In this document: positions 1 to 64,000 of the stretch, piece after piece
Position numbering within the stretch: position 1 is the stretch's first letter
Layout: each line of letters begins with the position of its first letter
Source: Piscinibacter gummiphilus
GTDB taxonomy: Bacteria > Pseudomonadota > Gammaproteobacteria > Burkholderiales > Burkholderiaceae_C
Length of the DNA: 64,000 bases
Reading direction: 5' to 3'
Assembly: GCF_002116905.1 (NCBI RefSeq)
Contig: NZ_CP015118.1
Span: 4,548,351 to 4,612,350 of the forward strand
Program-made: the position numbers and the translations under genes
Notes under the pieces: generated by a model
What the model was told of the DNA's origin: nothing
Seen by the model: the letters and a program-made list of their open reading frames with translations, nothing else
Database searches by the model: none

Positions 1-1917
1 GCGCGTGATGGCCACGTACATCAGCCGGCGCTCCTCCTCGATGCCGTTGATGTCGGCCACGCTCTTCTCGTTCGGGAACAGCCCTTCCTCGAGGCCGGTG
101 ATGAACACCGCGTCGAACTCGAGGCCCTTGGCCGCGTGCACGGTCATCAGCTGGATGGCGTCCTGCCCGGCCTGTGCCTGGTTGTCGCCGGCCTCGAGCG
201 AGGCGTGCGTGAGGAAGGCCGCGAGGGGCGACATGATCTCGCCGGTCTCGGCGTCGGGCGTGAGGTCCACGGCGGCCACGGCCACCGGGAGGCCCTCGGC
301 CAACGCGCCGGCGTGTTCGTCCACCGGCAGGGCCACGGCGTCCTTGCCGAAGCCTTCCTGCGTGACGAAGGCCTCCGCGGCGTTGACCAGTTCCTCCAGG
401 TTCTCGAGGCGGTCCTTGCCGTCCTTGTCCGTCGTGTAGAACGTGACGAGGCCCGAGTGGTGCAGCATGTGCTCGATGATCTCGCGCAGCGTGAGGCCGC
501 GCGTGCCCTCGCGCATCGCGTCGATCAGGGCCACGAAGCCCTGCAGGTTCGAGCCGCTCTTGCCGGCCACCGCGCCCACGCTCTGGCTCAGGCTGCGGCC
601 GCTGGTGCGGGCGGCGTCCTGCAGCTGCTCGACGCTGCGCGCACCGATGCCGCGTGCGGGGAAGTTCACCACGCGCAGGAAGCTGGTGTCGTCGTTCGGG
701 TTCTCGATCAGGCGCAGGTAGCTCAGCGCGTGCTTCACCTCGGCGCGTTCGAAGAAGCGCAGGCCGCCGTACACCTTGTACGGCACGCCGGCATTGAACA
801 GCGCGCTTTCCATCACGCGGCTCTGCGCGTTGCTGCGGTACAGCAGCGCGATGTCGCTGCGGTTCACGCCGTCCCGGTGCAGCTGTTTCGCCTCGTCGAC
901 GAACCACTGGGCCTCGGCGAAGTCGCTCGTGGCCTCGAACACCCGCACCGGTTCGCCGGGGCCGGCCTCGGTGCTGAGGTTCTTGCCGAGGCGCTTGGAG
1001 TTGTGGGCGATCAGTTCGTTGGCCGCGTCGAGGATGTTGCCGAACGAGCGGTAGTTGCGCTCGAGCTTGATGACCTGCTGCACCTTGAACTCGCGTTCGA
1101 AGTCGGTCATGTTGCCCACCTGGGCGCCCCGGAACGCGTAGATGCTCTGGTCGTCGTCACCCACCGCGAACACCGCGGTGTGGGGGCCGGCGAACATCTT
1201 CAGCCACGCGTACTGAAGCTTGTTGGTGTCCTGGAACTCGTCGACGAGGATGTGGCGGAAGCGGTGCTGGTAGTGGTCGCGCAGCGCGGCGTTGTCGCGC
1301 AGGATCTCGTACGTGCGCAGCATCAGCTCGGCGAAGTCGACCACGCCCTCGCGCTGGCACTGGTCTTCATAGGCCTGGTACACCTCGGCGAGCACGCGGC
1401 TCTGCGCGTCGTGCACCTCGATGTCGCCCGGGCGCAGGCCCTCTTCCTTGGCGCCGGCGATGGCCCAGGTGATCTGCTTGGGGACGTACCGTTCCTCGTC
1501 GAGGTTCATCGCCTTGATCACCCGCTTCACGGCCGACAGCTGGTCGGCCGAGTCGAGGATCTGGAAGCCCTGCGGCAGCCCGGCGAGTTTCCAGTGCGCC
1601 CGCAGGAAGCGGTTGCACAGGCCGTGGAACGTGCCGATCCACATGCCCCGCACGGGCATCGGCAGCATCGCGCCCAAGCGGGTGAGCATTTCCTTCGCGG
1701 CCTTGTTCGTGAAGGTCACCGCCATCACGCCGCCGGGCGACAGCTGGCCGGTCTGGATGAGCCACGCGATGCGGGTGGTCAGCACCCGGGTCTTGCCCGA
1801 CCCCGCCCCGGCCAGGATCAGCGCGGGACGCGCCGGGAGCGTGACGGCCGCGAGCTGTTCCGGATTCAGGTTGTGCAGCAGCGGGGACGTCGGATCGGAG
1901 GAAACAGGGGAATGCAT
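1..1917 (-). CDS. uvrD: DNA helicase II UvrD (partial; C-terminus runs off the window start)
   Basis: Reverse-strand translation from ATG at 1917 gives MHSPVSS...LILAGAGSGKTRVLTTRIAWL (Walker A, UvrD-like IAWL) ...VGDDDQSIYAFRGA..., and near position 1 TVHAAKGLEFDAVFITGLEEGLFP and ERRLMYVAITRA (helicase motifs V/VI). No in-frame stop occurs before the window edge, so the six-frame track does not list it. Confidence 0.9.
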   Translation of the reverse strand, partial: MHSPVSSDPTSPLLHNLNPEQLAAVTLPARPALILAGAGSGKTRVLTTRIAWLIQTGQLSPGGVMAVTFTNKAAKEMLTRLGAMLPMPVRGMWIGTFHGLCNRFLRAHWKLAGLPQGFQILDSADQLSAVKRVIKAMNLDEERYVPKQITWAIAGAKEEGLRPGDIEVHDAQSRVLAEVYQAYEDQCQREGVVDFAELMLRTYEILRDNAALRDHYQHRFRHILVDEFQDTNKLQYAWLKMFAGPHTAVFAVGDDDQSIYAFRGAQVGNMTDFEREFKVQQVIKLERNYRSFGNILDAANELIAHNSKRLGKNLSTEAGPGEPVRVFEATSDFAEAQWFVDEAKQLHRDGVNRSDIALLYRSNAQSRVMESALFNAGVPYKVYGGLRFFERAEVKHALSYLRLIENPNDDTSFLRVVNFPARGIGARSVEQLQDAARTSGRSLSQSVGAVAGKSGSNLQGFVALIDAMREGTRGLTLREIIEHMLHHSGLVTFYTTDKDGKDRLENLEELVNAAEAFVTQEGFGKDAVALPVDEHAGALAEGLPVAVAAVDLTPDAETGEIMSPLAAFLTHASLEAGDNQAQAGQDAIQLMTVHAAKGLEFDAVFITGLEEGLFPNEKSVADINGIEEERRLMYVAITR

Positions 1918-2015
1918 TCCCGCATTCTATTGAGCCGCGGCTGGCCCGAACGAGGGAGCCAGATCCGTTCCTTTTTGGCTGGACACTCGCCGTTTTTGGG
2001 ATTATTTTCCCAATT

Positions 2016-2852
2016 GTGTCCGAAACGCCCACCCTGCCCCGCGCCCTCGAACAGGCGCTGACCCGCCTGTTGCGTCCGCTGTGCCGGCTGATGCTGCGGC
2101 ACGGCATGTCCTTCGGCGCCTTCCAGGCGGTGGCCAAGCGGACGTACGTCGACGTGGCCATGACCGAGTTCGCCCTGCCCGGCAAGAAGCCGTCGATCTC
2201 CCGGGTGTCGATCCTGTCGGGCCTCACCCGCAAGGAGGTGCAGCGGCTGCTCGCCGAACCCGCCGAGGCCGATGCCGTCGGCGCCGAGCGCTACAACCGC
2301 GCCTCGCGGGTGCTGACCGGCTGGGTGCGCGACAGCGACTACAACGACCCCCAGGGCCAGCCCCGGGCGTTGCCCGTGGAGGGCGATGCCAGCTTCGCCA
2401 CGCTGGTGCGCCGCCACAGCGGCGACATGCCGGCGCGGGCGGTGCTCGACGAACTGATGCGGGTGGGCGCGGTGCGCCGCCTCGACGACGCGCGCGTGGC
2501 GCTGGTCGCCCGCGCCTACGTGCCGCAGGCGAGCGTCACCGACAAGCTGCACATCCTCGGCACCGATGTGGCCGACCTGATCGGCACCATCGACCACAAC
2601 CTCGTCCACGGCGCGGCACAACCCCGCTTCCAGCGCAAGGTGCTGTACCACGCCATCCCGGCCGAGGCCGCCCCTGCGTTCCACGCCCTGGCGGCCGCCG
2701 AATCGCAGGCCCTGCTGCTGCGCCTCGACCGCTGGCTGGCCGCGCACGACACCGCCTCCCCCACCGATGCGCGCGTGCGCATCGGCCTGGGCATCCATGC
2801 CGTCGAGGAGGCCGTGCCGGCCGGCCTCGCGACCGAAAGCCACGCCCCATGA
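2016..2852 (+). CDS. hypothetical protein
   Basis: 278-aa ORF with balanced, non-repetitive composition, unlike the Arg/Pro/Gly-rich overlapping frames. Its TGA stop overlaps the ATG of the next gene (ATGA). Confidence 0.5.
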   Translation: MSETPTLPRALEQALTRLLRPLCRLMLRHGMSFGAFQAVAKRTYVDVAMTEFALPGKKPSISRVSILSGLTRKEVQRLLAEPAEADAVGAERYNRASRVLTGWVRDSDYNDPQGQPRALPVEGDASFATLVRRHSGDMPARAVLDELMRVGAVRRLDDARVALVARAYVPQASVTDKLHILGTDVADLIGTIDHNLVHGAAQPRFQRKVLYHAIPAEAAPAFHALAAAESQALLLRLDRWLAAHDTASPTDARVRIGLGIHAVEEAVPAGLATESHAP

Positions 2853-4048
2853 GCCTCCGCGATTTCACACCGGCCGCGCTGGCCGCCTCCCTGCTGCTCA
2901 CCGCCTGCGGTGGCGGAGGGAACACGGGAGGCGGAGGCGGCATCGGCGGCACGGGCGGCACCATGCGCCTGTCGATCACCGACGCCCCGGCCTGCGGCTA
3001 CGACACACTGCACGTGACGATCGAGCGCGTGCGCGTCCACCAGAGCGCAAGCGCCGCTGACGGCGACGCCGGCTGGTCCGAGATCGTGCTGTCGCCCGCC
3101 CGCCGCATCGACCTGCTCACGCTCACCAACGGCACGCTTGCGGACCTCGGCGAAGTCACGCTGCCCGCAGGGCGCTACACGCAGGTCCGGCTCGTGCTCG
3201 CCGACAACGCCGCGGCGGGTGTTCCCGCCAACGCGGTGCGGCCCACCGGCAGCCCCGAGACGGCGCTCACCACGCCGTCGGCCCAGCAGCCGGGCGGCCT
3301 CAAGCTCGCCGCGGGCATCGACGTGACCGAGGGCCAGGTGGCGGAAGCGGTGCTCGATTTCGACGCCTGCAAGTCGATCGTGCGCCGGGGCACCGCGGGC
3401 CAGTACAACCTGAAGCCGGTCATCTCCGTCATCCCCGTGCGCGCGGGCGGCGGCGACCGCCTGATCTCCAGCCAGCGGGTCACCGGCTACCTCGATCCGT
3501 CGATCGCCGCCGGCGCCTCGGTGTCGATGCAGCTCGACGGCGTGCCCGTGAAGGCCACGGTGCCCGACCCCGCCGGCCGCTTCGTGCTGTACCCGGTGCC
3601 CGTGGGCACGTACGACCTCGTGGTGACGGCGCCCGGCCGCGCGGTCGCCGTGGTGTCGGGTGTGCCCGTCTCCGCTTCGTCCGAGACACGCCTCAACGAC
3701 GCCTCGCACCCGGTGCTGCCACCGACGAGCTCGCCCCGCGCCGTCACGGGCCGCGTCCAACCGCCCACGGCCACGGTGCGGGCCTTGCAGACGGTGCCCG
3801 GCGGCCCCGCGGTCGAAGTAGCCTGGGGTCCGGTCGACGCGGGCTCGGGCGACTTCGATCTCTCGGTGCCCGTCGGCCTGCCCGTGCGCGCGGTCTACGC
3901 CCGCCCGCCGGCGATGCTCGACTTCGCCGTCAACCTCGCCGGCACGCCGTCGGCCCGCATCGACGCCCGTTCCGACGGCGCACGCCAGACGCTCGACATC
4001 GACCCCACGGCCACCACGGTGCCGCCGGCCAACTTCAGCTTCCCCTGA
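2849..4048 (+). CDS. putative lipoprotein (signal peptide with lipobox, Gly-rich linker, beta-rich body)
   Basis: MSLRDFTPAALAASLLLTAC followed by GGGGNTGGGGGIGGTGG. This is the in-frame internal start of track ORF 2081..4048, whose N-terminal 256 aa are out-of-frame junk across the previous gene. Confidence 0.6.
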   Translation: MSLRDFTPAALAASLLLTACGGGGNTGGGGGIGGTGGTMRLSITDAPACGYDTLHVTIERVRVHQSASAADGDAGWSEIVLSPARRIDLLTLTNGTLADLGEVTLPAGRYTQVRLVLADNAAAGVPANAVRPTGSPETALTTPSAQQPGGLKLAAGIDVTEGQVAEAVLDFDACKSIVRRGTAGQYNLKPVISVIPVRAGGGDRLISSQRVTGYLDPSIAAGASVSMQLDGVPVKATVPDPAGRFVLYPVPVGTYDLVVTAPGRAVAVVSGVPVSASSETRLNDASHPVLPPTSSPRAVTGRVQPPTATVRALQTVPGGPAVEVAWGPVDAGSGDFDLSVPVGLPVRAVYARPPAMLDFAVNLAGTPSARIDARSDGARQTLDIDPTATTVPPANFSFP

Positions 4049-4061
4049 ACGGCGGCCTCGC

Positions 4062-4565
4062 GTGAAACATCCCTGGATCCACGACCACCCCGCGCTGGCG
4101 CGCCCGGTGCCGGACGCCGCGGCCGGCATCGAGGTCGTCGAGATCGTGCACCCCGAGCGCTTCTGCTTCGGCGCCGAGACGCGAAGCCCGGCCTCCCCCG
4201 CGCAGGCCCGCATCCTGATCCTGGACACGCTGGCCCACCTCGCCGCGATCACGGCGTCCATGCTCACCGACCTCGGGTACGAGGCCCGCTGGTGCATCGA
4301 CAGCCGCGACGTCATCGAACACCTCGACCGCGACGCGGCCTGCGACCTCCTGGTCGCCCCGGCCTTGAACCCGACGCTGGACGCCGGCCTCGCGCTGGCC
4401 CGCGCGGCCCAGGCCCGCCAGCCCGCGCTGCGCATCCTGCTCACGCACGGCTCGGCGCAGGACGTGGGCACGGCGCCCTTCGAGCGACTGGCCAAGCCCT
4501 ACAGCCAGACCAAGCTGCACCACAAGGTGCGCCAGGTGCTGGTAGCCCCGCCCGGCACGCCGTAA
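4062..4565 (+). CDS. receiver-like (CheY-like) domain protein, probably degenerate
   Basis: ILILDT ... CDLLVAP ... ILLTHGS ... KPY lie at the positions of receiver-domain acidic pocket, phospho-Asp, Thr and Lys. The DD pair is replaced by DT. No output domain. Confidence 0.45.
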   Translation: MKHPWIHDHPALARPVPDAAAGIEVVEIVHPERFCFGAETRSPASPAQARILILDTLAHLAAITASMLTDLGYEARWCIDSRDVIEHLDRDAACDLLVAPALNPTLDAGLALARAAQARQPALRILLTHGSAQDVGTAPFERLAKPYSQTKLHHKVRQVLVAPPGTP

Positions 4566-4592
4566 GGATTTCCAAGCGGCGTAGAATTCGTC

Positions 4593-4623
4593 ACCGGGCC
4601 CAAATTTTGGTGCCCGGTTTTTT
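4593..4623 (+). terminator. Rho-independent terminator candidate after the receiver-like gene
   Basis: Stem ACCGGGC/GCCCGGT with a 12-nt loop followed by TTTTTT, directly after the TAA stop at 4563-4565. Confidence 0.5.
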
Positions 4624-4691
4624 GTTTCCGGCGCCCGCCGGAGGGAACCGGGTTTTCCAGGTCAAGCGCTCGCATTTCAAGGAGCGACTCA

Positions 4692-5669
4692 ATGGAAATC
4701 TTCGACTACGACAACGTCCTGCTGCTGCCCCGCAAGTGCCGCGTGGAAAGCCGGTCCGAGTGCGATGCCTCCGCCGAGCTGGGCGGGCGCACCTTCAAGC
4801 TGCCGGTGGTGCCGGCCAACATGAAGACGGTGGTGGACGAACCCCTCACCGAGTGGCTCGCCGCCAACGGCTACTTCTACGTGATGCACCGCTTCGACCT
4901 CGACGCCGTGGCCTATGCCACGCGCATGCGCGAGAAGAACCTGTTCGTCTCGATCAGCTCCGGCGTGAAGGCGGAGGACTACGCCGTGATCGACCGCCTC
5001 GCCGCGAGCGGCGTGGGCGCCGACTACATCACCATCGACATCGCGCACGGCCACGCCGAGAGCGTGCGCAAGATGATCGAGCACATCAAGGCGAAGCTGC
5101 CGGACACCTTCGTGATCGCCGGCAACGTGGGCACGCCCGAGGCCGTGATCGACCTCGAGAACTGGGGCGCCGACGCCACCAAGGTGGGCATCGGCCCGGG
5201 CAAGGTCTGCATCACGCGCCTGAAGACCGGTTTCGGCACCGGCGGCTGGCAGCTGAGCGCGCTGAAGTGGTGTGCCCGCGTGGCCACCAAACCCATCATC
5301 GCCGACGGCGGCATCCGCGACCACGGCGACATCGCCAAGAGCGTGCGCTTCGGCGCCGCGATGGTGATGATCGGCTCGCTGTTCGCGGGCCACGAGGAAT
5401 CGCCCGGCAAGACGGTGGAGGCCGACGGCAAGCTCTTCAAGGAGTACTACGGCTCGGCCAGCGACTTCAACAAGGGCGAGTACAAGCACGTCGAGGGCAA
5501 GCGCATCCTCGAGCCCATCAAGGGCAAGCTGGCGGACACGCTGCGCGAGATGCGCGAGGACGTGCAGAGCTCGATCAGCTACGCCGGCGGCACGAAGCTC
5601 GCCGACATCCGCAAGGTGAACTACGTGATCCTCGGCGGGGACAACGCGGGCGAGCACCTGCTGATGTGA
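4692..5669 (+). CDS. guaC: GMP reductase
   Basis: [16 protein letters not shown]...SECD...KLPVVPANM...ITIDIAHGH...[11 protein letters not shown]...GGW..ADGGI...[16 protein letters not shown]; near-collinear with Bacillus-type GuaC (about 326 aa). AAGGAG RBS 8 nt upstream. Confidence 0.9.
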
Positions 5670-5679
5670 GCCCCGCGCC

Positions 5680-5759
5680 GTCATCCCGGCGGAAGCCGGG
5701 ACCCACTGGCGGCACCGCGCGCAGGATCCGCAGTGGGCCCCGGCGTTCGCCGGGGTGAC
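5680..5759. repeat. REP/BIME-like pair of inverted palindromic repeats (family copy 1)
   Basis: GTCATCCCGGCGGAAGCCGGGAC at 5680-5702 and CAGTGGGCCCCGGCGTTCGCCGGGGTGAC at 5731-5759. Each is a GC hairpin, and the two are inverted relative to each other. The same 29-mer recurs at 12008-12036. Confidence 0.6.
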
Positions 5760-5773
5760 CACCGTTTCGGGAA

Positions 5774-7099
5774 TCAGTCCGCGATCATCCCCGACCGCTG
5801 CCCCGGCTCCACGACGACCCGGTCCAGCGCCCGCAGGGGCCGCACCAGCGCGGACGACGGCTGCACCGGGCACGACCCGGTCTGCAGGTACGACAGCGCG
5901 GCCGCCGTGAGCGTTTCCGTCGCGTCGCCCAGGTTCTTCGAGAAGTCGTCCTTCACGGCGCAGGTGAGCGGCAGACCGCTGTAGTACTTGCCCTGGCCGG
6001 CGGCATTCAGGCTCTCGAAGTTGACGAGGCTGTAGACGTTGTCGCACACGTCCTGCGGCGAGAAGCCCACCGGCTTGCCGCAGCTGGCGCTGCCGATGGT
6101 GACCACGGTGGCGTACGGCTTCAGGCCGTTGACGACCATCTCGCTCGCCGAGCACGTGCGCGGGCCGGTCAGCACCACCACGCGCGGGAACGCGGTGCTG
6201 CCCTGGTTCGTGAAGGTGTAGTTCGCGTCGCGCAGCCCGCTGATGGGGTTGTAGGCCAGCCGCGTGAACAGAGCTCCCGCCCGTGTGGCGCCGGTCACCA
6301 GCGACCCGAGGTGGGTGGCCGTGGAGACGCGGCCGCCGCCGTTGTAGCGCAGGTCGAGGATGAGTTCGGTGGCACCCGCCTGGCGGAACTGGGTGATGGC
6401 CGCGGTCAGCGGGGCTTCGGCCTGCGTGACGAAATCCTTCAACGACAGGTAGCCCGCCTTCGCGCCGCCGGGCAACGTGAACACGGTGTTGGCCGTGACC
6501 GGCACGAGGTTGTAGCGGGCGCCGGTGAGCGTGACCGTGCGCTGCGCGCCGTTGGTCTCGAGCACGAGCGTCAGCACGTCGCCCTCGCGGGTGGGCGACA
6601 GCGAGGCGAAGTTGCCCGACTGCACGAGCTGCGAGGCCGCGATGCCGTTGGCGGCCACGACCGTGTCGCCGCGGGACACGCCCGCGGTGGCCGCCGGGCT
6701 GCCCGGGTCGACGTACCGCACCTTCAGCGGCAGCGTGCCCTCGGTGCCGTTGACGGAGACGCCGTAGCCGAGCGTGCGCCCCTCGACGAAGAACTCGTCG
6801 AAGGCGGAGCGGCTCTCGATGTAGCTGAAGCGGTCGCGCGGTTCGCTGGCATCGCCCTGGAACCGCAGCGCGTCGAGGTAGGCCTCGGGGTCGGCGTACC
6901 CCTCGGGCGACGGCGTGGGCGACTTGCCGGCCCAGAAGTAGTACTTCGCCATTTCGCCGCGCAGCCAGAGCTTCTCGTTGTTGATGGTGCACGCGAAGGA
7001 CTTGCCGTCCTCGTAGTAGTCGTAGTCGTCGTCATCGCCGCCGCAGCTGGCCAGCAGGGCGAGCGCCGCGCAGGCCGCCGTTCGAAGCAGAAATCGCAT
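5774..7099 (-). CDS. S41 family peptidase lipoprotein (tail-specific protease-like)
   Basis: [21 protein letters not shown] lipobox; S41 core [11 protein letters not shown] ... [11 protein letters not shown]. Only the last 441 aa of track ORF 5774..9211 are real; the upstream part is antisense to valS. Confidence 0.75.
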
Positions 7100-7219
7100 G
7101 CAGGATCCTCCAGAGACCTCCCACGATATCAGCCCGGCGGCGGCACCTACAATCGACCCTTCCCCCGTTTCAGCCTGTTTCACCGAACCACCCCGCCCGG
7201 GGGCGTCCGGACCCGCACC

Positions 7220-10015
7220 ATGACCGAACTCGCCAAATCGTTTGAGCCCGCCGCCATCGAAGCCCGCTGGGCCCCGCTGTGGGAGCAGAGCGGCCTGTAC
7301 GAACCCACGCTCGACGCGTCGAAGCCGTCGTTCGCGATCCAGCTGCCGCCGCCCAACGTCACGGGCACGCTGCACATGGGCCATGCGTTCAACCAGACGA
7401 TCATGGACTCGCTCACGCGCTACCACCGCATGCGCGGGCACAACACGCTGTGGGTCCCTGGCACCGACCACGCCGGCATCGCTACGCAGATCGTGGTCGA
7501 GCGCCAGCTGCAAGACAAGGGCCAGAGCCGCCACGACCTCGGCCGCAAGAACTTCGTCGCCCGCGTGTGGGAGTGGAAGGAACAGAGCGGCTCCACCATC
7601 ACCCAGCAGATGCGCCGCATGGGCGACTCGGTGTCGTGGAAGCACGAGTACTTCACGATGGACCCGAACCTGTCGGCCGTCGTCACCGAAACCTTCGTGA
7701 AGCTGTACGAGGAAGGCCTGATCTACCGCGGCAAGCGCCTCGTGAACTGGGACCCGGTGTTGCGCTCGGCCGTGTCCGACCTGGAAGTGTCGAGCGAGGA
7801 GGAGGACGGTTCCCTCTGGCACATCCGCTACCCCCTGGCCGACGGCTCGGGCGAGGTGGTGGTCGCCACCACGCGCCCCGAGACCATGCTGGGCGACGTG
7901 GCCGTGATGGTGCACCCGGAGGACGAGCGCTACACCGCCCTCATCGGCCGTGAGGTGAAGCTGCCGCTCGTGGGCCGCAACATCCCCGTGATCGCCGACG
8001 AATACGTCGACCGCGAGTTCGGCACCGGCGTCGTGAAGGTCACCCCGGCCCACGACACGAACGACTACGCCGTGGGCCAGCGCCACAAGCTGCCGATGAT
8101 CGGCGTGCTGAACCTCGACGCCACCGTCAACGACAACGCCCCCGAGGCCTACCGCGGCCTCGACCGCTTCGTGGCCCGCAAGCGCGTGGTGGCCGACCTG
8201 GAGGCGCAAGGCTTCCTCGTCGAGGTCAAGAAGCACAAGCTGATGGTGCCGCGCTGCGAGCGCACCGGCCAGGTCATCGAGCCCATGCTGACGGACCAGT
8301 GGTTCGTCGCCATGACCAAGGCCGGCGCCGACGGCACGAGCATCGCGCAGAAGGCCATCGACGTGGTCGAGAGCGGCGAGGTCAAGTTCTTCCCCGAGCA
8401 GTGGGTCAACACCTACAACCAGTGGATGAAGAACATCCAGGACTGGTGCATCTCGCGCCAGCTGTGGTGGGGCCACCAGATCCCGGCCTGGTACGGCACG
8501 GGCGGCGAACTCTTCGTCGCACGCGACGAGGCGGAAGCCCGCGCGAAGGCCACGGCCGCCGGCTACACCGGTGAACTGACCCGCGACGAGGACGTGCTCG
8601 ACACGTGGTACTCGTCGGCCCTCGTGCCCTTCTCGTCGCTCGGCTGGCCGAACAAGACGAAGGAACTCGACCTCTTCCTGCCCTCCTCCGTGCTGGTCAC
8701 GGGCTTCGACATCATCTTCTTCTGGGTCGCCAGGATGATCATGATGACGAAACACTTCACCGGCCAGGTGCCGTTCCGCCACGTCTACATCCACGGCCTC
8801 GTGCGCGACTCGCAGGGCAAGAAGATGAGCAAGTCGGAAGGCAACGTGCTCGACCCGGTCGACCTGATCGACGGCATCGCGCTCGGCCCCCTGCTCGACA
8901 AGCGTGTGGTGGGCCTGCGCAAGCCGGAGACGGCGCCGCGCGTGCGCAAGGACACCGAGAAGGAATTCCCGGACGGCATCCCCGCGTTCGGCGCCGATGC
9001 GCTGCGCTTCACGTTCGCGTCGCTCGCCAGCCTGGGCCGCAACATCAACTTCGACAGCAAGCGCTGCGAGGGCTACCGCAACTTCTGCAACAAGCTCTGG
9101 AACGCCACGAAGTTCGTGCTGATGAACTGCGAAGGCCAGGACTGCGGCGTCGACGAGTCGAAGCCGGTGGAACTGTCCCCATCCGACCGCTGGATCATCG
9201 GCGAGCTGCAACGCGTGGAGGCCGAGACCGCGAAGGGCTTTGCCGAGTACCGCCTCGACAACGTCGCCACCGCGCTGTACCAGTTCACCTATGAGTACTG
9301 CGATTGGTACGTCGAGATCGCCAAGGTGCAGATCCAGACCGGCAACGAGGCGCAGCAGCGCGCCACGCGCCGCACGCTGATCCGCACGATCGAGACGCTG
9401 CTACGCCTGCTGCACCCCATCACGCCGTTCGTCACGGCCGAGCTGTGGGAACGCGTGGCGCCGGTGGCCGGCCGCGCGGGCCCGAGCATCGTCACGGCGA
9501 AGTACCCCGAGGCCGACCTGTCCCGCATCGACCCGGAAGCCGACGCCTGGGTGGCCAAGCTGAAGCAGGTCGCGAGCGCCTGCCGCGTGCTGCGCAGCGA
9601 GATGCAGTTGCAGCCCGGCAACCGCGTGCCGCTGAACACCTTCGGAGACCGCGAGTTCCTGACCGCCGCGGCGCCGCTGCTGAAGGCGCTGGCGAAGCTG
9701 TCGGAGGTCAACGTGCTGGCCGACGAGGCCGCGTTCGTGGCGGCCACCAGCCTGTCGCCGGTGACCAACGTGGGCGACGCCCGCCTCGCCCTGCACGTCG
9801 AGATCGACGTGGCCGCCGAGCGGGTGCGCGTCGGCAAGGAGATCACGCGCCTGGAAGGCGAAGTCGCCAAGGCGCAGGCCAAGCTGTCGAACGAGAGTTT
9901 CGTGGCCCGGGCCAAGCCCGAGGTGGTGGATCAGGAGCGCGCGCGCATCGCCGACTTCACGGCGACTCTGGCTCGGCTGCGAGATCAAGCGGCTCGCCTG
10001 GCGCAGTCGGCCTGA
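7220..10015 (+). CDS. valS: valine--tRNA ligase
   Basis: [17 protein letters not shown]...[15 protein letters not shown] (HIGH region) ...KMSKSEGN (KMSKS) and a C-terminal coiled coil; 932 aa. Track ORF 6311..10015 begins at a spurious upstream start. Confidence 0.95.
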
Positions 10016-10934
10016 ACTCGGGCGGCGCCACCGGCGTCGCCATGAGCAGCTCGTCGATGCGGCGGGCCACGGCCCACGCGCTGCGCAGCCGCGACTCGCG
10101 CGTGGTGCTGGCCAGGCGTGGCGTGATCTGCAGGTTGCCGATGCCGTGCAGCGGGCGGCCCTCGTCGAGGGCGCCCGGCTCCAGGCTGTCGATCCAGCCG
10201 GCGGCCATGCGGCCGCTGCGCAGTGCGTCGGCGAGCGACTTCTCGTCGAACACGCCGGAGTGGGACACGCTCACCATCACCTGGTTCGGCTTGCACCACG
10301 GCAGCAGCCGCTCGCCGATCAGGCCCTGGTAGCGCGTGAAGTAGTTCAGCTGCACGGCGAGTGCGTCGCTCGTCTCGATCAGTTCGCGCAGCGGCATGGG
10401 GGCCACCTTCCAGCGGTCCCAGACGCCGTCGCTCGCGTGCAGCGAGGGCTCGTAGCCGATCACCCGGCAGCCGAAGCCGCTCAGCATCGAGGCCATCGCG
10501 CGCGCGGCCGGCGGCATGCCGATCAGGCCCACCGTGCACGCGCCCAGCTCGCGGCCCACGCGCATGCCGTCGGCGCCCTCCACGGGCACCCGGCGCAGCA
10601 TGGAGAGGATGGCGCCGATCATGAACTCGGCCTCGGCCTGGGCGGTGGCGGTGGCGCTGCGCACCACCTCGATGCCGGCGCGCTGGCAGGCTTCGGCATC
10701 GATGTTCTCGGCGCCGCTGTTGATGCGGCCCACGGCGCGCATCATGGGGGCGAGCGGCAGGGTCTTCGCGCCGAAGGCCACGGACGCGGGGAGGATCAGC
10801 GCGCGCACGTTGCACAGGGCGAGGCGGAAGGCCTTCAGGTCCTGGGCCAGTTCGGGTGCGTAGCGCACCGTGTGCCGCGACTCGAGCCACTGCCTGACTT
10901 CCGCGTCCAGCGTGTCGACGATCAGCAAGTCCAT
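9957..10934 (-). CDS. D-isomer-specific 2-hydroxyacid dehydrogenase family protein
   Basis: [10 protein letters not shown] start; [26 protein letters not shown] is a Rossmann NAD-binding segment typical of the family. The first 43 aa of the track ORF are discarded. Confidence 0.6.
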
Positions 10935-11084
10935 AGGGTTGTCACGCAGTCTCGGTAAAACGGCCGGGCCGGATTCCTGTTCCGGGCCATGACACAATGT
11001 TTTTTCTGGGTCGCTGACCGCTGACCCACGCTCACCCACCTGATCACCCGCTCGTCCACTCACCCACTCGAAACGCTGCGCACC

Positions 11085-11951
11085 ATGTCAGTCACCAAGG
11101 CAATCTTCCCCGTGGCCGGTCTCGGCACCCGCTTCCTTCCCGCCACGAAGGCCCAGCCGAAGGAAATGCTGCCGGTGGTGGACAAGCCGCTGATCCAGTA
11201 CGCCGTGGAGGAAGCCTATGCCGCCGGCGTGCGGGAGATGATCTTCGTCACCGGCCGGCACAAGCGCCCCATCGAAGACCACTTTGACATGACTTTCGAG
11301 CTCGAGGTAGCCCTCGAACAGGCGGGTAAGCAGGAGTTGCTGGACGTGGTACGGAGCGTCAAGCCCGACGACATGGAGTGCATCTACGTGCGCCAGCCGC
11401 AGGCCCTGGGCCTCGGCCACGCCGTGCTGTGCGGCCAGCGCCTCGTGGGCAACGAACCGTTCGCCGTGCTGCTCGCGGACGACCTGATGGTGGGTGATCG
11501 TCCGGTGCTCAAGCAGATGGTGGAGCAGTACAACGAGTGGCGCGTGTCCATCCTCGCCGTGCAGGAAGTGCCGGCGGAACACACACGCCGCTACGGCATC
11601 GTGGCGGGAACGGCCATCAACGACCGCCTGATGGACGTCAACCGCATGGTGGAAAAGCCGGCGCCGGAAGATGCGCCGTCGCGCCTGGGCGTGGCCGGCC
11701 GCTACATCCTGACCCCCGGCGTCTTCCACGAGATCGCCAACCAGCCGCGCGGCGTGGGCGGCGAGATCCAGCTGACCGACGGCATCGCCGGCCTGCTGCG
11801 CCGCGAGAAGGTGTTCGCGTACAGCTACGAAGGCAAGCGCTACGACTGCGGCAGCAAGGAGGGGTTCCTGCAGGCCAACGTGGAGCTGGCGCTGAAGCAC
11901 CCGGTGCTGGGCCCGGGCTTCCGCGACTACCTGCGCACGCTCGAGATCTGA
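11085..11951 (+). CDS. galU: UTP--glucose-1-phosphate uridylyltransferase
   Basis: [34 protein letters not shown] ... VEKP motif; 288 aa. Confidence 0.9.
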
Positions 11952-11957
11952 AAAACG

Positions 11958-12036
11958 GTCATCCCGGCGAACGCCGGGATCCACCGGTGAACAGCGCGCC
12001 CCGCCCGCAGTGGGCCCCGGCGTTCGCCGGGGTGAC
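11958..12036. repeat. REP/BIME-like inverted repeat pair (family copy 2)
   Basis: GTCATCCCGGCGAACGCCGGGATC at 11958-11981 and the identical 29-mer CAGTGGGCCCCGGCGTTCGCCGGGGTGAC at 12008-12036, in the galU/tusA-like intergenic space. Confidence 0.6.
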
Positions 12037-12048
12037 GGGCATCGGGGT

Positions 12049-12285
12049 TCAGCGCCGCCGCAGGTAGTGCACGAACTCGCCGCCTTCGGCGGTCTGCTCG
12101 ATCAGCTCGTTGCCCGTCTGCCGGGCGAACGCCTGGAAATCGCGCGTGGACCCGGGGTCGGTGGCCACCACCTTCAGCACGTCGCCGCTGTGCATGTCCG
12201 CCAGTGCCTTCTTGGCCTTCAGGATGGGCAGCGGGCAGTTCATGCCGCGGGTGTCGATTTCCTTGTGGACGGTGGGTGCGTTCAT
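12049..12285 (-). CDS. TusA-family sulfurtransferase (SirA/YedF/YeeD-like)
   Basis: MNAPTVHKEIDTRGMNCPLPILKAKKAL carries the CPxP motif; 78 aa. It is the internal start of track ORF 12049..12747. Confidence 0.7.
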   Translation of the reverse strand: MNAPTVHKEIDTRGMNCPLPILKAKKALADMHSGDVLKVVATDPGSTRDFQAFARQTGNELIEQTAEGGEFVHYLRRR

Positions 12286-12839
12286 GTCGATTCTCGCGGC
12301 GAGCCGGCCGGGGGCCACTCGAGCCATTGGGGTTCGATGCCGCGCGAGCGCAGCCAGTCGGCCACCGCCTGGCCCGTGCCGGCGGGCCAGCACTTCACCT
12401 TCTCGGGCGGCACCAGCTTGTACTCGGCCAGTTCGGGCGACAGCGTCACCTCGCCGCGCGCCACGACGTGGTACGCGATGATGACCTGGTTCATGCGCTG
12501 GAAGTCGTAGACCCCCACCAGGTTCACGGCCTCGGCGGTGAGTGCCGTTTCCTCGAACACCTCGCGGGCGATGCCCTCCTGCGGCGTCTCGCCCGCTTCC
12601 ATGAAGCCGGTGACGAGGCCGAACATCTTCTGCGGCCACGCGGCGTTGCGGGCCAGCAGCAGCTGGCCGCCCGCCTCGGGCAGCTCGATCACGGCGGCGA
12701 GCACCGGGGTCGGGTTGTTCCAGTGGGTCCAGCCGCAGGACGGGCAACGCGTGCGCTCCTTCGGGCCGCCATCCTCGACTTCGGTGATGCGCTGCAGCGC
12801 GGTGGCGCAGTTGGGGCAGAAGTGGAATGCGTGGACCAT
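12282..12839 (-). CDS. NUDIX hydrolase with N-terminal zinc ribbon
   Basis: CPNC...CPSC zinc ribbon followed by a Nudix box GLVTGFMEAGETPQEGIAREVFEETAL. Confidence 0.75.
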   Translation of the reverse strand: MVHAFHFCPNCATALQRITEVEDGGPKERTRCPSCGWTHWNNPTPVLAAVIELPEAGGQLLLARNAAWPQKMFGLVTGFMEAGETPQEGIAREVFEETALTAEAVNLVGVYDFQRMNQVIIAYHVVARGEVTLSPELAEYKLVPPEKVKCWPAGTGQAVADWLRSRGIEPQWLEWPPAGSPREST

Positions 12840-12843
12840 GGCG

Positions 12844-13767
12844 TCAGGCCGGGAAGACGCCGGTGGAGAGGTAGCGGTCGCCGCGGTCGCAGACGATGAA
12901 CACGATGGTCGCGTTCTCGACCCGCTTGGCGACTTCGAGCGCGGCCCAGCAGGCGCCCGCCGCGGAGATGCCCGCGAACAGGCCGTCCTCGCGGGCGAGG
13001 CGCCGCACCATGTCCTCGGCGTTCTCCTGGCTCACCTCGATGGTCTCGTCGATGTTCGTCGGGTCGTAGATCTTCGGCATGTAGGCCTCGGGCCACTTGC
13101 GGATGCCGGGGATGCGCGAACCCTCGCTCGGCTGCGCGCCGATCACCTGGATGGCCGGGTTCTTCTCCTTCAGGAACTTCGACGTGCCGGTGATGGTGCC
13201 GGTGGTGCCCATCGCGCTCACGAAGTGCGTGATGCGGCCGTCGGTGTCCTTCCAGATCTCGGGGCCCGTGGATTCGTAGTGGGCGCGCGGGTTGTCGGGG
13301 TTGCCGAACTGGTCGAGCACCCGGCCCTTGCCCTCGCGCTGCATCTGCTCGGCGAGGTCACGGGCGTATTCCATGCCGCCGCTGCGGGGCGTCAGCACGA
13401 GTTCCGCGCCGAAGGCCTTCATGGTCTGCGCGCGTTCGATGCTCAGGTCCTCCGGCATGATCAGGACCATGCGGAAGCCGCGCACGGCCGCGGCCATCGC
13501 CAGGGCGATGCCGGTGTTGCCGGACGTGGCCTCGATCAGCGTGTCGCCGGGGCGGATCTCGCCGCGCTCCTCGGCGCGCTTGATCATGCTGATGGCGGGA
13601 CGGTCCTTGACCGAGCCGGCCGGGTTGTTGCCCTCGAGCTTGCCGAGGATGACGTTGCCGCGCCGGTCGTTCTCCGCGCCGGGCACACGCACCAGCCGCA
13701 CCAGCGGGGTGTTGCCGATCGAGTCTTCGAGTGTCTTGTAGGTCTTCATGCGCTCTCCTGCCGCCAT
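12844..13767 (-). CDS. cysM: cysteine synthase B (O-acetylserine sulfhydrylase)
   Basis: LKLEGNNPAGSVKDRPA (PLP lysine), ITHFVSAMGTTGTITG, IPGIRKWP, CDRGDRYLSTGVF; collinear with E. coli CysM. The true start may be the internal MKTYKT at 13749. Confidence 0.85.
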   Translation of the reverse strand: MAAGERMKTYKTLEDSIGNTPLVRLVRVPGAENDRRGNVILGKLEGNNPAGSVKDRPAISMIKRAEERGEIRPGDTLIEATSGNTGIALAMAAAVRGFRMVLIMPEDLSIERAQTMKAFGAELVLTPRSGGMEYARDLAEQMQREGKGRVLDQFGNPDNPRAHYESTGPEIWKDTDGRITHFVSAMGTTGTITGTSKFLKEKNPAIQVIGAQPSEGSRIPGIRKWPEAYMPKIYDPTNIDETIEVSQENAEDMVRRLAREDGLFAGISAAGACWAALEVAKRVENATIVFIVCDRGDRYLSTGVFPA

Positions 13768-13884
13768 TGTCGCAGGAGCGGGAGAACCCGGCCGGCATGC
13801 GGAATCTCGGGCTGCACCTCGTTACCGCCCCCCTCGCCGGCTCCGGTACGCTTCGCTCCACAAAAGGAACCCAGGGAGAGAGGG

Positions 13885-15279
13885 ATGGACCGTTCGAAAC
13901 ACTGGCACGTGGCCGCGCTGCTGGGCGCCGTCGCGTGCCTGGCCACCGCGGGGTGTGGGGGTGGAGGCTCCGACACACCCGCCACGCCGCCGGCCCCGGC
14001 CGTGACACCGTCGCCACCGGCCGCGGCGCCGCCCGCCTCCGCGCCCCCGTCGGCACCGGCGTCCGCCCTCACCCCGGCTTGCGCGAACTTCTACACCACC
14101 GCCTTCACGCTGTCCGGCACCCGCACCACCGATCCCATCGCCACGCTCGCCAAGCCCGCGAAGGGCGCGGCCTTCGCGGAACCCGCGTACGGCACGTGTG
14201 TCGTGCGGTCCACCGACCACGCGGCCGACGGTGTCGCCGGCTTCACCCGCAACGACTACTCGCGCCGCCAGGCCTTCAACGCCACCGGCACCCACTACCT
14301 CGCCTACGCGCTGAACGGCAGCTGGCACCTGTACGAGACCGCCACGCGGCAGCGCGTCAAGGTGCTGCCCGGCCCCGGCGGCGATGCCGAGCCGCAGTGG
14401 CACGCCACCGACGGCGACAAGCTCTACTACCTGCCCACCAACGGCGTCGGCATGAAGGTGAACGAGCTCACGGTGTCCACCGGCGCCACGCGCGTGGTGG
14501 GCGACCTGGGCGCCCGCCTGAAGGCCCGCTGGCCGGCCGCCGCGGTGGCGTGGACCAAGTCCGAAGGCGCACCGTCGCGCGACCAGCGTTACTGGTGCTT
14601 CATGGTCGAGGACGTGAACTTCGGCACCCTCGGCGTGGCCACGTGGGACCGCGACACCGACAGCCTCGTGGGCACGATGAACACGAACGGCGACCGCCCC
14701 GACCACGTCAGCATGAGCCCGAGCGGCGACTGGTGCGTGGTGTCCGGCGACGGCGCGCGCGGCACGGTCGCGTACTCGCGGGACTTCTCGCAACAACGCA
14801 AGCTGCTCGCGAAGTCCGAGCACTCCGACATCGCGATCGGCGCGAACGGCGACGACCTCTACGTCTCGGTCGACTACCAGTCGGCCCAGGGCGACCTCTT
14901 CATGATCAACCTGCGCACCGGCGAACGCACGGCGCTGCTGCCCACCTACCTCGCGGGCACCACCAACGCGCTGCACATCTCGGGCAAGGGCTACGACAAG
15001 CCGGGCTGGGTGATCGTGTCGGTCTACGCGGGTTTCATTCCCGCCGGCGGCAGCCGGCAGTGGATGCACGACAAGGTCTTCGCGATGGAACTCAAGGCCT
15101 CGCCGCGCACGTTCAACCTCGCGTTCCACCGCTCGCTCTACAACGAGTACTGGACGGAACCGCACGCGACCGTCAGCCGCGACTTCACGAAGGTGCTGTT
15201 CAACTCGAACTGGAACACCGGCAGCAAGGACGACGTGGACGCCTACATGGTGGAACTGCCGGCGGACGCGGTGAAGTGA
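13885..15279 (+). CDS. hypothetical secreted lipoprotein (beta-propeller-like composition)
   Basis: MDRSKHWHVAALLGAVACLATAGCGGGG lipobox followed by a Pro/Ala-rich linker; 464 aa. Track ORF 12538..15279 has 449 junk residues upstream (antisense of cysM). Confidence 0.6.
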   Translation: MDRSKHWHVAALLGAVACLATAGCGGGGSDTPATPPAPAVTPSPPAAAPPASAPPSAPASALTPACANFYTTAFTLSGTRTTDPIATLAKPAKGAAFAEPAYGTCVVRSTDHAADGVAGFTRNDYSRRQAFNATGTHYLAYALNGSWHLYETATRQRVKVLPGPGGDAEPQWHATDGDKLYYLPTNGVGMKVNELTVSTGATRVVGDLGARLKARWPAAAVAWTKSEGAPSRDQRYWCFMVEDVNFGTLGVATWDRDTDSLVGTMNTNGDRPDHVSMSPSGDWCVVSGDGARGTVAYSRDFSQQRKLLAKSEHSDIAIGANGDDLYVSVDYQSAQGDLFMINLRTGERTALLPTYLAGTTNALHISGKGYDKPGWVIVSVYAGFIPAGGSRQWMHDKVFAMELKASPRTFNLAFHRSLYNEYWTEPHATVSRDFTKVLFNSNWNTGSKDDVDAYMVELPADAVK

Positions 15280-15298
15280 CGGCCACGGCGCGCGGGGC

Positions 15299-15541
15299 TC
15301 AGGCCTTCCGCGCGTCGACCCCTGCCACGCCCGAATCGATCAGGTAGCGCGCGCCCACCTGGGCCTCGCGGATGGCCGAGGCCAGGTTGGGCGCGGGGCC
15401 CACGTCGCCCGGCGAATGCTCGACGCCGTCGATCCGGAGGAACCAGTTCCAACGCCCGCCTCCGGCATCGGAAAGAACGATCTCCACCGCGTGGCCACGG
15501 TGGACGAACGCGGTCGCGTCCTCGGGTACTTCGTACGACAT
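15299..15541 (-). CDS. small hypothetical protein (80 aa), paralog A
   Basis: MSYEVPEDATAF...WNWFLRIDGVEHSPGDVGPAPNLASAIREAQ; resembles the neighbouring 80-aa ORF (shared NW.ID..G and LASxIRxxxAQ segments). Confidence 0.35.
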   Translation of the reverse strand: MSYEVPEDATAFVHRGHAVEIVLSDAGGGRWNWFLRIDGVEHSPGDVGPAPNLASAIREAQVGARYLIDSGVAGVDARKA

Positions 15542-15681
15542 CGGAATCCTCTTCGCCTTCTCGCAACAACGATGGGGCGCGAGGTTCCGCGAATCGGCGA
15601 AACGCCGCAACCCCTTGGCTGGAGGACCTGGGGTTCAGGCGAGCGGAGGGCGTGAGTTCCGGCACGCTCCGGAACAGGCGC

Positions 15682-15924
15682 CTAAGGCGTCAGGTCCCAC
15701 TGGGACTGCGCCTGGGCGATCACCGCGCGGATGCTGGCGAGGTACGCGTGGCCATTGCCCACGTGATCGATCGTCCAGTTGGGACCTTCGCCCGGCGGGT
15801 CGATCAGGTGCACGGGAAAGCCGACTTCGACGGCCTCCCCGTCCTCGACCACGGCGGGAATCTCGTGGACCAGACGCGCCACCTCGTCATGAATCTCGTG
15901 GGCCGTTTTCGCGATCCTCGTCAT
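15682..15924 (-). CDS. small hypothetical protein (80 aa), paralog B
   Basis: MTRIAKTAHEIHDEVARLVHEIPAVVEDGEAVEVGFPVHLIDPPGEGPNWTIDHVGNGHAYLASIRAVIAQAQ; same length as the ORF 140 bp downstream, with weak similarity to it. Confidence 0.35.
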   Translation of the reverse strand: MTRIAKTAHEIHDEVARLVHEIPAVVEDGEAVEVGFPVHLIDPPGEGPNWTIDHVGNGHAYLASIRAVIAQAQSQWDLTP

Positions 15925-16041
15925 CAGCGTCTCCCGTGGATGGATGGCCCCATCATGAACCAGGCGCGCGAAGACGGTCTCCGGTGGAACCCGGGTGGCG
16001 ACGAGGGTATGGGAGCGGGAGCGTGTGGCAGGGTCTGGCCC

Positions 16042-16125
16042 TGGTGCCCCGGGTCGGACTCGAACCGACACTCCTTGCGGAACCGGATTTTGAGTCCGGC
16101 GCGTCTACCATTTCACCACCGGGGC
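16042..16125 (-). tRNA. tRNA-Leu (anticodon CAA)
   Basis: Reverse complement GCCCCGGTGGTGAAATGGTAGACGCGCCGGACTCAAAATCCGG-TTCCGCAAGGAGT-GTCGGTTCGAGTCCGACCCGGGGCACCA. Hand fold: 7-bp acceptor stem, 3-bp D stem, anticodon loop CTCAAAA, 13-nt variable arm (class II), T loop TTCGAGT, CCA encoded. Confidence 0.85.
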
Positions 16126-16240
16126 CGGTGCGAGCGGAACGGAACATTCTGCCACACGCCCGGGTCGGAACCCGAGCGCCCGGGGCCGATCCGCAAACCG
16201 GGTACCCTAGCGCCTTTGCTGACTTCTCCGGACCCCGCGC

Positions 16241-16804
16241 ATGCCCCCGATGCCCCCCGTGACCCAAGCCCTGCTGCTCATCAACGTGGGCATGTTCTGC
16301 GCGCAGTACCTCCTCAACCTGCAGGCGCTCGCGCTGTGGCCGATCGACCGCGGCTTCCTGCCGTGGCAGATCGTCACGTACAGCGTGCTGCACGCCGACA
16401 TGTTCCAGCTGTTCTTCAACTCGCTCGGGCTCTGGATGTTCGGGGCCGAGCTGGAACGCGTGTGGGGCGGCAAGCGGTTCACGCAGTTCTGGCTCGCAAG
16501 CGTCGTCACGGGCGCATTCACGCAGCTGGCGCTGTCCGCGGCCCTGGGATGGGGCAACCCGACGGTGGGTGCGTCGGGCGGCCTGTTCGGCCTGCTGCTC
16601 GCGTTCGGCATGATGTTCCCGAACCAGGTCATCATGCCGCTGTTCCCGCCCATCCCGATGAAGGCGAAGGTCTTCGTGGTGGTGTTCGGCGCCCTGGCGC
16701 TCGTGCTCGGCCTCATGGCCCGCAGCGCGCACCTGGGCGGCATGATCGGCGCCTTCCTGATGATCCAGTACTGGCGCGGCCGCCCGCCGTTCGGCCGGCG
16801 CTGA
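16241..16804 (+). CDS. rhomboid family intramembrane serine protease
   Basis: Multi-TM protein with a GASGGLFGLL (GxSG) catalytic serine motif and a downstream His-containing helix (AHLGGMIGAF). Confidence 0.8.
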   Translation: MPPMPPVTQALLLINVGMFCAQYLLNLQALALWPIDRGFLPWQIVTYSVLHADMFQLFFNSLGLWMFGAELERVWGGKRFTQFWLASVVTGAFTQLALSAALGWGNPTVGASGGLFGLLLAFGMMFPNQVIMPLFPPIPMKAKVFVVVFGALALVLGLMARSAHLGGMIGAFLMIQYWRGRPPFGRR

Positions 16805-16818
16805 GCTCCGAACGCCCG

Positions 16819-17721
16819 TCAGGCGACCAGCCCTTCCCGCACCGTCGGGTAGCGCAGCACGAGGCGCAGTTCCGCCACGAGCCGCCGGTTGTCGAGCCGG
16901 CGCGACTCGCTCCAGAACGACATCTGCATGGGCGACATCGTGCGCTCCGCCTCGGCGCGCGTGATGCGCGGTGGCCGCGGCAGGCCGCACAGGTCCGCGG
17001 CCAGGTCGAAGTACTCGCCCATGCGCAGGTCGGTGTGGTCGCTCGCGTGCACGATGCGCTGCGGCAGGCCGCGGTGCAGCGCCGCCACGCAGGCGCGGGC
17101 GAGGTCGTCGGCGTGGATGTGGTTCGTGAAGACGTCGTCCTCGGCCACCAGCACCGGCGTGGCCTTCGCGAGGCGCTCGCGCGGGTGGCCCCCAGGGCGA
17201 TCGCCCGCATAGATGCCGGGGATGCGCAGCACCGTGGCGCGCACGCCGGCGCGGCGGCCGAACCACCGCACGCGGGCCTCGGCGTCGACCCGCCGCCGTG
17301 CGCGGTCGGTGGCCGGGTTCACGGCGCGGGTCTCGTCGAACCGCGCGCCGCCCGCATCACCGTACACGCCGGTGGTGCTGCCGTAGACGAGGCGTCGCAC
17401 GCGGCCCTGGCGCGACAGCGCGTCCAGCAGGTGGCGGGTGCGTTCGTCGGTGTCGCCGTCGCGCGCGGGCGGCGCGAGGTGCAACACGGCATCGGCGAGG
17501 CCCGCGAGCCGGCCCAGCGTGGCGGGCGTGTCGAGGTCACCCACCAGCGGCACCGCGCCGGCCGCGCGCAGCTCGGGTGCGCGGGCCGCCGTGGACGTCA
17601 GCGCCAGCACGCGCCAGCGCCCCGCGAGCAGCCGGACGACACGCAGGCCCACGTCACCACACCCCACGATCAACAGGACGGGCCGGCGGAAGCGGGTGGG
17701 ACGGGTGGACGGCGTGGGCAT
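16819..17721 (-). CDS. NAD-dependent epimerase/dehydratase family (SDR) protein
   Basis: N-terminal LLIVGCGDVGLRV Rossmann motif and YGSTTGVYG (YxxxK-type region). Start chosen at MPTPST; the track start at 17787 is also possible. Confidence 0.6.
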   Translation of the reverse strand: MPTPSTRPTRFRRPVLLIVGCGDVGLRVVRLLAGRWRVLALTSTAARAPELRAAGAVPLVGDLDTPATLGRLAGLADAVLHLAPPARDGDTDERTRHLLDALSRQGRVRRLVYGSTTGVYGDAGGARFDETRAVNPATDRARRRVDAEARVRWFGRRAGVRATVLRIPGIYAGDRPGGHPRERLAKATPVLVAEDDVFTNHIHADDLARACVAALHRGLPQRIVHASDHTDLRMGEYFDLAADLCGLPRPPRITRAEAERTMSPMQMSFWSESRRLDNRRLVAELRLVLRYPTVREGLVA

Positions 17722-17780
17722 GGGATCGCGGGCAAAATCGGGGTGTGGAAGATGAGCGAATTGCCGGAAGAGATTACCCC

Positions 17781-18812
17781 ATGACATTCAACGTCACCGT
17801 GTTGCCGAGCGGTGTGAGCTTCGAGGTGGACCGCAACGAACCCATCCTGGCCGCGGCCATCGAGAAGGGCATCGGCCTGCCGTACGGCTGCAAGGACGGC
17901 GCGTGCGGCTCCTGCAAGTGCCGCCTCGTGGAAGGCCGTGTCATCCACGGCGCCCACCAGGCCAAGGCGCTGAGCGCCGAGGAAGAGGAAGCCGGCATGG
18001 TGCTCACCTGCGTGGCCGCGCCGCAGACCGACGTGGTGCTCGAGGCCCGCACGGTGGCGGGCGCGGGCGAGTTCCCGGTGCGCAAGATGCCGAGCCGTGT
18101 GATCAGCATCGACAAGCCCGCGCCCGACGTCGCCATCATCAAGCTGCAGCTGCCGGCGAACGACAAGCTCGCGTACCACGCGGGCCAGTACATCGAGTTC
18201 ATCCTGCGCGACGGCAGCCGCCGCAGCTACAGCATGGCCACCGCACCGCACACGCAGGAGACACAGCCGGGCATCGAGCTGCACATCCGCCACATGCCCG
18301 GCGGCAAGTTCACCGAACACGTGTTCCACGGCATGGCGCCGAAGGAGATCCTGCGGCTCGAAGGGCCGTTCGGCAGCTTCTTCCTGCGCGAGGACGCGCC
18401 CGGCCCGGTCATCCTGCTCGCCAGCGGCACGGGCTTCGCGCCCATCAAGGCCATCGTGGAACACATGCGCCACAAGGGCGACGCGCGTCCCGTGCACCTG
18501 TACTGGGGCTGCCGCAGCCTCGTCGACCTCTACGCGCACGCCTGGCTCGTGGAGGCCGCGCGCACGACGCCGCAGCTGACGTACGTGCCGGTGCTGAGCG
18601 AGCCGAAGCCCACGGACGAATGGACCGGCCGAACCGGCTTCGTCCACCTGGCGGTGATGGCGGACTTCCCCGACCTCTCGCAGCACCAGGTGTATGCGTG
18701 CGGCGCGCCCATCATGGTGGAGACGGCGCAGCGGGAGTTCGTGACGCACCGCGGGCTGCCGCCCGACAACTTCTACGCCGACTCCTTCACGAGCGAAGCG
18801 GACAAGCACTGA
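17781..18812 (+). CDS. 2Fe-2S ferredoxin / FAD-NAD(P) oxidoreductase (CDP-6-deoxy-3,4-glucoseen reductase-like)
   Basis: N-terminal plant-type ferredoxin CKDGACGSCKC...C; RRSYSMA (RxYS FAD motif); GTGFAPI NAD(P) motif; 343 aa. Confidence 0.75.
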   Translation: MTFNVTVLPSGVSFEVDRNEPILAAAIEKGIGLPYGCKDGACGSCKCRLVEGRVIHGAHQAKALSAEEEEAGMVLTCVAAPQTDVVLEARTVAGAGEFPVRKMPSRVISIDKPAPDVAIIKLQLPANDKLAYHAGQYIEFILRDGSRRSYSMATAPHTQETQPGIELHIRHMPGGKFTEHVFHGMAPKEILRLEGPFGSFFLREDAPGPVILLASGTGFAPIKAIVEHMRHKGDARPVHLYWGCRSLVDLYAHAWLVEAARTTPQLTYVPVLSEPKPTDEWTGRTGFVHLAVMADFPDLSQHQVYACGAPIMVETAQREFVTHRGLPPDNFYADSFTSEADKH

Positions 18813-18827
18813 GGCCCGGCCGCGGCC

Positions 18828-19064
18828 TCACCCCCGCTCGGCCACGAACGGCTGCTCGATCTGGAACTCCCCGGCGGTGTCCTTCACGATCCGCACGATG
18901 ACGGGCAACATGTCATCGGGGCCCACCCAGGTGGAGCCGCCGCGGGCACGCTCCCAGTCCCCTCGCGGGATCGCGACGAACTCGACCCCGGGCTTCCAGG
19001 CCGGGTCGGCCTGCAGGCGGCGGTTGAGTTCGGCGATGTACTGGTCGTTGGTGAGCGAGGCCAC
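18828..19064 (-). CDS. small hypothetical protein (78 aa)
   Basis: Protein-like composition. Its ATG overlaps the stop of the upstream 61-aa ORF (ATGA at 19064). Confidence 0.4.
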   Translation of the reverse strand: MASLTNDQYIAELNRRLQADPAWKPGVEFVAIPRGDWERARGGSTWVGPDDMLPVIVRIVKDTAGEFQIEQPFVAERG

Positions 19065-19249
19065 TACAGCTCCAGGTGCATCTGGTGCTCTTCGTCGTGG
19101 GGATGCAGCGTGGCGAGCGCCTTCTCGGTGGCCACGATCTCGTCGGCGATGCGATCGATCTTCGGCCGGTTCCAGGCCGGAGCGGCATAGGCCTCTTCCA
19201 GCTCGTTGCGAAGGCGGTGGTATTTGCCCGTCAGTTCAGTGAATCCCAT
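19064..19249 (-). CDS. small hypothetical protein (61 aa)
   Basis: MGFTELTGKYHRLRNELEEAYAAPAWNRPKIDRIADEIVATEKALATLHPHDEEHQMHLEL; the two small genes are translationally coupled. Confidence 0.35.
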   Translation of the reverse strand: MGFTELTGKYHRLRNELEEAYAAPAWNRPKIDRIADEIVATEKALATLHPHDEEHQMHLEL

Positions 19250-19834
19250 CGAAGGCTCCTTTTGGGTCTCTGCTGCGGTGCAGTATGACCCAAGTGGAAA
19301 CCCTAGGGTGTAGGACAACAGGCGTCACGAGGGGTGAGATTGTCGCAACGGTGTGTCGCGTGGGGCCGACGTGGCCTCACCGCGACATCGAACCGAGCAG
19401 GCCCCAGGCCCAGCCGGCCACCAGGGGCGCCAGCAGCACGATGGCCAACCAGACCACGGCATGGCGAACCCAGCGGGCACGCCGGTACCGCAGGCGGCGC
19501 CCGGGCCCCAGCAATCCGTCGGAGGTGGTGAAACTGACACGGCCGGTGAGTTCTCCCGGGCGTGTCGATCGCGCCGCCGCAGCGGCACGGTGAGGGGCGG
19601 CACTCGAAGGCGGGATCACGCGGCCTCCAACGGCCGACCAGCCCTGCCCCCGCATCCCCACGGCGATGTCGTCGGTCATCACGATTCTCCCCAACCCGCC
19701 GGAACGGTCCGGCCCCGACGCCAGTGTGAAGGCCACTCTTCGGCCACCGGGTAGGCGCTGGGCGCGGCCGCTTGTCGGCGCCGTCCGACAAGGCTCACTC
19801 CCACCGGCGCTTAGAATGCCGTGCCCTGCGCTCC

Positions 19835-19909
19835 CTCGCCGTAGTTCAATGGATAGAACGGCCGCCTCCTAAGCGGCAAATACAGGTTCGATTCCTGTCG
19901 GCGGGACCA
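19835..19909 (+). tRNA. tRNA-Arg (anticodon CCU)
   Basis: CTCGCCG-TA-GTTCAATGGATAGAAC-G-GCCGCCTCCTAAGCGGC-AAAT-ACAGGTTCGATTCCTGT-CGGCGGG-A-CCA. The D loop and T arm closely resemble E. coli argW. Acceptor stem as folded here has C1:G72 and a U2:G71 wobble. Confidence 0.8.
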
Positions 19910-20008
19910 GCCACTTTGCGGCAAAGTGCCAGCAGGCGCAGGACGGAAGGCATCAACAGGCGCGACAGACGCCGATGCCCCACGCGACTCAGGGAGAGAA
20001 GAGGGACC

Positions 20009-20938
20009 ATGAAGAGGCATGTGGTGCGGCTGGCGCACGAGATCTCGCACGTCACGGGCATGGCCCTGCGCAAGGCGCGGGCCATCAGGCAGCCGCGGGT
20101 GCTGATGTACCACACCGTGGACCCCGAGGGCATTCCAACGGACGTCTTCAGGGCGCAGCTCGACGTCATCCGCCGGGAATTCGAACCCATCTCTCTGCCC
20201 ACGCTGCTCTCCCGGTACCGCGACGGCCGCTGCACGGGCCGCGAGGTCGCCCTCACCTTCGACGACGGGGTCCGCAACCACCTGAGCACCGCCTACCCGT
20301 TGCTGCGGGAAGCGGACGTTCCCGCCACGTTTTTCCTCTGCTCCGGCCTGATCGACTCCGGCCAGTGGGTCTGGAACACCGAGGCCCGTGCCCGGCTGCA
20401 GGGCCTGGGTGCGGCCGAACGCAAGGCGCTGGCCACCCGCGAGGGATGGCCGGTCCACGCCGTCGAGGCGCTCGTCGAATGGGCCAAGGGCCTCGCACCG
20501 GACCGGCGCGAGGCGTTCGAGAGTGCCGTGCGCGCCCACACGCCGGCGTTCGAGCCCACGCCGATGCAGCAGGACCTGTTCGCCCCGATGACGTGGGACG
20601 AGGTTCATTCGCTGGATCCGGCCCTCATCACGATCGGCAGCCACACGGTGTCCCACCCCATCCTGACCACGCTGTCGGCCCGGGAGCAGACCGAGGAGCT
20701 GACGGCGAGCCGCGCCCGGCTCGAGGCGCAGCTCGGCCGCGAGGTCGACATCTTCTGCTACCCGAATGGCGACTCGGATCCGGCCGTGGTCGAGGCCGTG
20801 CGCAAGTCCTACCGCTGGGCGGTGACCACCGAGGAGTCCTTCTGGGGGCCGGGCCACGACCTGTGCCGGCTGCCCCGGATCCCGGCGGCACCGCACCACG
20901 CCTTGTTCGTGCGGCGGATGCACAAGCCCACCTCCTGA
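20009..20938 (+). CDS. polysaccharide deacetylase (CE4/NodB family)
   Basis: LMYHTV...ALTFDDGVRNH (TFDDG motif I) ... FFLCSG ... IGSHTVSHPIL (motif II with catalytic His); 310 aa, starts 100 bp after tRNA-Arg. Confidence 0.8.
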   Translation: MKRHVVRLAHEISHVTGMALRKARAIRQPRVLMYHTVDPEGIPTDVFRAQLDVIRREFEPISLPTLLSRYRDGRCTGREVALTFDDGVRNHLSTAYPLLREADVPATFFLCSGLIDSGQWVWNTEARARLQGLGAAERKALATREGWPVHAVEALVEWAKGLAPDRREAFESAVRAHTPAFEPTPMQQDLFAPMTWDEVHSLDPALITIGSHTVSHPILTTLSAREQTEELTASRARLEAQLGREVDIFCYPNGDSDPAVVEAVRKSYRWAVTTEESFWGPGHDLCRLPRIPAAPHHALFVRRMHKPTS

Positions 20939-22662
20939 TGAGCACGCCCACCCGCCCCGCCCCACGGGCCGTGGCCCTGGTCCTCGACGGCCACAGCCGC
21001 GCGGCCGCCGAGACCGTGCTGGCCCTGCCCCGCGACGTCGAGGTCCACGTGTCGGCCGCGTCGGACGACTGCCTGTGTTTCGCCTCGCCCCGCGTGGCGC
21101 AGCGCCTGAGGCAGCCCGCCGACCCCGCCGAGTTCCTCGTGTGGCTGCAACAGCTGGACGCGCAGCACGGCTACGCCCTGATCGTGCCGGTCACGGAAAC
21201 CTCGCTGATCGCGCTCAAGTCGCACGCCGTGCCCGCGGCCCTGCGCGCGAAGGCCGTCATCGGCGACGAGGCCTCGATCGACGTGGCCCTGAGCAAGGAC
21301 CACACGGTGCGCGTGGCCGAAGGCCTGGGCATCCGCGTGCCGAAGGGCCGGCTGGTCACGGACGCAGCCGCAGTGACCACGGCCGCCTCGTTCCCCGCGG
21401 TGGTCAAGCCGGTGCACAGCAAGGTGCGCATCGACGGCCACCTGCGCACGATCGAGGCTCGCATCTGCGCCGACGAGCAGGCCCGCCAGGCCGCGTTCCG
21501 CGAGATGCTGCCGCACACCCCGGTGGTCGAGCAGGAATACTTCGCGGGCCGTGGCGTGGGCGTGGAGGCCCTCTTCGAACACGGCGAGCCGCGCTGGGTC
21601 TTCGCCCACGAACGGCTCCACGAGATGCCGCTCACCGGCGGCGCCAGCACGTACCGGCGCGCCATCGAGCCGCCGGCCGCGGTGCGCGAGGCCGCCCTCG
21701 CCCTGCTGCGCCACCTGCGCTGGCACGGCGTCGCGATGGTCGAGTTCAAGGTCTCGCCCGACGGGCAGGACTACCGCCTGATCGAGATCAACCCGCGCCT
21801 GTGGGGATCGCTGCCGCTCGCCGTGGGCGCCGGCGTCAACTTCCCGCTGGGCCTGCTGCGGCTGGCCACCGGCACGCCCGTGGGCCCGCAGCCCCGGCCC
21901 ACGCGCTGCCGCTACATGCGCCACGTGTCGAACGACGTGCGCTGGTTCGTGCAGTCGTGGAAACGGCGCCACGACCCCCTGCTGGTCAAGCGACTGGACG
22001 CCGGGGACTTCCTCGGCCTGCTGCGCCCGCTGTGGGGCGCCGAGCGCTGGGACCTCTTCCGCTGGAACGACCGCACCCTGTGGTGGGCCGCCACGCGCGA
22101 CCTGTTCCAGGGCATCACGAACCGACTGAACCGCTGGCGCGCCGGCCGCGCCGCCCGCGCGAACTGGTCGCGGCTCGCGCCGGACTGGCGCGCCGGCCGC
22201 ATCGAGCGCGTGCTGGTGCTCTGCTACGGCAACATCTGCCGCAGCCCCGTGGTGGGCCTGATGCTCGCCGACGCGCTGCCGGGCGTGCAGGTGCGCAGCG
22301 CCGGCATGCACCCGAAGACCGGCCGCACGTCGCCCGCGGCGTGGGCCGAGACGGTGCGGGACACGCTGTCGGTGGACCTCGCCGACCACCGCTCGCAGCA
22401 GGCGGGCGAGGCCGACATGGCCTGGGCCCAGCTGGTGATCGCGATGGACACCGAGAACTGGGAGGCCATCGAGCGGACGTTCCCCACGCACCTGCCGCGG
22501 GTCACGCTGCTGTCGGCGATGGCGGAACAGGGAGGTGGCAGCGAGGTGCCCGACCCCTACAACAAGCCGGGGCCGGAGATGCGCGCGATCGCGGAGACCA
22601 TTCGCCGCTGCGTGAGCCGCGCGATCGGTGCGTTCCCGCTGCGCCCGGGATCCCCGGGCTGA
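20938..22662 (+). CDS. ATP-grasp domain protein fused to a low-molecular-weight protein-tyrosine phosphatase
   Basis: N-terminal ATP-grasp core: PAVVKP ... EQEYFAGRGVGVEAL ... HGVAMVEFKV ... YRLIEINPRLWGS. C-terminal VLVLCYGNICRSPVVGLML is the LMW-PTP P-loop C(X)5R(S). The ATG overlaps the deacetylase stop (ATGA). Confidence 0.7.
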   Translation: MSTPTRPAPRAVALVLDGHSRAAAETVLALPRDVEVHVSAASDDCLCFASPRVAQRLRQPADPAEFLVWLQQLDAQHGYALIVPVTETSLIALKSHAVPAALRAKAVIGDEASIDVALSKDHTVRVAEGLGIRVPKGRLVTDAAAVTTAASFPAVVKPVHSKVRIDGHLRTIEARICADEQARQAAFREMLPHTPVVEQEYFAGRGVGVEALFEHGEPRWVFAHERLHEMPLTGGASTYRRAIEPPAAVREAALALLRHLRWHGVAMVEFKVSPDGQDYRLIEINPRLWGSLPLAVGAGVNFPLGLLRLATGTPVGPQPRPTRCRYMRHVSNDVRWFVQSWKRRHDPLLVKRLDAGDFLGLLRPLWGAERWDLFRWNDRTLWWAATRDLFQGITNRLNRWRAGRAARANWSRLAPDWRAGRIERVLVLCYGNICRSPVVGLMLADALPGVQVRSAGMHPKTGRTSPAAWAETVRDTLSVDLADHRSQQAGEADMAWAQLVIAMDTENWEAIERTFPTHLPRVTLLSAMAEQGGGSEVPDPYNKPGPEMRAIAETIRRCVSRAIGAFPLRPGSPG

Positions 22663-22677
22663 CCTGACCGCGGGGCC

Positions 22678-23163
22678 TCAGGAGGGCCGCTGGTCGAGCG
22701 TGGGGCCGTCGCCGCGCAGCAGGCGGCCCAGGGCGGGTTCCGGGAGCTTGTCGCCGAGCGGGATCGCATCGGGCGCGCCCACGTCGGAAAGGGCCCGGGC
22801 CGGCACGTTCTGCCGCAGTTCGCGCGGATCGAGTTCGGATTCGGCGGCGATGGCGTCGTCGTAGGCTGCTTCGACCGACACCTCGCCCACGGCGGAGGCG
22901 AACAGGGTCTTGAGCAGCCAGGCGACCCCGAGGAAAAGCCCGATGCCGATCACGGCGAAGGCCGTGAGCAGCACGCCGTGCACCCACGGCGTGGTGAAGA
23001 AGGCGAAGCCGGCCGCGGCGACCAGGCCCGCGACGGCGATGCCGCCACGCGCCCCGGGACCGAAGAAGTCGCCGATCACCAGCGCGTAGCAGATGAGGAA
23101 GGCCACGGCAAACAAGTACTGCAAGACACCCATCGATTCAAGACTGTGGTGAAGCTCGCTCAT
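22678..23163 (-). CDS. hypothetical membrane protein
   Basis: Two to three hydrophobic helices (VLQYLFAVAFLICYALVIGDFF..., GLVAAAGFAFFTTPWVHGVLLTAFAVIGIGLFLGVAWLL) followed by an acidic tail. Start at MSELHH (internal to the track ORF). Confidence 0.5.
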   Translation of the reverse strand: MSELHHSLESMGVLQYLFAVAFLICYALVIGDFFGPGARGGIAVAGLVAAAGFAFFTTPWVHGVLLTAFAVIGIGLFLGVAWLLKTLFASAVGEVSVEAAYDDAIAAESELDPRELRQNVPARALSDVGAPDAIPLGDKLPEPALGRLLRGDGPTLDQRPS

Positions 23164-23525
23164 GTGGCACCCGGTGGAACGTAAAACGTTGTGACGCGAT
23201 GCCATGGTGCCATCCGGCGACGAGGTCGAACGTGACAAAACCCCCTGTTTCCCCTTGGTTATGGGGGTCTCGCCACACAGCGTTCTTCGCCACGGTCAAA
23301 CATCACGGGTTTCCGGATCCACCGCGCCCCTGGCGAAGCGGCCACGCAACACCCCGAAACGGGGTCGACACACGCAGCAACACAGCAGTCTCCCACGCCG
23401 CCGCTGCTCGCAAATACGGTGAAACTTCCGGTCTCCTTCCCCCTCAAAACGGGGGTCCCGCGTCATATACTGAAATCGATTCTTTTTTGGGGTTTGCCGG
23501 TCATCCGGCCAGGAGCAGGTCATCT

Positions 23526-25025
23526 ATGGGTTCGAAATTGAAGGTTGCCGGCTGGATCTCGCTCGGTGCGGTGGCCGGGGCGTTGACCACCATGCAGCTC
23601 CAGGCGACGGCCCGCAACACCGCGGCGCAGTTCCCCCTCGAGGAAATCCAGCAGCTCTCGAACGTCTTCGAACTCGTCAAGAGCACCTACGTGGTGCCCG
23701 TCGATGAGAAGAAGCTGATCACCGATGCCATCGGCGGCATGGTGGCGGGCCTCGATCCGCACAGCCAGTACATCGAGCAGAAGAACGTCAAGGAGTTCTC
23801 CGAGAGCATCACCGGCCGCTTCGTCGGGGTCGGCATCGAGATCGGCATGGAAGACGGCCTCGTGAAGGTCATCACCCCCATCGAAGGCTCTCCCGCCTAC
23901 AAGGCCGGCATCAAGAGCGGCGACCTCATCACGAAGGTCGACGACACCCAGGTCAAGGGCCTCACCGTCGAGCAGGCGGTGAAGAAGATGCGCGGTGAAC
24001 CGAACACGAAGGTCGTGCTCACGATCTTCCGCAAGACCGAGTCGCGCACCTTCACCGTGCCCATCATCCGCGCCGAGATCCAGGCGCAGAGCGTGCGCGC
24101 GAAGGTCGTCGAACCCGGCTACGCGTGGCTGCAGGTTCGCCAGTTCCAGGACAAGACCGTCGAGGACTTCGTCTCCAAGATCGAGGCCATCTACAAGGAA
24201 GACCCGAAGCTCAAGGGCCTCGTGCTCGACCTGCGCAACGACCCGGGCGGCTCCGTCGTCGCGTCCGTCGCCATCGCGGCGGCCTTCCTGCAGCCCGAGG
24301 TGGTGGTGGTCTCCACGAAGGGCCAGCTCGCCGCGTCGAAGTCGGTGCTGCGCGCCACGCCGAAGGACTACCTCTACTACGAAGGCCGCGGCCTGCTGCG
24401 CTCGCTGCCGCCGGACCCGCTGCGCCGCCTGCCCGACGCCGTGAAGTCGGTGCCCATGGTGGTGCTCGTCAACGAAGGGTCGGCTTCCGCGAGCGAGATC
24501 GTCGCGGGCGCGCTGCAGGACCACAAGCGCGCCACCGTGATGGGCGCGCAGACCTTCGGCAAGGGATCGGTGCAGACGCTGATGTGCCTCGGTGCCGAGC
24601 CGCAGCGCATCGACAAGTGCCCGAGCGCCGCCATCAAGATCACCACCGCGCGCTACTACACGCCGGCCGACCGCTCCATCCAGGCCAAGGGCATCGTGCC
24701 CGACATCATGCTGGACGAGACCGCCGACGGCCCGCTGTACTCCGCGCTGCGCACCCGCGAGGCCGACCTCGACAAGCACCTGCAAAGCGGCCAGGGCGTG
24801 GAAGAGAAGGACGTCGCCCGCGAAAAGGCCCGCGAGGAAGCCCGCAAGCGCTACGAGGAAGAAGCCGCGAAGGCCGGCAAGTCGCCGCTGAAGCAGCCGC
24901 CCGAACTCGGCAGCCCGGAAGACTTCCCGCTGATGCAGGCGCTGAACCAGCTGAAGAACAAGCCGGTGCAGGTCTCGAAGACGGCGACGGAACGCAAGCC
25001 CGACGAAGACACCAAGACGAACTGA
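23526..25025 (+). CDS. carboxyl-terminal processing protease (S41A, PDZ domain)
   Basis: N-terminal signal anchor, PDZ segment GVGIEIGMEDGLVKVITPIEGSPAYKAGIKSGDLI, S41 core LVLDLRNDPGGS ... NEGSASASEIVAGAL ... K catalytic dyad region; 499 aa. Confidence 0.85.
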   Translation: MGSKLKVAGWISLGAVAGALTTMQLQATARNTAAQFPLEEIQQLSNVFELVKSTYVVPVDEKKLITDAIGGMVAGLDPHSQYIEQKNVKEFSESITGRFVGVGIEIGMEDGLVKVITPIEGSPAYKAGIKSGDLITKVDDTQVKGLTVEQAVKKMRGEPNTKVVLTIFRKTESRTFTVPIIRAEIQAQSVRAKVVEPGYAWLQVRQFQDKTVEDFVSKIEAIYKEDPKLKGLVLDLRNDPGGSVVASVAIAAAFLQPEVVVVSTKGQLAASKSVLRATPKDYLYYEGRGLLRSLPPDPLRRLPDAVKSVPMVVLVNEGSASASEIVAGALQDHKRATVMGAQTFGKGSVQTLMCLGAEPQRIDKCPSAAIKITTARYYTPADRSIQAKGIVPDIMLDETADGPLYSALRTREADLDKHLQSGQGVEEKDVAREKAREEARKRYEEEAAKAGKSPLKQPPELGSPEDFPLMQALNQLKNKPVQVSKTATERKPDEDTKTN

Positions 25026-25045
25026 CACATCGCAACAGGAAGCAT

Positions 25046-25134
25046 GTCATCCCGGCGCAGGCCGGGACCCTGTGCTTCCTTCGACGGACGAGCCTTCGAC
25101 CACCGCCCAAGGTCCCGGCCTTCGCCGGGATGAC
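25046..25134. repeat. REP/BIME-like inverted repeat pair (family copy 3)
   Basis: GTCATCCCGGCGCAGGCCGGGAC at 25046-25068 and GTCCCGGCCTTCGCCGGGATGAC at 25112-25134, mutually inverted. Same core as the copies at 5680 and 11958. Confidence 0.6.
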
Positions 25135-25158
25135 CGCGGTGGTGGTGAACCCATCGAG

Positions 25159-25917
25159 ATGGACGACAACCAGCTCCTCCGCTACTCCCGGCACATCCTG
25201 CTCGACGAAGTCGGCATCGAGGGCCAGCAGCGCCTCCTCGCCTCCCACGCCCTCGTGATCGGTGCCGGCGGCCTCGGCTCGCCGGTCGCGCTGTACCTCG
25301 GCACCGCCGGGGTCGGCCGCATCACCCTCGTCGACCATGACACGGTCGACCTCACGAACCTGCAGCGGCAGATCGCGCACGACCTCTCGCGCGTGGGCCG
25401 GCCCAAGGTCGAGTCCGCGGCGCAGGCCATCCACGCGATCAACCCCGACGTGCAGGTCGTCGCGCTGCAGGAGCGTGCCGACGCGGTCCGCCTCGCCGAA
25501 CTCGTGGCCTCGGCGGACGTGGTGCTCGACTGCACCGACAACTTCGCCACCCGCCAGGCCCTCAACGCCGCGTGCGTGCGCCACCGCAAGCCGCTGGTGT
25601 CGGGCGCGGCGATCCGCTTCGACGCGCAGGTGTCCGTGTTCGACTCGCGGAACCCCGAGGCGCCCTGCTACGCCTGCGTGTTCCCGCCCGACCATCCGGC
25701 CGAGGAAACGAACTGCGCCACGATGGGTGTGTGGGCCCCGCTCGTGGGCATCATCGGCAGCCTGCAGGCGGCCGAGGCGCTCAAGCTGCTGGCGGGCGTG
25801 GGCACGTCGCTTGCAGGTCGATTGCAGATGCTCGATGCGCGCGACATGACCTGGACCGAGATCCGCGCGCCGCGAGACCCCGAGTGCCCGGTTTGCGGTC
25901 CGCATCCGGCGCGTTAA
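25159..25917 (+). CDS. moeB: molybdopterin-synthase adenylyltransferase (MoeB/ThiF family)
   Basis: RYSRHILLDEVGIEGQQRL...VIGAGGLGSPVALYLGTAGVG (nucleotide-binding Gly motif) and a C-terminal CxxC...CPVCG zinc motif; 252 aa. The track ORF has 29 extra N-terminal residues. Confidence 0.8.
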   Translation: MDDNQLLRYSRHILLDEVGIEGQQRLLASHALVIGAGGLGSPVALYLGTAGVGRITLVDHDTVDLTNLQRQIAHDLSRVGRPKVESAAQAIHAINPDVQVVALQERADAVRLAELVASADVVLDCTDNFATRQALNAACVRHRKPLVSGAAIRFDAQVSVFDSRNPEAPCYACVFPPDHPAEETNCATMGVWAPLVGIIGSLQAAEALKLLAGVGTSLAGRLQMLDARDMTWTEIRAPRDPECPVCGPHPAR

Positions 25918-25927
25918 GCTGTGACCC

Positions 25928-26830
25928 ATGAACAAACGTTCCGACCTGACCGCACGCAACTTCCCTTCGGCCCAGCAGGAGGCCGGCAAGGCCGTCCCGC
26001 AGACCAACTACGACGGCCCTGAAAGCGCCTACCGCCTCGCCTTCACCGACACCGATTTCCTGCTGCGCCAGGAACTGCGCCCGGTGCGCATGCAGCTCGA
26101 GCTGCTCAAGCCCGAGATGCAGCAGCAGGAACTGGGCATCGAGAGCACCATCGTCATCTTCGGCAGCGCCCGCATCGTGCCGCGCGACACGGCCGAACGC
26201 CTCGTCGCCGACGCCACCTCGGCCGGCAACCCCACCGCGCTCGCCATCGCGAACCGCCACCTGGTGATGTCGCGCTACTACGAGGAAGCCCGCCGCTTCG
26301 CCGAGATCGTCACCACCCGCTCGCGGTCGATGACCACGCCGCTGTACGTCGTCACCGGCGGCGGCCCCGGCATCATGGAAGCGGGCAACCGCGGCGCGTT
26401 CGAGGTGGGCGGCAAGAGCATCGGCCTGAACATCGTGCTGCCGCACGAGCAGGCGCCGAACCCGTACATCACGCCGGAGCTGTGCTTCCAGTTCCACTAC
26501 TTCGGCCTGCGCAAGATGCACTTCCTGATGCGCTCCATCGGGCTCGTGTGTTTCCCGGGCGGCTTCGGCACGCTCGACGAAATGTTCGAGGTCATGACGC
26601 TGATGCAGACGGGCAAGTGCCGCCGCCGCCCCATCCTGCTGTTCGGCAAGGAGTTCTGGACGAAGCTCATCAACTTCGACTGGCTCGTCGAAACGGGCAT
26701 GATCAGCGAACTCGACCTGCAGCTGTTCAAGTTCGTCGAGACGGCCGAGGAAGCGTGGGACATCCTCGACGCCGAATACGGCTTCAGCCTGCACGAGAAT
26801 GAGAAGGGCGGCGCGTCCGCCGACATCTGA
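25928..26830 (+). CDS. LOG family protein (Rossmann-fold nucleotide/nucleoside phosphoribohydrolase-like)
   Basis: VVTGGGPGIMEAGNRGA ... GGFGTLDEMFE, the characteristic LOG/TIGR00730 motifs (GGGxGxM and PGGxGTxxE). Confidence 0.8.
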   Translation: MNKRSDLTARNFPSAQQEAGKAVPQTNYDGPESAYRLAFTDTDFLLRQELRPVRMQLELLKPEMQQQELGIESTIVIFGSARIVPRDTAERLVADATSAGNPTALAIANRHLVMSRYYEEARRFAEIVTTRSRSMTTPLYVVTGGGPGIMEAGNRGAFEVGGKSIGLNIVLPHEQAPNPYITPELCFQFHYFGLRKMHFLMRSIGLVCFPGGFGTLDEMFEVMTLMQTGKCRRRPILLFGKEFWTKLINFDWLVETGMISELDLQLFKFVETAEEAWDILDAEYGFSLHENEKGGASADI

Positions 26831-26876
26831 TCCCGTCCGTCAACCACCTCAGGCATCGCCTGGAAAGGGGCCCGCG

Positions 26877-27797
26877 ATGAACCAGCCAGTCAGCCTCATC
26901 GGCGCCCCCACCGACGTAGGCGCGGGCACCCGCGGGTCCAGCATGGGCCCCGAGGCGCTGCGGGTCGCCAACATCGGCCCGGTGCTCGCCAGCCACGACC
27001 TGGACGTGGCAGACCGCGGCAACCTCTCCGGCCCGCCCAACCCCAACCTGCCGCCCGTCGACGGCTACCGGCACCTCGCCGAGGTGCAGGCCTGGAACAT
27101 CGCGGTGCACGATGCCGTGTACGCCGAGCTCGCGCTCGGCCGCCGCCCCATCCTGCTCGGCGGCGACCACTGCCTCGGCATCGGGTCCATCAGCGCGGTG
27201 GCGCGGTACTGCCGCGAGCAGAACCGCAAGCTGCGCATCCTCTGGCTCGACGCCCACGCCGACTTCAACACGCAGACCCTGACCCCGAGCGGCAACCTGC
27301 ACGGCATGCCGGTGGCCTGCCTGTGCGGCCACGGCCCGAAGGAGCTCGTCGAGATCGGCGGCCACGTGCCGGCCATCAGCCCGAAGTGGGTGCGGCAGAT
27401 CGGCATCCGCAGCGTCGACCAGGGCGAGAAGCGGTTCGTGCACGAGATGGACCTCGAGGTCTTCGACATGCGCTACATCGACGAGATGGGCATGCGCCAC
27501 ACGATGGAGATCGCGCTCGCCACGCTCGACGCCAACACCCACCTGCACGTGAGCTTCGACGTCGACTTCCTCGACGCCGAGGTGGCCCCCGGCGTGGGCA
27601 CCACCGTGCGCGGCGGCCCCACGTACCGCGAGGCCCAGCTCTGCATGGAGATGATCGCGGACACCGGCCGCCTCGGCTCGCTCGACGTGATGGAACTCAA
27701 CCCCGCGCTCGACGTGCGCAACAAGACCGCCGAGGTCGCCGTCGACCTCATCGAAAGCCTCTTCGGCAAGAGCACGCTGATGCGCACCCGCCCATGA
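26877..27797 (+). CDS. arginase
   Basis: Ureohydrolase motifs GGDHCLGIG, DAHADFNT, SFDVDFLD (Mn-binding Asp/His clusters); 306 aa. Confidence 0.85.
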   Translation: MNQPVSLIGAPTDVGAGTRGSSMGPEALRVANIGPVLASHDLDVADRGNLSGPPNPNLPPVDGYRHLAEVQAWNIAVHDAVYAELALGRRPILLGGDHCLGIGSISAVARYCREQNRKLRILWLDAHADFNTQTLTPSGNLHGMPVACLCGHGPKELVEIGGHVPAISPKWVRQIGIRSVDQGEKRFVHEMDLEVFDMRYIDEMGMRHTMEIALATLDANTHLHVSFDVDFLDAEVAPGVGTTVRGGPTYREAQLCMEMIADTGRLGSLDVMELNPALDVRNKTAEVAVDLIESLFGKSTLMRTRP

Positions 27798-28576
27798 CCC
27801 CGGCCCTGAAAGAGCGCCGCAAGGTCGCCGTCGTCACCGGATCCTCCTCGGGCATCGGCGCCGCCACCGCCCGCCTCTACGCGCGCAACGGCTGGAACGT
27901 CGTCGTCAACTTCTCGCGCAAGCCCGAACCCGCGGAGGCGGTCGCCGCCGAATGCCGGGCGTTCGGCGTCGAGGCACTCGTGGTGCAGGCCGACATCGCC
28001 TCGGAGGCCGACTGCCGGCGCGTCGCCACGGAAGCCGAAGCCGCGTGGGGGCGAGTCGACGTGCTCGTGAACAACGCCGGCACCACGAAGTTCGCGCCGC
28101 TGAAGGACCTCGACGCCGTGTCGGCGGAAGACTTCCACGCCATCTACGACGTGAACGTCGTGGGCACGTACCAGATGACCCGCGCGCTCGTGCCGCTGAT
28201 GAAACGCACGCCGGGCGGCGGCATCGTCAACGTCTCGTCCATCGCGTCGATGATGGGCCGCGGCTCGTCCATCGCCTACATGGCCTCGAAGGGTGCGCTC
28301 AACGCGATGACCATCGCCCTCGCGCGCGCACTGGGCCCCGAGCTGCGCGTCAACGCCATCGCCCCCGGTTTCGTCGAGACCCCCTGGCTGCGCGAGGGCC
28401 TGGGCGCCACCGGCTACGAGCAGGCCCAGCGCGCCTACCGCGACACCGCCACGCTCGGCGCCGTCATCCAGCCCGAGGACGTGGCCGACGCCGCGTGGTG
28501 GCTGGGAGCCGGCGCGTCCAAGACCACGGGCGAGGTGATCCTGCTCGACGCGGGGGTGCGGCTGGGCCGGGCCTGA
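27794..28576 (+). CDS. SDR family oxidoreductase
   Basis: TGSSSGIG (TGxxxGxG), NNAG, and YMASKGAL (YxxxK active site). Overlaps the arginase stop (ATGA). Confidence 0.8.
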   Translation: MTPALKERRKVAVVTGSSSGIGAATARLYARNGWNVVVNFSRKPEPAEAVAAECRAFGVEALVVQADIASEADCRRVATEAEAAWGRVDVLVNNAGTTKFAPLKDLDAVSAEDFHAIYDVNVVGTYQMTRALVPLMKRTPGGGIVNVSSIASMMGRGSSIAYMASKGALNAMTIALARALGPELRVNAIAPGFVETPWLREGLGATGYEQAQRAYRDTATLGAVIQPEDVADAAWWLGAGASKTTGEVILLDAGVRLGRA

Positions 28577-28690
28577 GGTCCCCGCCACAACTGCTCACCA
28601 CTCCCCCCCTTCGGAGTGGTTGACATGTTATGTCGCGAGCCCTACGCTGCAACGCATGGGGCCGCGTCGGCTCCTGCAACGAGAGGAGCC

Positions 28691-29107
28691 ATGAAACCAC
28701 TTCACGAGCAGTTGTTTCGCCTCGACGACCACCTCGGTCGCCTGATGGGCAAGGTCGCGGTGCAGCTGCAGCCCATCCCCGGCGAGGTGCCCGTCGTGCA
28801 GGTCAACATCGGCGGCCGCGACGAGCTGCCGATCTTCATCACGCGGTCCGACACGCAGATCCTCTGCCTCTGCTACCTCTGGACCGACGCCGAGGTGAAG
28901 CCCGCGCGCCGCAACGAACTGGCGCAGACGCTGCTCGAACTCAACCCCTCCGTGCCGCTGTCGGCGTTCGGTCGCATCGGTGACCGCTACGTGCTGACCG
29001 GCGCCCTCGCCATCGACGCCCCCGTCGAAGCCGTCGCGCAGGACGTCGCGGTGCTGAGCGACAACGCGCTCGACGCCCTGGACGCCCTGTCCGAGTTCCT
29101 GGAATAG
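28691..29107 (+). CDS. DUF2170 family protein (E. coli YjfI-like)
   Basis: LPIFITRSDTQILCLCYLW ... SVPLSAFGRIG ... YVLTGALAIDAPVEAV ... LSDNALDALDALSEF is collinear with the YjfI pattern (INILFTSRQMIIETFICP ... YIVFGALSL ... LVDNALDLAEI); 138 aa. Confidence 0.7.
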   Translation: MKPLHEQLFRLDDHLGRLMGKVAVQLQPIPGEVPVVQVNIGGRDELPIFITRSDTQILCLCYLWTDAEVKPARRNELAQTLLELNPSVPLSAFGRIGDRYVLTGALAIDAPVEAVAQDVAVLSDNALDALDALSEFLE

Positions 29108-29116
29108 GAGAGCCCC

Positions 29117-29830
29117 ATGTCCGTGATCAAGAGAGTGGTGACCCTGCTGCGCGGCAGCGTGCGCGAGATCGGTGAAAGCGTGGTCGACGCCAACGCCACC
29201 CGCATCTACGAGCAGGAGATCGTCGACGCGCGCCAGGCCATCGTGGCCGCCCGCAACGACCTGACGATGGTGATGGCCAAGGAGATGCAGAGCGCCCGCG
29301 AGATCGAGCGCCTGCAGCAGGAGGCCGCGCGCTACGAATCGCTGGCCGTCGAGGCGCTCGACAAGTCGCAGGAGTCGCTGGCCGAGGAAGTGGCCGGCCG
29401 CGTGGCCGCGCTCGAGGAGGAACTCGCCGGCCAGACGAAGGCGCATGCGGCCTACGCGCTGCAGGTGGTCAAGCTGAAGGACCTGGTGCGCACCGCCGAG
29501 CAGCGCATCCGCGAACACGAACGCGAGATCGGCATCGCGAAGACCACCGAAAGCGTCTACCGCGCCACCCGCTCCATCTCGGAGAACCTGGGCAGCGGCG
29601 GCTCGCGCCTGCTGAACGCGCGCGAGTCGCTCGAACGCATCAAGCAGCGGCACGAGGAACTGGCCGACCGCATGACCGCGGCCGACCAGCTGGAAGGCGA
29701 ACTGGGCCATGGCGCACTCGACCGCAAGCTGCGCGAGGCGGGCATCGGCGAACAGGCCGACCGCCAGCGCGACGCGATGGCGCGCATCCGCGCCCGCGCG
29801 GCCACGCGCACGGCTCCCGCGGCCGAATGA
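29117..29830 (+). CDS. PspA/IM30 family protein (YjfJ-like)
   Basis: All-helical and coiled-coil-rich, with an N-terminal MSVIKRVVTLLRGSVREIGESVVDANATRIYEQEI typical of PspA/IM30/Vipp1-family starts; 237 aa. Confidence 0.8.
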   Translation: MSVIKRVVTLLRGSVREIGESVVDANATRIYEQEIVDARQAIVAARNDLTMVMAKEMQSAREIERLQQEAARYESLAVEALDKSQESLAEEVAGRVAALEEELAGQTKAHAAYALQVVKLKDLVRTAEQRIREHEREIGIAKTTESVYRATRSISENLGSGGSRLLNARESLERIKQRHEELADRMTAADQLEGELGHGALDRKLREAGIGEQADRQRDAMARIRARAATRTAPAAE

Positions 29831-30171
29831 CCGTGCGGCAGAAGCCGGCCCGCTGGACCTCGTCCGACGAGGCGATCCGGGCCGTCCAGGTCGCCTTCGA
29901 CGTCGAGGAGGCCGTGCTGCAGGCGGTGCGCCAGGCGGCGTTCGAGAACCACCTCTCGAACTCCGACCAGATCCGCAAGCTGCTCGACCTGCCCACGGCC
30001 GAGAAACCGAAGCGGCCGCGCCTGACCGTGTCGCTGAGCCCGGCCGACTATGAGCTGCTGGCGAAGCGCTACGGGCTGGCGGGCGACGACCGGCTGACCA
30101 TCAAGGAGCGGGTCACCGCGGAACTCATCGCCTTCGCCGGACAACCGGACGAGGGCACGCCGGCGCCATGA
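29827..30171 (+). CDS. hypothetical protein, possibly a tandem ribbon-helix-helix fold
   Basis: Two segments with a beta-strand then helix pattern (VQVAFDVEEAVLQAVRQAAF and LTVSLSPADYELLAKRYGL) suggest CopG/Arc-like RHH units. Its start overlaps the previous stop. Confidence 0.4.
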   Translation: MTVRQKPARWTSSDEAIRAVQVAFDVEEAVLQAVRQAAFENHLSNSDQIRKLLDLPTAEKPKRPRLTVSLSPADYELLAKRYGLAGDDRLTIKERVTAELIAFAGQPDEGTPAP

Positions 30172-30228
30172 CCGGCATCACGCGCGGCAGAACACAGAAC
30201 AGCGCGCGGAACCACGAGGGAGCAGGGA

Positions 30229-30858
30229 ATGGGAAACTTCTACGGGGCGGCCTTCGGCTTCCCCACGGCGATCTACACGGCGCTGCTGGGCATGGTGCTC
30301 TTCTACTGGGTGCTGGCCGTCGTCGGGGTCGTCGACTTCGACAGCAGCGGCATCGACCTCGAACTGCAGGCTGACGCCAGCGTCGACGACCTGGGCACCC
30401 TCGCCGGCTTCATCGTGGCCTTCGGCCTCGGCGGCGTGCCGTTCTCGGTCGCCATCAGCCTGCTCGTGCTGATCTCGTGGACCGTGTGCTGCCTGATCGC
30501 GATGTGGCTGCTGCCCCTCGTGCCCACGCTGCTCCTGCAGCTCGCCGCCGGCACCGCCGCCCTCCTCGGCAGCTTCGCGCTCGCGCTGCCCGCCACGGCC
30601 GTGAGCCTGCGGCCGCTGCGCCGCCTGTTCGTGACCCACGGCGCCGCCACCAACGCATCGCTCGTGGGGCAACGCTGCAGCGTGCTGACCAGCCGCGTCA
30701 CCGACACCTTCGGGCAGGCCGAGGTGCCGCGCCGCGGCGCCCCGCTCAACATCGACGTGCGTGCCGCCGAGCCCAACGTGTTCACCCGCGGCACCGCCGC
30801 CCGCATCGTCGACTACGACCCCGCCACACAACGCTATTCGATCGAACCCGAGGTGTGA
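30229..30858 (+). CDS. NfeD/YqiJ-like membrane protein (DUF1449-type flotillin partner)
   Basis: Three to four N-terminal TM helices and a C-terminal soluble OB-like segment (VGQRCSVLTSRVTDTFGQAEV...RIVDYDPATQRYSIEP). Architecture and position directly upstream of a flotillin match E. coli yqiJ-yqiK. Confidence 0.7.
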   Translation: MGNFYGAAFGFPTAIYTALLGMVLFYWVLAVVGVVDFDSSGIDLELQADASVDDLGTLAGFIVAFGLGGVPFSVAISLLVLISWTVCCLIAMWLLPLVPTLLLQLAAGTAALLGSFALALPATAVSLRPLRRLFVTHGAATNASLVGQRCSVLTSRVTDTFGQAEVPRRGAPLNIDVRAAEPNVFTRGTAARIVDYDPATQRYSIEPEV

Positions 30859-30932
30859 ACGCGCCCGCGCGCCACACCACCCCATCCATCGCTGTCACGC
30901 ATTCCAACCAATAAAGCTGAGGGAAGAAATTC

Positions 30933-33068
30933 ATGGAGCCCATCTTCATCGCCGTCGGAGTCCTGGCCCTGCTCATCCTGGGCCTGTTCGCCATGTTCGC
31001 CAAGTTCTACCGCAAGGTGGAGCAAGGCTACGCGCTCATCGTGAACACGCTGCGCGCCGACCCCGACGTCACCTTCACCGGCCACATGGTGTACCCCATC
31101 ATCCACAAGGCCGAGCTGATGGACATCTCCGTGAAGACCGTCGAGATCGACCGCTCGGGCAACCAGGGCCTGATCTGCAAGGACAACATCCGCGCCGACA
31201 TCAAGGTGAAGTTCTTCGTGCGCGTGAACAACACGGCCGACGACGTGCTGAAGGTGGCCCAGAACATCGGCTGCGAGCGCGCGTCGAACCACGAGACGCT
31301 CGAGGAGCTGTTCTCGGCCAAGTTCTCCGAAGGCCTCAAGACCGTCGGCAAGAAGATGGACTTCGTGGACCTGTACCAGGACCGCGCCCACTTCCGCGAG
31401 GAGATCCTGAAGGCCATCGGCGGTGACCTGTCCGGCTACAAGCTGGACGACGCCGCCATCGACTACCTCGAGCAGACGCCGCTGCACAAGCTCGATTCGA
31501 ACAACATCCTCGATGCCCAGGGCATCCGCAAGATCACCGAACTCACCGCGGTGGAGCACGTGCGCACGAACGAGCTGCGCCGCAACGAGGAGATGCAGAT
31601 CAAGAAGAAGGACGTCGAGGCGCAGGAGACGCTGCTGGAGCTCGAGCGCCAGCAGTCCGACGCCCAGTCGCGCCAGAAGCGCGAGGTGGCCTCGGTGCGC
31701 GCGCGCGAGGAAGCGGAGACCGCCAAGGTGCAGGCCGAGGAGCAGGCCAAGACCGAGCTCGCCCGCCTGAACACCGAGCAGGTCGTGTCGGTGCAGCAGG
31801 AGAACGTGCTGCGCGAGAAGGAAGTGGCCGAGAACAACCGCAAGCGTGCGGTGGCCATCGAGGAGGAAAAGGTCATCCGCGCCCGCCAGCTCGAGATCGT
31901 CGCGCGCGAGAAGGAAGTGACGCTGCAGCAGATCGACAAGGAAAAGGCGGTCGAGGTGCAGAAGAAGGCCATCGCCGACGTGATCCGCGAGCGCATCGTC
32001 GTCGAGCGCACGGTGGCCGAGCAGGAGGAGGCGATCAAGGACGTGCGTGTGGTGGCCGAGGCCGACCGCACGAAGAAATCCACGATCATCATGGCCGAAG
32101 GCCAGGCCGAAGAGAAGCTGGTGCTGGAGGTGAAGGCCGCCGAGGCCCAGGAGCGCCGCGCTCGCCACAAGGCCACCGAGGAGCAGACGCTCGCCGAGGC
32201 CCGCTTCAAGGTCGCCGAGCGTGACGCCGAATCGAAGAAGCGCGAGGCCGAAGGCCTCACCGCCATCGCCGCCGCCCCGGGCCTGGCCGACGCCCGCGTG
32301 CTGATCGCCAGCGCCGACGCGAAGGAGAAGCAGGGCCTCGTCGACGCCAAGGTGGAACTCGCGCGCGCCGAAGCGCTGCTGAAGACCGGCCAGGCCACCG
32401 CCACCGTGGTGGAAGCGACCGCCATGGCGGAAGCCTCCGGCCTGCGCGCGAAGCTCGAGGCCGAGGCGCAGGGCAAGGAAAAGCTGGGCATGGCCGAGGT
32501 GTCGGTGCGTGCCGCCGATGCGGACGCCGCGCTGAAGTCGGGCCAGGTCGACGCCCAGGTGGTCGAGGCCAAGTTCAACGCCGAGGCGAAGGGCCTGCGC
32601 GAGAAGTTCGAGGCCATGAAGGCCATGGGCCCGGACACCCGCGCGCACGAGGAGTACCGCATGCGCCTCGAGATGGCGCACGTCGAGACGCTCAAGGGCA
32701 TCGATGCGCAGACCGCCATCGCGAAGGACCAGGCCGAGGTGCTGGGCACGGCGCTCGCCAAGGCCAACATCGACATCGTCGGCGGCCAGGGCGACTACTT
32801 CGAGAGGTTCGTCAACGCCATCTCGATCGGCAAGAACATCGACGGCACCATCGCGAAGAGCAACACGCTGCAGGTCGCGTTCAAGGACCAGCTGGCCGGC
32901 AACCGCGACGTGATCGAGGACGTGCGCACGGTGGTGGGCGCGCTCGGCGACTCGACGGCCGAGCTGAAGGACCTCACCGTCTCGGCCCTGCTGGGCAAGG
33001 TGATGCGCGACGGCAGCGAGTCGCAGAAGGCCGCGCTGCAGGGGCTGCTGAACGGGTTCAAGCAGTAA
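30933..33068 (+). CDS. flotillin/SPFH (band 7) family protein, YqiK-like, extended (711 aa)
   Basis: N-terminal TM anchor MEPIFIAVGVLALLILGLFAMFAKFYRKV; SPFH core (ALIVNTLRAD ... GLICKDNIRADIKVKFFVRV); a very long Ala/Glu/Lys-rich coiled-coil (EA-repeat) region; flotillin C-terminal tail. Confidence 0.85.
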   Translation: MEPIFIAVGVLALLILGLFAMFAKFYRKVEQGYALIVNTLRADPDVTFTGHMVYPIIHKAELMDISVKTVEIDRSGNQGLICKDNIRADIKVKFFVRVNNTADDVLKVAQNIGCERASNHETLEELFSAKFSEGLKTVGKKMDFVDLYQDRAHFREEILKAIGGDLSGYKLDDAAIDYLEQTPLHKLDSNNILDAQGIRKITELTAVEHVRTNELRRNEEMQIKKKDVEAQETLLELERQQSDAQSRQKREVASVRAREEAETAKVQAEEQAKTELARLNTEQVVSVQQENVLREKEVAENNRKRAVAIEEEKVIRARQLEIVAREKEVTLQQIDKEKAVEVQKKAIADVIRERIVVERTVAEQEEAIKDVRVVAEADRTKKSTIIMAEGQAEEKLVLEVKAAEAQERRARHKATEEQTLAEARFKVAERDAESKKREAEGLTAIAAAPGLADARVLIASADAKEKQGLVDAKVELARAEALLKTGQATATVVEATAMAEASGLRAKLEAEAQGKEKLGMAEVSVRAADADAALKSGQVDAQVVEAKFNAEAKGLREKFEAMKAMGPDTRAHEEYRMRLEMAHVETLKGIDAQTAIAKDQAEVLGTALAKANIDIVGGQGDYFERFVNAISIGKNIDGTIAKSNTLQVAFKDQLAGNRDVIEDVRTVVGALGDSTAELKDLTVSALLGKVMRDGSESQKAALQGLLNGFKQ

Positions 33069-33074
33069 CCCGGC

Positions 33075-36000
33075 ATGGCGGACACCTCCTCCACCGACAC
33101 CACCGAACGGATGGTGGCCGACAGCGGCTCCTACGAGCTGCTGAAGAAGCGCCTCGCCGACCAGGGCGGCACGCTCCTCGAACAGGCCCGCGCGCTCAAC
33201 ACCGCGCGGCTGGCCGAGTTCGGCCGCTCCGAGCAGGCGATGATCCTGCGCACGCGGGCACGCACCGAGAACAACTGCGTCGCCCGCGACCTGGTCGTCA
33301 TCGGCGACCTGTTCCTGTTCGGCTACAACGTCTTCATCGGGCTGCGCAAGGAAACGGCCGTGGAGGACGTCTTCGCGCTGTACCGGCTGCCCGCGGCGGA
33401 CGGCGGCGACGAACTCGAATCGGTGCCGTCGGCCGGCACCTTCCTCGACGACCCGCGCTTCCTCGCCGACTTCCGCGAGCTCTACACCTACTACAAGCAG
33501 GCCACGCTGACGCAGCTGCGTGTCACGCACGACAAGCTGCTCGCGGCGTTCCAGATCGGCCAGCAGGTCAGCGACGTGCGGGTGTTCCGCTGGTCCATCG
33601 AGAACGACGGGGCGATCCGCTACACCGACAACCGCGGTGAACGCGACATCGCGCTGCCCCCGAGCCACGACTTCGAATGGACGGTGTGCACGCGCGAGGA
33701 CCACGTGGGCGGCAGCTTCCCCCACATCAACATCCTCGACACGGTGTTCGTCGAGACGCTCGGTGGCGACCTCACCGTCAAGATCGAGAACAACACCGAG
33801 ACCGGCCACGGCATCTACAGCGAGCCGGTGAGCGACCCCACGCAGTCGCTCACCGACGCCGAGGTGGCCTACGCGAAGCTCGGGCTGCTGATCCTGCTGC
33901 GGGTCAAGCCGTACCGCGAGACGCAGACGCGCTACCTCGTCTACAACACCCGCACACAGCAGGTGCAGCGCATCGACGCCATCGGCGCCTCGTGCATCCA
34001 GCTGCCGGAGGACCACGGCATCGTCTTCCCCGGCGGCTGCTACCTGCAGTCCGGCGAAACGAAGACCTTCGACCTGCCCGGCGAACTGGTGGACGCGCTG
34101 CGCTTCAAGCGCATGGTGCGTTCGCCGAACGGCGAGGACGTGCTCTACATCTTCTCGCAGCCGGCCAGCGGCCACTACGGCCTCTTCACGTACAACCTGA
34201 TCGAGAAGGCCCTGAGCCCGCCGATCGTCGTGAACGGCTACGCCCGGCTGCCCGACGGCCGCATGCTCGTGTTCCAGGCCGACCGCGGCGAACCCGTGCG
34301 TGTGCACCCGATGCAGCTGTGGCAGACGCCCTTCGCGCACGAGGAACACGCGAGCCGCCAGCCCCGGGGCACCGGCTTCTTCGGCCGCGTGGGCAACGCC
34401 GACCTCGTGCGCGGCGTGTCCGACCTGATGGGCATCGCCCGGGCCGTGCGCGAGCAGGTGCCCACCCGCGCCGCGTACGACGACCTGATCCGCCAGTGCA
34501 CCCGCCTGGCCGACGCATACTTCTGGCTCGACGCGCCCGAGGCCGGCGGCCTGCACACGACGCTGCGCGCCATCGCCGACGCGTCGCGCAACACCCTCGC
34601 CGAGTTCGAGAAGGTGGACGCCATCCGGCGCGACACCGCCCGCGCGCTCACGCAGGCCGAAGGCGCCCAACGCGCGCTCACCACCGACATCGCCAGCATG
34701 CTCTGGCGGCGTCCCGACGATTTCATGCAGGCGCTCGGCCGCCTGCGCGAGCAGCGCGGCCAGCTGCAGATGCTCCGCGAGCTGCGGTACGCCGACCTCG
34801 ACCGCATCGGTGCGATGGACGCCGAGCTCGTGGCGGAGCAGCAGCGCGTGGGCGAGCGCGCGCTGCAGTTCCTCGCGGACGAGCGGGCCTTCGACGGCCA
34901 CCAGAAGGAACTGGCACGCCTCGCCGCCGAACTGCCTCAGGCCGGCACCACGTCGCTGCTGGCCCAGGTGCTGGAAACGCTCGACGGCCTCGCCGCCGGT
35001 GTCGACGTGCTCACCGAACAGCTGGGCAACCTGCCGGGCGGCGACGCCGTCGTCCGCACCGCCATCCTCGACCGCATCTCGCTGCTCTACACCGAGATCA
35101 ACCGCCTGCGCGCCGACGCGCGCAACCGGCGCAAGACCCTCGGCTCGAGCGAGGCGGCCGCCGAGTTCGGCGCGCAGTTCAAGCTCTTCGGCCAGGCGGT
35201 CGACAACGCCCTCGAGTTCGCCGACACGCCCGAGAAGTGCGACGACACCCTCACCCGCCTGCTGGCCCAGCTGGAGGAACTGGAAGGCCGCTTCGCCGAA
35301 CAGGAAGGGTTCCTCGCCGACATCGCCGACAAGCGCGAAGCCGTGGTGGAAGCCCTGTCGGCCCGACGCCAGACGCTGGTCGACGCCCGGCAGCGCCGCG
35401 CACAGGCGCTGGTGGACGCGGCCGGCCGCATCCTCGACGGCGTGCCCCGCCGCGTGTCGCAGCTGGCCGACCTCGCGCAGGTGCACAGCTACTTCGCCGC
35501 CGACCCGCTGCTCGCGAAACTGCGCAAGCTGATCGAGGACCTGCGGGCGCAAGGCGCGGCCGTCGCCGCCGACGACCTCGACACGCGCCTCAAGACCGCC
35601 CGCGACTCGGCACTGCGCGCCGTGCGCGACAAGAGCGAACTCGTCGCCGACGACGGCAACACGCTGCGCCTCGGCCGCCACGCCTTCACGATCAACCGCC
35701 AGCCGCTCGATCTCACGCTGGTGCCGAAGGACGACGGGCTCGCCTATCACCTGTCCGGCACGGACTACCACGCGCCCGTGGACGAGCCTCGCCTCGCGCC
35801 ACTCGCCGCCTACGGGTCGCGGCCGCTGGTGTCGGAGAGCCCGTCGCTCGCCCGCGCCGAGTTCCTCGCCGGGCGCTTCCTCGAAGCCGCGCAGCGGGGC
35901 GAGGTGTCGCTCTCGTGGGACGAGTTGTCCCGCTTGGCCGGCGACGGCGCCGAGTCGCATGCGGCGCTGCTGTCGGCGCTGCGCCAGTACGCTGCCCCCC

Positions 36001-38234
36001 GCTACCAGGAGGGCTACCAGAAGGGTGTGCACGACGAGGACGCGGCCCGCGTGCTCGCCGCGCTGGTCTCGATGCAGGCCCAGGCCGGGCTGCTCGCCTG
36101 GGGCCCCACCGAGCGCGCGCTGGCCCAGCTCTACTGGCACCACGGCCGCTTCGTCGCCGAACGCGAGTCGCTGCAGCGGCGTGCCCGCGCGGCGATGCAG
36201 ATGCGCGAGCTGTTCGGGACTCGCGACGCGATGGTCCGGCTGGAGGCCGACATCGCACAGGCCCTGTCGGACTTCGCCCGCGAAGTGCTGCCCGACCTGC
36301 TGCCCGAGGACGGCGCCACCGACCGCGCGCAGCAGCTGGCCACGCTGACCCGACAGTCCGCCACGTACTTCATCCACCAGCTCGCGAGCGAACACGGTGC
36401 CGAAGCCTGGGTGCTGAGCGGCGCGGGCCAGGACCTGGCCGACGCGCTGTCGCGCGAGCTGGAACGCGGCGGCCGCCTGGCCGCCTGGTCGGCCGACCTC
36501 GACGCCGCCACCGCCCCCGAACGCTGGCGCCTCGCCCGCGACTGGGTGGGGGCGTTCGCCCGCACCCAGTCGCCCGACGCACTCGCCTGGATCGACGACG
36601 CCGCCATGGTGTTCGCCCTCCCCGGCCCCCGCGCGCGCATCAACGCCACCCTCGACGTCGCGCTGACCGGCCTGCTCGCCGAACACCCGCGCGTGGCCGG
36701 CGGCCAGCTCGCGCTGAACCTCAACGACTTCTGGCGCCGCTACCTGCACCACACCGGCCACGACGTGCCCGGCTTCGAAGCGCTGCAGGCGCTGCGCCAC
36801 GAGCTGATCGCGAAGGAGAAGACGCGCCTGCGGCTGACGCAGTTCCAGGCGAAGCCGCTGTCGACGTTCGTGCGCAACCGGCTCATCGACGAGGTGTACC
36901 TGCCACTCGTGGGCGACAACCTGGCGAAGCAGCTCGGCGCGGCCGGTGAAGGCAACCGCACCGACCGCATGGGCCTGCTGCTGCTCATCTCGCCGCCGGG
37001 CTACGGCAAGACAACGCTGATGGAGTACGTGGCGGACCGCCTGGGCCTGATCTTCGTGCGCATCAACTGCCCCGCGCTCGGCCACCAGGTCACGAGCATC
37101 GACCCGGCCACCGCGCCCAACAGCGCCGCGCGCCAGGAACTCGAGAAGCTCAACCTCGGGCTCGAGATGGGCAACAACGTGATGCTGTACCTCGACGACA
37201 TCCAGCACACGAACCCCGAGTTCCTGCAGAAGTTCATCGCGCTGGCCGACGGCACGCGCCGCATCGAAGGCGTGTGGAACGGCGAGACCCGCAGCCACGA
37301 CCTGCGCGGCAAGCGCTTCGCGGTGGTGATGGCGGGCAACCCGTACACCGAGTCGGGCGACGTGTTCAAGATCCCGGACATGCTGGCCAACCGCGCGGAC
37401 ATCTACAACCTGGGTGACGTGCTGGGCGGCAAGGAGGCGATCTTCGCGCTGTCGTACATCGAGAATGCGCTCACCGCGAACCCCGCGCTGATGCCGCTCG
37501 CCTCGCGCGACCCGCAGGACGTGCACCGCCTCGTGCGCCTGGCCTCGGGCGAGGACGTGCCGTCGAGCACGTTCACGCACGCGTACAGCGCGGCTGAACT
37601 GGAAGAACTCACCGCGCTGATGCAGCGGCTCTTCCGCGCGCGCGACCTGCTGCTCAAGGTCAACCTCGCCTACATCGAGTCGGCCGCGCAGCAGGATGCC
37701 TACCGCACCGAGCCGCCGTTCAAGCTGCAGGGCAGCTACCGCAACATGACGAAGCTCGCGGGCAAGATCACCGCGCTGATGCGCGACGACGAACTCGACG
37801 CGCTGCTGCGCGACCACTACCGCGGCGAGGCGCAGACGCTCACGACCGGCGCGGAGGAGAACCTGCTCAAGCTCGCGCAGCTGCTGGGCCGCCCCACGGC
37901 CGACGAGGACAGGCGCTACCGCGACATCCGCGACGAGTTCGTCCGGCGCCGCAAGCTGGGCGGCGACGACACCGACGGCAGCACGCGCATCGCCAGCACC
38001 CTCCTCGACGTGGCCCGCGCGGTCGACGGCCTGAAGCCGGAGGCGCCGAACGACGAGGGCCGGCGCATGGCCGACGCGCTGCTCGAGTTGTCGATCACGT
38101 ACCGCAAGATCATGGTGCCGCTGATCGCCGCCACCGAACACCGGCTGAAGCTCGACAGCTCCATCCGCGACGAGGTCGAACGGGTCGGCCGCGCGCTGGA
38201 GGACGTCAAGCGCAAGACCTCGCCGAAGGCCTGA
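33075..38234 (+). CDS. giant multidomain protein (1719 aa) with C-terminal MoxR/AAA_5-like AAA+ ATPase domain
   Basis: Walker A LLLISPPGYGKTTLMEY, Walker B VMLYLDDIQH, sensor-1 region FAVVMAGNPY (NP after sensor 1 is typical of MoxR/AAA_5). Long coiled-coil/helical central region. The N-terminal 500 aa match no motif I recognise. Start lies 7 nt after the flotillin stop. Confidence 0.75.
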   Translation: MADTSSTDTTERMVADSGSYELLKKRLADQGGTLLEQARALNTARLAEFGRSEQAMILRTRARTENNCVARDLVVIGDLFLFGYNVFIGLRKETAVEDVFALYRLPAADGGDELESVPSAGTFLDDPRFLADFRELYTYYKQATLTQLRVTHDKLLAAFQIGQQVSDVRVFRWSIENDGAIRYTDNRGERDIALPPSHDFEWTVCTREDHVGGSFPHINILDTVFVETLGGDLTVKIENNTETGHGIYSEPVSDPTQSLTDAEVAYAKLGLLILLRVKPYRETQTRYLVYNTRTQQVQRIDAIGASCIQLPEDHGIVFPGGCYLQSGETKTFDLPGELVDALRFKRMVRSPNGEDVLYIFSQPASGHYGLFTYNLIEKALSPPIVVNGYARLPDGRMLVFQADRGEPVRVHPMQLWQTPFAHEEHASRQPRGTGFFGRVGNADLVRGVSDLMGIARAVREQVPTRAAYDDLIRQCTRLADAYFWLDAPEAGGLHTTLRAIADASRNTLAEFEKVDAIRRDTARALTQAEGAQRALTTDIASMLWRRPDDFMQALGRLREQRGQLQMLRELRYADLDRIGAMDAELVAEQQRVGERALQFLADERAFDGHQKELARLAAELPQAGTTSLLAQVLETLDGLAAGVDVLTEQLGNLPGGDAVVRTAILDRISLLYTEINRLRADARNRRKTLGSSEAAAEFGAQFKLFGQAVDNALEFADTPEKCDDTLTRLLAQLEELEGRFAEQEGFLADIADKREAVVEALSARRQTLVDARQRRAQALVDAAGRILDGVPRRVSQLADLAQVHSYFAADPLLAKLRKLIEDLRAQGAAVAADDLDTRLKTARDSALRAVRDKSELVADDGNTLRLGRHAFTINRQPLDLTLVPKDDGLAYHLSGTDYHAPVDEPRLAPLAAYGSRPLVSESPSLARAEFLAGRFLEAAQRGEVSLSWDELSRLAGDGAESHAALLSALRQYAAPRYQEGYQKGVHDEDAARVLAALVSMQAQAGLLAWGPTERALAQLYWHHGRFVAERESLQRRARAAMQMRELFGTRDAMVRLEADIAQALSDFAREVLPDLLPEDGATDRAQQLATLTRQSATYFIHQLASEHGAEAWVLSGAGQDLADALSRELERGGRLAAWSADLDAATAPERWRLARDWVGAFARTQSPDALAWIDDAAMVFALPGPRARINATLDVALTGLLAEHPRVAGGQLALNLNDFWRRYLHHTGHDVPGFEALQALRHELIAKEKTRLRLTQFQAKPLSTFVRNRLIDEVYLPLVGDNLAKQLGAAGEGNRTDRMGLLLLISPPGYGKTTLMEYVADRLGLIFVRINCPALGHQVTSIDPATAPNSAARQELEKLNLGLEMGNNVMLYLDDIQHTNPEFLQKFIALADGTRRIEGVWNGETRSHDLRGKRFAVVMAGNPYTESGDVFKIPDMLANRADIYNLGDVLGGKEAIFALSYIENALTANPALMPLASRDPQDVHRLVRLASGEDVPSSTFTHAYSAAELEELTALMQRLFRARDLLLKVNLAYIESAAQQDAYRTEPPFKLQGSYRNMTKLAGKITALMRDDELDALLRDHYRGEAQTLTTGAEENLLKLAQLLGRPTADEDRRYRDIRDEFVRRRKLGGDDTDGSTRIASTLLDVARAVDGLKPEAPNDEGRRMADALLELSITYRKIMVPLIAATEHRLKLDSSIRDEVERVGRALEDVKRKTSPKA

Positions 38235-38239
38235 CCACC

Positions 38240-38932
38240 ATGGAACTTCTCCTGACCCAGATCGAACTGTCGATCGCCGACGAGCGCCTGAGCGACGACG
38301 AGAAGCGCGCCCTCACGCAGGCGCTGCGCCAGGCGTCACCGCCCGAGGAAGGGCTGCGCCAACTGCGCAACCGCGCGTTCGACCTCGTGCGCGAGCGCCT
38401 CGCGGCGTCGCCTTCGCCCGACGACGTGGCCGGCCTGCTGAAGTGGCTCGAGGGTGTCGTGCGCGCGCTGGACGTGGGCCGCGCGCCACAGGGCACGCCG
38501 GTCGCGTCGGCCTGTTTCAGTCCCGGCATGGCCTGCCTGCAGGCCATCGTCGACCGCCTGCGTGCGGCGCGGCGCCAGGCCGACCTCTGCGTCTTCACGC
38601 TGTCGGACGACCGCATCACGGCCGAGGTGCTGGCGGCCCACGCGCGCGGCGTGGCCGTGCGCATCGTGACCGACAACGACAAGGAGTTCGACGCCGGCAG
38701 CGACATCGCGCAGCTGCGCCAGGCCGGCATTCCCGTGGCCGTCGATCGCACCGACGCGCACATGCACCACAAGTTCGCGCTGTTCGACGGCACGTGGCTG
38801 CTCAACGGCAGCTACAACTGGACGCGCAGCGCGGCGCAGGTCAACGAGGAGAACCTCGTGGTCCAGAACGACCCCGGCCTCGTGCGCCAGTTCCAGGTGC
38901 AGTTCGACACCCTCTGGAAACGACTCCACTAG
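38240..38932 (+). CDS. phospholipase D-like protein with a single HKD motif (Nuc-like putative nuclease)
   Basis: HMHHKFALFDGTWLLNGSYNWTRSA is a canonical HxK(x)4D(x)6GSxN motif. Only one copy in 230 aa, as in dimeric Nuc/BfiI-type PLD nucleases. Confidence 0.75.
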   Translation: MELLLTQIELSIADERLSDDEKRALTQALRQASPPEEGLRQLRNRAFDLVRERLAASPSPDDVAGLLKWLEGVVRALDVGRAPQGTPVASACFSPGMACLQAIVDRLRAARRQADLCVFTLSDDRITAEVLAAHARGVAVRIVTDNDKEFDAGSDIAQLRQAGIPVAVDRTDAHMHHKFALFDGTWLLNGSYNWTRSAAQVNEENLVVQNDPGLVRQFQVQFDTLWKRLH

Positions 38933-38941
38933 GACCCGCCC

Positions 38942-39745
38942 ATGGCACGACCGGAATTCAACTGGAAACTTCCCCCCGAGATCACGCAGCGGCTCGGCCA
39001 TGACAGCTACGGCGCGCAGCGCGCCATCCACGAAGGCGACCACCTGCTCGTGGTGCTGCACGAGCCACCGGTGAACGAGGGCAACGAACGCGAGCACCGC
39101 GTGTTCCTGCGCGGCCCCGATGGCGCATGGCGCTTCCAGGGCGCGGAACACGGCCAGCACATGATGGCCGACCTGCTGACCCGCTACGAAACGCTGCTGG
39201 GGCAGGCCGAGCAGCAATACGCGTCGGCCGACAACGCCGACGACCTGTTCCCGCTGCTCGACCGCCTGCTGCCCACGAGCCGCGCCGCGGTCAACCTGCG
39301 CGATGCGCTGCAGCAGGCCCGGGACCGCGTCAAGGAAGACCGGCTGCTCATCACGTGGCGCGACCGCGCGGTGGACGTGGCCCGCGGCTTCGAACTGCTG
39401 CTGGCGAACGCCCGGCTCGCGCTCGACTACCGCCTCGCGAAGCAGGCCGAGGCGCAGACCCAGGCGGCGCTGGCCGGCACCCGCGCCCAGCTCAAGCTCA
39501 ACACCATCGCCGCCCTCACCTTCCCGCTGATGACGGTGGCCGCGGTGTTCGGCATGAACCTGCACCACGGGCTGGAGAACCAGGCGGGGTGGCTGTTCTG
39601 GGCGGTGTTCGCGGCCGGGCTGGCGCTGGGGCTGGTGGTGAAGTCGTGGGTGCGCGGAGCCCCGCCGCCTGCGCCGGTGAAACCCGGCGGCACGCGAAAT
39701 GCACTCGGCAAGAAGGCGAGCCCCCGTGCACGGAAAACCGTCTGA
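38942..39745 (+). CDS. membrane protein with CorA-like GMN motif (two C-terminal TM helices)
   Basis: ...LTFPLMTVAAVFGMNLHHGLENQAGWLFWAVFAAGLALGLVV: TM1, then GMN, then a short loop, then TM2, exactly as in the CorA pore. The soluble N-terminal domain is 200 aa, shorter than canonical CorA. Confidence 0.6.
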   Translation: MARPEFNWKLPPEITQRLGHDSYGAQRAIHEGDHLLVVLHEPPVNEGNEREHRVFLRGPDGAWRFQGAEHGQHMMADLLTRYETLLGQAEQQYASADNADDLFPLLDRLLPTSRAAVNLRDALQQARDRVKEDRLLITWRDRAVDVARGFELLLANARLALDYRLAKQAEAQTQAALAGTRAQLKLNTIAALTFPLMTVAAVFGMNLHHGLENQAGWLFWAVFAAGLALGLVVKSWVRGAPPPAPVKPGGTRNALGKKASPRARKTV

Positions 39746-39749
39746 CGGC

Positions 39750-40358
39750 ATGCCGGTCGTCGAGCGCCCGTTCTTCAACGTCCAGGTGTTCGCGGCCCCG
39801 CTCGACGAACTGGTGGCGAGGCTGTGCGCCGTGCCGCTGCGCGGCAAGGTCGCCCGCACCACACCGTTCGTCTTCCCGACTCAGCCCTACCACCAGGCGC
39901 CGGAGGATCCGCCGATGCTGCTGTGGACTCCATCGTGCGTGCCGGGCCTGACCGCATTCATGCCAAATGTGGGCTCCGGCTGCTATTTCATCGCTGCCTA
40001 TGCGGCCGAACGCCTGCGCATCGCAACGCTGCAGCTCCGCAGCACCGTTTCCGACGCCGAGTGGCCGATCAACGAACTGATCGCACACGAAGGCGGCGTC
40101 GAGCGGCGCATGGTCCGCGCGATGCGCGACAGCCCCCGCTGGGATTTCTGCGCGGTCGGCGATCCGCTCGCGATCGAGACCCCCTCGATGTATTCGGCCC
40201 GCCGCATCCGTGACCGCTTCCACCGCGTCGCCCTGCTCGACGCGGCGGAGCGTTGGGGTGCGCCACTGCGCGACCCGGCCTTCTGGCGCACCGACCGGAC
40301 GGCGATGACCTTCAGCAGCGACGGGATCCTGCGGCACGAGCTGGCCCGCATCGAGTGA
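39750..40358 (+). CDS. hypothetical protein (last gene of the operon)
   Basis: Start 5 nt after the previous stop; 202 aa of balanced composition. No motif recognised. Confidence 0.45.
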   Translation: MPVVERPFFNVQVFAAPLDELVARLCAVPLRGKVARTTPFVFPTQPYHQAPEDPPMLLWTPSCVPGLTAFMPNVGSGCYFIAAYAAERLRIATLQLRSTVSDAEWPINELIAHEGGVERRMVRAMRDSPRWDFCAVGDPLAIETPSMYSARRIRDRFHRVALLDAAERWGAPLRDPAFWRTDRTAMTFSSDGILRHELARIE

Positions 40359-40372
40359 CCGCGTCGGCCGCT

Positions 40373-41248
40373 TCAGGCCGCCCAGGCTTCGTTCAGCAGT
40401 TCCCGGAAAAGCACCGACAGCCGCGGCTCCGGATCCTCGCGTTCGGCACGTGACGGAACCAGGGTTTCGAGGCGAGCCAGCTCCTGCTCGATGAACCGCT
40501 GGATGGGCGCGATCTGGGGCGACAGCCCGAGCTCCGGGGTGCGGCGCTTCAACACCAGCAGGTCATCGATGGCTTCCCGCAAGCCTTCGACATCCTGGAT
40601 CGTTTCGAGCAGACGTTCGAACTCGATGGGCGCCGGCTGTTGCCGGCGCTCGAGCCAACGGACCGACAGCAACGGGCGAAGGACGTAGAAGTATTTCTTC
40701 AGGGGCACCTGCTCGGCTTGCAGGTACCCGCGGAAGTTCGTCTTGGCCATGCTGCGGTAGTGGTAGATGCCGCGCTCGACCGAATAGACCTCGGGCAGCA
40801 ATGCCCGGGCTCGGGCCGCGAAGCCACCGCGGCTCTCGTACACCAGGGGCGACTGCACCCACTCGACGAAACCCGGGTTCGACACCCGGAACAGGCGCAG
40901 CGCCTTGCGAAGGTCCCACCCGTTGATGTCCATGTCGTCGACGATGGGGTACTCGATGACGTCGCGTTGTTCTTCCAGCCCCACGGACAGATACCACTCC
41001 GGGCGGTTCACGTAGATGAAGCGCGCGTCGAAGTCGCTGTTGGGCGACGGAAAGCCCCAGGCCCGGCTGCCCGACTCCACGGCGAGCAGGACCTTGACGT
41101 CATGCTCCGCCTCGGCCCCGCGAAGCCGCTGGCGGATCTCCTCGCGCACCGCGAGTGGAACGTTCGTATCGTCAGATGGGGAGTTCGGGGCCATGCCGCT
41201 GATTCTGCCTTCGATGTCCACAACGCCCACGTCGCGCGGCGCCACCAT
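40373..41248 (-). CDS. nucleotidyltransferase-fold protein (COG3541-like)
   Basis: LLAVESGSRAWGFPSPNSDFDARFIY is the minimal NTase signature G[SG]x(9-13)Dh[DE]. Start may be the internal MAPNSP at 41194. Confidence 0.65.
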   Translation of the reverse strand: MVAPRDVGVVDIEGRISGMAPNSPSDDTNVPLAVREEIRQRLRGAEAEHDVKVLLAVESGSRAWGFPSPNSDFDARFIYVNRPEWYLSVGLEEQRDVIEYPIVDDMDINGWDLRKALRLFRVSNPGFVEWVQSPLVYESRGGFAARARALLPEVYSVERGIYHYRSMAKTNFRGYLQAEQVPLKKYFYVLRPLLSVRWLERRQQPAPIEFERLLETIQDVEGLREAIDDLLVLKRRTPELGLSPQIAPIQRFIEQELARLETLVPSRAEREDPEPRLSVLFRELLNEAWAA

Positions 41249-41283
41249 CGGAAGGGGCGGGTCGCCGGGTGTGGCGTACGTCG

Positions 41284-41916
41284 TCAGTCCCGAGGCATCG
41301 GCTCCCGGAAGGCCGAGTGGAGGATCAGGCCTCCCTTGAGCAGCAGCGGCTCGACCCGCACGAAGCCGGCATCGGACAGCGCGGCCCGCTGCTCCTCGAT
41401 GCGCATGTAGAGCTGGTCGTTCGACTGCCCGCCGTCACCTGCGAAGTGGTCGCAGACGAGGTAGCGGCCCTGGGGCGACAGCAACGCACGCACCTGCTCG
41501 TGCAGGCCGCGGGCATGGCGCTTGTGGCGAAGCTCGTGCACGGCCTGGTGCGTGACCACGTGATCGAACGTGCCGAGGCCGTGGCCCAGTCCCGGTTCCT
41601 TGAAGCTGCGCTCGACGAAGGTCACGCGGCCGGCCAGCGCACCGAGGCGCTCCGCGGCCAGTTCGTGCATCGCCGGCGAGTTGTCGAGCGCCACGTAGTC
41701 GAGGTCCGGCAGCGCCTGCAGGAGATGCCGGGCGAGGAATCCGGGACCGGAGCCCAGCTCCAGCACGCGCCGGGCGCCGCCTTGTGCCAGCGCCTCCGCG
41801 AACGCGGCGAAGAAGTCGGTGCGCCAGGGGCGAACGGCCAGTGCCTGGTCGGCCCACTCGCGGGCGTCGGCCATCTGGCGGAGGTCGATGGGGCTGGGGA
41901 CGTCGGGTGGGATCAT
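41284..41916 (-). CDS. class I SAM-dependent methyltransferase
   Basis: VLELGSGPGFLARHLL (motif I GxGxG) and DYVALDNSPAM (motif II acidic residue). Confidence 0.7.
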   Translation of the reverse strand: MIPPDVPSPIDLRQMADAREWADQALAVRPWRTDFFAAFAEALAQGGARRVLELGSGPGFLARHLLQALPDLDYVALDNSPAMHELAAERLGALAGRVTFVERSFKEPGLGHGLGTFDHVVTHQAVHELRHKRHARGLHEQVRALLSPQGRYLVCDHFAGDGGQSNDQLYMRIEEQRAALSDAGFVRVEPLLLKGGLILHSAFREPMPRD

Positions 41917-41949
41917 GGTGCTCTGCTTCGGTCTTGTCTCGTCGTGCCG

Positions 41950-42735
41950 CTACATCGGCCCGCCACAGAACCCCACCGACGCCGGCCGTTCCGTGTTGCC
42001 CGGCGCCACCTGGAACGTGGTGCGCTCCGTGGTCTCGCGCGACTTCGGCTTGAACGCCGGCCATTCGGTCTCGCGCCACTGGAAGGTCCAGCGGCCTTCG
42101 CCGTCGGGGTAGCGGATGGTCAGGGCGCCAGAGTTCTCGTCGTGGCAATGGCCGCGCGCGTAGTCGCGTTCGCTGAAACACGCGCGGACCATCTTGCTGC
42201 ACGAGAACGGCACGGCGCCGTAGGCCACCGTGCGTGCGGTATCGAGCATGACGAAGTCGGCGGTGCGGAACGACGCGCCGCCGCCGGAGTACATCTCGCG
42301 GACCTCGCTCACCAGGGCGATCGCGAAACCGCGGTCGCCCACGGGGTACAGCGCCGGATGGATCTCGAGCGGCGGGGGCTTGCCGCCATCGGCGCGCGGC
42401 TCTTGCGTGTGAGGCTGCTCCGAGAAGTCCCACACGGTGGCTCGGTTGCCTCGCAGCGGGTCGGCCGCGTCGAGCACCACCAGCATCGGGCGCGAGGCGT
42501 CGATCAGCCACATCGGTCCGTCTCCCTGCCCTCGCGCCACGTAGGCCTTCGTCTCCACCGGCTCGCACGGCGTGGACAACGCCGCGCACAGCGAGGCCAG
42601 CTGCGCCGCGGTCACGCGGGTGGGCGGCGCCGGCTGCAGCACCACGGCCTCGCGCGGCGCGGCGACGGCGCCGAAGGCCATGGCCCACAGGGCCGTGGCC
42701 ACGAGTGTCCGATGCAGTGCCGACACCACGATCAC
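41950..42735 (-). CDS. hypothetical secreted protein
   Basis: Probable GTG start giving a signal peptide (M)IVVSALHRTLVATALWAMAFGAVAAP; Cys-containing mature part. Start is uncertain. Confidence 0.4.
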   Translation of the reverse strand: MIVVSALHRTLVATALWAMAFGAVAAPREAVVLQPAPPTRVTAAQLASLCAALSTPCEPVETKAYVARGQGDGPMWLIDASRPMLVVLDAADPLRGNRATVWDFSEQPHTQEPRADGGKPPPLEIHPALYPVGDRGFAIALVSEVREMYSGGGASFRTADFVMLDTARTVAYGAVPFSCSKMVRACFSERDYARGHCHDENSGALTIRYPDGEGRWTFQWRETEWPAFKPKSRETTERTTFQVAPGNTERPASVGFCGGPM

Positions 42736-43304
42736 ACCGAGTCCAGCTCGCGCACCATCGCCACGACGGTCGACACCCCGTCGTGCTGCTGCTCGTAGGC
42801 TTCGAGCCACGGCAGGAATTCGGCTGCCGACAGCGCCCGGTTCAGTGGCGCCAGGTCCGGCGGCAGGTCGAGCAGCACTGCGTCGAGTTCCGGGCCCGCC
42901 ATCTCGTGGCACACGCCGATGCGCGGCTGCAGCAGTTCGCGCGCGGCATGCAGGTGCACGAGGTACGGTTCGAGTTCGGGCGGGCCGTCGCCGTCCAGCG
43001 TGGCCCCGGCCTGCTCCAGCGCTTCGCCGAACGTGGGGCCGACGTCGGCCGTGACCGCCTCGCCCGTGTCGAGGCCCGTGCCGGCCGCGGCATCGAAGCC
43101 CGGCACGCCTTCGAACGCGGACCAGTCGAACTCGGCCTCGGTGACGTTCATCGCCTGCTCGGCCGCCGCGGCATTGGCGGCGAACTGCTCCGGCGTGAGG
43201 TCGGGGACCGGCGACGCGAGCGCGGCGGCCATGCCCCGCAGGAACGAGAGGTCGGCGATGGCGTGGGCGTGCAGGTACAGGAACTCGAACGAGGCACGGT
43301 CCAT
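42732..43304 (-). CDS. acidic hypothetical protein (190 aa), immunity/chaperone-like partner of the upstream lipase
   Basis: MDRASFEFLYLHAHAIADLSFLRG...; very Asp/Glu-rich with no signal peptide. Starts 2 nt after the lipase stop. Confidence 0.45.
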   Translation of the reverse strand: MDRASFEFLYLHAHAIADLSFLRGMAAALASPVPDLTPEQFAANAAAAEQAMNVTEAEFDWSAFEGVPGFDAAAGTGLDTGEAVTADVGPTFGEALEQAGATLDGDGPPELEPYLVHLHAARELLQPRIGVCHEMAGPELDAVLLDLPPDLAPLNRALSAAEFLPWLEAYEQQHDGVSTVVAMVRELDSV

Positions 43305-43306
43305 GG

Positions 43307-44614
43307 TCAGATCACCGATCCGGCGAGGGCGGCCGCACCGCCGATCATCAGCGGCAGCGGCATGCCACGCCCGGCGACGTTGACGAGTGCCTGCGTGGCA
43401 ATGGGCGTGAGCACGCTCATCATCGCGCTCAGGATGCCGCGGATCACCTTCGCGGTGATCTGCGCTGCGCCAGTGATGATGATGCGGGCCCATCCGGCCG
43501 CGTGGCGGATCCACTGCATGAACTCGGCGCTCTGCTCGGCGAGGCGGGTCAGGTCGCGGGCCAGCGACACGCAGAAGAGGTCGATGGCAGTGAGGCCCGA
43601 GATGGCGGCGAAACCGGCCTGCTTCAGCAGGTGGCTGAACGCCTTCATCAGGTAGCTGAGGCCCTGCGCCGCACGCTGCGTCATCCAGCCCGGGTTGTCG
43701 GAGCTGCGCAGCAGCCAGCGGGCGAGCACCGCGTTGTCGTGGTCCACGGCCATCGCACGCAGGCGCACGGTGTCCCACGAGATGTCGGGACTGCCGATGC
43801 TGGCGACGTACTCGAGCATGTCGTGGTTCGCGACACTCAGCAGCTTGCCGGTGGGCGACACCAGCGTCATGTTGTTCTCGTCCGCCGGGTCGCCGTTGAC
43901 GTGGCCGTACGGGTACGGGCCCACCATGGTCACCGGGTCGAGGTCGTGGGCGACGCGGAAGATGTTGCGCTTGCCGATCGACGCCTCGATGGCGTGCTGC
44001 GCGCCCATCGCGCCCACGCGCGGCGAACCGAACGTGTAGAGCTTGACGTCCTTGCCGCGCCCCGAGAAGTGCGCCGCCACGAGCGTGGCCACCGCACCGC
44101 CCAGGCTGTGCCCGACGCAGTGCACGACGTCGGCGTCCATGATCCGGTTGATGTCGCGGGCGAGGCCGATCTTCACGCTGTCGAAGGTGTTGCGGAAACC
44201 CTGGTGCACGGGACCGAAGCCCGGCAGCCCCACCATCGACGCGCGCAGGTCGGTGAAGATGTCGGCCTTCGAGTGTTCGGCGCGCGTGCCGCGCGTGGCG
44301 ATCACGACCTGGCGGCGGCCGGCGCGGTTGAAGCTCAGCACGTAGCCGAAGCCGGTGGACACCCCCGCGGTGGAGCCGGCGAACACGCGGTCGAGCCGTG
44401 CGCCCGCGAGCGGCGTGGACGCCAGCGACGTGTTGGCGTGCTGCTTCGTCAGGACTCCGGCGCCGAGGCCGTCGCCCGTCACCATCTTCTTCACGTTGGC
44501 GCGGGTTTCCATGCCGATCTGGGGCACGCCCGTGATCCAGTCCTGCAGCGTGAAGTACGCGTTGTGGGCGATGAAGGTGGCCTCTTGCGGCGAGAGGAAT
44601 TCGTGGTTCGACAT
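43307..44614 (-). CDS. lipase class 3 (alpha/beta-hydrolase) family protein with C-terminal hydrophobic segments
   Basis: VVHCVGHSLGGAVATLVAAH (GHSLGG nucleophile elbow) ... YTFGSPRVG, as in Lipase_3. The C-terminal 100 aa contain two hydrophobic helices. Confidence 0.7.
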   Translation of the reverse strand: MSNHEFLSPQEATFIAHNAYFTLQDWITGVPQIGMETRANVKKMVTGDGLGAGVLTKQHANTSLASTPLAGARLDRVFAGSTAGVSTGFGYVLSFNRAGRRQVVIATRGTRAEHSKADIFTDLRASMVGLPGFGPVHQGFRNTFDSVKIGLARDINRIMDADVVHCVGHSLGGAVATLVAAHFSGRGKDVKLYTFGSPRVGAMGAQHAIEASIGKRNIFRVAHDLDPVTMVGPYPYGHVNGDPADENNMTLVSPTGKLLSVANHDMLEYVASIGSPDISWDTVRLRAMAVDHDNAVLARWLLRSSDNPGWMTQRAAQGLSYLMKAFSHLLKQAGFAAISGLTAIDLFCVSLARDLTRLAEQSAEFMQWIRHAAGWARIIITGAAQITAKVIRGILSAMMSVLTPIATQALVNVAGRGMPLPLMIGGAAALAGSVI

Positions 44615-44657
44615 GGTGTGATGACGCCGCGGTGACCCGCGGTCTCCCTGGGGTGGA

Positions 44658-45614
44658 TCAAAGAACGGAGGTGAGATCGAGCGACCAGACGTTCGACCGC
44701 GGCGGGTTCGCGCGGTCGTCGGTGGTCTCGAGCCACAGGCGGCTGCCCACCACGCCCCAGCGCCGCACGTTGCCATCGTCGAGGCCGACGGTGGCGATCT
44801 CGAGGCCGTCCGGATGGCGCGGCGAGAAGAGCACCAGGTGGTCGAAGTGGTTCACGTAGCGCTGCGGGCCGACGCGTTCCTTGTCGGACCCGTAGCGCAC
44901 GAGCACGGTGTCGGGGCGCACCTGCAGGCTCGCGAGGTACTGCAGCGGCAGGCCGCGCGCCCAGTCGGGCGTGACGTCGGCGAAACGGCGCACGCGGTCG
45001 GCCGCGATGTCGTAGACGAACAGCGCGTCGACGGGACGCGGGTCGTGGTACTTGAGGTGGAACAGGATGCGGTTGGCGGGCAGCGCCAGCACGCCTTCCG
45101 ACGACCACATGATCCACTTCGACTGCGCGGGGTCGATGGTGCCGGTGCGGGCCTTGCCGAAGCGGGCGGGCGTTCCCGGCTGGATCTCCCAGAAGCCGGT
45201 GGACTGCTTGGCGCCGTAGGTGTTGACGAGGGCGACGGCGGGCTGGCCCGCGCCGGCGTCGACGATGAAGGCCTCGGCCGGCGGCTGCGGCTTGCGCTCG
45301 GTGGCGAGCACGCCCGCCGGCGGCGGCGCATCGGCGCTGACGTTGCGCAGCGTGGGGTAGGACGGTGCGGGCGGCGTGGACACGGCCGGGTACGCCGTCT
45401 CGCGCTTGAGCGCGCCGCCCAGCTCGGGCCGAACCGTGGTGGTGTACTTGCTCTTGAAGAGACCGAAGATCATGCTGGACTTCCCGCCGTCGTTGGACAC
45501 CGCGGGACCGCAGCCGCCGAGGATGCCGGCGAGCGCGGCCACGCCGGCCCATTCGACCACACGGCGCGTGGCGGAACGGCGGGGAGCGTGGGAAGGGACT
45601 CGGCGAAGCGGCAT
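44658..45614 (-). CDS. hypothetical lipoprotein
   Basis: MPLRRVPSHAPRRSATRRVVEWAGVAALAGILGGCG (Arg-rich n-region, lipobox LGGC); 318 aa. Confidence 0.55.
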   Translation of the reverse strand: MPLRRVPSHAPRRSATRRVVEWAGVAALAGILGGCGPAVSNDGGKSSMIFGLFKSKYTTTVRPELGGALKRETAYPAVSTPPAPSYPTLRNVSADAPPPAGVLATERKPQPPAEAFIVDAGAGQPAVALVNTYGAKQSTGFWEIQPGTPARFGKARTGTIDPAQSKWIMWSSEGVLALPANRILFHLKYHDPRPVDALFVYDIAADRVRRFADVTPDWARGLPLQYLASLQVRPDTVLVRYGSDKERVGPQRYVNHFDHLVLFSPRHPDGLEIATVGLDDGNVRRWGVVGSRLWLETTDDRANPPRSNVWSLDLTSVL

Positions 45615-45795
45615 CGGGCTGGGGTCATGGGTCGCGATGAGCCCGCATTGTGATGTCGCCCGCTGGATGCGCACCCCGCCCATCAGGGGGGAATGCCCCC
45701 CCGATGCGACCAAAGTCATGCGCTGCTGTTTCATGTCGATACGAATGCCCTGCTCGACCGGAGCACGATGGCCCCTCCGTTCCCAGGACCTCGCC

Positions 45796-46227
45796 ATGAC
45801 CGACACCCGCGAACACCCCGCCGTCCTGCGTGGCAGCTGCCTGTGCGGCGGCGTGGCCTTCGACATCCGGGGGCCGCTGACCGGCGCGCTGTACTGCCAC
45901 TGCCGCATGTGCCGCAAGTCCCACGGCACCGCGTTCCGTGCCCGGGCCGGCGTGGCCGCCGCGGACTTCCGGTGGGCGCGCGGCGACGACCTCGTCACGT
46001 GGTTCGAGTCGTCGCCCGGCAACCACCGCGGCTTCTGCCGCGTGTGCGGCGCCAACCTGATCAGCCGCTTCGACAAGCACCCCGATGTATACGGCCTGGC
46101 CCTCGGCGTGCTCGACGACGATCCGAACGTGCGGCCGGGTTGCCACGTGTTCGTCGCCGACAAGGCGCCGTGGTTCGAGATCACCGACACGTTGCCGCGC
46201 TTCGAGGGGTTTCCGCCGACAGGTTGA
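45796..46227 (+). CDS. GFA family protein (glutathione-dependent formaldehyde-activating enzyme / CENP-V-like zinc domain)
   Basis: GSCLCGGVAF ... YCHCRMCRK ... FCRVCGANL is the GFA Cys pattern (CxC ... CxC ... C..C). Confidence 0.7.
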   Translation: MTDTREHPAVLRGSCLCGGVAFDIRGPLTGALYCHCRMCRKSHGTAFRARAGVAAADFRWARGDDLVTWFESSPGNHRGFCRVCGANLISRFDKHPDVYGLALGVLDDDPNVRPGCHVFVADKAPWFEITDTLPRFEGFPPTG

Positions 46228-46330
46228 GCTGGGACCGCGAGGGGGAGAAGGACGCGACTGAAGCGCTCGGCGCATGTGCTCAGGGACGGCTCTGATCTCT
46301 GATGGGCTGCTTCAGGCTGAAAGCGGAAGT

Positions 46331-46774
46331 TCAGGCTTCTCGCGCAAGAATCTCGAGGCGGCCCAACGTCTTCGCCAGCCCCTCATCAGTATCGTCGTAC
46401 GGATAGTCGAAGTAGTCGATCTGCAACCACCTCGACGCTTGCCCCGGATGCACGTATTTCTCGAAATCGTCTACGAGTATGACCTCGCTCGGATCAGCGG
46501 AAGGAACAAAGTTCAAGTCCTTGGTCTCCCCATGCCATGCGACGTACTCGACGTCACCAAACCATGCAGGTGCGGCGCCTTCCGCCACCAGCAGCGCGGC
46601 GATGTCCCTGAAGAGAGGTTCCTTGACTGTGGTGAACATGACCACCCGCGGGAACAACTCCTGGCATCGACTAAGGAAGTCGAAGAGTCCGGGCCTTGGG
46701 ATTTGGCTCATCGCGTTTGAGATGAGGGTTCCCTCAAGGTCGAGGGCGAGAACCTTCGGTCGTTGGATTTTCAT
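46331..46774 (-). CDS. NIF/FCP1-like HAD-superfamily phosphatase (in a lower-GC islet)
   Basis: KVLALDLEGTLISNA (HAD motif I DxDGT variant DLEGTL) and EVILVDD (motif IV); local GC is visibly lower than the flanks. Confidence 0.5.
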   Translation of the reverse strand: MKIQRPKVLALDLEGTLISNAMSQIPRPGLFDFLSRCQELFPRVVMFTTVKEPLFRDIAALLVAEGAAPAWFGDVEYVAWHGETKDLNFVPSADPSEVILVDDFEKYVHPGQASRWLQIDYFDYPYDDTDEGLAKTLGRLEILAREA

Positions 46775-46861
46775 AAGGTGATCCAGGTTGCAGGACTGCT
46801 CTCTGCGCGCGGAAAACCCTTCGTGGGTTGACCGCATCAGGCTGACAGTGGACAAGCGTCG

Positions 46862-47176
46862 CTAGACTCCGCTGGTCCACCGTTTCGCAGCGGCCCGTGC
46901 CCGGTGCCGGACTCGTTGAGAGAACTGCTTCGAGGAAATCGAATGCAATTCGGCCGCAGCATCGACATCAACCGGGGCACCCTGCTCCACCCATCGCAGC
47001 GCAAGCTCGACCCAGTATTCCGTTGGCCACCGCAGCCCGGCGAGAAGCACTGCCCTCGCATCGAACGGCCCCGCCGAGAATTCAGCGAACGGCCGCTCAA
47101 GGGGAAGGACGATGCTGGGTGGGTACATGGGCGAATCGTAGCGCGGGACATCTGCTTCCGCTGCACAGCCGCCCAT
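46862..47176 (-). CDS. hypothetical protein (low confidence)
   Basis: 104-aa ORF with plausible composition between the phosphatase and the nuclease gene. No motif recognised. Confidence 0.25.
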   Translation of the reverse strand: MGGCAAEADVPRYDSPMYPPSIVLPLERPFAEFSAGPFDARAVLLAGLRWPTEYWVELALRWVEQGAPVDVDAAAELHSISSKQFSQRVRHRARAAAKRWTSGV

Positions 47177-47193
47177 CGCATCCAAGTTGGCAC

Positions 47194-47700
47194 TCAACGC
47201 GAAGTCGCCGGCCGGCTGCGACCCGATGGACGCGGACAGGCACCATGTTCTTTCCGGAACACCTTCGGTTCGATCGCCGGCCGGGCGAACAGGCCGCGAC
47301 GGCGCGAACGCGCGAGGCGCTCCGCGTCCGCATACGGGCCCGGCGCGTTGCGGTACCCCGGGCTCCAGGCATGTCCCTGCTTCACGAGCCACTCGCCGAT
47401 GTCCTCGCCGCCCAGCGTGACGGTGCCGACGAGGCGGCCGTAGCCGTCGACGGCATGCGTCTCGACATGCACCTGCCTGCGCAACAGACGCGAACTCAAG
47501 GCCTCGGTGGCCTCCTCGTCACCATCCTGGCAGCGCTCGGGCGCATCGACGCCGTGCAGCCGCACGGACACCGGCTTGCGGCCGTCCTCGCGCACCCACA
47601 CGGTGTCGCCGTCGGTCACGTGGGTCACCACCCCCGTCATCGCATGGGCGCTGGTCGCGATCACCAGCACCAGCCCCGCGAACAGCCTTCTCATCGTCAT
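47194..47700 (-). CDS. secreted thermonuclease (staphylococcal nuclease, SNase-like)
   Basis: Signal peptide MTMRRLFAGLVLVIATSAHA, then VTHVTDGDTVWV ... VRLHGVDAPE ... GYGRLVG, characteristic SNase motifs. Its ATG overlaps the stop of the upstream antiporter gene. Confidence 0.65.
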   Translation of the reverse strand: MTMRRLFAGLVLVIATSAHAMTGVVTHVTDGDTVWVREDGRKPVSVRLHGVDAPERCQDGDEEATEALSSRLLRRQVHVETHAVDGYGRLVGTVTLGGEDIGEWLVKQGHAWSPGYRNAPGPYADAERLARSRRRGLFARPAIEPKVFRKEHGACPRPSGRSRPATSR

Positions 47701-49145
47701 CCGGGACGCCGCTCCATCGTCACACGCACCCGCACGATGTCCGCATCGTCTCGCTGCAGCACCTCGAACACGACGCCATGCCACACGAGCTGGTCGGCCC
47801 CGGCGATCAGCGCCTCGCCGAGCCACTCGGACAGCGAGGCCGCCGGCTGCGCGGGCAGCGGCACCTGGAAGAAGTGGCACACGTCGGCGAGCGGCAGCGA
47901 GCCGTCGAGCACGAGGTGGCCCTGCAGCTTCACCGGGTCCGCGGCGGCAGCGTTCGGTTCGACCACCACGCGGAGCCAGCGGGCCACGGCCGACAGAAAA
48001 GTGCCCTGCAGCATCAGCGACAGCAGCACCACCGCGAAGGCGACGTTGAAGAAGCGGTAGCTGCCGCTGACCTGCGCCATCAGCGGGAACAGTGCGAGCA
48101 CGATCGGCACGGCGCCGCGCAGGCCCACCCAGCCGACAAAGAGGATCTCGCGCGCCGAGAAGCGCATGGGGGCGAGGCACAACGCCACCGCGACCGGGCG
48201 CGCGACGAAGATCAGCGTCGCGGCCACCGCGAGCGTGCGGCCGGCGTCCTCCACCATCTGGTGCGGCGACACGAGCAGCCCCAGCAGCAGGAACAGCCCG
48301 GCCTGCGCGGCCCACGCGTACCCGTCGAGCGCGACCGCCGCGCCGCGCGAGGCCTCGTCCGCGAGCGCCCTCACCCGCACGCCGAACAGGTAGACGGCGA
48401 GGAAGCCCGAGCCCTCGACGAGGCCCGCCGACGCGAACACCACGAAGCCGGCCGACAGCAGGATCAGCGCCATCAGCCCGCCCTGGTTCGGCGCGCGCGC
48501 ATGCATCGCGCGCAGCAGCCAGGCCATCGCCCAGCCGGCCGAGAGGCCGACGAGCGTGCCGAAGCCGGCCTGGCGCGCGAGCAGCCACAGCGCCTCGGCC
48601 CAGCCCGCGTCCGCGCGGATCGTGTCGATCAGCGCGAGGGTCAGGAACACCGCCATCGGGTCGTTCAGGCCGGACTCGACCTCGAGCGTGGACGACACCC
48701 GCGCATCGAGCTGCACACCCGCGTGGCGCAGCACGGAGAACACCGCCGCCGCATCGGTGGACGACACGATGGCGCCCAGCAGCAGGCCGTAGCGCCAGTC
48801 GACGTCCATCGCCGCCATCGCGACCGCGCCGACGATGGCCGCGGTCACCGCGACCCCGGCCGTGGCGAGGCCGAACGCGGGCTTCAGGCCGGCACGGAAC
48901 GTCGCCATGCGGGTGCTCAGGCCCCCTTCGAGCAGGATGATCGCGAGCGCCGCGTTGCCGACCCACGCGGTGAGCTGCGTGTCGTAGAAGCGCACGCCGC
49001 CGGGCCCGTCCACCCCGACCAGCATGCCGGCCACGAGGAACACGAGCAGGAACGACAACCCGAGCCGGGCGGACATCACGCCCGCGACCAGGCTCATCAG
49101 CGTGAGCAGGCCGGCGGCGAGCAGGATCAGGTACAGCGTGTGCAT
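47697..49145 (-). CDS. K+/H+ antiporter (CPA1, NhaP2-type) with C-terminal regulatory domain
   Basis: Twelve or more TM helices, a Na/H-exchanger core (LGAIVSSTDAAAV ... ESGLNDPMAV) and a C-terminal soluble domain; 482 aa. Confidence 0.8.
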   Translation of the reverse strand: MHTLYLILLAAGLLTLMSLVAGVMSARLGLSFLLVFLVAGMLVGVDGPGGVRFYDTQLTAWVGNAALAIILLEGGLSTRMATFRAGLKPAFGLATAGVAVTAAIVGAVAMAAMDVDWRYGLLLGAIVSSTDAAAVFSVLRHAGVQLDARVSSTLEVESGLNDPMAVFLTLALIDTIRADAGWAEALWLLARQAGFGTLVGLSAGWAMAWLLRAMHARAPNQGGLMALILLSAGFVVFASAGLVEGSGFLAVYLFGVRVRALADEASRGAAVALDGYAWAAQAGLFLLLGLLVSPHQMVEDAGRTLAVAATLIFVARPVAVALCLAPMRFSAREILFVGWVGLRGAVPIVLALFPLMAQVSGSYRFFNVAFAVVLLSLMLQGTFLSAVARWLRVVVEPNAAAADPVKLQGHLVLDGSLPLADVCHFFQVPLPAQPAASLSEWLGEALIAGADQLVWHGVVFEVLQRDDADIVRVRVTMERRPG

Positions 49146-49178
49146 CGGACCCGGATCATCGCAGACCCGGCCCGTGCG

Positions 49179-49928
49179 TCACCGCCGCCGCCGGCACCAG
49201 AAGACGAGCCCCGCGCCCAGTGCAGCCAGCAGGCCCATCCCGGGCTCGGACACCGGCGCGGCGATCGGGGGTGGCGCCGGCACGACCGGGACCGACGGCT
49301 CGACCGGGACGGCACCGCCCACCCAGCCCCCACCGCCTCCCGGCGGCCACGGCGACCACGGCTCGCCCCGCCCGCCGCCCTCGTCGATGTCAGGACCGGC
49401 ACCGCCGTCGCCCGGGCCCGGCGACGGCATCCCGGGCCACGCGGAGATGCCCTCACCCGGTTCCGCCATCGGGCCCGCGCCCGGCGGATCGAACTCGAGC
49501 TCCGCCACGGGTGGCGGTGGCGCGGGCCGCCGCACGATGCGGCTGACGTTGCGGCACACCGTGGGAACGAGGATGCAATGTCCGTCCTCGCAGTAGACGA
49601 GCCCGTGCTCGCGGTGCTCCGACCGCCAGCCGTCGCGCGTGGTGGTCACGCACCGCAGGCCTTTCGACCCGAAGTGCATGCCGGTGATCTGCGGCTCGTA
49701 GTCCTGCGTGCCCGCGATGGTGCCGCGGGTGATCTCGACGAAGTCGTCGTACGCATGGCGCGCCATGCGGTCCTTCAGCCGGGCGCGCACCGGCTTCGGG
49801 ATGTCGTCGTAGACGTCGATGGCGGCGGGGACTTCGCCGAGGTAGGGGTCTCGCCCGGGATCGTCCCAGGCACACGCATTGGGGAGGGCCGCGGCGGTGG
49901 CGGCCAGCAGGGTTGTCAACAAGGGCAT
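49179..49928 (-). CDS. MHFG-family PEP-CTERM protein
   Basis: Signal peptide MPLLTTLLAATAAALPNACA; internal GMHFGSKGLRC motif; C-terminus PVSEPGMGLLAALGAGLVFWCRRRR matches a PEP-CTERM sorting signal (SEP variant, TM helix, basic cluster). Confidence 0.7.
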   Translation of the reverse strand: MPLLTTLLAATAAALPNACAWDDPGRDPYLGEVPAAIDVYDDIPKPVRARLKDRMARHAYDDFVEITRGTIAGTQDYEPQITGMHFGSKGLRCVTTTRDGWRSEHREHGLVYCEDGHCILVPTVCRNVSRIVRRPAPPPPVAELEFDPPGAGPMAEPGEGISAWPGMPSPGPGDGGAGPDIDEGGGRGEPWSPWPPGGGGGWVGGAVPVEPSVPVVPAPPPIAAPVSEPGMGLLAALGAGLVFWCRRRR

Positions 49929-49980
49929 CGGCGCAACTTCTCCGAAACTCGACATCCCCTTTTGGCAATCCGGATGCCCG

Positions 49981-50769
49981 CTACGGTCCTCGTTCCACCT
50001 GCCGGTACACCGCCTCCGACACCCGGGCGAGCTCCTCCTTCCCGGCCTCGGCCGAGATCGCGTAGCCGAACGGCCCTTCCACCCAGTAGAAGACGTTGAC
50101 GTCCCCCTGGCGCCCGAAGCGGAACGCGGTGGATTCGCCCCCGGTCTCCCGGGTGACGTACAGCGTGAGCCGCGCGCCGGGGCCCTGCGCCTCGTCGCGG
50201 CGGTACATGAACTGGGCCACCGGCCCCTGCCCGCCCGGCAGCAGCCGCCCGCCCTCGAGCGTGTAGCCGAGCGACTGCAGGTGCGGCGCCTTCATCGGCG
50301 CGTTCATGCGCTTGGACAGCCACGTGACCAGCTGGTCCTCGTGGGCCGCGTCCACCTCGACGGGCCGGCGCTGCTCGGGCACGAACACCGCGTGGGCGAC
50401 CGCGGCCCGTTCGGCGAAGGCCGGCAAGGTGGTGGCGACCACCGGCGCGGGCGACCACTGCGCCCGCAGCCCCCACCCGACGGAACCGCCCAGCAGCAGG
50501 AGCGTGACGCCGGCGGCCACGCGCCAGGCCGTGGCCGAACGCACGGGGCGCGCGGCCGACACGAGGCGGCGCGGCACGGCTTCGTCGAGCACGGGGTCGA
50601 ACAGGGCACGGAGCCCGCGCGCCTGGTCGGTCCAGGCGGCCACGCGGCGTGCGGCCTCGGGGTTCGCGGCGAGGTGCGCCTCGACCTCGCGGTGGCGCTC
50701 CGCCATCAATTGACCATCGACGAACGCATGCAGGTCGGCGTCCGTGACCGGTCGGGAGTCGTTCGTCAT
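49981..50769 (-). CDS. anti-sigma factor (zinc-finger type) with TM segment and periplasmic domain
   Basis: N-terminal LHAFVDGQLMAERHREVEAHL (HxxxCxxC-like anti-sigma helix pattern), a single TM (WRVAAGVTLLLLGGSVGWGL), and a stop overlapping the sigma-factor gene. Confidence 0.7.
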   Translation of the reverse strand: MTNDSRPVTDADLHAFVDGQLMAERHREVEAHLAANPEAARRVAAWTDQARGLRALFDPVLDEAVPRRLVSAARPVRSATAWRVAAGVTLLLLGGSVGWGLRAQWSPAPVVATTLPAFAERAAVAHAVFVPEQRRPVEVDAAHEDQLVTWLSKRMNAPMKAPHLQSLGYTLEGGRLLPGGQGPVAQFMYRRDEAQGPGARLTLYVTRETGGESTAFRFGRQGDVNVFYWVEGPFGYAISAEAGKEELARVSEAVYRQVERGP

Positions 50770-51281
50770 TTCACCACCTTCAGGTGCGCCGGGCCCGGCC
50801 GCCCGTCCTGCATCAGCGCGCGCAGGCGCTCGCGGCCGCGCGACAGGCGCGACATCACGGTGCCCACGGGAATGCCGAGCGCCTCGGCGACCTCGGCATA
50901 CGCCATGTCCTCGAGGGCCACGAGCAGCAGCACCTCCTTCTGTTCCAGCGGCAGGCGATCGAGCGCGGCCTGCAGGTCCAGCACGGCCAGCCGTTCGCCC
51001 TGAGCGGGCGGAACGGCCAGGTCGGCGTCAGCCTCGCCGTCGCCCAGGGCGACGGTGGGCACGCGCGGGCGCCGCACGCCGTCGACGTGCAGGTTGTGCA
51101 TGATCCCGAAGAGCCAGGCCCGCATGTCGGCCACGCCGCGCCACAGCGCGGCGCGCGACCAGGCGCGCTCCAGGGTGTCCTGCACCAGGTCGTCGGCGTC
51201 CTCGCGGTTGCCCGCGAGCGCGCGGGCATACCGCCGCAGCCGCGGCACCCAGTCGAGCAATTGCCGGTCTTCGGGGTTCAT
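50766..51281 (-). CDS. RNA polymerase sigma-70 factor, ECF subfamily
   Basis: Region 2 (DADDLVQDTLERAW) and region 4 (EVLLLVALEDMAYAEVAEALGIPVGTVMSRLSRGRERL). Confidence 0.85.
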   Translation of the reverse strand: MNPEDRQLLDWVPRLRRYARALAGNREDADDLVQDTLERAWSRAALWRGVADMRAWLFGIMHNLHVDGVRRPRVPTVALGDGEADADLAVPPAQGERLAVLDLQAALDRLPLEQKEVLLLVALEDMAYAEVAEALGIPVGTVMSRLSRGRERLRALMQDGRPGPAHLKVVK

Positions 51282-51652
51282 TCCTTGATGATGTGCCACA
51301 CGTCCTTGAAGTTGTCACCCGTGCGGTCGCCGGCCTTCTTGTCGGCCTGGTACGTGTAGACGGGCTTGCCCTTGAAGGACCATTGGCGCGAGCCGTCGTC
51401 GCGCGTGACGACGCCGAAGTCGCCCATGGGCTGGTCGGCGGCACCGGCCATCGCGGGCGGCCACAGCGTGGCGCAGGGGCCGTTGCAGGCGCTCTTGCCA
51501 CTGCCGGCGGTGTCCTTGTCGAAGGTGTAGAGCGTCATGCCCTTGGCGTCGACGAGCGCGCCACCCGCGAACTTCGCGGGGGCGTCGGCAGCCATCGCGG
51601 CGGCGGACAGCGTGAGGAGGGCCAGGGTGGTCGTCAGGAATCGGGTCGTCAT
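51278..51652 (-). CDS. secreted protein with duplicated Yx(F/Y)xxD motif (COG4315-like)
   Basis: Signal peptide MTTRFLTTTLALLTLSAAAMA; repeats MTLYTFDKD and PVYTYQADK; sits in the conserved ECF-sigma triad position. Confidence 0.7.
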   Translation of the reverse strand: MTTRFLTTTLALLTLSAAAMAADAPAKFAGGALVDAKGMTLYTFDKDTAGSGKSACNGPCATLWPPAMAGAADQPMGDFGVVTRDDGSRQWSFKGKPVYTYQADKKAGDRTGDNFKDVWHIIKE

Positions 51653-51736
51653 CGTCAGCTCCGGTGGGGGGTGGATACCGGAGCAGACGGACGGGCGGCC
51701 CGGCTTATTCCCGTGGCTGCGAACTTTTTTCGAGGG

Positions 51737-53323
51737 TCAGTCCGGCAGCACGAAGGAGAAGCGGGCGCCCTCGCCCTTCGCGGCCTTCACCCAGACCTCG
51801 CCCCCGTGCTTCTGCATGACCCGCCGCACGATCGCGAGGCCCACGCCGGTGCCGGGGAAGTCGCTCTCGCGGTGCAGGCGGCGGAACGGTTCGAAGAGCT
51901 GGTTCGCGTACTTCATGTCGAAGCCCGCGCCGTTGTCGCTCACCGTGAAGACCTGGCGGCCGTCGTCGGCGATCTCGCCCTGGAAGCTCACGCGCGCGTC
52001 CGCGCACTTCCCCGTGAACTTCCACGCGTTGGACAACAGGTTCTCGAGCGCGATGCGCAGCAGGCCGGCGTCGGCGATGGCCGTGAGCGTGGGGTCGATG
52101 TCGACCTCCACACGCCGGTCGGGCTGCGCGGCCTGCAGGTTCGCGACGATGTCGCTCGCCATCTTGCCGATCTGCACGGGCCGCGGCCGCAGGTCGGCAC
52201 GGGACACCTTCGACAGCGACAGCATGTCCTCGATCAGCGTGTCCATGCGGCGCGCGGCACGATGGATGTTCTCGGCGAAGCCCCGGGCCGTGTCGGCGAG
52301 CGGCGGAGAGGTCTCGCCGAGCAGCAGGTCGCTGTAGCCCGTCACCGCGCGAAGGGGCGCCCGCAGGTCGTGGGACACCGAGTAGCTGAACGCCTCCAGC
52401 TCCTTGTTCACCGCCTCGAGCTCGGCGGTACGCTCCTGCACCCGTGCCTCCAGGCCCGTGATCAGCGCGACGTTCTCGAACGCGAGCGACGTGGAATCGG
52501 CCAGCGCCTGGATCAGCGCGACTTCGTCGGCGGTGGCGGCATGCGGTTCGGCCCAGTAGTTGCCGATGGCGCCGACCGGCGCCTCGGCGCGGATGGGCAC
52601 CATCACGAGGCTCTTGACGAAGGTGGGGCGGTAGGCGTCGTGGGGGATGCGCGCGTCGGCGTAGATGTCGGGGATCACCGCCGGTTCGCCGTGCAGCATG
52701 GCCCAGCCGCTGATGCAGGCCGACATCGGGAACCGCAGGCCCTTCCACATCGGGGCGATGGCGTCCTCGTCGGCGTAGTGGCACATCTCGCCGTCGCGCA
52801 GCACGAACGTGGCGCCGTCGGACCGCATCATGCGACGCGACGCGCGCCGCACGATGCGCATGATGTCGTCCACGGTGCGGGCGAGCGACAGGTCGCGCAC
52901 CGCATCCACCAGCACGGCACGCGCTTCCGTGAGCGTGGCGAGGCGCTGGCTCTCGCGGGCCTCGTTGAGCCGCCGCAGCGCGCTCGGCAGCCGCCACAGC
53001 TGGTTCTTCGGCACGTAGTCGGTGGCGCCCGCCTCGATGCAGTGTTCGGCCCAGTGCGGATCGGTGTTGCCGCTGACGAAGATGAACGGCACGTCGGGCC
53101 GCTGGGCGCGCGCGACCTGCATGGCCTGCAGGCCGTCGATGCCCTCCACGCGGTTGTCGGAGACGATCGCGTCGAAGTCGCCGCGAGCCATGGCGTCGTG
53201 GAATTCATCGGCCGAAGAGGCGCCGATCCAGGTGGGCTCGACCCCGAGCCGCGCGACTTCACGGCGGACCAGATCGGCATCGAAGGCATCGTCCTCCAGG
53301 TGGAGGATCTGCAGCTTGTTCAT
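51737..53323 (-). CDS. hybrid sensor histidine kinase (REC-GAF-HisKA-HATPase)
   Basis: N-terminal receiver (LHLEDD ... DAIVSDNRV ... FVSG ... VPK), GAF-like middle, H-box SYSVSHDLRAPL, N/G boxes LENLLSNAWKF ... DNGAGF ... GTGVGLAIV. The track start is an upstream GTG; MNKLQ is chosen here. Confidence 0.8.
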   Translation of the reverse strand: MNKLQILHLEDDAFDADLVRREVARLGVEPTWIGASSADEFHDAMARGDFDAIVSDNRVEGIDGLQAMQVARAQRPDVPFIFVSGNTDPHWAEHCIEAGATDYVPKNQLWRLPSALRRLNEARESQRLATLTEARAVLVDAVRDLSLARTVDDIMRIVRRASRRMMRSDGATFVLRDGEMCHYADEDAIAPMWKGLRFPMSACISGWAMLHGEPAVIPDIYADARIPHDAYRPTFVKSLVMVPIRAEAPVGAIGNYWAEPHAATADEVALIQALADSTSLAFENVALITGLEARVQERTAELEAVNKELEAFSYSVSHDLRAPLRAVTGYSDLLLGETSPPLADTARGFAENIHRAARRMDTLIEDMLSLSKVSRADLRPRPVQIGKMASDIVANLQAAQPDRRVEVDIDPTLTAIADAGLLRIALENLLSNAWKFTGKCADARVSFQGEIADDGRQVFTVSDNGAGFDMKYANQLFEPFRRLHRESDFPGTGVGLAIVRRVMQKHGGEVWVKAAKGEGARFSFVLPD

Positions 53324-53504
53324 GTTCGCACTCCCGTGGCGACGAGCGCGGGATTTGCGTGTGCTCTGCACGGCATGACGGCCCGCGTCGAAACCATCTT
53401 AGGCCGACACCCCTCGCCCCTGCATGACAGAGCCCGCCTTGACCGTGGAACCTTGCCGGTTTTCAACGAAGCGAACGTTCGTTCGATGCGCGCCTTGCAT
53501 ACAC

Positions 53505-54311
53505 TCACGCCCCCACGATCCAGCCTTCGAGCGGATCCATGTCCGCCGGCAGCCCGTGGTTCGGCTGCCCGGCGCTCCACGCGGCGAACACGAGGCACAG
53601 CACCGCATCCAGGCGGTCGCCCGACGCATCGGCCACGAGTCCGTCGCGCATCGCGTGGCTCATTCGCACGCGCACGCCCAGCCGGGTGCGCCCCTGCTCC
53701 AGCGCCTCGACCAGGTCCTTGCGGGCGATCAGGCGCTCGGGGGTCTGCTTCGCGCGTTCGTCGCTCTTGTACGAGCGGGTGCCGATCAGCTCCCGGGCCA
53801 GCAGGCCGGGGTACGCTTCCAGCGCGACACGCTGCGGGTCGCCCGGGTGCAGGCCCGGCAGGTGCACACCCGCGGCCCGCAACAGCGGCACGCCGGCGTG
53901 CATCATCAGCGCGACCGGCGGGTTGACCCACTTCATCGACGGCGACGAACCCGCCGGGCCATCCGTCGCGCGGTGCGCGAACTTGGAACCCGCGGGGCGG
54001 GCATCGCAGAAGGCGGCGAAGGTCTCGCGCACCTCCTCCCGGGTGAGGCCCGTGAACCGGTCCATCGACGAGGCCCAGGTGTCGGGCCAGCCGAGGGTCT
54101 CGACCAGTTCCCGCGGCAGCCCGAACGGGAAGTCGAAGCCGCCGACCCACGGGCCGGGCTGGGCCAGCGTGCCGGCGAGCCCGTCGAAGTCCTCGTGGGC
54201 GTCGAGCCGCTCCAGCTTCACCACGCCGGACGCCGCACGGCCCGAGGCCACGGTGATGGGCTTGCGCCGGGTGGGCCGGCTCGTGAAGTCGACGCCGAGG
54301 AACAGGGTCAT
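53505..54311 (-). CDS. DUF429 domain protein
   Basis: MTLFLGVDFTS start (a DUF429 hallmark), RNase H-like composition; 268 aa. Overlaps the gor stop (ATGA). The upper part of track ORF 53505..55127 is junk. Confidence 0.55.
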   Translation of the reverse strand: MTLFLGVDFTSRPTRRKPITVASGRAASGVVKLERLDAHEDFDGLAGTLAQPGPWVGGFDFPFGLPRELVETLGWPDTWASSMDRFTGLTREEVRETFAAFCDARPAGSKFAHRATDGPAGSSPSMKWVNPPVALMMHAGVPLLRAAGVHLPGLHPGDPQRVALEAYPGLLARELIGTRSYKSDERAKQTPERLIARKDLVEALEQGRTRLGVRVRMSHAMRDGLVADASGDRLDAVLCLVFAAWSAGQPNHGLPADMDPLEGWIVGA

Positions 54312-55684
54312 CGCACCGGCTCGCGCATCGTCACGAACTCTTCCGCGACGGTGGGATGGATGCCGATGGTGCGGTCGATCTGCGCCTTGGTCAGCCCGGC
54401 CTGCACCGCCACGGCGAAGCCCTGGATCACCTCGCCCGCGTCGGCGCCCACCATGTGCATGCCCAGCACACGGTCGGTGGCGGCGTCCACGACGATCTTC
54501 ATCAGCGTGCGTTCGGTGCTGTCGCTCAGCGTGTGGCGCAGCGCCTTGAACTCGGCGCGGAAGATGCGCACCTCGCCCACGGTCTTGCGCGCGTGTTCCT
54601 CGCTCATGCCCACCGTGCCGATGTTCGGGTGCGTGAACACCGCGGTGGCGACGGCGCCGTAGTCGATGGGCGGGCGCTTGCCGTCGCCGAACAGGTGATC
54701 GACGACGGCCATGCCCTCGGCCAGTGCCACCGGCGTGAGCGCCTTGTGGCCCACGAGGTCGCCGATCGCGAACACCGAGGCCACCTTCGTGCGGAAGCGT
54801 TCGTCGACCGGCACGGTGCCGTCGGCATGGGGCGTGATGCCGAGCGCCTCCAGGCCCAGGCCGCCGGTGAAGGCGCGGCGGCCCGTGGCGTGCAGCACCG
54901 CGTCGACCTCCACGGTGGACCCGTCGCTCAGGCGCACCACCTGCGCGGCTCCGGCCTTCTGCACGTCGGCGATGGTGCAGTCGAGACGCACCGTGAGGCC
55001 CTTCTTCTGCATCTCGGCGGACGCGAAGGCCGACACTTCCTCGTCGAAGCCGCGCAGCAGGCGCGGCCCGCGGTGCACGAGCGTGACCTGGCTGCCCAGG
55101 CCCTGGAAGATGGACGCGAACTCGCACGCGATGTAGCCGCCGCCCACCACCAGCAGCCGGCGCGGGAACGGGTCGAGGTCGAACATCGCATCCGAGGTCA
55201 GCGCGTGTTCGGCCCCCGGGCCGGACGGTGCCTGCGGCCGGCCGCCGGTGGCGAGCAGGATGTGGCGCGCCGTGAAGCGCTGGCGGCTGCCGTCGGCACC
55301 GGCCACGTCGACCGTGTGGCCGTCGACGAGCGACGCCCAGCCGCGCACGAGCTGCACGCCCGCGTTGCGCAGCAGCCCGTCGTAGATGCCGTTGAGCCGC
55401 GCGATCTCGGTGGCCCGGCGCGACTTCAGCCGGTCCCAGTCGAAGGCCGGCTCGCCGAACGACCAGCCGAAACCCTTCGATTCCTCGAACAGCTCGCCGT
55501 AGTGCGCCGCATGGCTGTAGAGCTTCTTCGGGATGCAGCCGAGGTTCACGCAGGTGCCACCGAGCGCGCCGCCCTCGGCGACGATCACGCGTGCGCCGCG
55601 TGCCGCGGCCATGCGGCCCGCGCGCACGCCGCCGCTGCCGGCACCGACCACGAAAAGGTCACAGTCGAACGAATCCATCGCCAT
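54308..55684 (-). CDS. gor: glutathione-disulfide reductase
   Basis: FVVGAGSGG (FAD), GGTCVNLGCIPKK (redox-active disulfide), LVVGGGYIACEFA (NADPH), C-terminal HPT..E dimer-interface His. Confidence 0.9.
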   Translation of the reverse strand: MAMDSFDCDLFVVGAGSGGVRAGRMAAARGARVIVAEGGALGGTCVNLGCIPKKLYSHAAHYGELFEESKGFGWSFGEPAFDWDRLKSRRATEIARLNGIYDGLLRNAGVQLVRGWASLVDGHTVDVAGADGSRQRFTARHILLATGGRPQAPSGPGAEHALTSDAMFDLDPFPRRLLVVGGGYIACEFASIFQGLGSQVTLVHRGPRLLRGFDEEVSAFASAEMQKKGLTVRLDCTIADVQKAGAAQVVRLSDGSTVEVDAVLHATGRRAFTGGLGLEALGITPHADGTVPVDERFRTKVASVFAIGDLVGHKALTPVALAEGMAVVDHLFGDGKRPPIDYGAVATAVFTHPNIGTVGMSEEHARKTVGEVRIFRAEFKALRHTLSDSTERTLMKIVVDAATDRVLGMHMVGADAGEVIQGFAVAVQAGLTKAQIDRTIGIHPTVAEEFVTMREPVR

Positions 55685-55768
55685 CGTCTTTCGTCATCGA
55701 GGCCGCCACGCGGCGGCACGGCGGGATGATGCCTCAGTGCCCGCCGGGGCGTGGCCGCAGGGGCTTCG

Positions 55769-57043
55769 TCAGTACCGGCCCGTGGCGCCCGCCACCTTCA
55801 GGTACAGGCGTGCGCACCACGCGACCCAGCGGCGGCGCAGCATGCCCTGCACGCCGGTGGGGTACGCGCGTTTCGACGGGTCGATGGCGCTCGACGCGGC
55901 CACGGCGCGGTCGAAGGCCTCGGCGAGCGACCGGGTGAACGCCGCGTCGCGCACCACCACGTTGGCCTCCAGGTTCAGCAGCAGCGACAGCGGGTCGATG
56001 TTGGAGCTGCCCACGGTGGCCCATTCGTTGTCGACGAGCGCCACCTTCGCGTGCAGGAAGGCCGGTGTGTATTCGTAGATATGGACCCCCTCGGCGAGCA
56101 TCTCGTCGTACAGCGCGCGCGCGGCCAGCGCCGCGATGCGGTAGTCCACCTTGCCCTGCAGCAGCAGCCGCACGTGCACGCCGCGGCGCGCGGCCTGGCG
56201 CAACACGCGGCGGAAGGCGCGGCCCGGGTAGAAGTACGGAGAGACGATGTCCACGCGTTCACGCGCCTTGCGGATCGCGTCGATGTAGCTGCGTTCGATG
56301 GCACGGCGGCGGCGCAGGTTGTCGCGCAGCACGAAGGCCGCGCGCACCGGCGGCAGGCCGGCCACGTCGGGCCCCGTGCCGGGCGGCGCCATGCGCAGGC
56401 GCTTCATCAGGCGGCGGGCCCGGGCCACCGGCTCCGCGCCGCGGGCGAGGGTCGCCAGCTCGCGGCCGAAGTGACTGCCGAGCACCGCGCGGTGGTACAG
56501 CGCCCGCACGGCCTGCTCGATCGGGGCGACGATGGGGCCCTTCATGCGCACCGCGAAGTCGAGGCGCGGCGCTTCGCTCCAGCCGTGCACCTGGTCGTAG
56601 CGGTCGTCGAGGAGGTTCACGCCGCCGACGAACGCGACGTTGCCGTCGACCACGCACAGCTTCTGGTGCAGGCGGCGCAGCTGGCCGGGCTGGAACCAGC
56701 TCCACCAGCGGTCGAGTGGACGGAACACCGCGATGTGGACGCCGGCCGTGGCCAGCGCCTCACGCAGCACGGGCATGTCGACACGGCAACCGAAACCGTC
56801 GAGCAGCACGCGCACACTGACCCCTCGCCGCGCGGCATCGGCCAGCGCGCGCGTGACCTCCTTCACCAGGCCCTCGTCGGTGTAGATGTAGGTGGCGAGC
56901 CAGATCTCCCGGCGCGCCGATGCGATGGCCTGCACCATCGCCGGGAAGAGTTCGTCGCCGCCCTGCAGCAGCCGGGCCTCGTTGCCGCCACTGTACTGGG
57001 CGCGGACGGCAGCGCGGGTGAGGGCCGTGTCGGCGGACCTCAT
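55769..57043 (-). CDS. clsB: cardiolipin synthase B (two-HKD PLD superfamily)
   Basis: Two HKD motifs, HQKLCVVDGNVAFVGGVN and LHAKVALVDNEWATVGSSNID; 424 aa. It is the 3-prime third of track ORF 55769..59596. Confidence 0.8.
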   Translation of the reverse strand: MRSADTALTRAAVRAQYSGGNEARLLQGGDELFPAMVQAIASARREIWLATYIYTDEGLVKEVTRALADAARRGVSVRVLLDGFGCRVDMPVLREALATAGVHIAVFRPLDRWWSWFQPGQLRRLHQKLCVVDGNVAFVGGVNLLDDRYDQVHGWSEAPRLDFAVRMKGPIVAPIEQAVRALYHRAVLGSHFGRELATLARGAEPVARARRLMKRLRMAPPGTGPDVAGLPPVRAAFVLRDNLRRRRAIERSYIDAIRKARERVDIVSPYFYPGRAFRRVLRQAARRGVHVRLLLQGKVDYRIAALAARALYDEMLAEGVHIYEYTPAFLHAKVALVDNEWATVGSSNIDPLSLLLNLEANVVVRDAAFTRSLAEAFDRAVAASSAIDPSKRAYPTGVQGMLRRRWVAWCARLYLKVAGATGRY

Positions 57044-57840
57044 CCGGCGTCCAGGGCCAGTTCCGCCACCAGCGGCAGGTGGTCCGACATGCGCGCCCAA
57101 CTCGGTCCCCGCGGCACGTGGGTGCCGATGCAGTGCAGGCCGCGCGTGTAGATGCGGTCGAGCGAGAAGAGCGGCATGCGCGACGGGAACGTGCGTGCTG
57201 CCGCCCCGCCTTCGAGTTGCGCGCGCCGCAGCCCCGTGGCCTTCATCGGCGCGCCGAGCCGCTCGCCCCAGTCGTTGAAGTCGCCCGCGACGATCAGGCA
57301 TTCGTCCTTCGGGATGTGCTGCTGGATGAACGCCGCGATGCGCTCGACCTGCCGCACGCGGCTCGAGTGCATCAGCCCGAGGTGGGCCACGATGGCATGC
57401 ACCGGCGTGCCGTTCCAGTCGAGCCGCACGTGAAGCAGGCCGCGCTGCTCGAAGCGGTGGTCCGACACGTCGTGGTGTCCGGGGTCGCCCACCATCGGCC
57501 AGCGCGACAGCAGCGCGTTGCCGTGTTCGCCCTCGGGCGTGATGGCGTTCGTGCGGTAGGCCACCTGGTAGCCGTCGGGTGCCAGGTAGTCGCCCTGCGA
57601 AGCCTTCGGCCAGCCGCGGTGCGGGTCCGGGAACGCGCGGGCCTCGCGGTGGTTGAAGTTGCGCACCTCCTGCAGGCACACGAGGTCGGCGTCGAGCGCC
57701 TCGATGCCCAGCACGAGGTTGTGGATCTCGAGCCGCTTCTGCGGTCCGACCCCGCGCACGCCCTTGTGGATGTTGTAGGTCGCGACCCGCAGCACGTCGG
57801 CGGCGTGGGTGGTGCTCTTGGGGAAGCGGAGCGGGTTCAT
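57040..57840 (-). CDS. endonuclease/exonuclease/phosphatase (EEP) family protein
   Basis: LRVATYNIHKG ... CLQEV ... VAGDFND ... SDHLPLVAEL, the EEP catalytic motifs. Overlaps the clsB start (ATGA). Confidence 0.8.
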   Translation of the reverse strand: MNPLRFPKSTTHAADVLRVATYNIHKGVRGVGPQKRLEIHNLVLGIEALDADLVCLQEVRNFNHREARAFPDPHRGWPKASQGDYLAPDGYQVAYRTNAITPEGEHGNALLSRWPMVGDPGHHDVSDHRFEQRGLLHVRLDWNGTPVHAIVAHLGLMHSSRVRQVERIAAFIQQHIPKDECLIVAGDFNDWGERLGAPMKATGLRRAQLEGGAAARTFPSRMPLFSLDRIYTRGLHCIGTHVPRGPSWARMSDHLPLVAELALDAG

Positions 57841-57846
57841 GCGGAC

Positions 57847-58329
57847 TCAGTCGAAAAAGCGCGGCAGTTGCAGGATGGCCTCGGCGTTCGACGGCGAGAA
57901 GCAGCGGTCCGCCGCCTCGCGCCACGGCAGCCATTCGAAGCGGGTGTGTTCGCGCGGCGCGAGCACGACGGGCGTGCCCTCCGGCACCCGCAGGCCGAAC
58001 ACATGTTCGGTGTTGTGCGTGACACCCGGTGCATACCGGTGCCGCCACACGGGGTAGATCTCGTAGACGTTCCGGATGGCCCAGTCGCGCAGGTTCGTGT
58101 CGGGCACGGCAGGCGAGCCGATGTGGATGCCCGTCTCCTCGCCCACCTCGCGCACGGCGGTGTCGCGCGGGTCCTCGCCGAGGGTGTCCTTCGAGCCGGT
58201 CACGCTCTGCCAGAACCCCGCGTTCGCCGCCCGTTCCATCACGAGCACCCGCCAGGCCGTGTCGTGGATCACGACCAGCACGGACTCGGGGATCTTCGGG
58301 GGACGGGGTGACGGCTCGGGCGTGGACAT
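57847..58329 (-). CDS. nudB: NUDIX hydrolase, NudB-like (dihydroneopterin triphosphate diphosphatase)
   Basis: Nudix box GSKDTLGEDPRDTAVREVGEETGI; size and operon position before an EEP protein and clsB fit NudB. Start at MSTPEP. Confidence 0.6.
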   Translation of the reverse strand: MSTPEPSPRPPKIPESVLVVIHDTAWRVLVMERAANAGFWQSVTGSKDTLGEDPRDTAVREVGEETGIHIGSPAVPDTNLRDWAIRNVYEIYPVWRHRYAPGVTHNTEHVFGLRVPEGTPVVLAPREHTRFEWLPWREAADRCFSPSNAEAILQLPRFFD

Positions 58330-58513
58330 GACCCCAAGGATAACGAACCGGCGCACGGCCCGTGGACCGCGAATTCGTTCCACGGTCGTGCGTTTCGAAA
58401 TGTGACAGCAATGCGACGCAGTGCCGGAATTCTCGAATTAGGGGGGTGATGACGCACCCAAGCCACACGGCTTGCCGCAAAAATGCACCTTCGTTCAAAA
58501 GTGGAAGCCGTAC

Positions 58514-59653
58514 ATGTCCCCTGTCTTCGACCGCTCCCGACGCCATGCCCTCCAGTCCCTCGCCGCCGCCGCAGGCGCCGCGACCGGGTTCCCTGCCCTC
58601 GCCCAGGACAACGAGATCCGCATCGGGCAGAGCATCCACCTGACCGGCCCCATGGCGGCCACCACGAGCCAGTCCCTCAAGGGCCAGGCCCTCGCGCTCG
58701 ACGAGGTGAACCGCGCCGGCGGTGTCAACGGCCGCCCGGTCAAGCTGATCCAGCTCGACGACCAGTACGACGCGCAGCGCTGCGTCGCCAACGTCAAGTC
58801 GCTGATCGACACGCACAAGGTCTCCGCGCTGTTCGGCCTCGCCAACAGCCAGGCCATCGGCGCCACCCTCCCGCTGCTGGCCGAGCGGAAGATGCCGTTG
58901 ATCGGCATCTACTCCGGCTCGCCGGCGCTGCGCGTGCAGCAGCACCCCTGCCTCTTCACCACCGCGGCCAGCTTCCGCGACGAGGTGGTGCAGATGGTGC
59001 GCAACCTCGTCGCCGTGCAGCAGGCCGACCTCGGCGTGGTGTACCTCGACAACCCGTTCGGCCAGCTGATGCTGCCGGTGGCCGAACAGGTCATCCAGGA
59101 GCACGGTGCCACGCTGGTCGGCAAGCAGGCGCTCGAGGCCACGGGCGCCAACGCCGCCGAGGTCTCGAAGGCGCTCGCGGCCAACCGGCCCAAGGCCGTG
59201 CTGCTGATGGCTTTCGGTCCGTCGACGGTGGCGTTCGTGAAGGCGGCCCGCAAGCTGATCGGCGTGCCCATCTACGCGCTGTCGATCACCAACGTGGCCG
59301 CGCTGCTGCAGGCCATGGGCGAGGATGCCCGGGGCCTCGCCATCACGCAGACCGTGCCATACCCGTGGCGCGAGACGAGCGGCATCACGCGCGACTTCAA
59401 CACCGCCGCGCGGCGTGAACAGTTGCCGGTCACGTACGAGGCCATGCTGGGCTACGTCAACGCGCGCGTGCTGGTCGAGGGCCTCAAGCGCTCCGGCAAG
59501 GCGCCCACGCCCGAGGCCGTGATCCGCGGCTTCGAGAGCATGAGCAAGGTCGACCTGGGCGGCTACGAGGTCTCGTACGGCCCGAAGAAGCACCACGGCA
59601 GCGCCTTCGTCGAGATCACCATCGTGGGCCCGGACGGAAAATTCATCCGCTGA
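58514..59653 (+). CDS. ABC transporter substrate-binding protein (type I periplasmic binding fold, branched-chain amino acid-binding-like)
   Basis: Tat-like signal SRRHALQSLAAAAGAATGFPALA, then IRIGQSIHLTGPMAATTSQSLKGQALALDEVNRAGGVNGRPVKLIQLDDQYD, a typical LivK-family start. Confidence 0.75.
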   Translation: MSPVFDRSRRHALQSLAAAAGAATGFPALAQDNEIRIGQSIHLTGPMAATTSQSLKGQALALDEVNRAGGVNGRPVKLIQLDDQYDAQRCVANVKSLIDTHKVSALFGLANSQAIGATLPLLAERKMPLIGIYSGSPALRVQQHPCLFTTAASFRDEVVQMVRNLVAVQQADLGVVYLDNPFGQLMLPVAEQVIQEHGATLVGKQALEATGANAAEVSKALAANRPKAVLLMAFGPSTVAFVKAARKLIGVPIYALSITNVAALLQAMGEDARGLAITQTVPYPWRETSGITRDFNTAARREQLPVTYEAMLGYVNARVLVEGLKRSGKAPTPEAVIRGFESMSKVDLGGYEVSYGPKKHHGSAFVEITIVGPDGKFIR

Positions 59654-59755
59654 CCGAGAAATCGTTCCGCACTAGGGTCTGTACCGGTCAAGTCGTGTCA
59701 CGGATGTGACGACATGTGGAAACGGTCCCGATTCGGGGACCGCCTTGGAGTCCTC

Positions 59756-61318
59756 ATGTCGAACCGTTTCTCGATCCGGCGCGCGCTGGCCGCTGCCGTC
59801 CTGCTGCTCTCCCTGCTCTTCGGCGCAGGCACCCTGACGAGCATCTGGGCGCTGCGCGACAGCAACCAGGCGCTGTCCGACGTGAACGGCGAGATCCGCA
59901 TCGCGCTGTCGATGTCGGACTCGCTCAACCACCTGCGCACGGCGCGCGTGTGGCTCGTGCAGGCGTCCACCTACACCACCTCCGGCATGATGGCCGAGGC
60001 CGACAAGGCCGTGTCGACCGCGGCCGAGAAGGTCCAGCTGTCGCGCAAGGCCTTCGCCGACTACCAGGCGCTGAAGAAGGGAACGGCGGAGCAGGCGCTC
60101 GCCGACGCGGCAGCCAAGCACTACGAGGCCTACGTCACCGAGGGCATCGAACCGCTCGTGAAGGCACTGAAGGCCAACGACGCGATGGCCTACCTGCGCA
60201 CGCTCAAGACCAGCACGCAGCAGCTCGACCACACCTTCGAGGACGCGCTCACGCAGGCCATCGAGTTCCGCGAGAAGCAGGCGCTCGCGAAGAATGAAAG
60301 CACCCAGCGCGCGTTCCAGACGAGCCTCGTGCTGCTGCTCGCGCTGGCCGGCGTCTTCGCCCTGGCCGCGTTCGCCATCTGGCGTGTCGCGACGGCCTCC
60401 GTCGTGCGCCCGCTGCACAGCGCGGCCACCCACCTGCGCCTCGTGGCCGGCGGCGACCTGTCCCACGCCGCCCCGGCCCACGTGCGCGGCGAACCCGACG
60501 AGGTCGCGCAGATGATCGACGGCCTGGCCGCCATGCAGCACCACCTGCGCGACACCGTCTCCGCGATCCGCGAGTCGGCCGACCAGGTGGGCACCGCCAC
60601 GCTCGAGATCGCCCAGGGCAACCAGGACCTGTCCGTGCGCACCGAGGAACAGGCCGCGAACCTGCAGCGCACCGCCTCGTCGATGGACCAGATGGCCGCC
60701 ACCGTGGGCCAGACCGCGCAGACCGCCCAGCAGGCCACGCACCTCGCGGCGTCGGCCTCCGAAGTCGCCACGAAGGGCGAGGCGATGGTGGGCGAGGTGA
60801 TCGCGACGATGGGCAACATCCACGCGTCGAGCGCCCGCATCGGCGAGATCACGTCGGTGATCGACGGCATCTCGTTCCAGACCAACATCCTCGCGCTGAA
60901 CGCCGCGGTGGAAGCCGCGCGCGCCGGCGAACACGGCCGCGGCTTCGCGGTGGTGGCGGCCGAGGTGCGCACGCTCGCGCAGCGCAGCGCCTCGGCGGCG
61001 AAGGAGATCAAGACGCTGATCGCCGACTCGGCCGGCAAGGTGGACCACGGCGTGCGCTGCGTCAACGACACCGGCGAGACGATGAAGGAGATCCTCGCGC
61101 AAGTGGCCCGCGTGTCGCAGCTGATCGGCGAGATCCACGCGGCCACCTCGGAGCAGGACTCGGGCCTCGGCGAGGTGAGCCAGGCCGTGAGCCGCATCGA
61201 CCAGGCCACGCAGCAGAACGCCGCGCTGGTGGAGGAAGGCGCGGCCGCGGCCGAGAGCCTCAAGCAGCAGGCGCAGCGGCTGACCCAGGCGGTGCGCACG
61301 TTCCAGCTGGGCCGCTGA
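59756..61318 (+). CDS. methyl-accepting chemotaxis protein
   Basis: TM1, a four-helix-bundle periplasmic ligand domain, TM2, HAMP, a methylation region and the highly conserved signalling hairpin [41 protein letters not shown]. Confidence 0.85.
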
Positions 61319-61343
61319 CCCGGTCCTGCGCCAGAATGGGCGC

Positions 61344-62153
61344 ATGGCCGCGCCCGCTCCCATTCACCACGCCCGAGTCCTCGGTTCGCCATGGCCGGGC
61401 GTGTTCGTCACCGAGATCGACAGCGGGCGCCACTTCGGCCGGCACTGGCACACCACGCACGGTCTCGGCCTGCTCGATGCCGGCGCCCAGCGGTCGGCGA
61501 GCGGCGTGGGCCGTGTCGACGCGTTCGCCGGCGACCTGATCGCCACGAACCCCGGCGAGGTTCACGACGGCCAGCCCCTCGGCGGGCCCTCGCGCCGCTG
61601 GCGCATGGTCTACCTCGATGCCGGCGCGATGGCCGCGTGGGACGGCCTCGGCGTGGACCGGGACGTGACCCGGCCGGTGTTCCACGACCCCGCACTGCGC
61701 GCCCGGCTCGGACGCCTGTTCGCGCGGCTGGACGCGTGGGCCGGCGGACAGGGGGACCGCCTCGCGTGCGACGAATCGCTGGCCGAGGTGGTGGCGGGCC
61801 TGGCACCGCACGGATTGACGATGGCGCCACGGGAGGTGTCGGCCGACGTCCGGCGCGTGCACGAGCGGCTGGCGGATGTGTCCGGGGAAGATCCGTCCCT
61901 CGCCGAACTGGCAGCCCTCGCGGGCCTGGGTCCGTTCCAGCTGCTGCGCCGGTTCCAGAAGGTGTACGGAGCGCCGCCCCATGCGTGGCGGCTCGCCTGC
62001 CGGGCCGAACAGGCCCGTCAGTGGATCCGCGCGGGGATGCCCCTCGCGGAGGCGGCGGCCCAGGCCGGCTTCGCCGACCAGAGCCACCTGACGCGGGTGT
62101 TCTCGCGCCAGTTCGGGTTCACGCCGGGCGCGTGGCGACGCGCCGTGGCGTGA
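61344..62153 (+). CDS. AraC family transcriptional regulator (cupin N-terminal domain + HTH)
   Basis: C-terminal LAELAALAGLGPFQLLRRFQKVYGAPPHAW ... QSHLTRVFSRQFGFTP is an AraC-type double HTH. Confidence 0.75.
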   Translation: MAAPAPIHHARVLGSPWPGVFVTEIDSGRHFGRHWHTTHGLGLLDAGAQRSASGVGRVDAFAGDLIATNPGEVHDGQPLGGPSRRWRMVYLDAGAMAAWDGLGVDRDVTRPVFHDPALRARLGRLFARLDAWAGGQGDRLACDESLAEVVAGLAPHGLTMAPREVSADVRRVHERLADVSGEDPSLAELAALAGLGPFQLLRRFQKVYGAPPHAWRLACRAEQARQWIRAGMPLAEAAAQAGFADQSHLTRVFSRQFGFTPGAWRRAVA

Positions 62154-62168
62154 CCCCCTGCCGGACGC

Positions 62169-62465
62169 TCAGGGCGCCGACGCGGCCTTCGCCTTGGGCT
62201 TCGGCTTCGGCTTGCCCGCGGGGTCGTAGACACCGCCCGAGTAGTCCTGGTTCTTGGCCGCGGCCTCGGCCTCGGGGCGGCGGGCCTCACGGGCCTTGAC
62301 CCGCTCCGACTTGCGGTCGGCCTTCGCGGGCTTCGGCGGCAGTTGATCGGCCGTGGGCATCTTGTCGCCGGTGATGGGGGCCGGGGACGACTGGGCCAGG
62401 ACGGGCTGGGCCACCAGGGCCGCCACTGCGAGGAACAGCGGCGCGAGCGGGTGCAATGTTTTCAT
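62169..62465 (-). CDS. small secreted Lys/Pro-rich protein
   Basis: Signal peptide MKTLHPLAPLFLAVAALVAQPVLAQS followed by a low-complexity basic region. Internal start of the track ORF. Confidence 0.4.
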   Translation of the reverse strand: MKTLHPLAPLFLAVAALVAQPVLAQSSPAPITGDKMPTADQLPPKPAKADRKSERVKAREARRPEAEAAAKNQDYSGGVYDPAGKPKPKPKAKAASAP

Positions 62466-62617
62466 GTGAGTCTCCAGGGTTTGCGCGGTGTTCCCGGCGG
62501 GACGAAGATGCGCCCCCCGAAACCCGCGTGGAGCATCGTGCCACTGCCCCGAAATGCCCTCAATTGCCCTTTGGTGCTGGAGGGACACTGCCCACTTGAC
62601 GGAGGGCGCCCCGCCTG

Positions 62618-63376
62618 TCAGCGGTGTGCAGCGCAGCACGACGACGCCGCGGCCGCGGGCGCGTGCTCGTACCGGTCGTGGTGGCGCACCCACGCCATGC
62701 CTTGCCCCGGCGCCTCGTCCCGCCCCTTCGCGGTCAGGTCCAGCAGGTCGTACGTGCCCATCATCACCTCGACGCCCCGGCCATACGTCGAGTAGGTGAG
62801 GAACACGTCGCCCGTGTCATCCCGCCAGAACGCACTGACCCCGGGCGCCTCCTCGTGGGGAAACGCCTGCCGCTGGTAGTTGTAGTCGACCTCGCCGCGC
62901 ACGCGGTCCTCGGGACGGAACGACACGGCGAAATCGAAGTTGAAGTCGTTGCCCGCCGACGACACCCAGGGAAAACGCCAACCCATGCGTTCGCGGAAGC
63001 GCTGGATCTCGGCCAGCGGCGCCCGCGAGACCGCGGTGAACGCCGTGTCGCGCTGCGCGAGGTGCGGCAGCATGCCCTCGACGTGGTCGGCCATGTACGA
63101 GCAGCTGGGGCAGCCCTGGGCCCAGCCCGGGCCGAGCATGAAGTGCTGCACCAGCAGCTGGCGGCGGCCCGCGAACAGGTCGCCCAGCGCGCGCGGCCCG
63201 TCGGGCGTGTCGAAGACGTAGCGCTTGTCGAGGCGCACCCACGGCAGCGCGCGGCGCTCGCGGGCGATCTCGTCGCGCATCCGGGTCAGCGCCTTCTCGC
63301 GGGCCAGCAGCGCCTTGCGCTGGTCGACCCAGCGGTCCCGGGCGACGACGGGGTGATCGATGGTGGTGGTGTTCAT
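62618..63376 (-). CDS. DUF899 family thioredoxin-like protein
   Basis: WVDQRKALLAREKALTRMRDEIARERRALPWV ... GCPSCS (CxxC) ... YSTYGRG, characteristic DUF899 features. Confidence 0.75.
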   Translation of the reverse strand: MNTTTIDHPVVARDRWVDQRKALLAREKALTRMRDEIARERRALPWVRLDKRYVFDTPDGPRALGDLFAGRRQLLVQHFMLGPGWAQGCPSCSYMADHVEGMLPHLAQRDTAFTAVSRAPLAEIQRFRERMGWRFPWVSSAGNDFNFDFAVSFRPEDRVRGEVDYNYQRQAFPHEEAPGVSAFWRDDTGDVFLTYSTYGRGVEVMMGTYDLLDLTAKGRDEAPGQGMAWVRHHDRYEHAPAAAASSCCAAHR

Positions 63377-63388
63377 GGTTCGCTCCTT

Positions 63389-63999
63389 TCAGGCCGCGGG
63401 GGCCTTGGGACGGCGCACGGCGCGGACCTTGCCGCTGCCCCCGCCGCCGCAGTAGAAGAGGCCGGCGCCGTCGGACTCCAGGCCGCTGACACCGACCCCC
63501 TGGGGCATCGCCAGCCGCTCGAGCACGGTGCCATCCGCCGGATCGATGTGGCGCAGCTCGCTCTCGTCACCCTCCCACGTGCCGTGCCACAGTTCGCCGT
63601 CGACCCAGGTGACACCGGTGACGAACCGGTCGGACTCGATGGTGCGGCGCACCGCACCGGTGGCGGGGTCGATCTGGTGGATGCGGCGGTCGCGGTACTG
63701 GCCCACCCACAGGCTGCCCTCGGCCCACGTGAGGCCCGAGTCGCCGCCGTGGCCGGGCGCGGGGATCGAGGCCACCACGGCGCCCGTCGCCGGGTCGATC
63801 TTGTCGATGCGTGACTCGGCGATCTGGTACAGGTGCCGGCCGTCGAAGGCGGTGCCGGCATCGCACGCGTGGTCCAGCGTGCGCACGGTGTCGCCGCTCG
63901 CGGGATCGAGGGCGATCAGCGTGGCGCCGGTGGCGGCCCACACGTGGCGGCCGTCGTGGGTGACGCCGTGGACCTTGCCGTCCTCGGCGAAGGGACCGT
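63389..63999 (-). CDS. beta-propeller repeat protein (partial; N-terminus beyond window end)
   Basis: Repeated IDPATGAV ... units every 40-45 aa (IDKIDPATGAVV, IHQIDPATGAVR, LRHIDPADGTVL). The reading frame stays open to the last base of the window. Confidence 0.5.
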   Translation of the reverse strand, partial: GPFAEDGKVHGVTHDGRHVWAATGATLIALDPASGDTVRTLDHACDAGTAFDGRHLYQIAESRIDKIDPATGAVVASIPAPGHGGDSGLTWAEGSLWVGQYRDRRIHQIDPATGAVRRTIESDRFVTGVTWVDGELWHGTWEGDESELRHIDPADGTVLERLAMPQGVGVSGLESDGAGLFYCGGGGSGKVRAVRRPKAPAA

Positions 64000-64000
64000 A

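Follow-up and report, generated by a model that had tools for sequence, protein, structure and literature searches.

Low-molecular-weight protein tyrosine phosphatases (LMW-PTPs) of the Wzb/AmsI/Etp type are free proteins of about 150 residues and act as the cognate phosphatases of BY-kinases (tyrosine autokinases) such as Wzc. Deacetylases are also found paired with acylating enzymes, as in NodB and NodA. An analogous pair belongs to the Wbp/Vim linking-sugar pathway of Porphyromonas and Tannerella, in which a sugar is deacetylated by the CE4 enzyme VimE before VimA attaches serine or glycine to the exposed amine (PMC7468200). Loci for PEP-CTERM proteins carry the same pairing of a deacetylase with an amide-forming enzyme, there a CE4 protein and a FemAB-like protein (PMC7468200). 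In the HS:2 capsule of Campylobacter jejuni, the ATP-grasp enzyme Cj1438C amidates glucuronate with serinol phosphate or ethanolamine phosphate, after which Cj1435 removes the phosphate by hydrolysis (PMC11800379). Here we describe a two-gene cassette of Piscinibacter gummiphilus that encodes a CE4 deacetylase and a fusion of an ATP-grasp ligase with an LMW-PTP, and that lies in a 64-kb stretch of DNA analysed as a whole (hereafter the window). The three activities are known individually; their fixed combination is a large family that has been labelled only generically, and a full-text literature search found no published description of the ATP-grasp and LMW-PTP architecture.

Architecture of the cassette and its proteins

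The cassette follows a tRNA-Arg gene (anticodon CCT; 19835–19909, forward strand) identified with ARAGORN. The intergenic leader (19910–20008, forward strand), read directly, carries the purine-rich GGGAGAGAAGAGGG just 5′ of the CE4 start codon; a consensus scan for promoters and terminators returned nothing usable, with no sigma-70-like promoter in the leader. The CE4 (NodB-homology) deacetylase gene (20009–20938, forward strand; 309 residues, WP_085752414.1; Pfam PF01522) is followed on the same strand by the fusion gene (20938–22662; WP_085752415.1), which was delineated using Pfam, alignment and AlphaFold2. This order, given in an earlier note on the same DNA, agrees with both ARAGORN and Pfam; the fusion protein has 574 residues, one fewer than reported there. 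The two genes meet at TGATG, where the stop codon TGA (20936–20938) and the next ATG (20938–20940) overlap by one base, and a second in-frame TGA follows the CE4 stop codon. The close coupling of the two genes that the note proposed stands, whereas the ATGA overlap (of four bases) by which it explained that coupling does not. A small hydrophobic open reading frame without a Pfam match (22678–23238, reverse strand) converges on the cassette from outside.

The CE4 protein matches Pfam Polysacc_deac_1 (E = 1.5e-23; 83.6 bits against a cut-off of 23.1) and contains both motif 1 (T84-F-D-D87) and motif 2 (H212-T-V-S-H216), which together with the Pfam match place it in the CE4 family. Across 47 partner CE4 proteins, conservation is at least 95% for the TFDD motif, H212, H216 and a YPNG motif. 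The enzyme reached no NCBIfam equivalog cut-off and matched neither TIGR03006 nor DUF3473, so its assignment as an XrtA/PEP-CTERM deacetylase of the TIGR03006 type was rejected. Neither a signal peptide nor a transmembrane segment was found in the CE4 protein or the fusion protein, and the former has no hydrophobic N-terminus (maximum Kyte–Doolittle 19-residue mean, KD19, of 1.0) and is predicted to be cytoplasmic. Judged by their sequences, both proteins are soluble, cytoplasmic enzymes with intact catalytic motifs.

The fusion protein comprises an ATP-grasp carboxylate-amine ligase domain (approximately residues 10 to 340; 20965–21957), a family-specific region (approximately residues 341 to 420; 21958–22197) and a Wzb-like LMW-PTP domain (approximately residues 421 to 565; 22198–22632), all on the forward strand. 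Both domain assignments had been made before, and both score above their Pfam cut-offs: residues 200 to 316 match ATPgrasp_Ter (35.3 bits, cut-off 29.1) and also CPSase_L_D2, and residues 425 to 559 match LMWPc (E = 1.1e-15; 58.5 bits, cut-off 23.2). Among the Pfam matches listed at E ≤ 0.01, the ligase part is covered by ATPgrasp_Ter, CPSase_L_D2 and ATP-grasp_3 only. In an alignment with 22 diverse homologues (alignment A1), residues K157, E269, E283, N285 and R287 of the ligase domain are invariant, and the domain shows the ATP-binding lysine, the Mg-binding glutamate and asparagine, the catalytic arginine (E-x-N-x-R) and the three-domain fold of the ATP-grasp superfamily. In the phosphatase domain, C429, N432, R435 and S436 of the P-loop CYGNICRS (C429–S436; 22222–22245) are invariant, as is P540 of the DPY loop (D539-P540-Y541), and D539 (22552–22554) is at least 90% conserved, P0028 being an exception that lacks this general-acid aspartate. 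The P-loop, the DPY aspartate, the curated score and the fold place the domain in the LMW-PTP superfamily (PF01451). The catalytic centres of both domains are complete, including the P-loop that the note had described as intact.

The AlphaFold2 model of the fusion protein has a mean pLDDT of 87.5 and a pTM of 0.72. In fold, the ligase domain comes closest to 2pn1, PylC and L-amino-acid ligase, carboxylate-amine ligases of the amino-acid type, and small-molecule ligases (these three and PurK) rank above protein-modifying ligases. The family-specific region, defined from alignment A1 and the modelled secondary structure, contains the invariant R363-P-x2-G-x-E-x-W-D-x-F motif together with a long connecting helix (residues 379 to 418), and the motif region is retained in ligase-only homologues of about 390–440 residues. 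The phosphatase domain has a phosphotyrosine-type signature (CxGNICRS with isoleucine before the second cysteine, and an aromatic DPY loop), and its best matches are BY-kinase phosphatases. Its match to the arginine phosphatase YwlE (1.5e-22) is nearly as good as that to Wzb, so sequence alone does not settle the substrate; the NCBIfam models for Wzb (PRK10126; 46.1 bits, cut-off 243) and Etp (PRK11391; 54.9 bits, cut-off 247) score far below threshold. An identity as a Ter-operon ATP-grasp (PF15632 context) was rejected, since no Ter genes occur in the window or in any examined locus, where the neighbours are CE4, glycosyltransferase and exopolysaccharide (EPS) genes.

CE4 and ATP-grasp::LMW-PTP are coupled across phyla

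Twelve independent contigs encode the identical fusion protein, among them the complete P. gummiphilus chromosome CP024645.1, and the same two-domain architecture is found, at 43–97% identity, in more than 100 clusters at 90% identity. The full architecture recurs in more than 150 clusters drawn at 50% identity, and relatives are present in about 600 stretches of species-representative genomes; a profile search at E ≤ 1e-30 matched 2,625 representatives at 50% identity, a figure that takes in ligase-only and other partial relatives. The 12 identical copies and the recurrence of the architecture in hundreds of clusters rule out a frameshift or an assembly artefact, and the domains form one open reading frame, as first proposed. 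The fusion is not unusual, as had been supposed, but widespread in Pseudomonadota, Acidobacteriota, Planctomycetota and other phyla, with a concentration in soil Acidobacteriota and Pseudomonadota. JGI labels it 'protein-tyrosine-phosphatase/predicted ATP-grasp superfamily ATP-dependent carboligase'; the names of relatives in public databases are generic at most, and there is no dedicated family model.

The coupling between CE4 and ATP-grasp::LMW-PTP takes the form of adjacency and occasional fusion. Of 77 loci, 45 have a CE4 gene as the adjoining upstream gene in the same orientation and 61 have one within 10 kb, and single polypeptides have the order CE4::ATP-grasp::PTP (P0245) or ATP-grasp::PTP::CE4 (P0157). 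PF13480 GNAT, methyltransferase and GT4 domains are also fused to ATP-grasp::PTP; an identity as TIGR03019 (pep-cterm FemAB) was not borne out for the GNAT domains, which match Pfam PF13480 only, with a weak BspF match. Homologues that consist of the ligase alone, with no PTP nearby, were found in 9 of the 84 loci and make up about 11 of the 150 top representatives, and one of them (L085) adjoins a BY-kinase gene.

The usual neighbourhood of the family is EPS biosynthesis, often of the XrtA/PEP-CTERM type. Across 84 loci, GT2 glycosyltransferases occur in 40–47 and GT4 in 37–38, an XrtA-type ATPase in 22, and the XrtA system deacetylase TIGR03006 in 18 (cluster representative above the cut-off), encoded by genes separate from the cassette CE4. 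A BY-kinase is present in 19; its cluster representative bears a YYKY tail at the C-terminus and scores above the TIGR01007 cut-off, and in the loci inspected the kinase is encoded two genes downstream in the same orientation. No second LMW-PTP was detected within 10 kb in the related loci. The window itself contains no glycosyltransferase, BY-kinase, export or other polysaccharide gene, so the BY-kinase and EPS context anticipated in the earlier note belongs to related loci rather than to this one, and the PEP-CTERM call at 49179–49955 falls below the Pfam threshold (17.4 bits against 20.7). The note's suggestion that the CE4 and fusion proteins modify a polysaccharide is consistent with the evidence.

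Presence and absence of the cassette at the tRNA flank

The 75-nt tRNA is found unchanged in at least 120 metagenome contigs. Two contigs from close relatives (L145 and L166) share the identical tRNA, with flanks of about 80% identity and a CtpA of 91% identity, but lack both cassette genes and run from the tRNA straight into the downstream genes, a homologue of the 22678–23238 gene starting 100–210 nt after the tRNA; L118, L113 and L093 carry the cassette genes at the tRNA flank. The empty site establishes the cassette as a presence/absence difference at this flank, bounded on the left by the tRNA and on the right by the convergent open reading frame, and agrees with the insertion beside the tRNA that had been proposed. 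Adjacency to a tRNA is not a family trait, as no tRNA lies near the gene in any of the 36 other loci scanned.

Among the called genes, no integrase was found within 10 kb on either side of the cassette; the tRNA 3′ end occurs in the window only within the tRNA itself (allowing 3 mismatches in 25 nt or 2 in 17 nt), and no direct repeats flank the cassette genes. The GC content of the cassette is 0.73–0.75, against 0.67–0.70 in its flanks, within a window whose range reaches 0.77 (17100–17699). With no integrase, tRNA 3′-end repeat, flanking repeats or low GC, a recent tRNA-targeted island was rejected, in line with the earlier view of the site; the gene pair is undisrupted in relatives at 97%, 89% and 77% identity, the last at the nucleotide level. 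The cassette is an old acquisition, because integrase and repeat are absent and the DNA is not AT-rich. For both proteins, the closest versions are those of Rhodanobacteraceae (fusion 49–54% in a genome scan, CE4 50–52%), and other Burkholderiales versions are more distant (fusion 34–40% in 8 loci; CE4 39–43% in the four loci where the adjacent copy is full length); together with the empty site, this favours acquisition of the two genes as a unit. Outside Piscinibacter, the nearest homologues belong to larger clusters.

Proposed function and comparison with known systems

On balance, we lean towards reading the two genes as a sugar-tailoring cassette, complete in itself and of a kind seen in EPS loci, which would deacetylate and re-acylate a sugar while its phosphatase regulates an autokinase, and which would have been acquired whole beside tRNA-Arg in the P. 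gummiphilus lineage. The CE4 protein would strip the N-acetyl group from an amino sugar, acting on a cytoplasmic nucleotide- or undecaprenyl-linked intermediate and not on the exported polymer. The ATP-grasp domain would activate a carboxylate, most plausibly that of an amino acid or a small organic acid, as an acyl phosphate and join it to the exposed sugar amine, replacing the N-acetyl group with another N-acyl group. The logic would be that of NodB/NodA and VimE/VimA, but ATP-dependent and tRNA-independent; deacetylation before acylation is the most likely order, given the gene adjacency, the fusions and this analogy. The Wzb-like domain would be an active phosphotyrosine phosphatase that most likely dephosphorylates an EPS-assembly tyrosine autokinase, as a regulator tethered to the tailoring enzyme; in P. 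gummiphilus, that kinase would have to be encoded outside the window. Against this reading stand the absence of glycosyltransferase, BY-kinase and export genes from the window, the many PTP-bearing loci with no BY-kinase nearby, the ligase-only homologues, the near-equal match to YwlE and the low scores against the Wzb equivalogs.

Its target could alternatively be a phosphorylated pathway intermediate, making the phosphatase domain a pathway enzyme: the ligase would use a phosphorylated amine (such as ethanolamine phosphate or serinol phosphate) or a sugar phosphate, and the phosphatase would remove the phosphate from the product, for which Cj1438C and Cj1435 offer a precedent (PMC11800379). 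We regard this as possible, if rather unlikely. ATP-grasp::PTP is the stable core of all multi-domain variants, to which tailoring domains (CE4, GNAT, methyltransferase and GT4) and not regulators have been added; the fusion is kept in stand-alone cassettes lacking nearby EPS machinery, both in the window and in Lysobacterales (L050, L052 and L058); and of the 64 loci that encode a PTP and whose sequence extends at least 4.5 kb downstream, 48 have no BY-kinase within 10 kb. However, some homologues are ligases alone and have no PTP within 10 kb, which implies a ligase chemistry independent of the phosphatase, the phosphatase domain retains the full phosphotyrosine-type signature and resembles BY-kinase phosphatases most, and in XrtA-type loci the fusion is the sole LMW-PTP and is encoded close to the kinase. 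Moreover, Cj1438C is TupA-like, a class rejected for the window protein, which does not match the TupA-like Pfam family.

It seems improbable that the ATP-grasp domain acts, as RimK- and LysX-type enzymes do, on the carboxylate of a protein or peptide, possibly a BY-kinase, carrier or PEP-CTERM protein, that the phosphatase would also act on. Although L005, L009, L011, L013 and L090 have NRPS-like, PKS or carrier-protein genes close to the family gene, a CE4 carbohydrate esterase, at times fused to the protein, is the partner with the strongest and widest association, glycosyltransferases dominate the neighbourhood, and the top fold matches are small-molecule ligases. Nor do the two genes look like the stranded cargo of an old tRNA-targeted island, idle or decaying in a genome with no working partner, which we consider about equally improbable: the difference falls exactly at the tRNA 3′ flank, the window has no EPS genes and the nearest homologues outside Piscinibacter sit in larger clusters, but both reading frames are intact with every catalytic residue present, the pair is unbroken across its relatives, the bare pair is stably retained in Lysobacterales, and no integrase, att repeat or low-GC signature was found.

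Within the sugar-tailoring reading, a further and doubtful proposal is that the cassette may make an N-aminoacyl (or other amine-bearing or acyl-modified) linking sugar, which would serve as the exosortase acceptor for attaching PEP-CTERM proteins to exopolysaccharide. The ligase would be an ATP-dependent, tRNA-independent counterpart of VimA, and the phosphatase would tie linker output to the phosphorylation cycle of the XrtA autokinase. If true, this would supply part of the PEP-CTERM/exosortase acceptor chemistry. Identification of the product would add a decoration step to the chemistry of environmental exopolysaccharides and possibly the missing phosphatase for XrtA-associated tyrosine autokinases, and would test whether a Wzb-like domain has been recruited as a biosynthetic rather than a regulatory phosphatase. 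P. gummiphilus, which is cultured and carries the bare two-gene cassette, is a convenient test organism.

A comparison with known systems highlights what is particular to this family. Identity to 2pn1-type 'carbamoyl-phosphate-synthase-like' ATP-grasps (PRK12767), PylC and L-amino-acid ligases is only 16–21%; 2pn1 itself is uncharacterized, and 2pn1, PylC and the L-amino-acid ligases have neither the RPxxGxExWDxF region nor a phosphatase domain. Unlike Wzb, AmsI and Etp, the phosphatase here is the C-terminal third of a larger enzyme and lies outside the Wzb and Etp equivalogs, and a BY-kinase is absent from the window and, in most loci, from the surrounding 10 kb. Like the Campylobacter pair, the cassette would combine an ATP-grasp amide ligase acting on a polysaccharide sugar with a pathway phosphatase, whereas Cj1438C activates the uronate carboxylate of the sugar itself, and Cj1435 is a separate protein, not described as an LMW-PTP (PMC11800379), in a system that does not involve CE4. 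The resemblance to VimE/VimA would lie in the pairing of a cytoplasmic CE4 protein with an enzyme that makes a new amide on the freed sugar amine. As with the CE4 and FemAB-like pair of PEP-CTERM loci, the cassette often occurs in XrtA-type loci with TIGR03006 deacetylases and PF13480 GNAT proteins, and PF13480 domains are sometimes fused to ATP-grasp::PTP, although the window CE4 is not itself of the TIGR03006 type. Where GNAT/FemAB-type enzymes use an activated acyl or aminoacyl donor, the partner in this cassette is an ATP-grasp enzyme, which would use a free carboxylate and ATP.

Domains and catalytic residues of the cassette

The cassette lies beside a tRNA-Arg(CCT) gene (19835–19909, + strand; ARAGORN) and begins, after a 99-nt leader, with a 309-residue CE4 deacetylase ORF (20009–20938, + strand; Pfam Polysacc_deac_1, E = 1.5e-23). 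The second ORF (20938–22662) encodes a 574-residue fusion of an ATP-grasp ligase (ATPgrasp_Ter and CPSase_L_D2, residues 200 to 316) with a C-terminal low-molecular-weight protein tyrosine phosphatase (PTP) domain (LMWPc, residues 425 to 559, E = 1.1e-15), which carries the P-loop CYGNICRS. The earlier note had described the tRNA, the CE4 gene and the fusion with all of these domains, and because the ARAGORN, ORF and Pfam results agree, the observation is confirmed apart from two details: the fusion has 574 rather than 575 residues, and the genes meet at TGATG rather than in a four-base ATGA overlap. The CE4 stop codon (TGA, 20936–20938) and the fusion start codon (ATG, 20938–20940) share a single base within TGATGA, and a second in-frame stop comes next. 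The database names are 'polysaccharide deacetylase family protein' (WP_085752414.1) and 'ATP-grasp domain-containing protein' (WP_085752415.1), and both proteins are encoded on chromosome CP024645.1 of Piscinibacter (formerly Rhizobacter) gummiphilus. NCBIfam yields sub-threshold matches only: the CE4 protein hits PdaB, IcaB and PgaB, the ligase domain hits 'carbamoyl phosphate synthase-like protein', and the phosphatase domain hits Wzb and Etp.

Across 22 aligned homologues (40–77% identity), the ATP-grasp residues K157, E269, E283, N285 and R287 never vary, nor do the phosphatase residues C429, N432, R435 and S436; conservation of the DPY aspartate D539 reaches at least 90%, and R363-P-x2-G-x-E-x-W-D-x-F forms a family-specific motif between the two domains. 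Among 47 partner CE4 proteins, conservation of the TFDD, H212, H216 and YPNG motifs is 95% or higher. A sequence-profile search of the PDB with the PTP domain placed AmsI, Vibrio Wzb and E. coli Wzb at the top (2.3e-23 to 1e-22), with the arginine phosphatase YwlE nearby (1.5e-22). Sequence analysis detected no signal peptide or membrane segment in either protein; both enzymes are therefore predicted to be cytoplasmic, as an ATP-dependent enzyme must be. Collectively, these features show three intact catalytic domains in two coupled, predicted cytoplasmic proteins.

The phosphatase centre is altered in a sub-clade of the aligned homologues (P0024, P0058 and P0028; alignment columns about 485–600). 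Its P-loop reads CRGNVFRSP or CRENLFRSP, with Phe replacing the second Cys, and its DPY loop becomes RDPR, or HSPL in P0028, where the general-acid Asp is missing. This lineage may have a weakened or repurposed phosphatase.

Family size and gene neighbourhoods

The earlier note took the fusion to be rare, and this claim is wrong: a search of a 5.8-billion-protein collection returned more than 100 clusters at 90% identity that combine ATP-grasp and LMWPc domains, 43–97% identical and named, where at all, 'ATP-grasp domain-containing protein' or 'protein-tyrosine-phosphatase/predicted ATP-grasp superfamily ATP-dependent carboligase'. The identical fusion protein occurs on 12 independent contigs. 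A scan of one genome per species confirmed at least 597 stretches as relatives; among the matches listed are Rhodanobacteraceae, other Gammaproteobacteria, Burkholderiales, many Acidobacteriota, Planctomycetota, Methylomirabilota, Rokubacteria, Myxococcota and Chloroflexota, with the cultured carriers Thiomonas delicata DSM 16361, Solilutibacter silvestris and Litorirhabdus singularis. When 1.84 billion representatives at 50% identity were searched with a profile, 2,625 proteins scored E <= 1e-30; of the best 150, almost all are full-length (555–625 residues). A full-text literature search found no description of the architecture. The fusion is thus real, widespread and named only generically.

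We surveyed the gene neighbourhood by clustering stop-to-stop ORFs from 84 non-redundant loci and identifying cluster representatives by Pfam and NCBIfam. A CE4 homologue lies immediately upstream on the same strand in 45 of the 77 loci with enough upstream sequence, and within 10 kb in 61 of them, showing that the CE4–ligase partnership is conserved. The survey also shows that the surroundings are those of EPS biosynthesis: GT2 and GT4 glycosyltransferases occur in 40–47 and 37–38 of the 84 loci, respectively, an XrtA/PEP-CTERM-type ATPase (best match TIGR03015) in 22, PF13480 GNAT proteins in 20, a tyrosine autokinase in 19 (representative above the TIGR01007 cut-off, best match TIGR03018, C-terminal YYKY), an XrtA system deacetylase in 18 (representative above the TIGR03006 cut-off) and NAD-dependent epimerases in 15. 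The acidobacterial loci inspected in detail carry CE4, fusion, ATPase and autokinase genes in this order on one strand. The available part of a report on Rubrivivax, a Piscinibacter relative, lists wza, tyrosine kinase, ATPase, deacetylase and FemAB-like genes in its XrtA-type cluster, with no gene there labelled a tyrosine phosphatase and the term appearing once, in the reference list (PMC3684757).

Carrier-protein chemistry adjoins the cassette in several proteobacterial loci (L005, L009, L011, L013 and L090). L009, which encodes P0028, contains genes for an acyl-CoA dehydrogenase, a class-II aaRS-like (tRNA-synt_2b) protein, a DUF1839 protein and a PP-binding protein (15276–18826); PKS/NRPS-like genes of about 2,400–2,600 codons lie in L005 (12763–21692) and downstream in L011 and L013; and in L090 an NRPS-like A-T-C-A-T protein is encoded directly 5′ of the cassette (80–5260). 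In several proteobacterial loci, hydr1/hydr2_PEP-like hydrolases adjoin such large genes, as an alpha/beta hydrolase pair in L005, L013 and the partial L010; the L005 pair matches hydr1/hydr2_PEP below the cut-off. These neighbours may supply an acyl or amino-acyl group. Three Lysobacterales loci (L050, L052 and L058, the last from Solilutibacter silvestris; about 6200–15300 in each) hold a bare CE4 and fusion pair, flanked on one side by genes for an acetyl-CoA synthetase and a LuxR-type response regulator and on the other by that for a 1,186-residue hybrid histidine kinase with a PAS_7 domain. This layout resembles an acetate-utilization regulon broken by a deacetylase cassette, and may be coincidence or a tie to the freed acetate.

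The finding is real, and its original description is largely correct. The cassette belongs, as an ordinary member, to a large and generically annotated family of tailoring cassettes associated with EPS. The family is abundant in soil bacteria and may bear on the chemistry and regulation of XrtA/PEP-CTERM exopolysaccharide systems.

The tRNA flank in Piscinibacter

In P. gummiphilus, the cassette is a bare pair stranded beside the tRNA. The 64-kb window contains no homologues of the GT2, GT4, ATPase, autokinase, GNAT or XrtA-deacetylase neighbours, and none of exosortase or EPS genes. The PEP-CTERM protein previously proposed at 49179 does match Pfam PEP-CTERM, but below threshold (17.4 versus 20.7 bits, E = 0.005); this ORF (49179–49955, − strand) ends in VSEPGMGLLAALGAGLVFWCRRRR and adjoins an ORF with a weak zf-HC2 anti-sigma-type zinc finger (49981–50769, − strand). 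ORFs without a Pfam match comprise one of 464 residues (13885–15279, + strand), two of 78 and 84 residues just 5′ of the tRNA (18828–19318, − strand), a small hydrophobic ORF downstream of the cassette, called at 151–186 residues (22678–23238, − strand), and two of 114 and 209 residues after the PspA gene (29827–30858, + strand). Relatives keep the 84-residue ORF and the small hydrophobic ORF.

We collected metagenome contigs with the exact 75-nt tRNA and searched them by tblastn with the proteins flanking the cassette in the window. Three contigs, L118 (97%), L113 (89%) and L093 (77% nucleotide identity), carry the tRNA, CE4, fusion, small gene and ctpA as in the window. In L093 (1–210), about 110 nt separate the CE4 stop from the fusion start without overlap, so translational coupling is not fixed even within the lineage. 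The tRNA is also identical in L145 and L166, whose flanks are about 80% identical and whose CtpA is 91% identical; there the small gene and ctpA follow within 100–210 nt of the tRNA, and CE4 and the fusion are absent. In L123, ctpA comes directly after the tRNA. Two more distant contigs with the identical tRNA, L103 (1272–8900) and L124 (2830–5850), hold ABC-transporter permease and ATPase genes before ctpA, joined in L103 by genes for a PEP-CTERM protein, a dockerin-domain protein and a PD40/DPPIV-like protein; no integrase was seen in either interval. The content of the tRNA–ctpA interval thus varies among relatives.

Among the matches listed in the genome scan, the fusion is closest to Rhodanobacteraceae versions (49–54%), as is CE4 (50–52%), and other Burkholderiales are more distant (34–40% at eight loci for the fusion; 39–43% for CE4 at the four loci with a full-length adjacent copy). 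Outside Piscinibacter, the nearest homologue examined (62%) is flanked by an NRPS-like gene and a GT2 gene, and no tRNA lies near the fusion gene in other family members examined (36 loci). Given the empty flank of L145 and L166 and the Rhodanobacteraceae affinity, the cassette (GC 0.73–0.75 versus 0.67–0.70 in the flanks) is best read as a 2.8-kb unit (about 19910–22677) that an ancestor of P. gummiphilus acquired at the tRNA flank; alternatively, the L145/L166 lineage may have lost it. The earlier note had seen no integrase and no direct repeat of the tRNA 3′ end, and both observations hold: no integrase lies within 10 kb of the cassette, and a scan of the window found neither a second copy of the tRNA 3′ end nor repeats flanking the two genes. 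The gain is best read as old enough for integration scars to have vanished.

Proposed chemistry and the role of the phosphatase

In the proposed scheme, the CE4 enzyme would de-N-acetylate an amino sugar on an intermediate in the cytoplasm; from a free carboxylate, the ATP-grasp ligase would build a new amide on the exposed amine. Twelve of the best 150 of the 2,625 profile matches have at least 770 residues, and we scanned ten of these with Pfam. P0252 (1,031 residues) showed no added domain, its N-terminal 425 residues lacking a Pfam match. The other nine retain an intact ATP-grasp::PTP unit with sugar-tailoring enzymes added at either end: CE4 at the N terminus (P0245) or C terminus (P0157), PF13480-GNAT at the N terminus (P0166 and P0193) or C terminus (P0175, P0167 and P0189), an N-terminal methyltransferase (P0182) and a C-terminal GT4 (P0215). 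The view that CE4 and the ligase share a pathway finds its strongest evidence in this intact core with tailoring additions, which also provides the main argument for reading the phosphatase as a possible pathway enzyme instead of a regulator.

For the PTP domain, we favour a Wzb-like action on a tyrosine autokinase for three reasons: in sequence and fold it is closest to Wzb-type enzymes; its P-loop is of the pTyr type and its DPY loop is aromatic; and it is the sole LMW-PTP in kinase-bearing XrtA-type loci, no second one being detectable within 10 kb of the fusion in the 84 loci. Against a simple Wzb reading, 48 of the 64 PTP-bearing loci with enough downstream sequence have no autokinase within 10 kb, and ligase-only versions of about 390–440 residues without a nearby PTP occur in 9 of the 84 loci (about 11 such proteins among the best 150 of the 2,625 representatives). 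The main rival is that the domain would strip phosphate from a pathway intermediate, as the constancy of the ATP-grasp::PTP fusion, the tailoring nature of its extra domains and the existence of stand-alone cassettes suggest; the existence of ligase-only variants and the pTyr-type signature count against this rival. By analogy, the ATP-grasp domain Cj1438C ligates serinol-P or ethanolamine-P to glucuronate, and Cj1435 then dephosphorylates the product (PMC11800379). This order, amide ligation and then phosphatase action, is the one that a pathway phosphatase would follow here.

The two-step logic proposed for CE4 and the ligase, deacetylation and then amide formation, is that of NodB/NodA, MshB/MshC and BshB/BshC. 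It is established for VimE, a CE4 enzyme, and VimA, which then adds Ser or Gly, in making the linking sugar of type IX secretion cargo, and the authors of that study saw the same gene pairing in PEP-CTERM loci (PMC7468200). The cassette varies these known kinds, a CE4 deacetylase with an amide-forming enzyme and a Wzb-type phosphatase, rather than representing a new kind of system.

Follow-up and report, generated by a model that had tools for sequence, protein, structure and literature searches.

The window analysed here, a 64,000-nucleotide stretch of Piscinibacter gummiphilus contig NZ_CP015118.1, contains an operon-like group of co-directional, tightly spaced genes (28691-38932), among them the gene of a 1719-aa ATPase. 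The features of this region are as follows, with positions counted from the first nucleotide of the window.

28621..28649 (+): candidate promoter of sigma-70-like type, TTGACA-N17-TACGCT, in the gap of 114 bp before the operon (consensus match only)
28691..29107 (+): DUF2170/YjfI-like (CesT/Tir-like) protein, BacA-like (Pfam DUF2170, E=7e-26)
29117..29830 (+): PspA/IM30 protein (bacterial ESCRT-III-like), BacB-like (Pfam PspA_IM30, E=1.6e-34)
29827..30171 (+): uncharacterised 114-aa protein, found mostly in the betaproteobacterial version of the operon
30229..30858 (+): 209-aa membrane protein, NfeD/YqiJ/YuaF-like, BacC-like (hydropathy, synteny)
30933..33068 (+): 711-aa flotillin-like SPFH protein, BacD/PaFlo3-like (TM segment, Band_7, weak Flot match)
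33075..38234 (+): DUF3686-DUF7902-AAA_5 ATPase, 1719 aa, BacE-like (ORF, Pfam, homologues, synteny)
33237..34325 (+): beta-propeller-like domain of the ATPase, aa 55-417, inside the DUF3686 match (AF2 model, Foldseek)
34887..35135 (+): DUF7902 (PF25472) of the ATPase, aa 605-687 (Pfam)
36978..37361 (+): AAA+ alpha/beta core of the ATPase, aa 1302-1429, AAA_5 match (Pfam, motifs, model)
30834..38141 (-): antisense open frame of 2435 aa, an artefact (register, GC1/2/3, product composition, gene calls of a relative)
38240..38932 (+): 230-aa protein of the phospholipase-D superfamily with a single HKD motif, BacF-like by position (PLDc_2, E=1.5e-30)
38942..39745 (+): 267-aa CorA-like protein, an occasional operon member (weak Pfam CorA match, E=3e-4)

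The DUF2170 gene likely starts at ATG 28691, which is preceded by the RBS-like GAGAGGAG, rather than at GTG 28616, the start of the mechanically delimited ORF; its counterpart in a 94%-identical relative (locus L081) is called as a protein of 138 aa. Gene order in this relative is the same, and both the 114-aa protein, for which the Pfam scan yielded no match, and the CorA-like protein, which has a GMN motif (VFGMNL) and, towards its C-terminus, two TM segments, are called there. The 209-aa protein combines a multi-TM N-terminal half (hydropathy segments within aa 7-127) with a soluble C-terminal domain. It gave no Pfam NfeD match, and its tentative identification comes from its position and from P. 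aeruginosa PA14_16160, a short NfeD encoded at the same position (PMC13086221). The flotillin-like protein consists of an N-terminal TM segment (aa 1-27), a Band_7 domain and a long charged helical region; when its halves were scanned separately, Band_7 matched above the cut-off (E=4.5e-9) and the C-terminal Flot match was weak (E=0.021). The PLD protein carries an HxK(x)4D(x)6GSxN motif. A further ORF of 219 aa (39699-40358) was rejected as an operon member, as it has a homologue in none of the 80 loci compared and is uncalled in the 94%-identical relative.

The 1719-aa ORF reported in the initial annotation was borne out. Its GC content at the three codon positions (0.72/0.45/0.95, at a window GC of about 70%) follows the pattern typical for real genes, and the ORF is a real gene. 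The longest ORF of the region is the 2435-aa frame on the opposite strand, which had been dismissed as a codon-bias artefact, rightly so. The genes for the flotillin-like protein and the ATPase share one frame, with which the antisense ORF is exactly in codon register, and neither gene contains a TTA, CTA or TCA codon, which would be stops on the antisense strand; only the avoidance of NNA codons on the sense strand keeps the antisense frame open. Its length would speak for a genuine gene, but its codon-position GC is inverted (0.95/0.42/0.71) and its product would be devoid of Lys, Asn and Tyr. Moreover, it is the sense product that has Pfam domains and thousands of homologues, and the sense orthologue BacE of P. 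aeruginosa has been detected by proteomics (PMC10948618). The probability of a real antisense gene is thus practically nil, and this reading is effectively refuted already. The fear that annotation pipelines might prefer the longer frame proved unfounded: the best 120 of 5,762 homologues are all full-length sense-frame proteins (1709-1776 aa, collinear, 68-96% identical), and gene calls across the equivalent stretch of the 94%-identical locus are on the sense strand only, the antisense frame being uncalled there. For annotation, the long antisense ORF is harmless.

The 5,762 homologues form 742 clusters at 50% identity, whose full-length representatives (1590-2036 aa) have the same Pfam set. 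The ATPase is an ordinary member of the already catalogued bacterial DUF3686 family, which is found widely in Proteobacteria and has members in Myxococcota and Gemmatimonadota as well. Close homologues carry the names “DNA repair ATPase” or “MoxR-like ATPase”.

The N-terminal 1150 or so residues, initially described as matching no recognisable motif, are covered in part by two Pfam families. DUF3686 (PF12458) matches at aa 34-483 over profile positions 2-448 of 448 (E=1.3e-193, 644 bits versus a cut-off of 25), and DUF7902 (E=4e-22, 78.6 bits; 2.5e-23 in a second scan) lies within a helix-rich middle region (aa 530-1225). Structure models were built from an alignment of homologues 68-96% identical to the query. 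The AF2 model of the N-terminal region (pLDDT 82.6, pTM 0.78) contains a propeller-like domain of about 25 strands, arranged in six sets of four with one closing strand, flanked by a helix (aa 6-49) before and helices (aa 423-529) after it. In the model, the DUF3686 region folds into a beta-propeller of roughly six blades, with a helix before it and a helical bundle behind. In a Foldseek comparison with the PDB, the top matches were all beta-propellers (E 1e-6 to 1e-4), with TM-scores of only 0.24-0.44. The model superposes poorly on solved propellers (TM-score ≤0.44). A coiled coil plus a beta-propeller have already been reported for this region (PMC11237479), and the AF2 model agrees.

Of the “long coiled coils” proposed for the protein, the helix-rich character holds. 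A crude heptad scan, to be read as a rough check and not as a validated coiled-coil predictor, gave a signal at aa 720-768 and 820-862 only, and aa 860-1020 carry conserved motifs unlike those of a coiled coil. PDB sequence and profile searches with the whole protein and three segments yielded no matches to the N-terminal and middle parts and only weak P-loop matches to the AAA part. A convincing TM segment is absent from the ATPase, whereas the flotillin-like and NfeD-like proteins have TM segments. From the N-terminus, the protein comprises a helix, the beta-propeller-like domain, a helical bundle, the helix-rich middle with DUF7902, a single AAA_5-type module and C-terminal helices.

Re-translation recovered the nucleotide-binding motifs noted initially, namely Walker A SPPGYGKTT (aa 1306-1314, with K1312 in GYGKTT), Walker B YLDDIQ (aa 1372-1377, acidic pair D1374/D1375) and sensor-1 AGNPY (aa 1420-1424, N1422), all in one C-terminal P-loop module (Pfam AAA/AAA_5 matches at aa 1299-1430). 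A candidate Arg finger (R1440) and a candidate sensor-2 motif GSYR (aa 1553-1556) follow just downstream of the core. Across 80 homologues from genomes and 69 full-length sequences representing the 50%-identity clusters, the Walker and sensor-1 motifs are near-invariant; SPPGYGKTT, DDIQ, MAGNP, PDMLxNR and GSYR remain so even in homologues whose N-terminal identity drops to about 30%. Competence for ATP hydrolysis is predicted from these catalytic motifs. The Walker B motif carries DD where DE is customary, which may make for atypical hydrolysis kinetics.

The assignment to the MoxR/AAA_5 type stands as far as AAA_5 is concerned: the AAA_5 match spans the complete core in each of 38 members, and a pre-sensor-1 hairpin is modelled at aa 1396-1409, between alpha-3 and beta-4. 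Core and hairpin are shared with the MoxR-type AAA+ proteins CbbQ, NorQ and RavA (AAA_5/AAA_3). However, the Pfam MoxR model AAA_3 matches weakly, in 13 of the 38, and MoxR AAA+ proteins pair genomically with a VWA-domain protein, for which no match was found among the operon proteins or the scanned neighbours. At the position of the helix-2 insert (loop aa 1332-1349) the model has no hairpin, while a long helix (aa 1506-1538) ahead of GSYR is consistent with a pre-sensor-2 insert; regional pLDDT for both is about 60-90. Membership in the classical AAA clade (PF00004; Vps4, p97, FtsH) was rejected, since PF00004 aligns at positions 1-38 of 131 only, i.e. at the P-loop, and the modelled pre-sensor-1 hairpin is present. 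PDB profile matches to Rix7 and p97 are confined to the P-loop as well. An aromatic pore-loop motif is absent, which makes a MoxR-like remodeller more likely than a threading unfoldase.

By analogy with CbbQ/O, NorQ/D and RavA/ViaA, the ATPase might be a MoxR-style chaperone that matures or inserts a specific membrane complex or cofactor, with the flotillin as a mere platform. We consider this unlikely: besides the weak AAA_3 matches and the missing VWA partner, the operon encodes no obvious client enzyme, and scaffold proteins, rather than enzymes, are its conserved partners. A function as DNA repair ATPase, which the database names imply (Pfam DUF3686 “ATPase involved in DNA repair”, PGAP “DNA repair ATPase”), appears very improbable. 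Apart from the name, it could draw on weak RuvB matches, but these extend over about 45 residues around the P-loop and reach 16 bits against cut-offs of 282-299. Pfam and NCBIfam scans gave no DNA-binding, nuclease, SMC, RecN or SbcC match, which together with the RuvB result led to the rejection of a RecN/SbcC/SMC- or RuvB-type repair ATPase; the conserved neighbours are membrane proteins. Literature searches on DUF3686, and on flotillin in connection with a DNA repair ATPase, gave no result. The label probably arose because the long helical region spuriously resembles coiled-coil repair ATPases; it is unsupported in this analysis and spreads through annotation.

Among 80 ATPase loci, each from one of the genomes sampled for synteny, the flotillin-like gene lies directly upstream of the ATPase gene in 76, the other four being contig ends, and an NfeD-like gene occurs at 70. 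The adjacency of the ATPase gene to these two is near-obligate. PspA (44/80), DUF2170 upstream (42/80) and PLD downstream (26/80) are optional, and the 114-aa and CorA-like genes occur at 21 and 7 of the 80 loci, respectively. As the flotillin/NfeD pair is far more constant than the PspA/DUF2170 pair, gene neighbourhood suggests that the primary partner of the ATPase is the flotillin and not PspA. PspA is absent within 10 kb at about 45% of the loci and hence cannot be the obligate substrate. The constant genomic partner is the flotillin/NfeD pair, not PspA.

Giant NTPases with propeller sensor domains are known in defence systems, and the ATPase could conceivably sense infection or membrane damage in a conflict or anti-phage system, with the PLD-family protein as nuclease or lipase effector. 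In line with this, PADLOC matches the PLD protein weakly to the nuclease-like DrmC, DpdK and MkoC, and Comamonas and Delftia, which are Betaproteobacteria, carry the gammaproteobacterial-type version at 48-50% identity, suggesting some horizontal transfer. These generic PLD matches were, however, the only defence-system matches in the PADLOC scan of the operon, whose models hit the ATPase, flotillin, NfeD, PspA and DUF2170 proteins at P-loop noise at most. With the PLD gene missing from 54 of 80 loci, housekeeping neighbours, no integrase or mobile-element genes found among those scanned, and high conservation that mostly tracks taxonomy, a role in defence is quite improbable.

We propose that the ATPase, a cytoplasmic DUF3686 member and the large ATPase of a conserved scaffold operon, uses ATP to remodel flotillin/PspA membrane scaffolds, a reading to which we assign a probability of about 0.5. 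It probably acts in membrane maintenance and not in DNA repair. The ATPase would oligomerise as AAA+ proteins do and would be recruited to the inner membrane through its propeller or helical region, by which it would contact the flotillin assembly. ATP hydrolysis could then drive, during membrane stress, the assembly, remodelling or dismantling of flotillin scaffolds and, where PspA is present, of its ESCRT-III-like scaffolds too. Vps4 acts on ESCRT-III, and FtsH pairs with the HflK/C SPFH cage; scaffold remodelling by the ATPase might resemble either.

A more specific version of the proposed scaffold remodeller is possible but on balance doubtful: the ATPase may power a bacterial machine for membrane repair built from ESCRT-III and flotillin components, as a non-classical, AAA_5-type functional analogue of Vps4 whose propeller docks on flotillin cages and which recycles PspA and/or flotillin polymers, while the PLD protein edits phospholipids locally. 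In outline, this idea is already suggested in the literature. In bacteria without a Vps4-type ATPase, the DUF3686 family is the obvious candidate for assembling or recycling PspA/ESCRT-III-like and flotillin scaffolds.

Comparison with Vps4/ESCRT-III and with FtsH and its HflK/C SPFH cage is a working analogy only, based on an AAA+ protein encoded with, or acting on, a PspA polymer or SPFH assembly (PMC11237479); unlike Vps4 or FtsH, the ATPase lacks an MIT domain, a protease domain and a TM anchor. A closer counterpart is the operon of PspA, CesT/Tir, Band-7/flotillin, AAA+, YqiJ/YuaF and PLD components described by Ravi et al. 2024 (PMC11237479), for which a role in sub-membrane dynamics was proposed. 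All listed components appear to be present here, including the upstream DUF2170 and PspA dyad and the HKD PLD, with the 209-aa membrane protein as the candidate YqiJ/YuaF component.

The operon corresponds to bacABCDEF of P. aeruginosa, with the ATPase as BacE (PA3728/PA14_16190). The bac genes are co-transcribed (PMC10948618); primer mapping identifies BacD as the flotillin gene and BacE as a member of the DUF3686 family, and PA14_16180 is an SPFH protein (PMC13086221). The P. aeruginosa operon has been tied to biofilm and virulence, and deletion of the flotillin gene reduced biofilm by only about 20% (PMC13086221). Whereas bacA has a sigma-54 promoter, no such consensus was found upstream of the operon in the window, which shows the sigma-70-like motif instead. 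The copy described here also represents a betaproteobacterial subtype, with the 114-aa gene as an extra member. Homology within the family, BacE included, is collinear over the full length (45-96% identity), and the ATPase shares with the family its order of domains, its invariant ATPase motifs and a gene location directly behind that of the flotillin.

The 1719-aa ORF at 33075-38234 (+) had GC contents of 0.72/0.45/0.95 at codon positions 1/2/3, the same pattern as real genes of this window of about 70% GC, supporting the giant gene proposed in the initial annotation. The 2435-aa open frame on the opposite strand (30834-38141, -), which had been judged a codon-bias artefact, is present in the sequence and lies in exact codon register with this gene and the upstream 711-aa gene for a flotillin-like protein. 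It spans both because the two genes, 7 nt apart, share a common reading frame. TTA, CTA and TCA are the sole sense codons that give opposite-strand stops in this register, and neither gene contains any of them. The GC contents of the antisense frame are inverted (0.95/0.42/0.71), and Lys, Asn and Tyr are completely missing from the encoded product; the frame is an artefact and not a gene. The associated risk of misannotation was overstated: the best homologues are full-length and collinear, therefore pipelines call the sense frame, and at the locus of a 94%-identical metagenomic relative (L081) the gene calls across this stretch are all sense and follow one another as they do here. No obvious Shine-Dalgarno sequence was seen upstream of the ATG of the ATPase gene; translational coupling with the flotillin-like gene is possible.

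The ATPase is an ordinary orthologue in a known, named and widespread family, whose operon has already been described. Pfam matches to DUF3686 (aa 34-483, E = 1.3e-193), DUF7902 (aa 605-687, E = 4e-22), and AAA, AAA_22 and AAA_5 (aa 1299-1430) were obtained; thus, the N-terminal region, initially reported as matching no recognised motif, contains catalogued domains of unknown function and is less novel than claimed. A search of 5.8 billion proteins yielded 5,762 homologues, the best 120 of which (68-96% identity, collinear, 1709-1776 aa) all belong to Burkholderiales (Rhizobacter, Variovorax, Ideonella, Hydrogenophaga). With the N-terminal 530 aa as query, 742 clusters at 50% identity were retrieved, with full-length representatives of 1590-2036 aa. 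Scanning one genome per GTDB species identified at least 585 relatives; the neighbourhoods of the best 80 (45-83% identity), here termed the 80 loci, span Beta- and Gammaproteobacteria, Zetaproteobacteria, Myxococcota and Longimicrobium. Five Comamonadaceae loci (L041, L060, L070, L076 and L078, from Lampropedia, Delftia and Comamonas) carry a gammaproteobacterial-type ATPase (48-50% identity), in contrast to the betaproteobacterial type of Variovorax (about 72%), a pattern suggestive of horizontal transfer or of two ancient subtypes. Homologues are named "DNA repair ATPase" at NCBI and, for some, "MoxR-like ATPase" at JGI, and Pfam describes DUF3686 as "ATPase involved in DNA repair". That the protein truly acts in DNA repair is nevertheless hardly credible, since only the database name and matches to the RuvB P-loop speak for it, and the latter scored 16 bits against cut-offs near 290.

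The ATPase gene belongs to a tightly packed cluster transcribed in one direction:

28691-29107, +, DUF2170 (YjfI/CesT-like) protein; gene in 42/80 loci
29117-29830, +, PspA/IM30
29827-30171, +, 114-aa protein of unknown function without Pfam match, between pspA and the NfeD-like gene; in 21/80 loci, mostly of the betaproteobacterial operon subtype, and absent from the Pseudomonas-type operon
30229-30858, +, 209-aa multi-TM NfeD/YqiJ-like protein
30933-33068, +, 711-aa flotillin-like protein (TM segment, Band_7, helical region), directly upstream of the ATPase gene
33075-38234, +, the ATPase
38240-38932, +, PLD-family protein with a single HKD motif; gene in 26/80 loci
38942-39745, +, CorA-like protein of 267 aa, with two TM segments at the C-terminal end and a GMN signature (VFGMNL); in 7/80 loci, downstream of PLD

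The last of these is possibly a short channel of the CorA-like kind that the operon has recruited. It is distinctly unlikely that the cluster is a conflict system whose effector is the PLD protein; PADLOC matched the PLD protein alone, and generically. The 219-aa ORF at 39699-40358 (+), which overlaps the final part of the CorA-like gene and has a fairly high GC3 of 0.85, is unlikely to be a gene, having no homologue in the 80 loci and being uncalled in L081. There, the next called gene after the CorA-like one encodes an NmrA/epimerase-family protein on the minus strand, whose counterpart in the window is likely the 291-aa ORF at 40373-41248 (-).

Housekeeping genes surround the operon (ValRS, Ctp protease, ThiF, LOG-family, arginase-family, SDR). 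The LOG/"lysine decarboxylase"-family, arginase/agmatinase-family and SDR genes (25928-28576, +) lie directly upstream. PspA-CesT operons have been linked with polyamine genes, but this adjacency occurs only in L081, the closest relative, and in none of the 80 loci, and is probably coincidental. The mechanically called ValRS ORF (6311-10015, +; 1234 aa) has synthetase domains beginning only at about aa 322; its start is probably listed too far upstream, the other option being an unusual N-terminal extension.

In the AlphaFold2 model of aa 1-530 (pLDDT 82.6, pTM 0.78), a long helix (aa 6-49) is followed by about 25 strands (aa 55-417), arranged as six four-stranded groups with one more strand closing the set, and then by a helical bundle (aa 423-529). 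The top Foldseek matches in the PDB were all beta-propellers, among them Sec12, the WD40 domains of DCAF1 and LRRK2, six-bladed CyRPA, and TolB (E 1e-6 to 1e-4, with TM-scores of just 0.24-0.44). We read the modelled domain as a divergent propeller, matching a published description (PMC11237479). Residues 530-1225, in the middle of the protein, are rich in helix and without relatives among PDB sequences; a crude scan found clear heptad character in two stretches only, and conserved motifs at about aa 866-900 and 976-990 are unlike coiled coil.

Walker A (SPPGYGKTT, aa 1306-1314), Walker B (YLDDIQ, aa 1372-1377) and AGNPY (aa 1420-1424) were recovered on translation. The model of aa 1225-1719 (pLDDT 74.7) comprises an AAA+ core followed by a long helical C-terminal part, and has, between alpha-3 and the strand of sensor 1, a beta-hairpin (aa 1396-1409), i.e., a pre-sensor-1 hairpin. 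Because of this hairpin and the Pfam AAA_5 match across the whole core in 38/38 diverse family members, in which PF00004 was limited to the P-loop, the module is classed as AAA_5-type within the pre-sensor-1-hairpin group. Strict MoxR membership, the other half of the initial assignment, is not established: the MoxR model AAA_3 matched weakly in 13 of the 38, and no VWA partner was found among the operon proteins and scanned neighbours. That the protein is a MoxR-like assembly chaperone for some client seems rather doubtful. SPPGYGKTT, DDIQ, MAGNP, PDMLxNR and GSYR are almost invariant in the 80 genome homologues and 69 full-length cluster representatives, although the N-terminal regions of the latter are merely about 30-67% identical to that of the window's ATPase; this conservation speaks for the enzyme being active, with a Walker B peculiar to the family. 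Its acidic pair, usually Asp-Glu, is Asp-Asp (aa 1374-1375, window 37194-37199) in all 60 of the 69 representatives in which the motif was located, each residue being kept in at least 97% of the 80 aligned sequences; DD is a signature of the family.

The operon was described by Ravi et al. (mSystems 2024), who proposed a role in sub-membrane dynamics (PMC11237479). Our literature search found no paper naming DUF3686 or testing the ATPase. In P. aeruginosa, bacABCDEF (PA3732-PA3727) is co-transcribed, has a proposed sigma-54 site and was tied to biofilm, rhamnolipid and virulence phenotypes, and BacE (PA14_16190) was seen in proteomic data (PMC10948618). PaFlo3 is the SPFH protein PA14_16180, deletion of which lowered biofilm by merely about 20%, and PA14_16160 is a short NfeD (PMC13086221). 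When the published bacD/bacE RT-PCR primers were mapped onto Pseudomonas-group loci, the forward primer fell within the flotillin gene, at its 3' end (exact match in L046, one of these loci), and the reverse primer within the ATPase gene, some 190 nt from its start, where the conserved TENNC motif is encoded. This identifies BacE as the orthologue of the ATPase, on grounds of synteny and primer positions and not of a direct alignment.

A flotillin-like gene lies directly upstream of the ATPase gene in 76/80 loci, the other four lying at contig ends, and an NfeD-like gene occurs in 70/80, versus 44/80 for pspA; hence NfeD, flotillin and the ATPase form the constant core of the operon. PspA being a much less constant partner than flotillin or NfeD, we weight flotillin as the primary partner, refining the published PspA-centred view. 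The ATPase has no convincing TM segment and is predicted to be cytoplasmic; its gene almost always directly follows those of the membrane-anchored flotillin and NfeD. Apparently an active AAA_5-type enzyme with a propeller-like N-terminal domain, it may dock on flotillin assemblies and use ATP for remodelling flotillin scaffolds, plus PspA scaffolds where present, a reading to which we assign a probability of about 0.5. Analogous pairs would be Vps4 with ESCRT-III and FtsH with HflK/C.

Follow-up and report, generated by a model that had tools for sequence, protein, structure and literature searches.

A predicted PLD6/Zucchini-like phosphodiesterase and a compact CorA-like protein encoded at the tail of a PSP-type membrane-stress operon

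Two adjacent genes of Piscinibacter gummiphilus, one for a phospholipase D-like protein (PLD) with a single HKD motif and one for a CorA-like membrane protein, raise the question of whether their products form a dedicated cell-killing pair or assist the operon that carries them. In the window, i.e. the whole stretch of 64,000 nucleotides analysed here, they are the last two genes of an eight-gene operon (28691-39745). This agrees with the first-pass annotation, which had placed them at the tail of an ATPase operon and had proposed a programmed cell-death or ion-flux effector pair. The latter proposal finds no support: the operon is an envelope-stress operon devoid of known defence genes, and both genes also occur alone. 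There is no sign here of a dedicated cell-killing pair, and PLD and the CorA-like protein are encoded by optional tail genes. As judged from sequence, an accessory role in membrane stress is the more likely one for both.

The operon and its published relatives

The operon runs in the order YjfI/DUF2170, PspA, small protein, YqiJ-like, flotillin-like, DUF3686 AAA+ ATPase, PLD and CorA-like, with intergenic gaps of -4 to 74 nt, and the genes that surround it in the window are metabolic. This gene order is common to Variovorax and about 60 further genomes, and within genera the operon occupies a fixed syntenic site. A candidate sigma-70-type promoter (TTGACA, 17 nt, TACGCT) can be read from the sequence at 28620..28648 on the plus strand; a consensus promoter scan, at its own stringency, found none for the operon. 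A sigma-54/PspF-type promoter was considered and rejected, as the region 5' of the operon has no sigma-54 site and the window as a whole gave fewer matches than shuffled sequences did. A terminator scan gave nothing convincing 3' of 39745.

All eight genes lie on the plus strand. The first one (28691..29107), with the ribosome-binding site GAGAGGAG 5' of its ATG at 28691, encodes a YjfI-like DUF2170 protein (Pfam DUF2170, E = 7.1e-26), and its location upstream of pspA is kept in related loci. The second (29117..29830) encodes a PspA/IM30 protein of the YjfJ type (Pfam PspA_IM30, E = 1.6e-34, 119.9 bits versus a cut-off of 33.9), a bacterial ESCRT-III-like membrane-remodelling protein. Its stop codon is overlapped by 4 nt by the start of a gene for a conserved protein of 114 aa (29827..30171; GC3 0.94), which has no family match and shows 61-81% identity at the same position in related operons. 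Next come a 209-aa membrane protein with a hydrophobic N-terminal half (30229..30858), whose position is kept in more than 60 loci, and a 711-aa flotillin-like protein (30933..33068) with an N-terminal transmembrane segment (TM), an SPFH-like region and a long coiled coil. Neither gave a match in the Pfam search. The flotillin-like protein, which is 66-90% identical in related operons and 34% identical in Vibrionaceae, has a weak NCBIfam match to FloT (E = 0.0031). The sixth gene (33075..38234) encodes an AAA+ ATPase of 1719 aa with DUF3686 (residues 34-483; Pfam E = 1.3e-193), DUF7902 (605-687; E = 4.1e-22) and AAA (about 1293-1430; E = 6.7e-8) domains. This protein is 67-83% identical across genera, and its gene lies directly 5' of the PLD gene in 66 of 80 genome loci.

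The two terminal genes have a third-position GC content in their called frames (0.93 for PLD and 0.90 for CorA-like) that resembles that of the neighbouring genes, versus 0.64-0.77 for the antisense ORFs. For each of them, numerous full-length homologues exist in which the motif residues do not vary; both are genes under selection and not chance ORFs. A 202-aa orphan ORF (39750..40358, plus strand; GC3 0.87) starts 4 nt after the CorA-like stop codon and could be a ninth gene, but its membership is uncertain: it is absent from every related locus, lacks a family match and has just two homologous clusters among 5.8 billion proteins.

The operon is the PSP-type membrane-stress operon described earlier by Ravi et al. 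2024 (mSystems, PMC11237479), in which a CesT/Tir(YjfI)-PspA dyad, a Band-7/flotillin protein, a YqiJ/YuaF protein and a novel AAA+ protein are encoded together and a PLD (HKD hydrolase) is an occasional member. In the same work, YjfI/DUF2170 proteins are assigned to the CesT/Tir-like chaperone superfamily. The defining dyad of DUF2170 and PspA upstream of the AAA+ protein is found here by Pfam, and the present operon also shares with the published one the HKD hydrolase and the giant AAA+ protein, which combines a coiled coil with a propeller (DUF3686). From synteny with this operon, the 209-aa protein is probably a YqiJ/YuaF-like protein, i.e. an NfeD-like flotillin partner; for it and for the flotillin-like protein, position, size and conservation agree with the published layout, the FloT match being weak. 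By contrast, a CorA-family gene has no occurrence in the text of that paper, and its hydrolase is not named PLD6/Zucchini-like (PMC11237479). Literature searches on DUF3686, flotillin-AAA+ operons and bacterial MitoPLD homologues yielded this study as the sole relevant one. New here are the PLD6 kinship of PLD, the compact CorA-like family and the presence or absence of its gene in the operon. The operon is moreover among the few loci that combine genes for a bacterial ESCRT-III-like protein, a flotillin and a dedicated AAA+ ATPase.

A single-HKD protein close to PLD6

The PLD gene (38240..38932, plus strand) starts 5 nt past the stop codon of the AAA+ gene and encodes 230 aa. As the first-pass annotation had noted, the motif H-x-K-x4-D-x6-G-S-x-N occurs only once, at residues 176-193 (HHKFALFDGTWLLNGSYN), and 15 homologues all keep H176, K178, D183, G190, S191 and N193. 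The protein matches Pfam PLDc_2 (E = 1.5e-30, 106 bits, cut-off 27). A conserved N-terminal four-helix domain (residues 1-81), charged and with a pI of 4.9, is followed by the PLD core (about 88-230), and nowhere does the protein show a hydrophobic TM window. With phmmer, human PLD6 was matched at E = 1.4e-28 versus 6.7e-10 for Nuc, at about 40% identity across 148 residues. Pfam and phmmer both place PLD in the Nuc/Zucchini type, which bears out its earlier assignment, by architecture, to single-HKD proteins of the Nuc/BfiI class rather than to the two-HKD enzymes. PLD is predicted to be a cytosolic single-HKD phosphodiesterase of that type and not a two-HKD lipid enzyme, and sequence comparison points to mammalian MitoPLD/Zucchini (PLD6) as its closest solved relative. 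The gene at 55769-57043 (minus strand), which had served as two-HKD comparison, is indeed ClsB (NCBIfam, 336.6 bits versus a cut-off of 281).

PLD differs from MitoPLD/Zucchini in its bacterial gene context and in the absence of the N-terminal membrane anchor, in place of which it has the soluble four-helix domain. The zinc-binding Cys-Pro-Cys...His stretch of PLD6 is not conserved either, C117 being the sole aligned residue. The biochemically characterised single-HKD relatives (Nuc, NucT, BfiI and Zucchini) are all nucleases with a charged groove and none is a lipid enzyme; the lipid activity of MitoPLD is contested. The overall charge of the PLD core (pI 6.2) was tried as a discriminator between nuclease and lipase and was discarded as uninformative, because the aligned fragment of human PLD6 is also net acidic by our own count. 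As a close bacterial relative of MitoPLD/Zucchini, PLD offers a simple bacterial system in which to address the old question of whether cardiolipin or RNA is the substrate of this type of enzyme.

A compact CorA-like protein and its link to PLD

The CorA-like gene (38942..39745, plus strand) encodes 267 aa, which ORF, motif and fold identify as a predicted compact channel protein of the CorA superfamily. It is built from a four-stranded beta-sheet (residues 27-65), three long helices, TM1 ending with G204-M205-N206, TM2 (216-237) and a basic tail; the hydrophobic windows span residues 186-207 and 214-237, and the loop between them carries the conserved E212. When the AlphaFold2 model (mean pLDDT 88.7) was compared with the PDB by Foldseek, the best 50 matches were all CorA, ZntB, CmaX or Mrs2 (probability 1.00; best E = 1.7e-7). 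Across 47 homologues, neither GMN nor the TM1 proline varies, whereas a distant family member (P0300) is devoid of GMN. Seven arginines of the cytosolic domain are also invariant (R17, R27, R50, R114, R127, R140 and R148). The Pfam score (PF01544, 20.5 bits) falls under the gathering threshold of 27, a precomputed match to the same profile is present in many homologues, and the match of the family profile to TmCorA is confined to TM1-GMN-TM2 (E = 0.005). The modelled structure is that of a CorA fold with an intact TM1-GMN-TM2 pore and a reduced, arginine-rich cytosolic domain; fold, Foldseek and TmCorA match uphold the initial description of a TM-GMN-loop-TM unit on a short non-canonical soluble domain.

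With CorA, ZntB and Mrs2, the protein shares the overall fold, the two C-terminal TM helices, GMN at the end of TM1, the TM1 proline, a long stalk helix and a basic tail with a tryptophan. It differs from them by its alpha/beta domain, which is reduced to the four-stranded sheet, by a sequence likeness limited to the pore and by the size of its cytosolic part (about 180 aa versus about 260-290 aa in canonical CorA). The protein had been called truncated; since the short cytosolic domain is conserved throughout the family, it is better described as compact. Proteins of this family are about 250 aa long, mostly free-standing and grouped in at least 642 clusters, and the family profile finds only 642 clusters, which implies that canonical CorA proteins are not retrieved. 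With its GMN pore and novel arginine-rich cytosolic domain, this family represents an undescribed branch of the superfamily; in Burkholderiales and Rhodocyclales, one of its subclades has joined the operon at the 3' end.

How tightly is this channel tied to PLD? The PLD stop codon (TAG, 38930-38932) and the CorA-like ATG at 38942 are separated by 9 nt, and a Shine-Dalgarno-like AGGA overlaps the stop codon, 7 nt 5' of the ATG, which together suggest translational coupling. This layout speaks against a plain divalent-cation channel whose gene ended up 3' of the other operon genes in one lineage and is merely co-transcribed with them, a possibility that we consider rather unlikely. It is true that members of the family mostly stand alone, that no conserved neighbour was found in 54 metagenomic loci, and that the gene is gained and lost freely, as a clean insertion or deletion at an otherwise syntenic site that leaves the operon undisturbed. 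The CorA-like gene also evolves faster than the rest of the operon (51-60% identity, versus 68-73% for the AAA+ protein). However, adjacency to PLD, in either gene order, holds in Burkholderiales and Rhodocyclales across at least 14 non-Variovorax lineages, and in two loci (L041 and L084) the gene is internal to the operon, with the AAA+ gene on one side and PLD on the other. The CorA-like gene is also enriched in operons that contain PspA (29/43 versus 1/12 of those without it), although this figure is confounded by phylogeny.

A closer bond can be imagined by analogy with the type III-B CRISPR CorA effector, which comes with an NrN or DEDD phosphodiesterase (Chi et al. 2023, PMC10600005): PLD would make or destroy a phosphodiester ligand that binds the arginine-rich cytosolic domain of the CorA-like protein and gates its pore. 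Phosphatidic acid, a lipid head group or a nucleotide would be candidate ligands. In both systems a CorA-type pore gene lies beside a phosphodiesterase gene, and for CRISPR an obligate pairing of the CorA effector with a ligand-degrading phosphodiesterase is reported (PMC10600005); the invariant arginines and the tight adjacency of the two genes, whichever comes first, would fit such a pair. The CRISPR protein differs, however, by its SAM-AMP-binding cytosolic domain of about 430 aa and by a DHH or DEDD partner (PMC10600005) instead of the HKD enzyme found here; in the present operon, cas10 and any signal synthase are lacking, and the channel is an optional member with solitary relatives. What makes this pairing improbable is that the CorA-like gene accompanies PLD in only 32 of 65 informative operons, so that half of them do without the channel, and that most family members have no PLD nearby (39/54 metagenomic loci, including 25/25 below 45% identity). 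As these PLD-less members retain the conserved arginine motifs, the gating logic would be intrinsic to the family rather than dependent on PLD.

Between the PLD N-domain and the CorA-like stalk, a resemblance over 27 columns (LRNRAFxLVR versus RDRAVExAR) reached a probability of 9% with hhalign and was taken as chance. In operons without the channel, candidates for a substitute gene were dismissed because the downstream ORFs are unrelated or spurious.

Defence or membrane stress

In a scenario of defence by abortive infection, the AAA+, flotillin and PspA proteins would sense the perturbation of the membrane by a phage, PLD would act as a nuclease on nucleic acid of the invader or the host, and the CorA-like pore would depolarise or flood the cell. 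This scenario appears unlikely to us, even though it can draw on several features of the locus. The nearest characterised relatives of PLD are nucleases, CorA-family proteins have been proven to act as effectors of type III CRISPR and are toxic when expressed alone (PMC10600005), one product of the operon is a giant NTPase whose propeller resembles a sensor domain, and the terminal slot of the operon is variable. PLD also weakly matches DrmC, DpdK and MkoC from PADLOC. It is similar in size to DrmC (DISARM) and DpdK, whose profiles align over most of it (residues 16-225 for the DrmC class I profile, including part of the N-terminal extension), but it scores far under their cut-offs (33.5 versus 133 bits and 36 versus 100 bits), and the operon holds no further DISARM or Dpd genes. 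Likewise, sub-threshold Pfam matches of its N-domain to EAD1, the "effector-associated domain" of conflict systems, were obtained for two of five sequences (E about 0.007). If they were meaningful, the ATPase should carry this domain as well, but neither hhalign nor Pfam at E up to 10 found it there; this adaptor logic was therefore abandoned.

At the level of systems, PADLOC-DB 2.0 returned no match and no system component for the operon, but just the sub-threshold PLD matches and trivial P-loop matches, with none for the other six proteins. Nor is there a nucleotide-signal synthase, cas10 or another cas gene, or an NrN, DEDD or SAM-AMP lyase gene among the operon and flanking genes. None of 72,556 plasmids carries the CorA-like gene, neither gene is present on phage contigs, and the plasmid matches listed for PLD are Nuc-like proteins of 27-40% identity, save for two Vibrionaceae secondary chromosomes, so that no PLD orthologue resides on a true plasmid among them. 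A fixed syntenic site within genera, the well-conserved AAA+ protein and metabolic neighbours in the window also fit poorly with defence. Moreover, each gene is found alone, away from any controller and in ordinary chromosomal contexts (at 66-69% identity for solitary PLD genes), which would be unexpected for toxic effectors that need one. The defence reading is weakened by these observations, and they recommend caution in annotation: pairs of a nuclease-like PLD and a CorA-like pore are not always defence effector modules.

Our favoured explanation, to which we give about an even chance (probability of roughly 0.5), is that PLD and the CorA-like protein belong, as its accessory tail, to a PSP-type operon for membrane stress and membrane remodelling. 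Upon inner-membrane damage, PspA and a flotillin/YqiJ scaffold would assemble at the lesion, and the AAA+ ATPase would remodel or recycle these assemblies. PLD would be brought to the lesion by its N-domain and would cleave a phosphodiester there. As substrate we favour the head group of an anionic phospholipid, with cardiolipin or PG being converted to phosphatidic acid, i.e. the activity first ascribed to MitoPLD; a single-stranded nucleic acid would be almost as likely on homology grounds. Finally, a CorA-like pentamer may tune the flux of Mg2+ or other divalent cations for as long as the membrane is impaired. The operon can dispense with this channel, an add-on whose slot in Vibrionaceae (Vibrio, Photobacterium) is taken by TelA, a member of an envelope-stress protein family, as alternative terminal gene. 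That such a channel was recruited repeatedly to an operon for membrane stress hints at a connection of Mg2+ homeostasis with damage to the membrane. Several points count against this model: the characterised single-HKD relatives are nucleases, the PLD N-domain weakly matches EAD1 and the DrmC and DpdK profiles align over most of PLD, PLD is devoid of a membrane anchor and of any hydrophobic segment, a variable terminal slot is also typical of modular defence systems, and P0300 in the channel family lacks GMN.

In a bolder version, which we regard as a long shot, PLD would be the prokaryotic counterpart of MitoPLD, turning cardiolipin into phosphatidic acid at lesions during repair by PspA, flotillin and the AAA+ protein; where a lineage has the CorA-like channel, this lipid or another phosphodiester under the control of PLD would gate it through its arginine-rich domain. 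If true, this would represent a lipid-gated or PLD-controlled, phosphodiester-gated CorA protein outside CRISPR and would couple lipid damage to Mg2+ flux.

Composition of the operon and its last two genes

The first-pass annotation described a single-HKD protein followed by a TM-GMN-loop-TM protein, and both architectures are found as described. The PLD gene (38240-38932, plus strand) codes for a 230-aa product in which HxK(x)4D(x)6GSxN occurs once, at residues 176-193. The CorA-like gene (38942-39745, plus strand) codes for 267 aa and finishes with a hydrophobic helix closing in G204-M205-N206, then a short loop and another hydrophobic helix. Nine nucleotides separate the TAG stop codon of PLD (38930-38932) from the ATG of the CorA-like gene, and an AGGA overlaps this stop codon. 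The window has a GC content of ~70%, and GC3 values of 0.93 for PLD and 0.90 for the CorA-like gene confirm both reading frames; the PLD product matches a Piscinibacter gummiphilus protein at 100% identity. These two genes close a dense plus-strand series with intergenic gaps of -4 to 74 nt, which also encodes a DUF2170/YjfI protein (28691-29107), a PspA/IM30 protein (29117-29830), a conserved 114-aa protein, a 209-aa membrane protein occupying the YqiJ position, a flotillin-like protein of 711 aa and an ATPase of 1719 aa with DUF3686, DUF7902 and an AAA module. Both this operon and the PLD within it have already been described (Ravi et al., 2024, PMC11237479), in a paper where the word CorA has no occurrence, and literature searches beyond it turned up neither a more specific account nor any experiments. 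Three points appear to be new: that the operon hydrolase is PLD6-like, that the CorA-like proteins form a compact family, and that this family (or TelA) was recruited to the operon tail.

A PLD6-like hydrolase and a compact CorA-like protein

The PLD protein matches Pfam PLDc_2 (E=1.5e-30), and a search for hydrophobic segments in it found none. Its nearest solved structures by sequence are PLD6/MitoPLD/Zucchini (human, E=1.4e-28; mouse, 5.4e-27), followed by Nuc (6.7e-10), so that the single-HKD Nuc-type assignment proposed initially was right and can be narrowed to PLD6-like. Identity to human PLD6 reaches ~40% over 148 aligned residues; unlike PLD6, the window protein has no membrane anchor and, in the alignment, does not keep the Cys-Pro-Cys...His stretch, which we take to be zinc-binding. 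The cardiolipin hydrolase activity of MitoPLD is still debated. Characterised members of the single-HKD subfamily act as endonucleases and have a charged groove; in lipid PLDs, by contrast, the pocket is hydrophobic. The family comprises 2,989 matches, the 120 best being at least 65% identical across the full length, and an N-terminal domain of ~85 residues, invariant at many positions, is common to its members. In the AlphaFold2 model (pLDDT 81), four helices (2-81) precede the PLD core. A short profile similarity between PLD residues 26-52 and CorA-like residues 123-149 (LRQ..LRNRAFDLVRE versus LQQ..WRDRAVDVARG; hhalign probability 9%) is probably due to chance.

In the CorA-like model (pLDDT 88.7), four strands form a sheet (27-65), followed by two helices (71-95 and 99-129), a very long third helix (134-206) that ends in the GMN and a last helix (216-237). 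The top 50 Foldseek matches to it in the PDB are without exception CorA, ZntB, CmaX or Mrs2, at ~13% identity. The protein lies under the Pfam CorA threshold, and the family profile aligns with Thermotoga CorA only over TM1-GMN-TM2 (E=0.005). The GMN, a TM1 proline, a loop glutamate and seven arginines of the cytosolic domain are kept in 47 homologues. An exhaustive profile search yielded 642 clusters (50% identity, E<=1e-3), and nearly all of the 150 best are shorter than 300 aa. The protein, initially called truncated, belongs to a compact branch of its own in the CorA superfamily and is no truncated gene. One metagenomic member of the compact family (P0233, 434 aa) carries ~194 extra N-terminal residues that match nothing significantly in Pfam and reflect either a fusion or a gene model extended too far.

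Gene neighbourhoods of the hydrolase and of an optional channel

A scan with the PLD alignment over one genome per species gave 552 loci, of which the best 80 were analysed. PLD lies immediately 3' of the DUF3686 ATPase in 66 of these 80 and occurs without the ATPase in about eight. The channel gene is optional: it is adjacent in 32 of 65 informative operons and not in the other 33 (14 versus 32 by hand count without Variovorax), and an examination of the channel-less operons for a substitute gene found none. Within genera, the downstream flank is kept, and the channel gene comes and goes there as a clean insertion or deletion (L049 versus L068; L074 versus L073). The order AAA+, CorA-like, PLD in two loci (L041:9197-9919; L084:9219-9929) places the channel inside the operon and not at its end. 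Among loci L006-L085, the channel gene is found in 29 of 43 operons with the YjfI-PspA dyad versus 1 of 12 abbreviated operons without it, an association confounded by phylogeny since Variovorax dominates this sample. In L103, an ATPase match lies 5' of the channel with no PLD match, and the contig ends 139 nt past the channel.

In Vibrionaceae, the YqiJ/flotillin/DUF3686 AAA+/PLD operon ends 16 nt past PLD in a TelA gene (Pfam E=2.4e-78) of the 'toxic anion resistance protein' family, which takes the place of the CorA-like gene in Vibrio campbellii chromosome 2 (L096:12694-13752) and Photobacterium sp. GJ3 (L097:9757-10773). Identity to the window is 34% for the flotillin-like protein, 41% for the ATPase and 45% for PLD. 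The slot 3' of PLD is thus variable.

Both tail genes also occur alone. Solitary PLD genes stand amid ordinary genes in Xenophilus and Permianibacter (66-69% identical, N-domain included), and solitary CorA-like homologues in Comamonas, Lampropedia and several metagenomic contigs, with no conserved neighbour found in common among the latter. PLD is upstream of the CorA-like gene in 15 of 54 informative metagenomic loci, all with at least 50% identity to the window protein, and in none of the 25 below 45%. The wider CorA-like family is clearly free-standing; in a neighbour-joining tree (no support values), one solitary clade falls within the operon-linked sequences and another outside, a mixed picture as to the direction of recruitment. 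That the channel gene merely hitch-hikes with the operon seems to us quite unlikely.

Membrane stress or defence

On balance, we favour a membrane-stress accessory role for the tail genes, with a probability of about one half. What the data show is the gene content of the operon, the folds of the enzyme and the channel, the linkage of the genes and the optional presence of the channel; the scheme that follows is inferred. The PspA and flotillin/YqiJ scaffold would assemble at the damaged inner membrane, and the AAA+ ATPase would remodel these assemblies. PLD may dock via its N-domain and cleave a phosphodiester at the damaged membrane, cardiolipin or PG (giving phosphatidic acid) being slightly favoured as putative substrate and single-stranded nucleic acid nearly as likely, and a CorA-like pentamer might modulate Mg2+ or divalent-cation flux under membrane stress.

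The first-pass annotation had rightly classed both proteins by architecture, but the context does not support its reading as a programmed cell-death effector pair. A defence output could draw on the nuclease affinities of PLD, on a terminal slot whose occupant varies, on type III CRISPR systems as a precedent in which a phosphodiesterase accompanies CorA effectors, and on sub-threshold Pfam EAD1 (Effector-associated domain 1) matches at PLD residues 16-58 (38285-38413), within the N-terminal helical domain (E ~0.007-0.008, two of five family members). However, no EAD1 partner domain was detected in the ATPase, PADLOC yields only weak PLD matches (DpdK, DrmC, MkoC) and none for the other proteins, and neither a nucleotide-signalling enzyme nor a cas gene was found in the operon or neighbouring genes. 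Channel relatives are absent from 72,556 plasmids and 2.9 million viral contigs, the plasmid collection holds full-length orthologues of PLD on two Vibrionaceae secondary chromosomes only, and the sole viral match is a distant PLD. Moreover, the operon position is fixed within genera, the 1719-aa ATPase is 67-83% identical between genera within Burkholderiales and Rhodocyclales, and both tail genes persist alone, all of which makes a defence function unlikely. A channel gated by a phosphodiesterase is very unlikely. The only neighbour that looked defence-like is a 1,074-aa P-loop NTPase-like ORF directly 3' of PLD in the MAG Candidatus Aalborgicola (L035:10926-14150).

Variovorax operons contain an extra 181-aa gene with a faint zinc-ribbon match between the flotillin-like and AAA+ genes (L001:3490-4035); the window is without it, these two genes being 6 nt apart (33068-33075). 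An orphan ORF of 202 aa (39750-40358, plus strand) begins 4 nt past the CorA-like stop codon and looks coding (GC3 0.87); it has only two homologous clusters in 5.8 billion proteins, matches no family and may represent a ninth operon gene specific to this lineage. Convergent with the operon end, an RlaP ('RNA repair pathway DNA polymerase beta family') nucleotidyltransferase gene (40373-41248, minus strand; Pfam E=3e-83) is probably an unrelated neighbour, since it is missing from that position in Variovorax loci. Finally, the clsB gene initially recognised at 55769-57043 is real (NCBIfam ClsB, 336.6 bits versus a cut-off of 281), its strand being minus.
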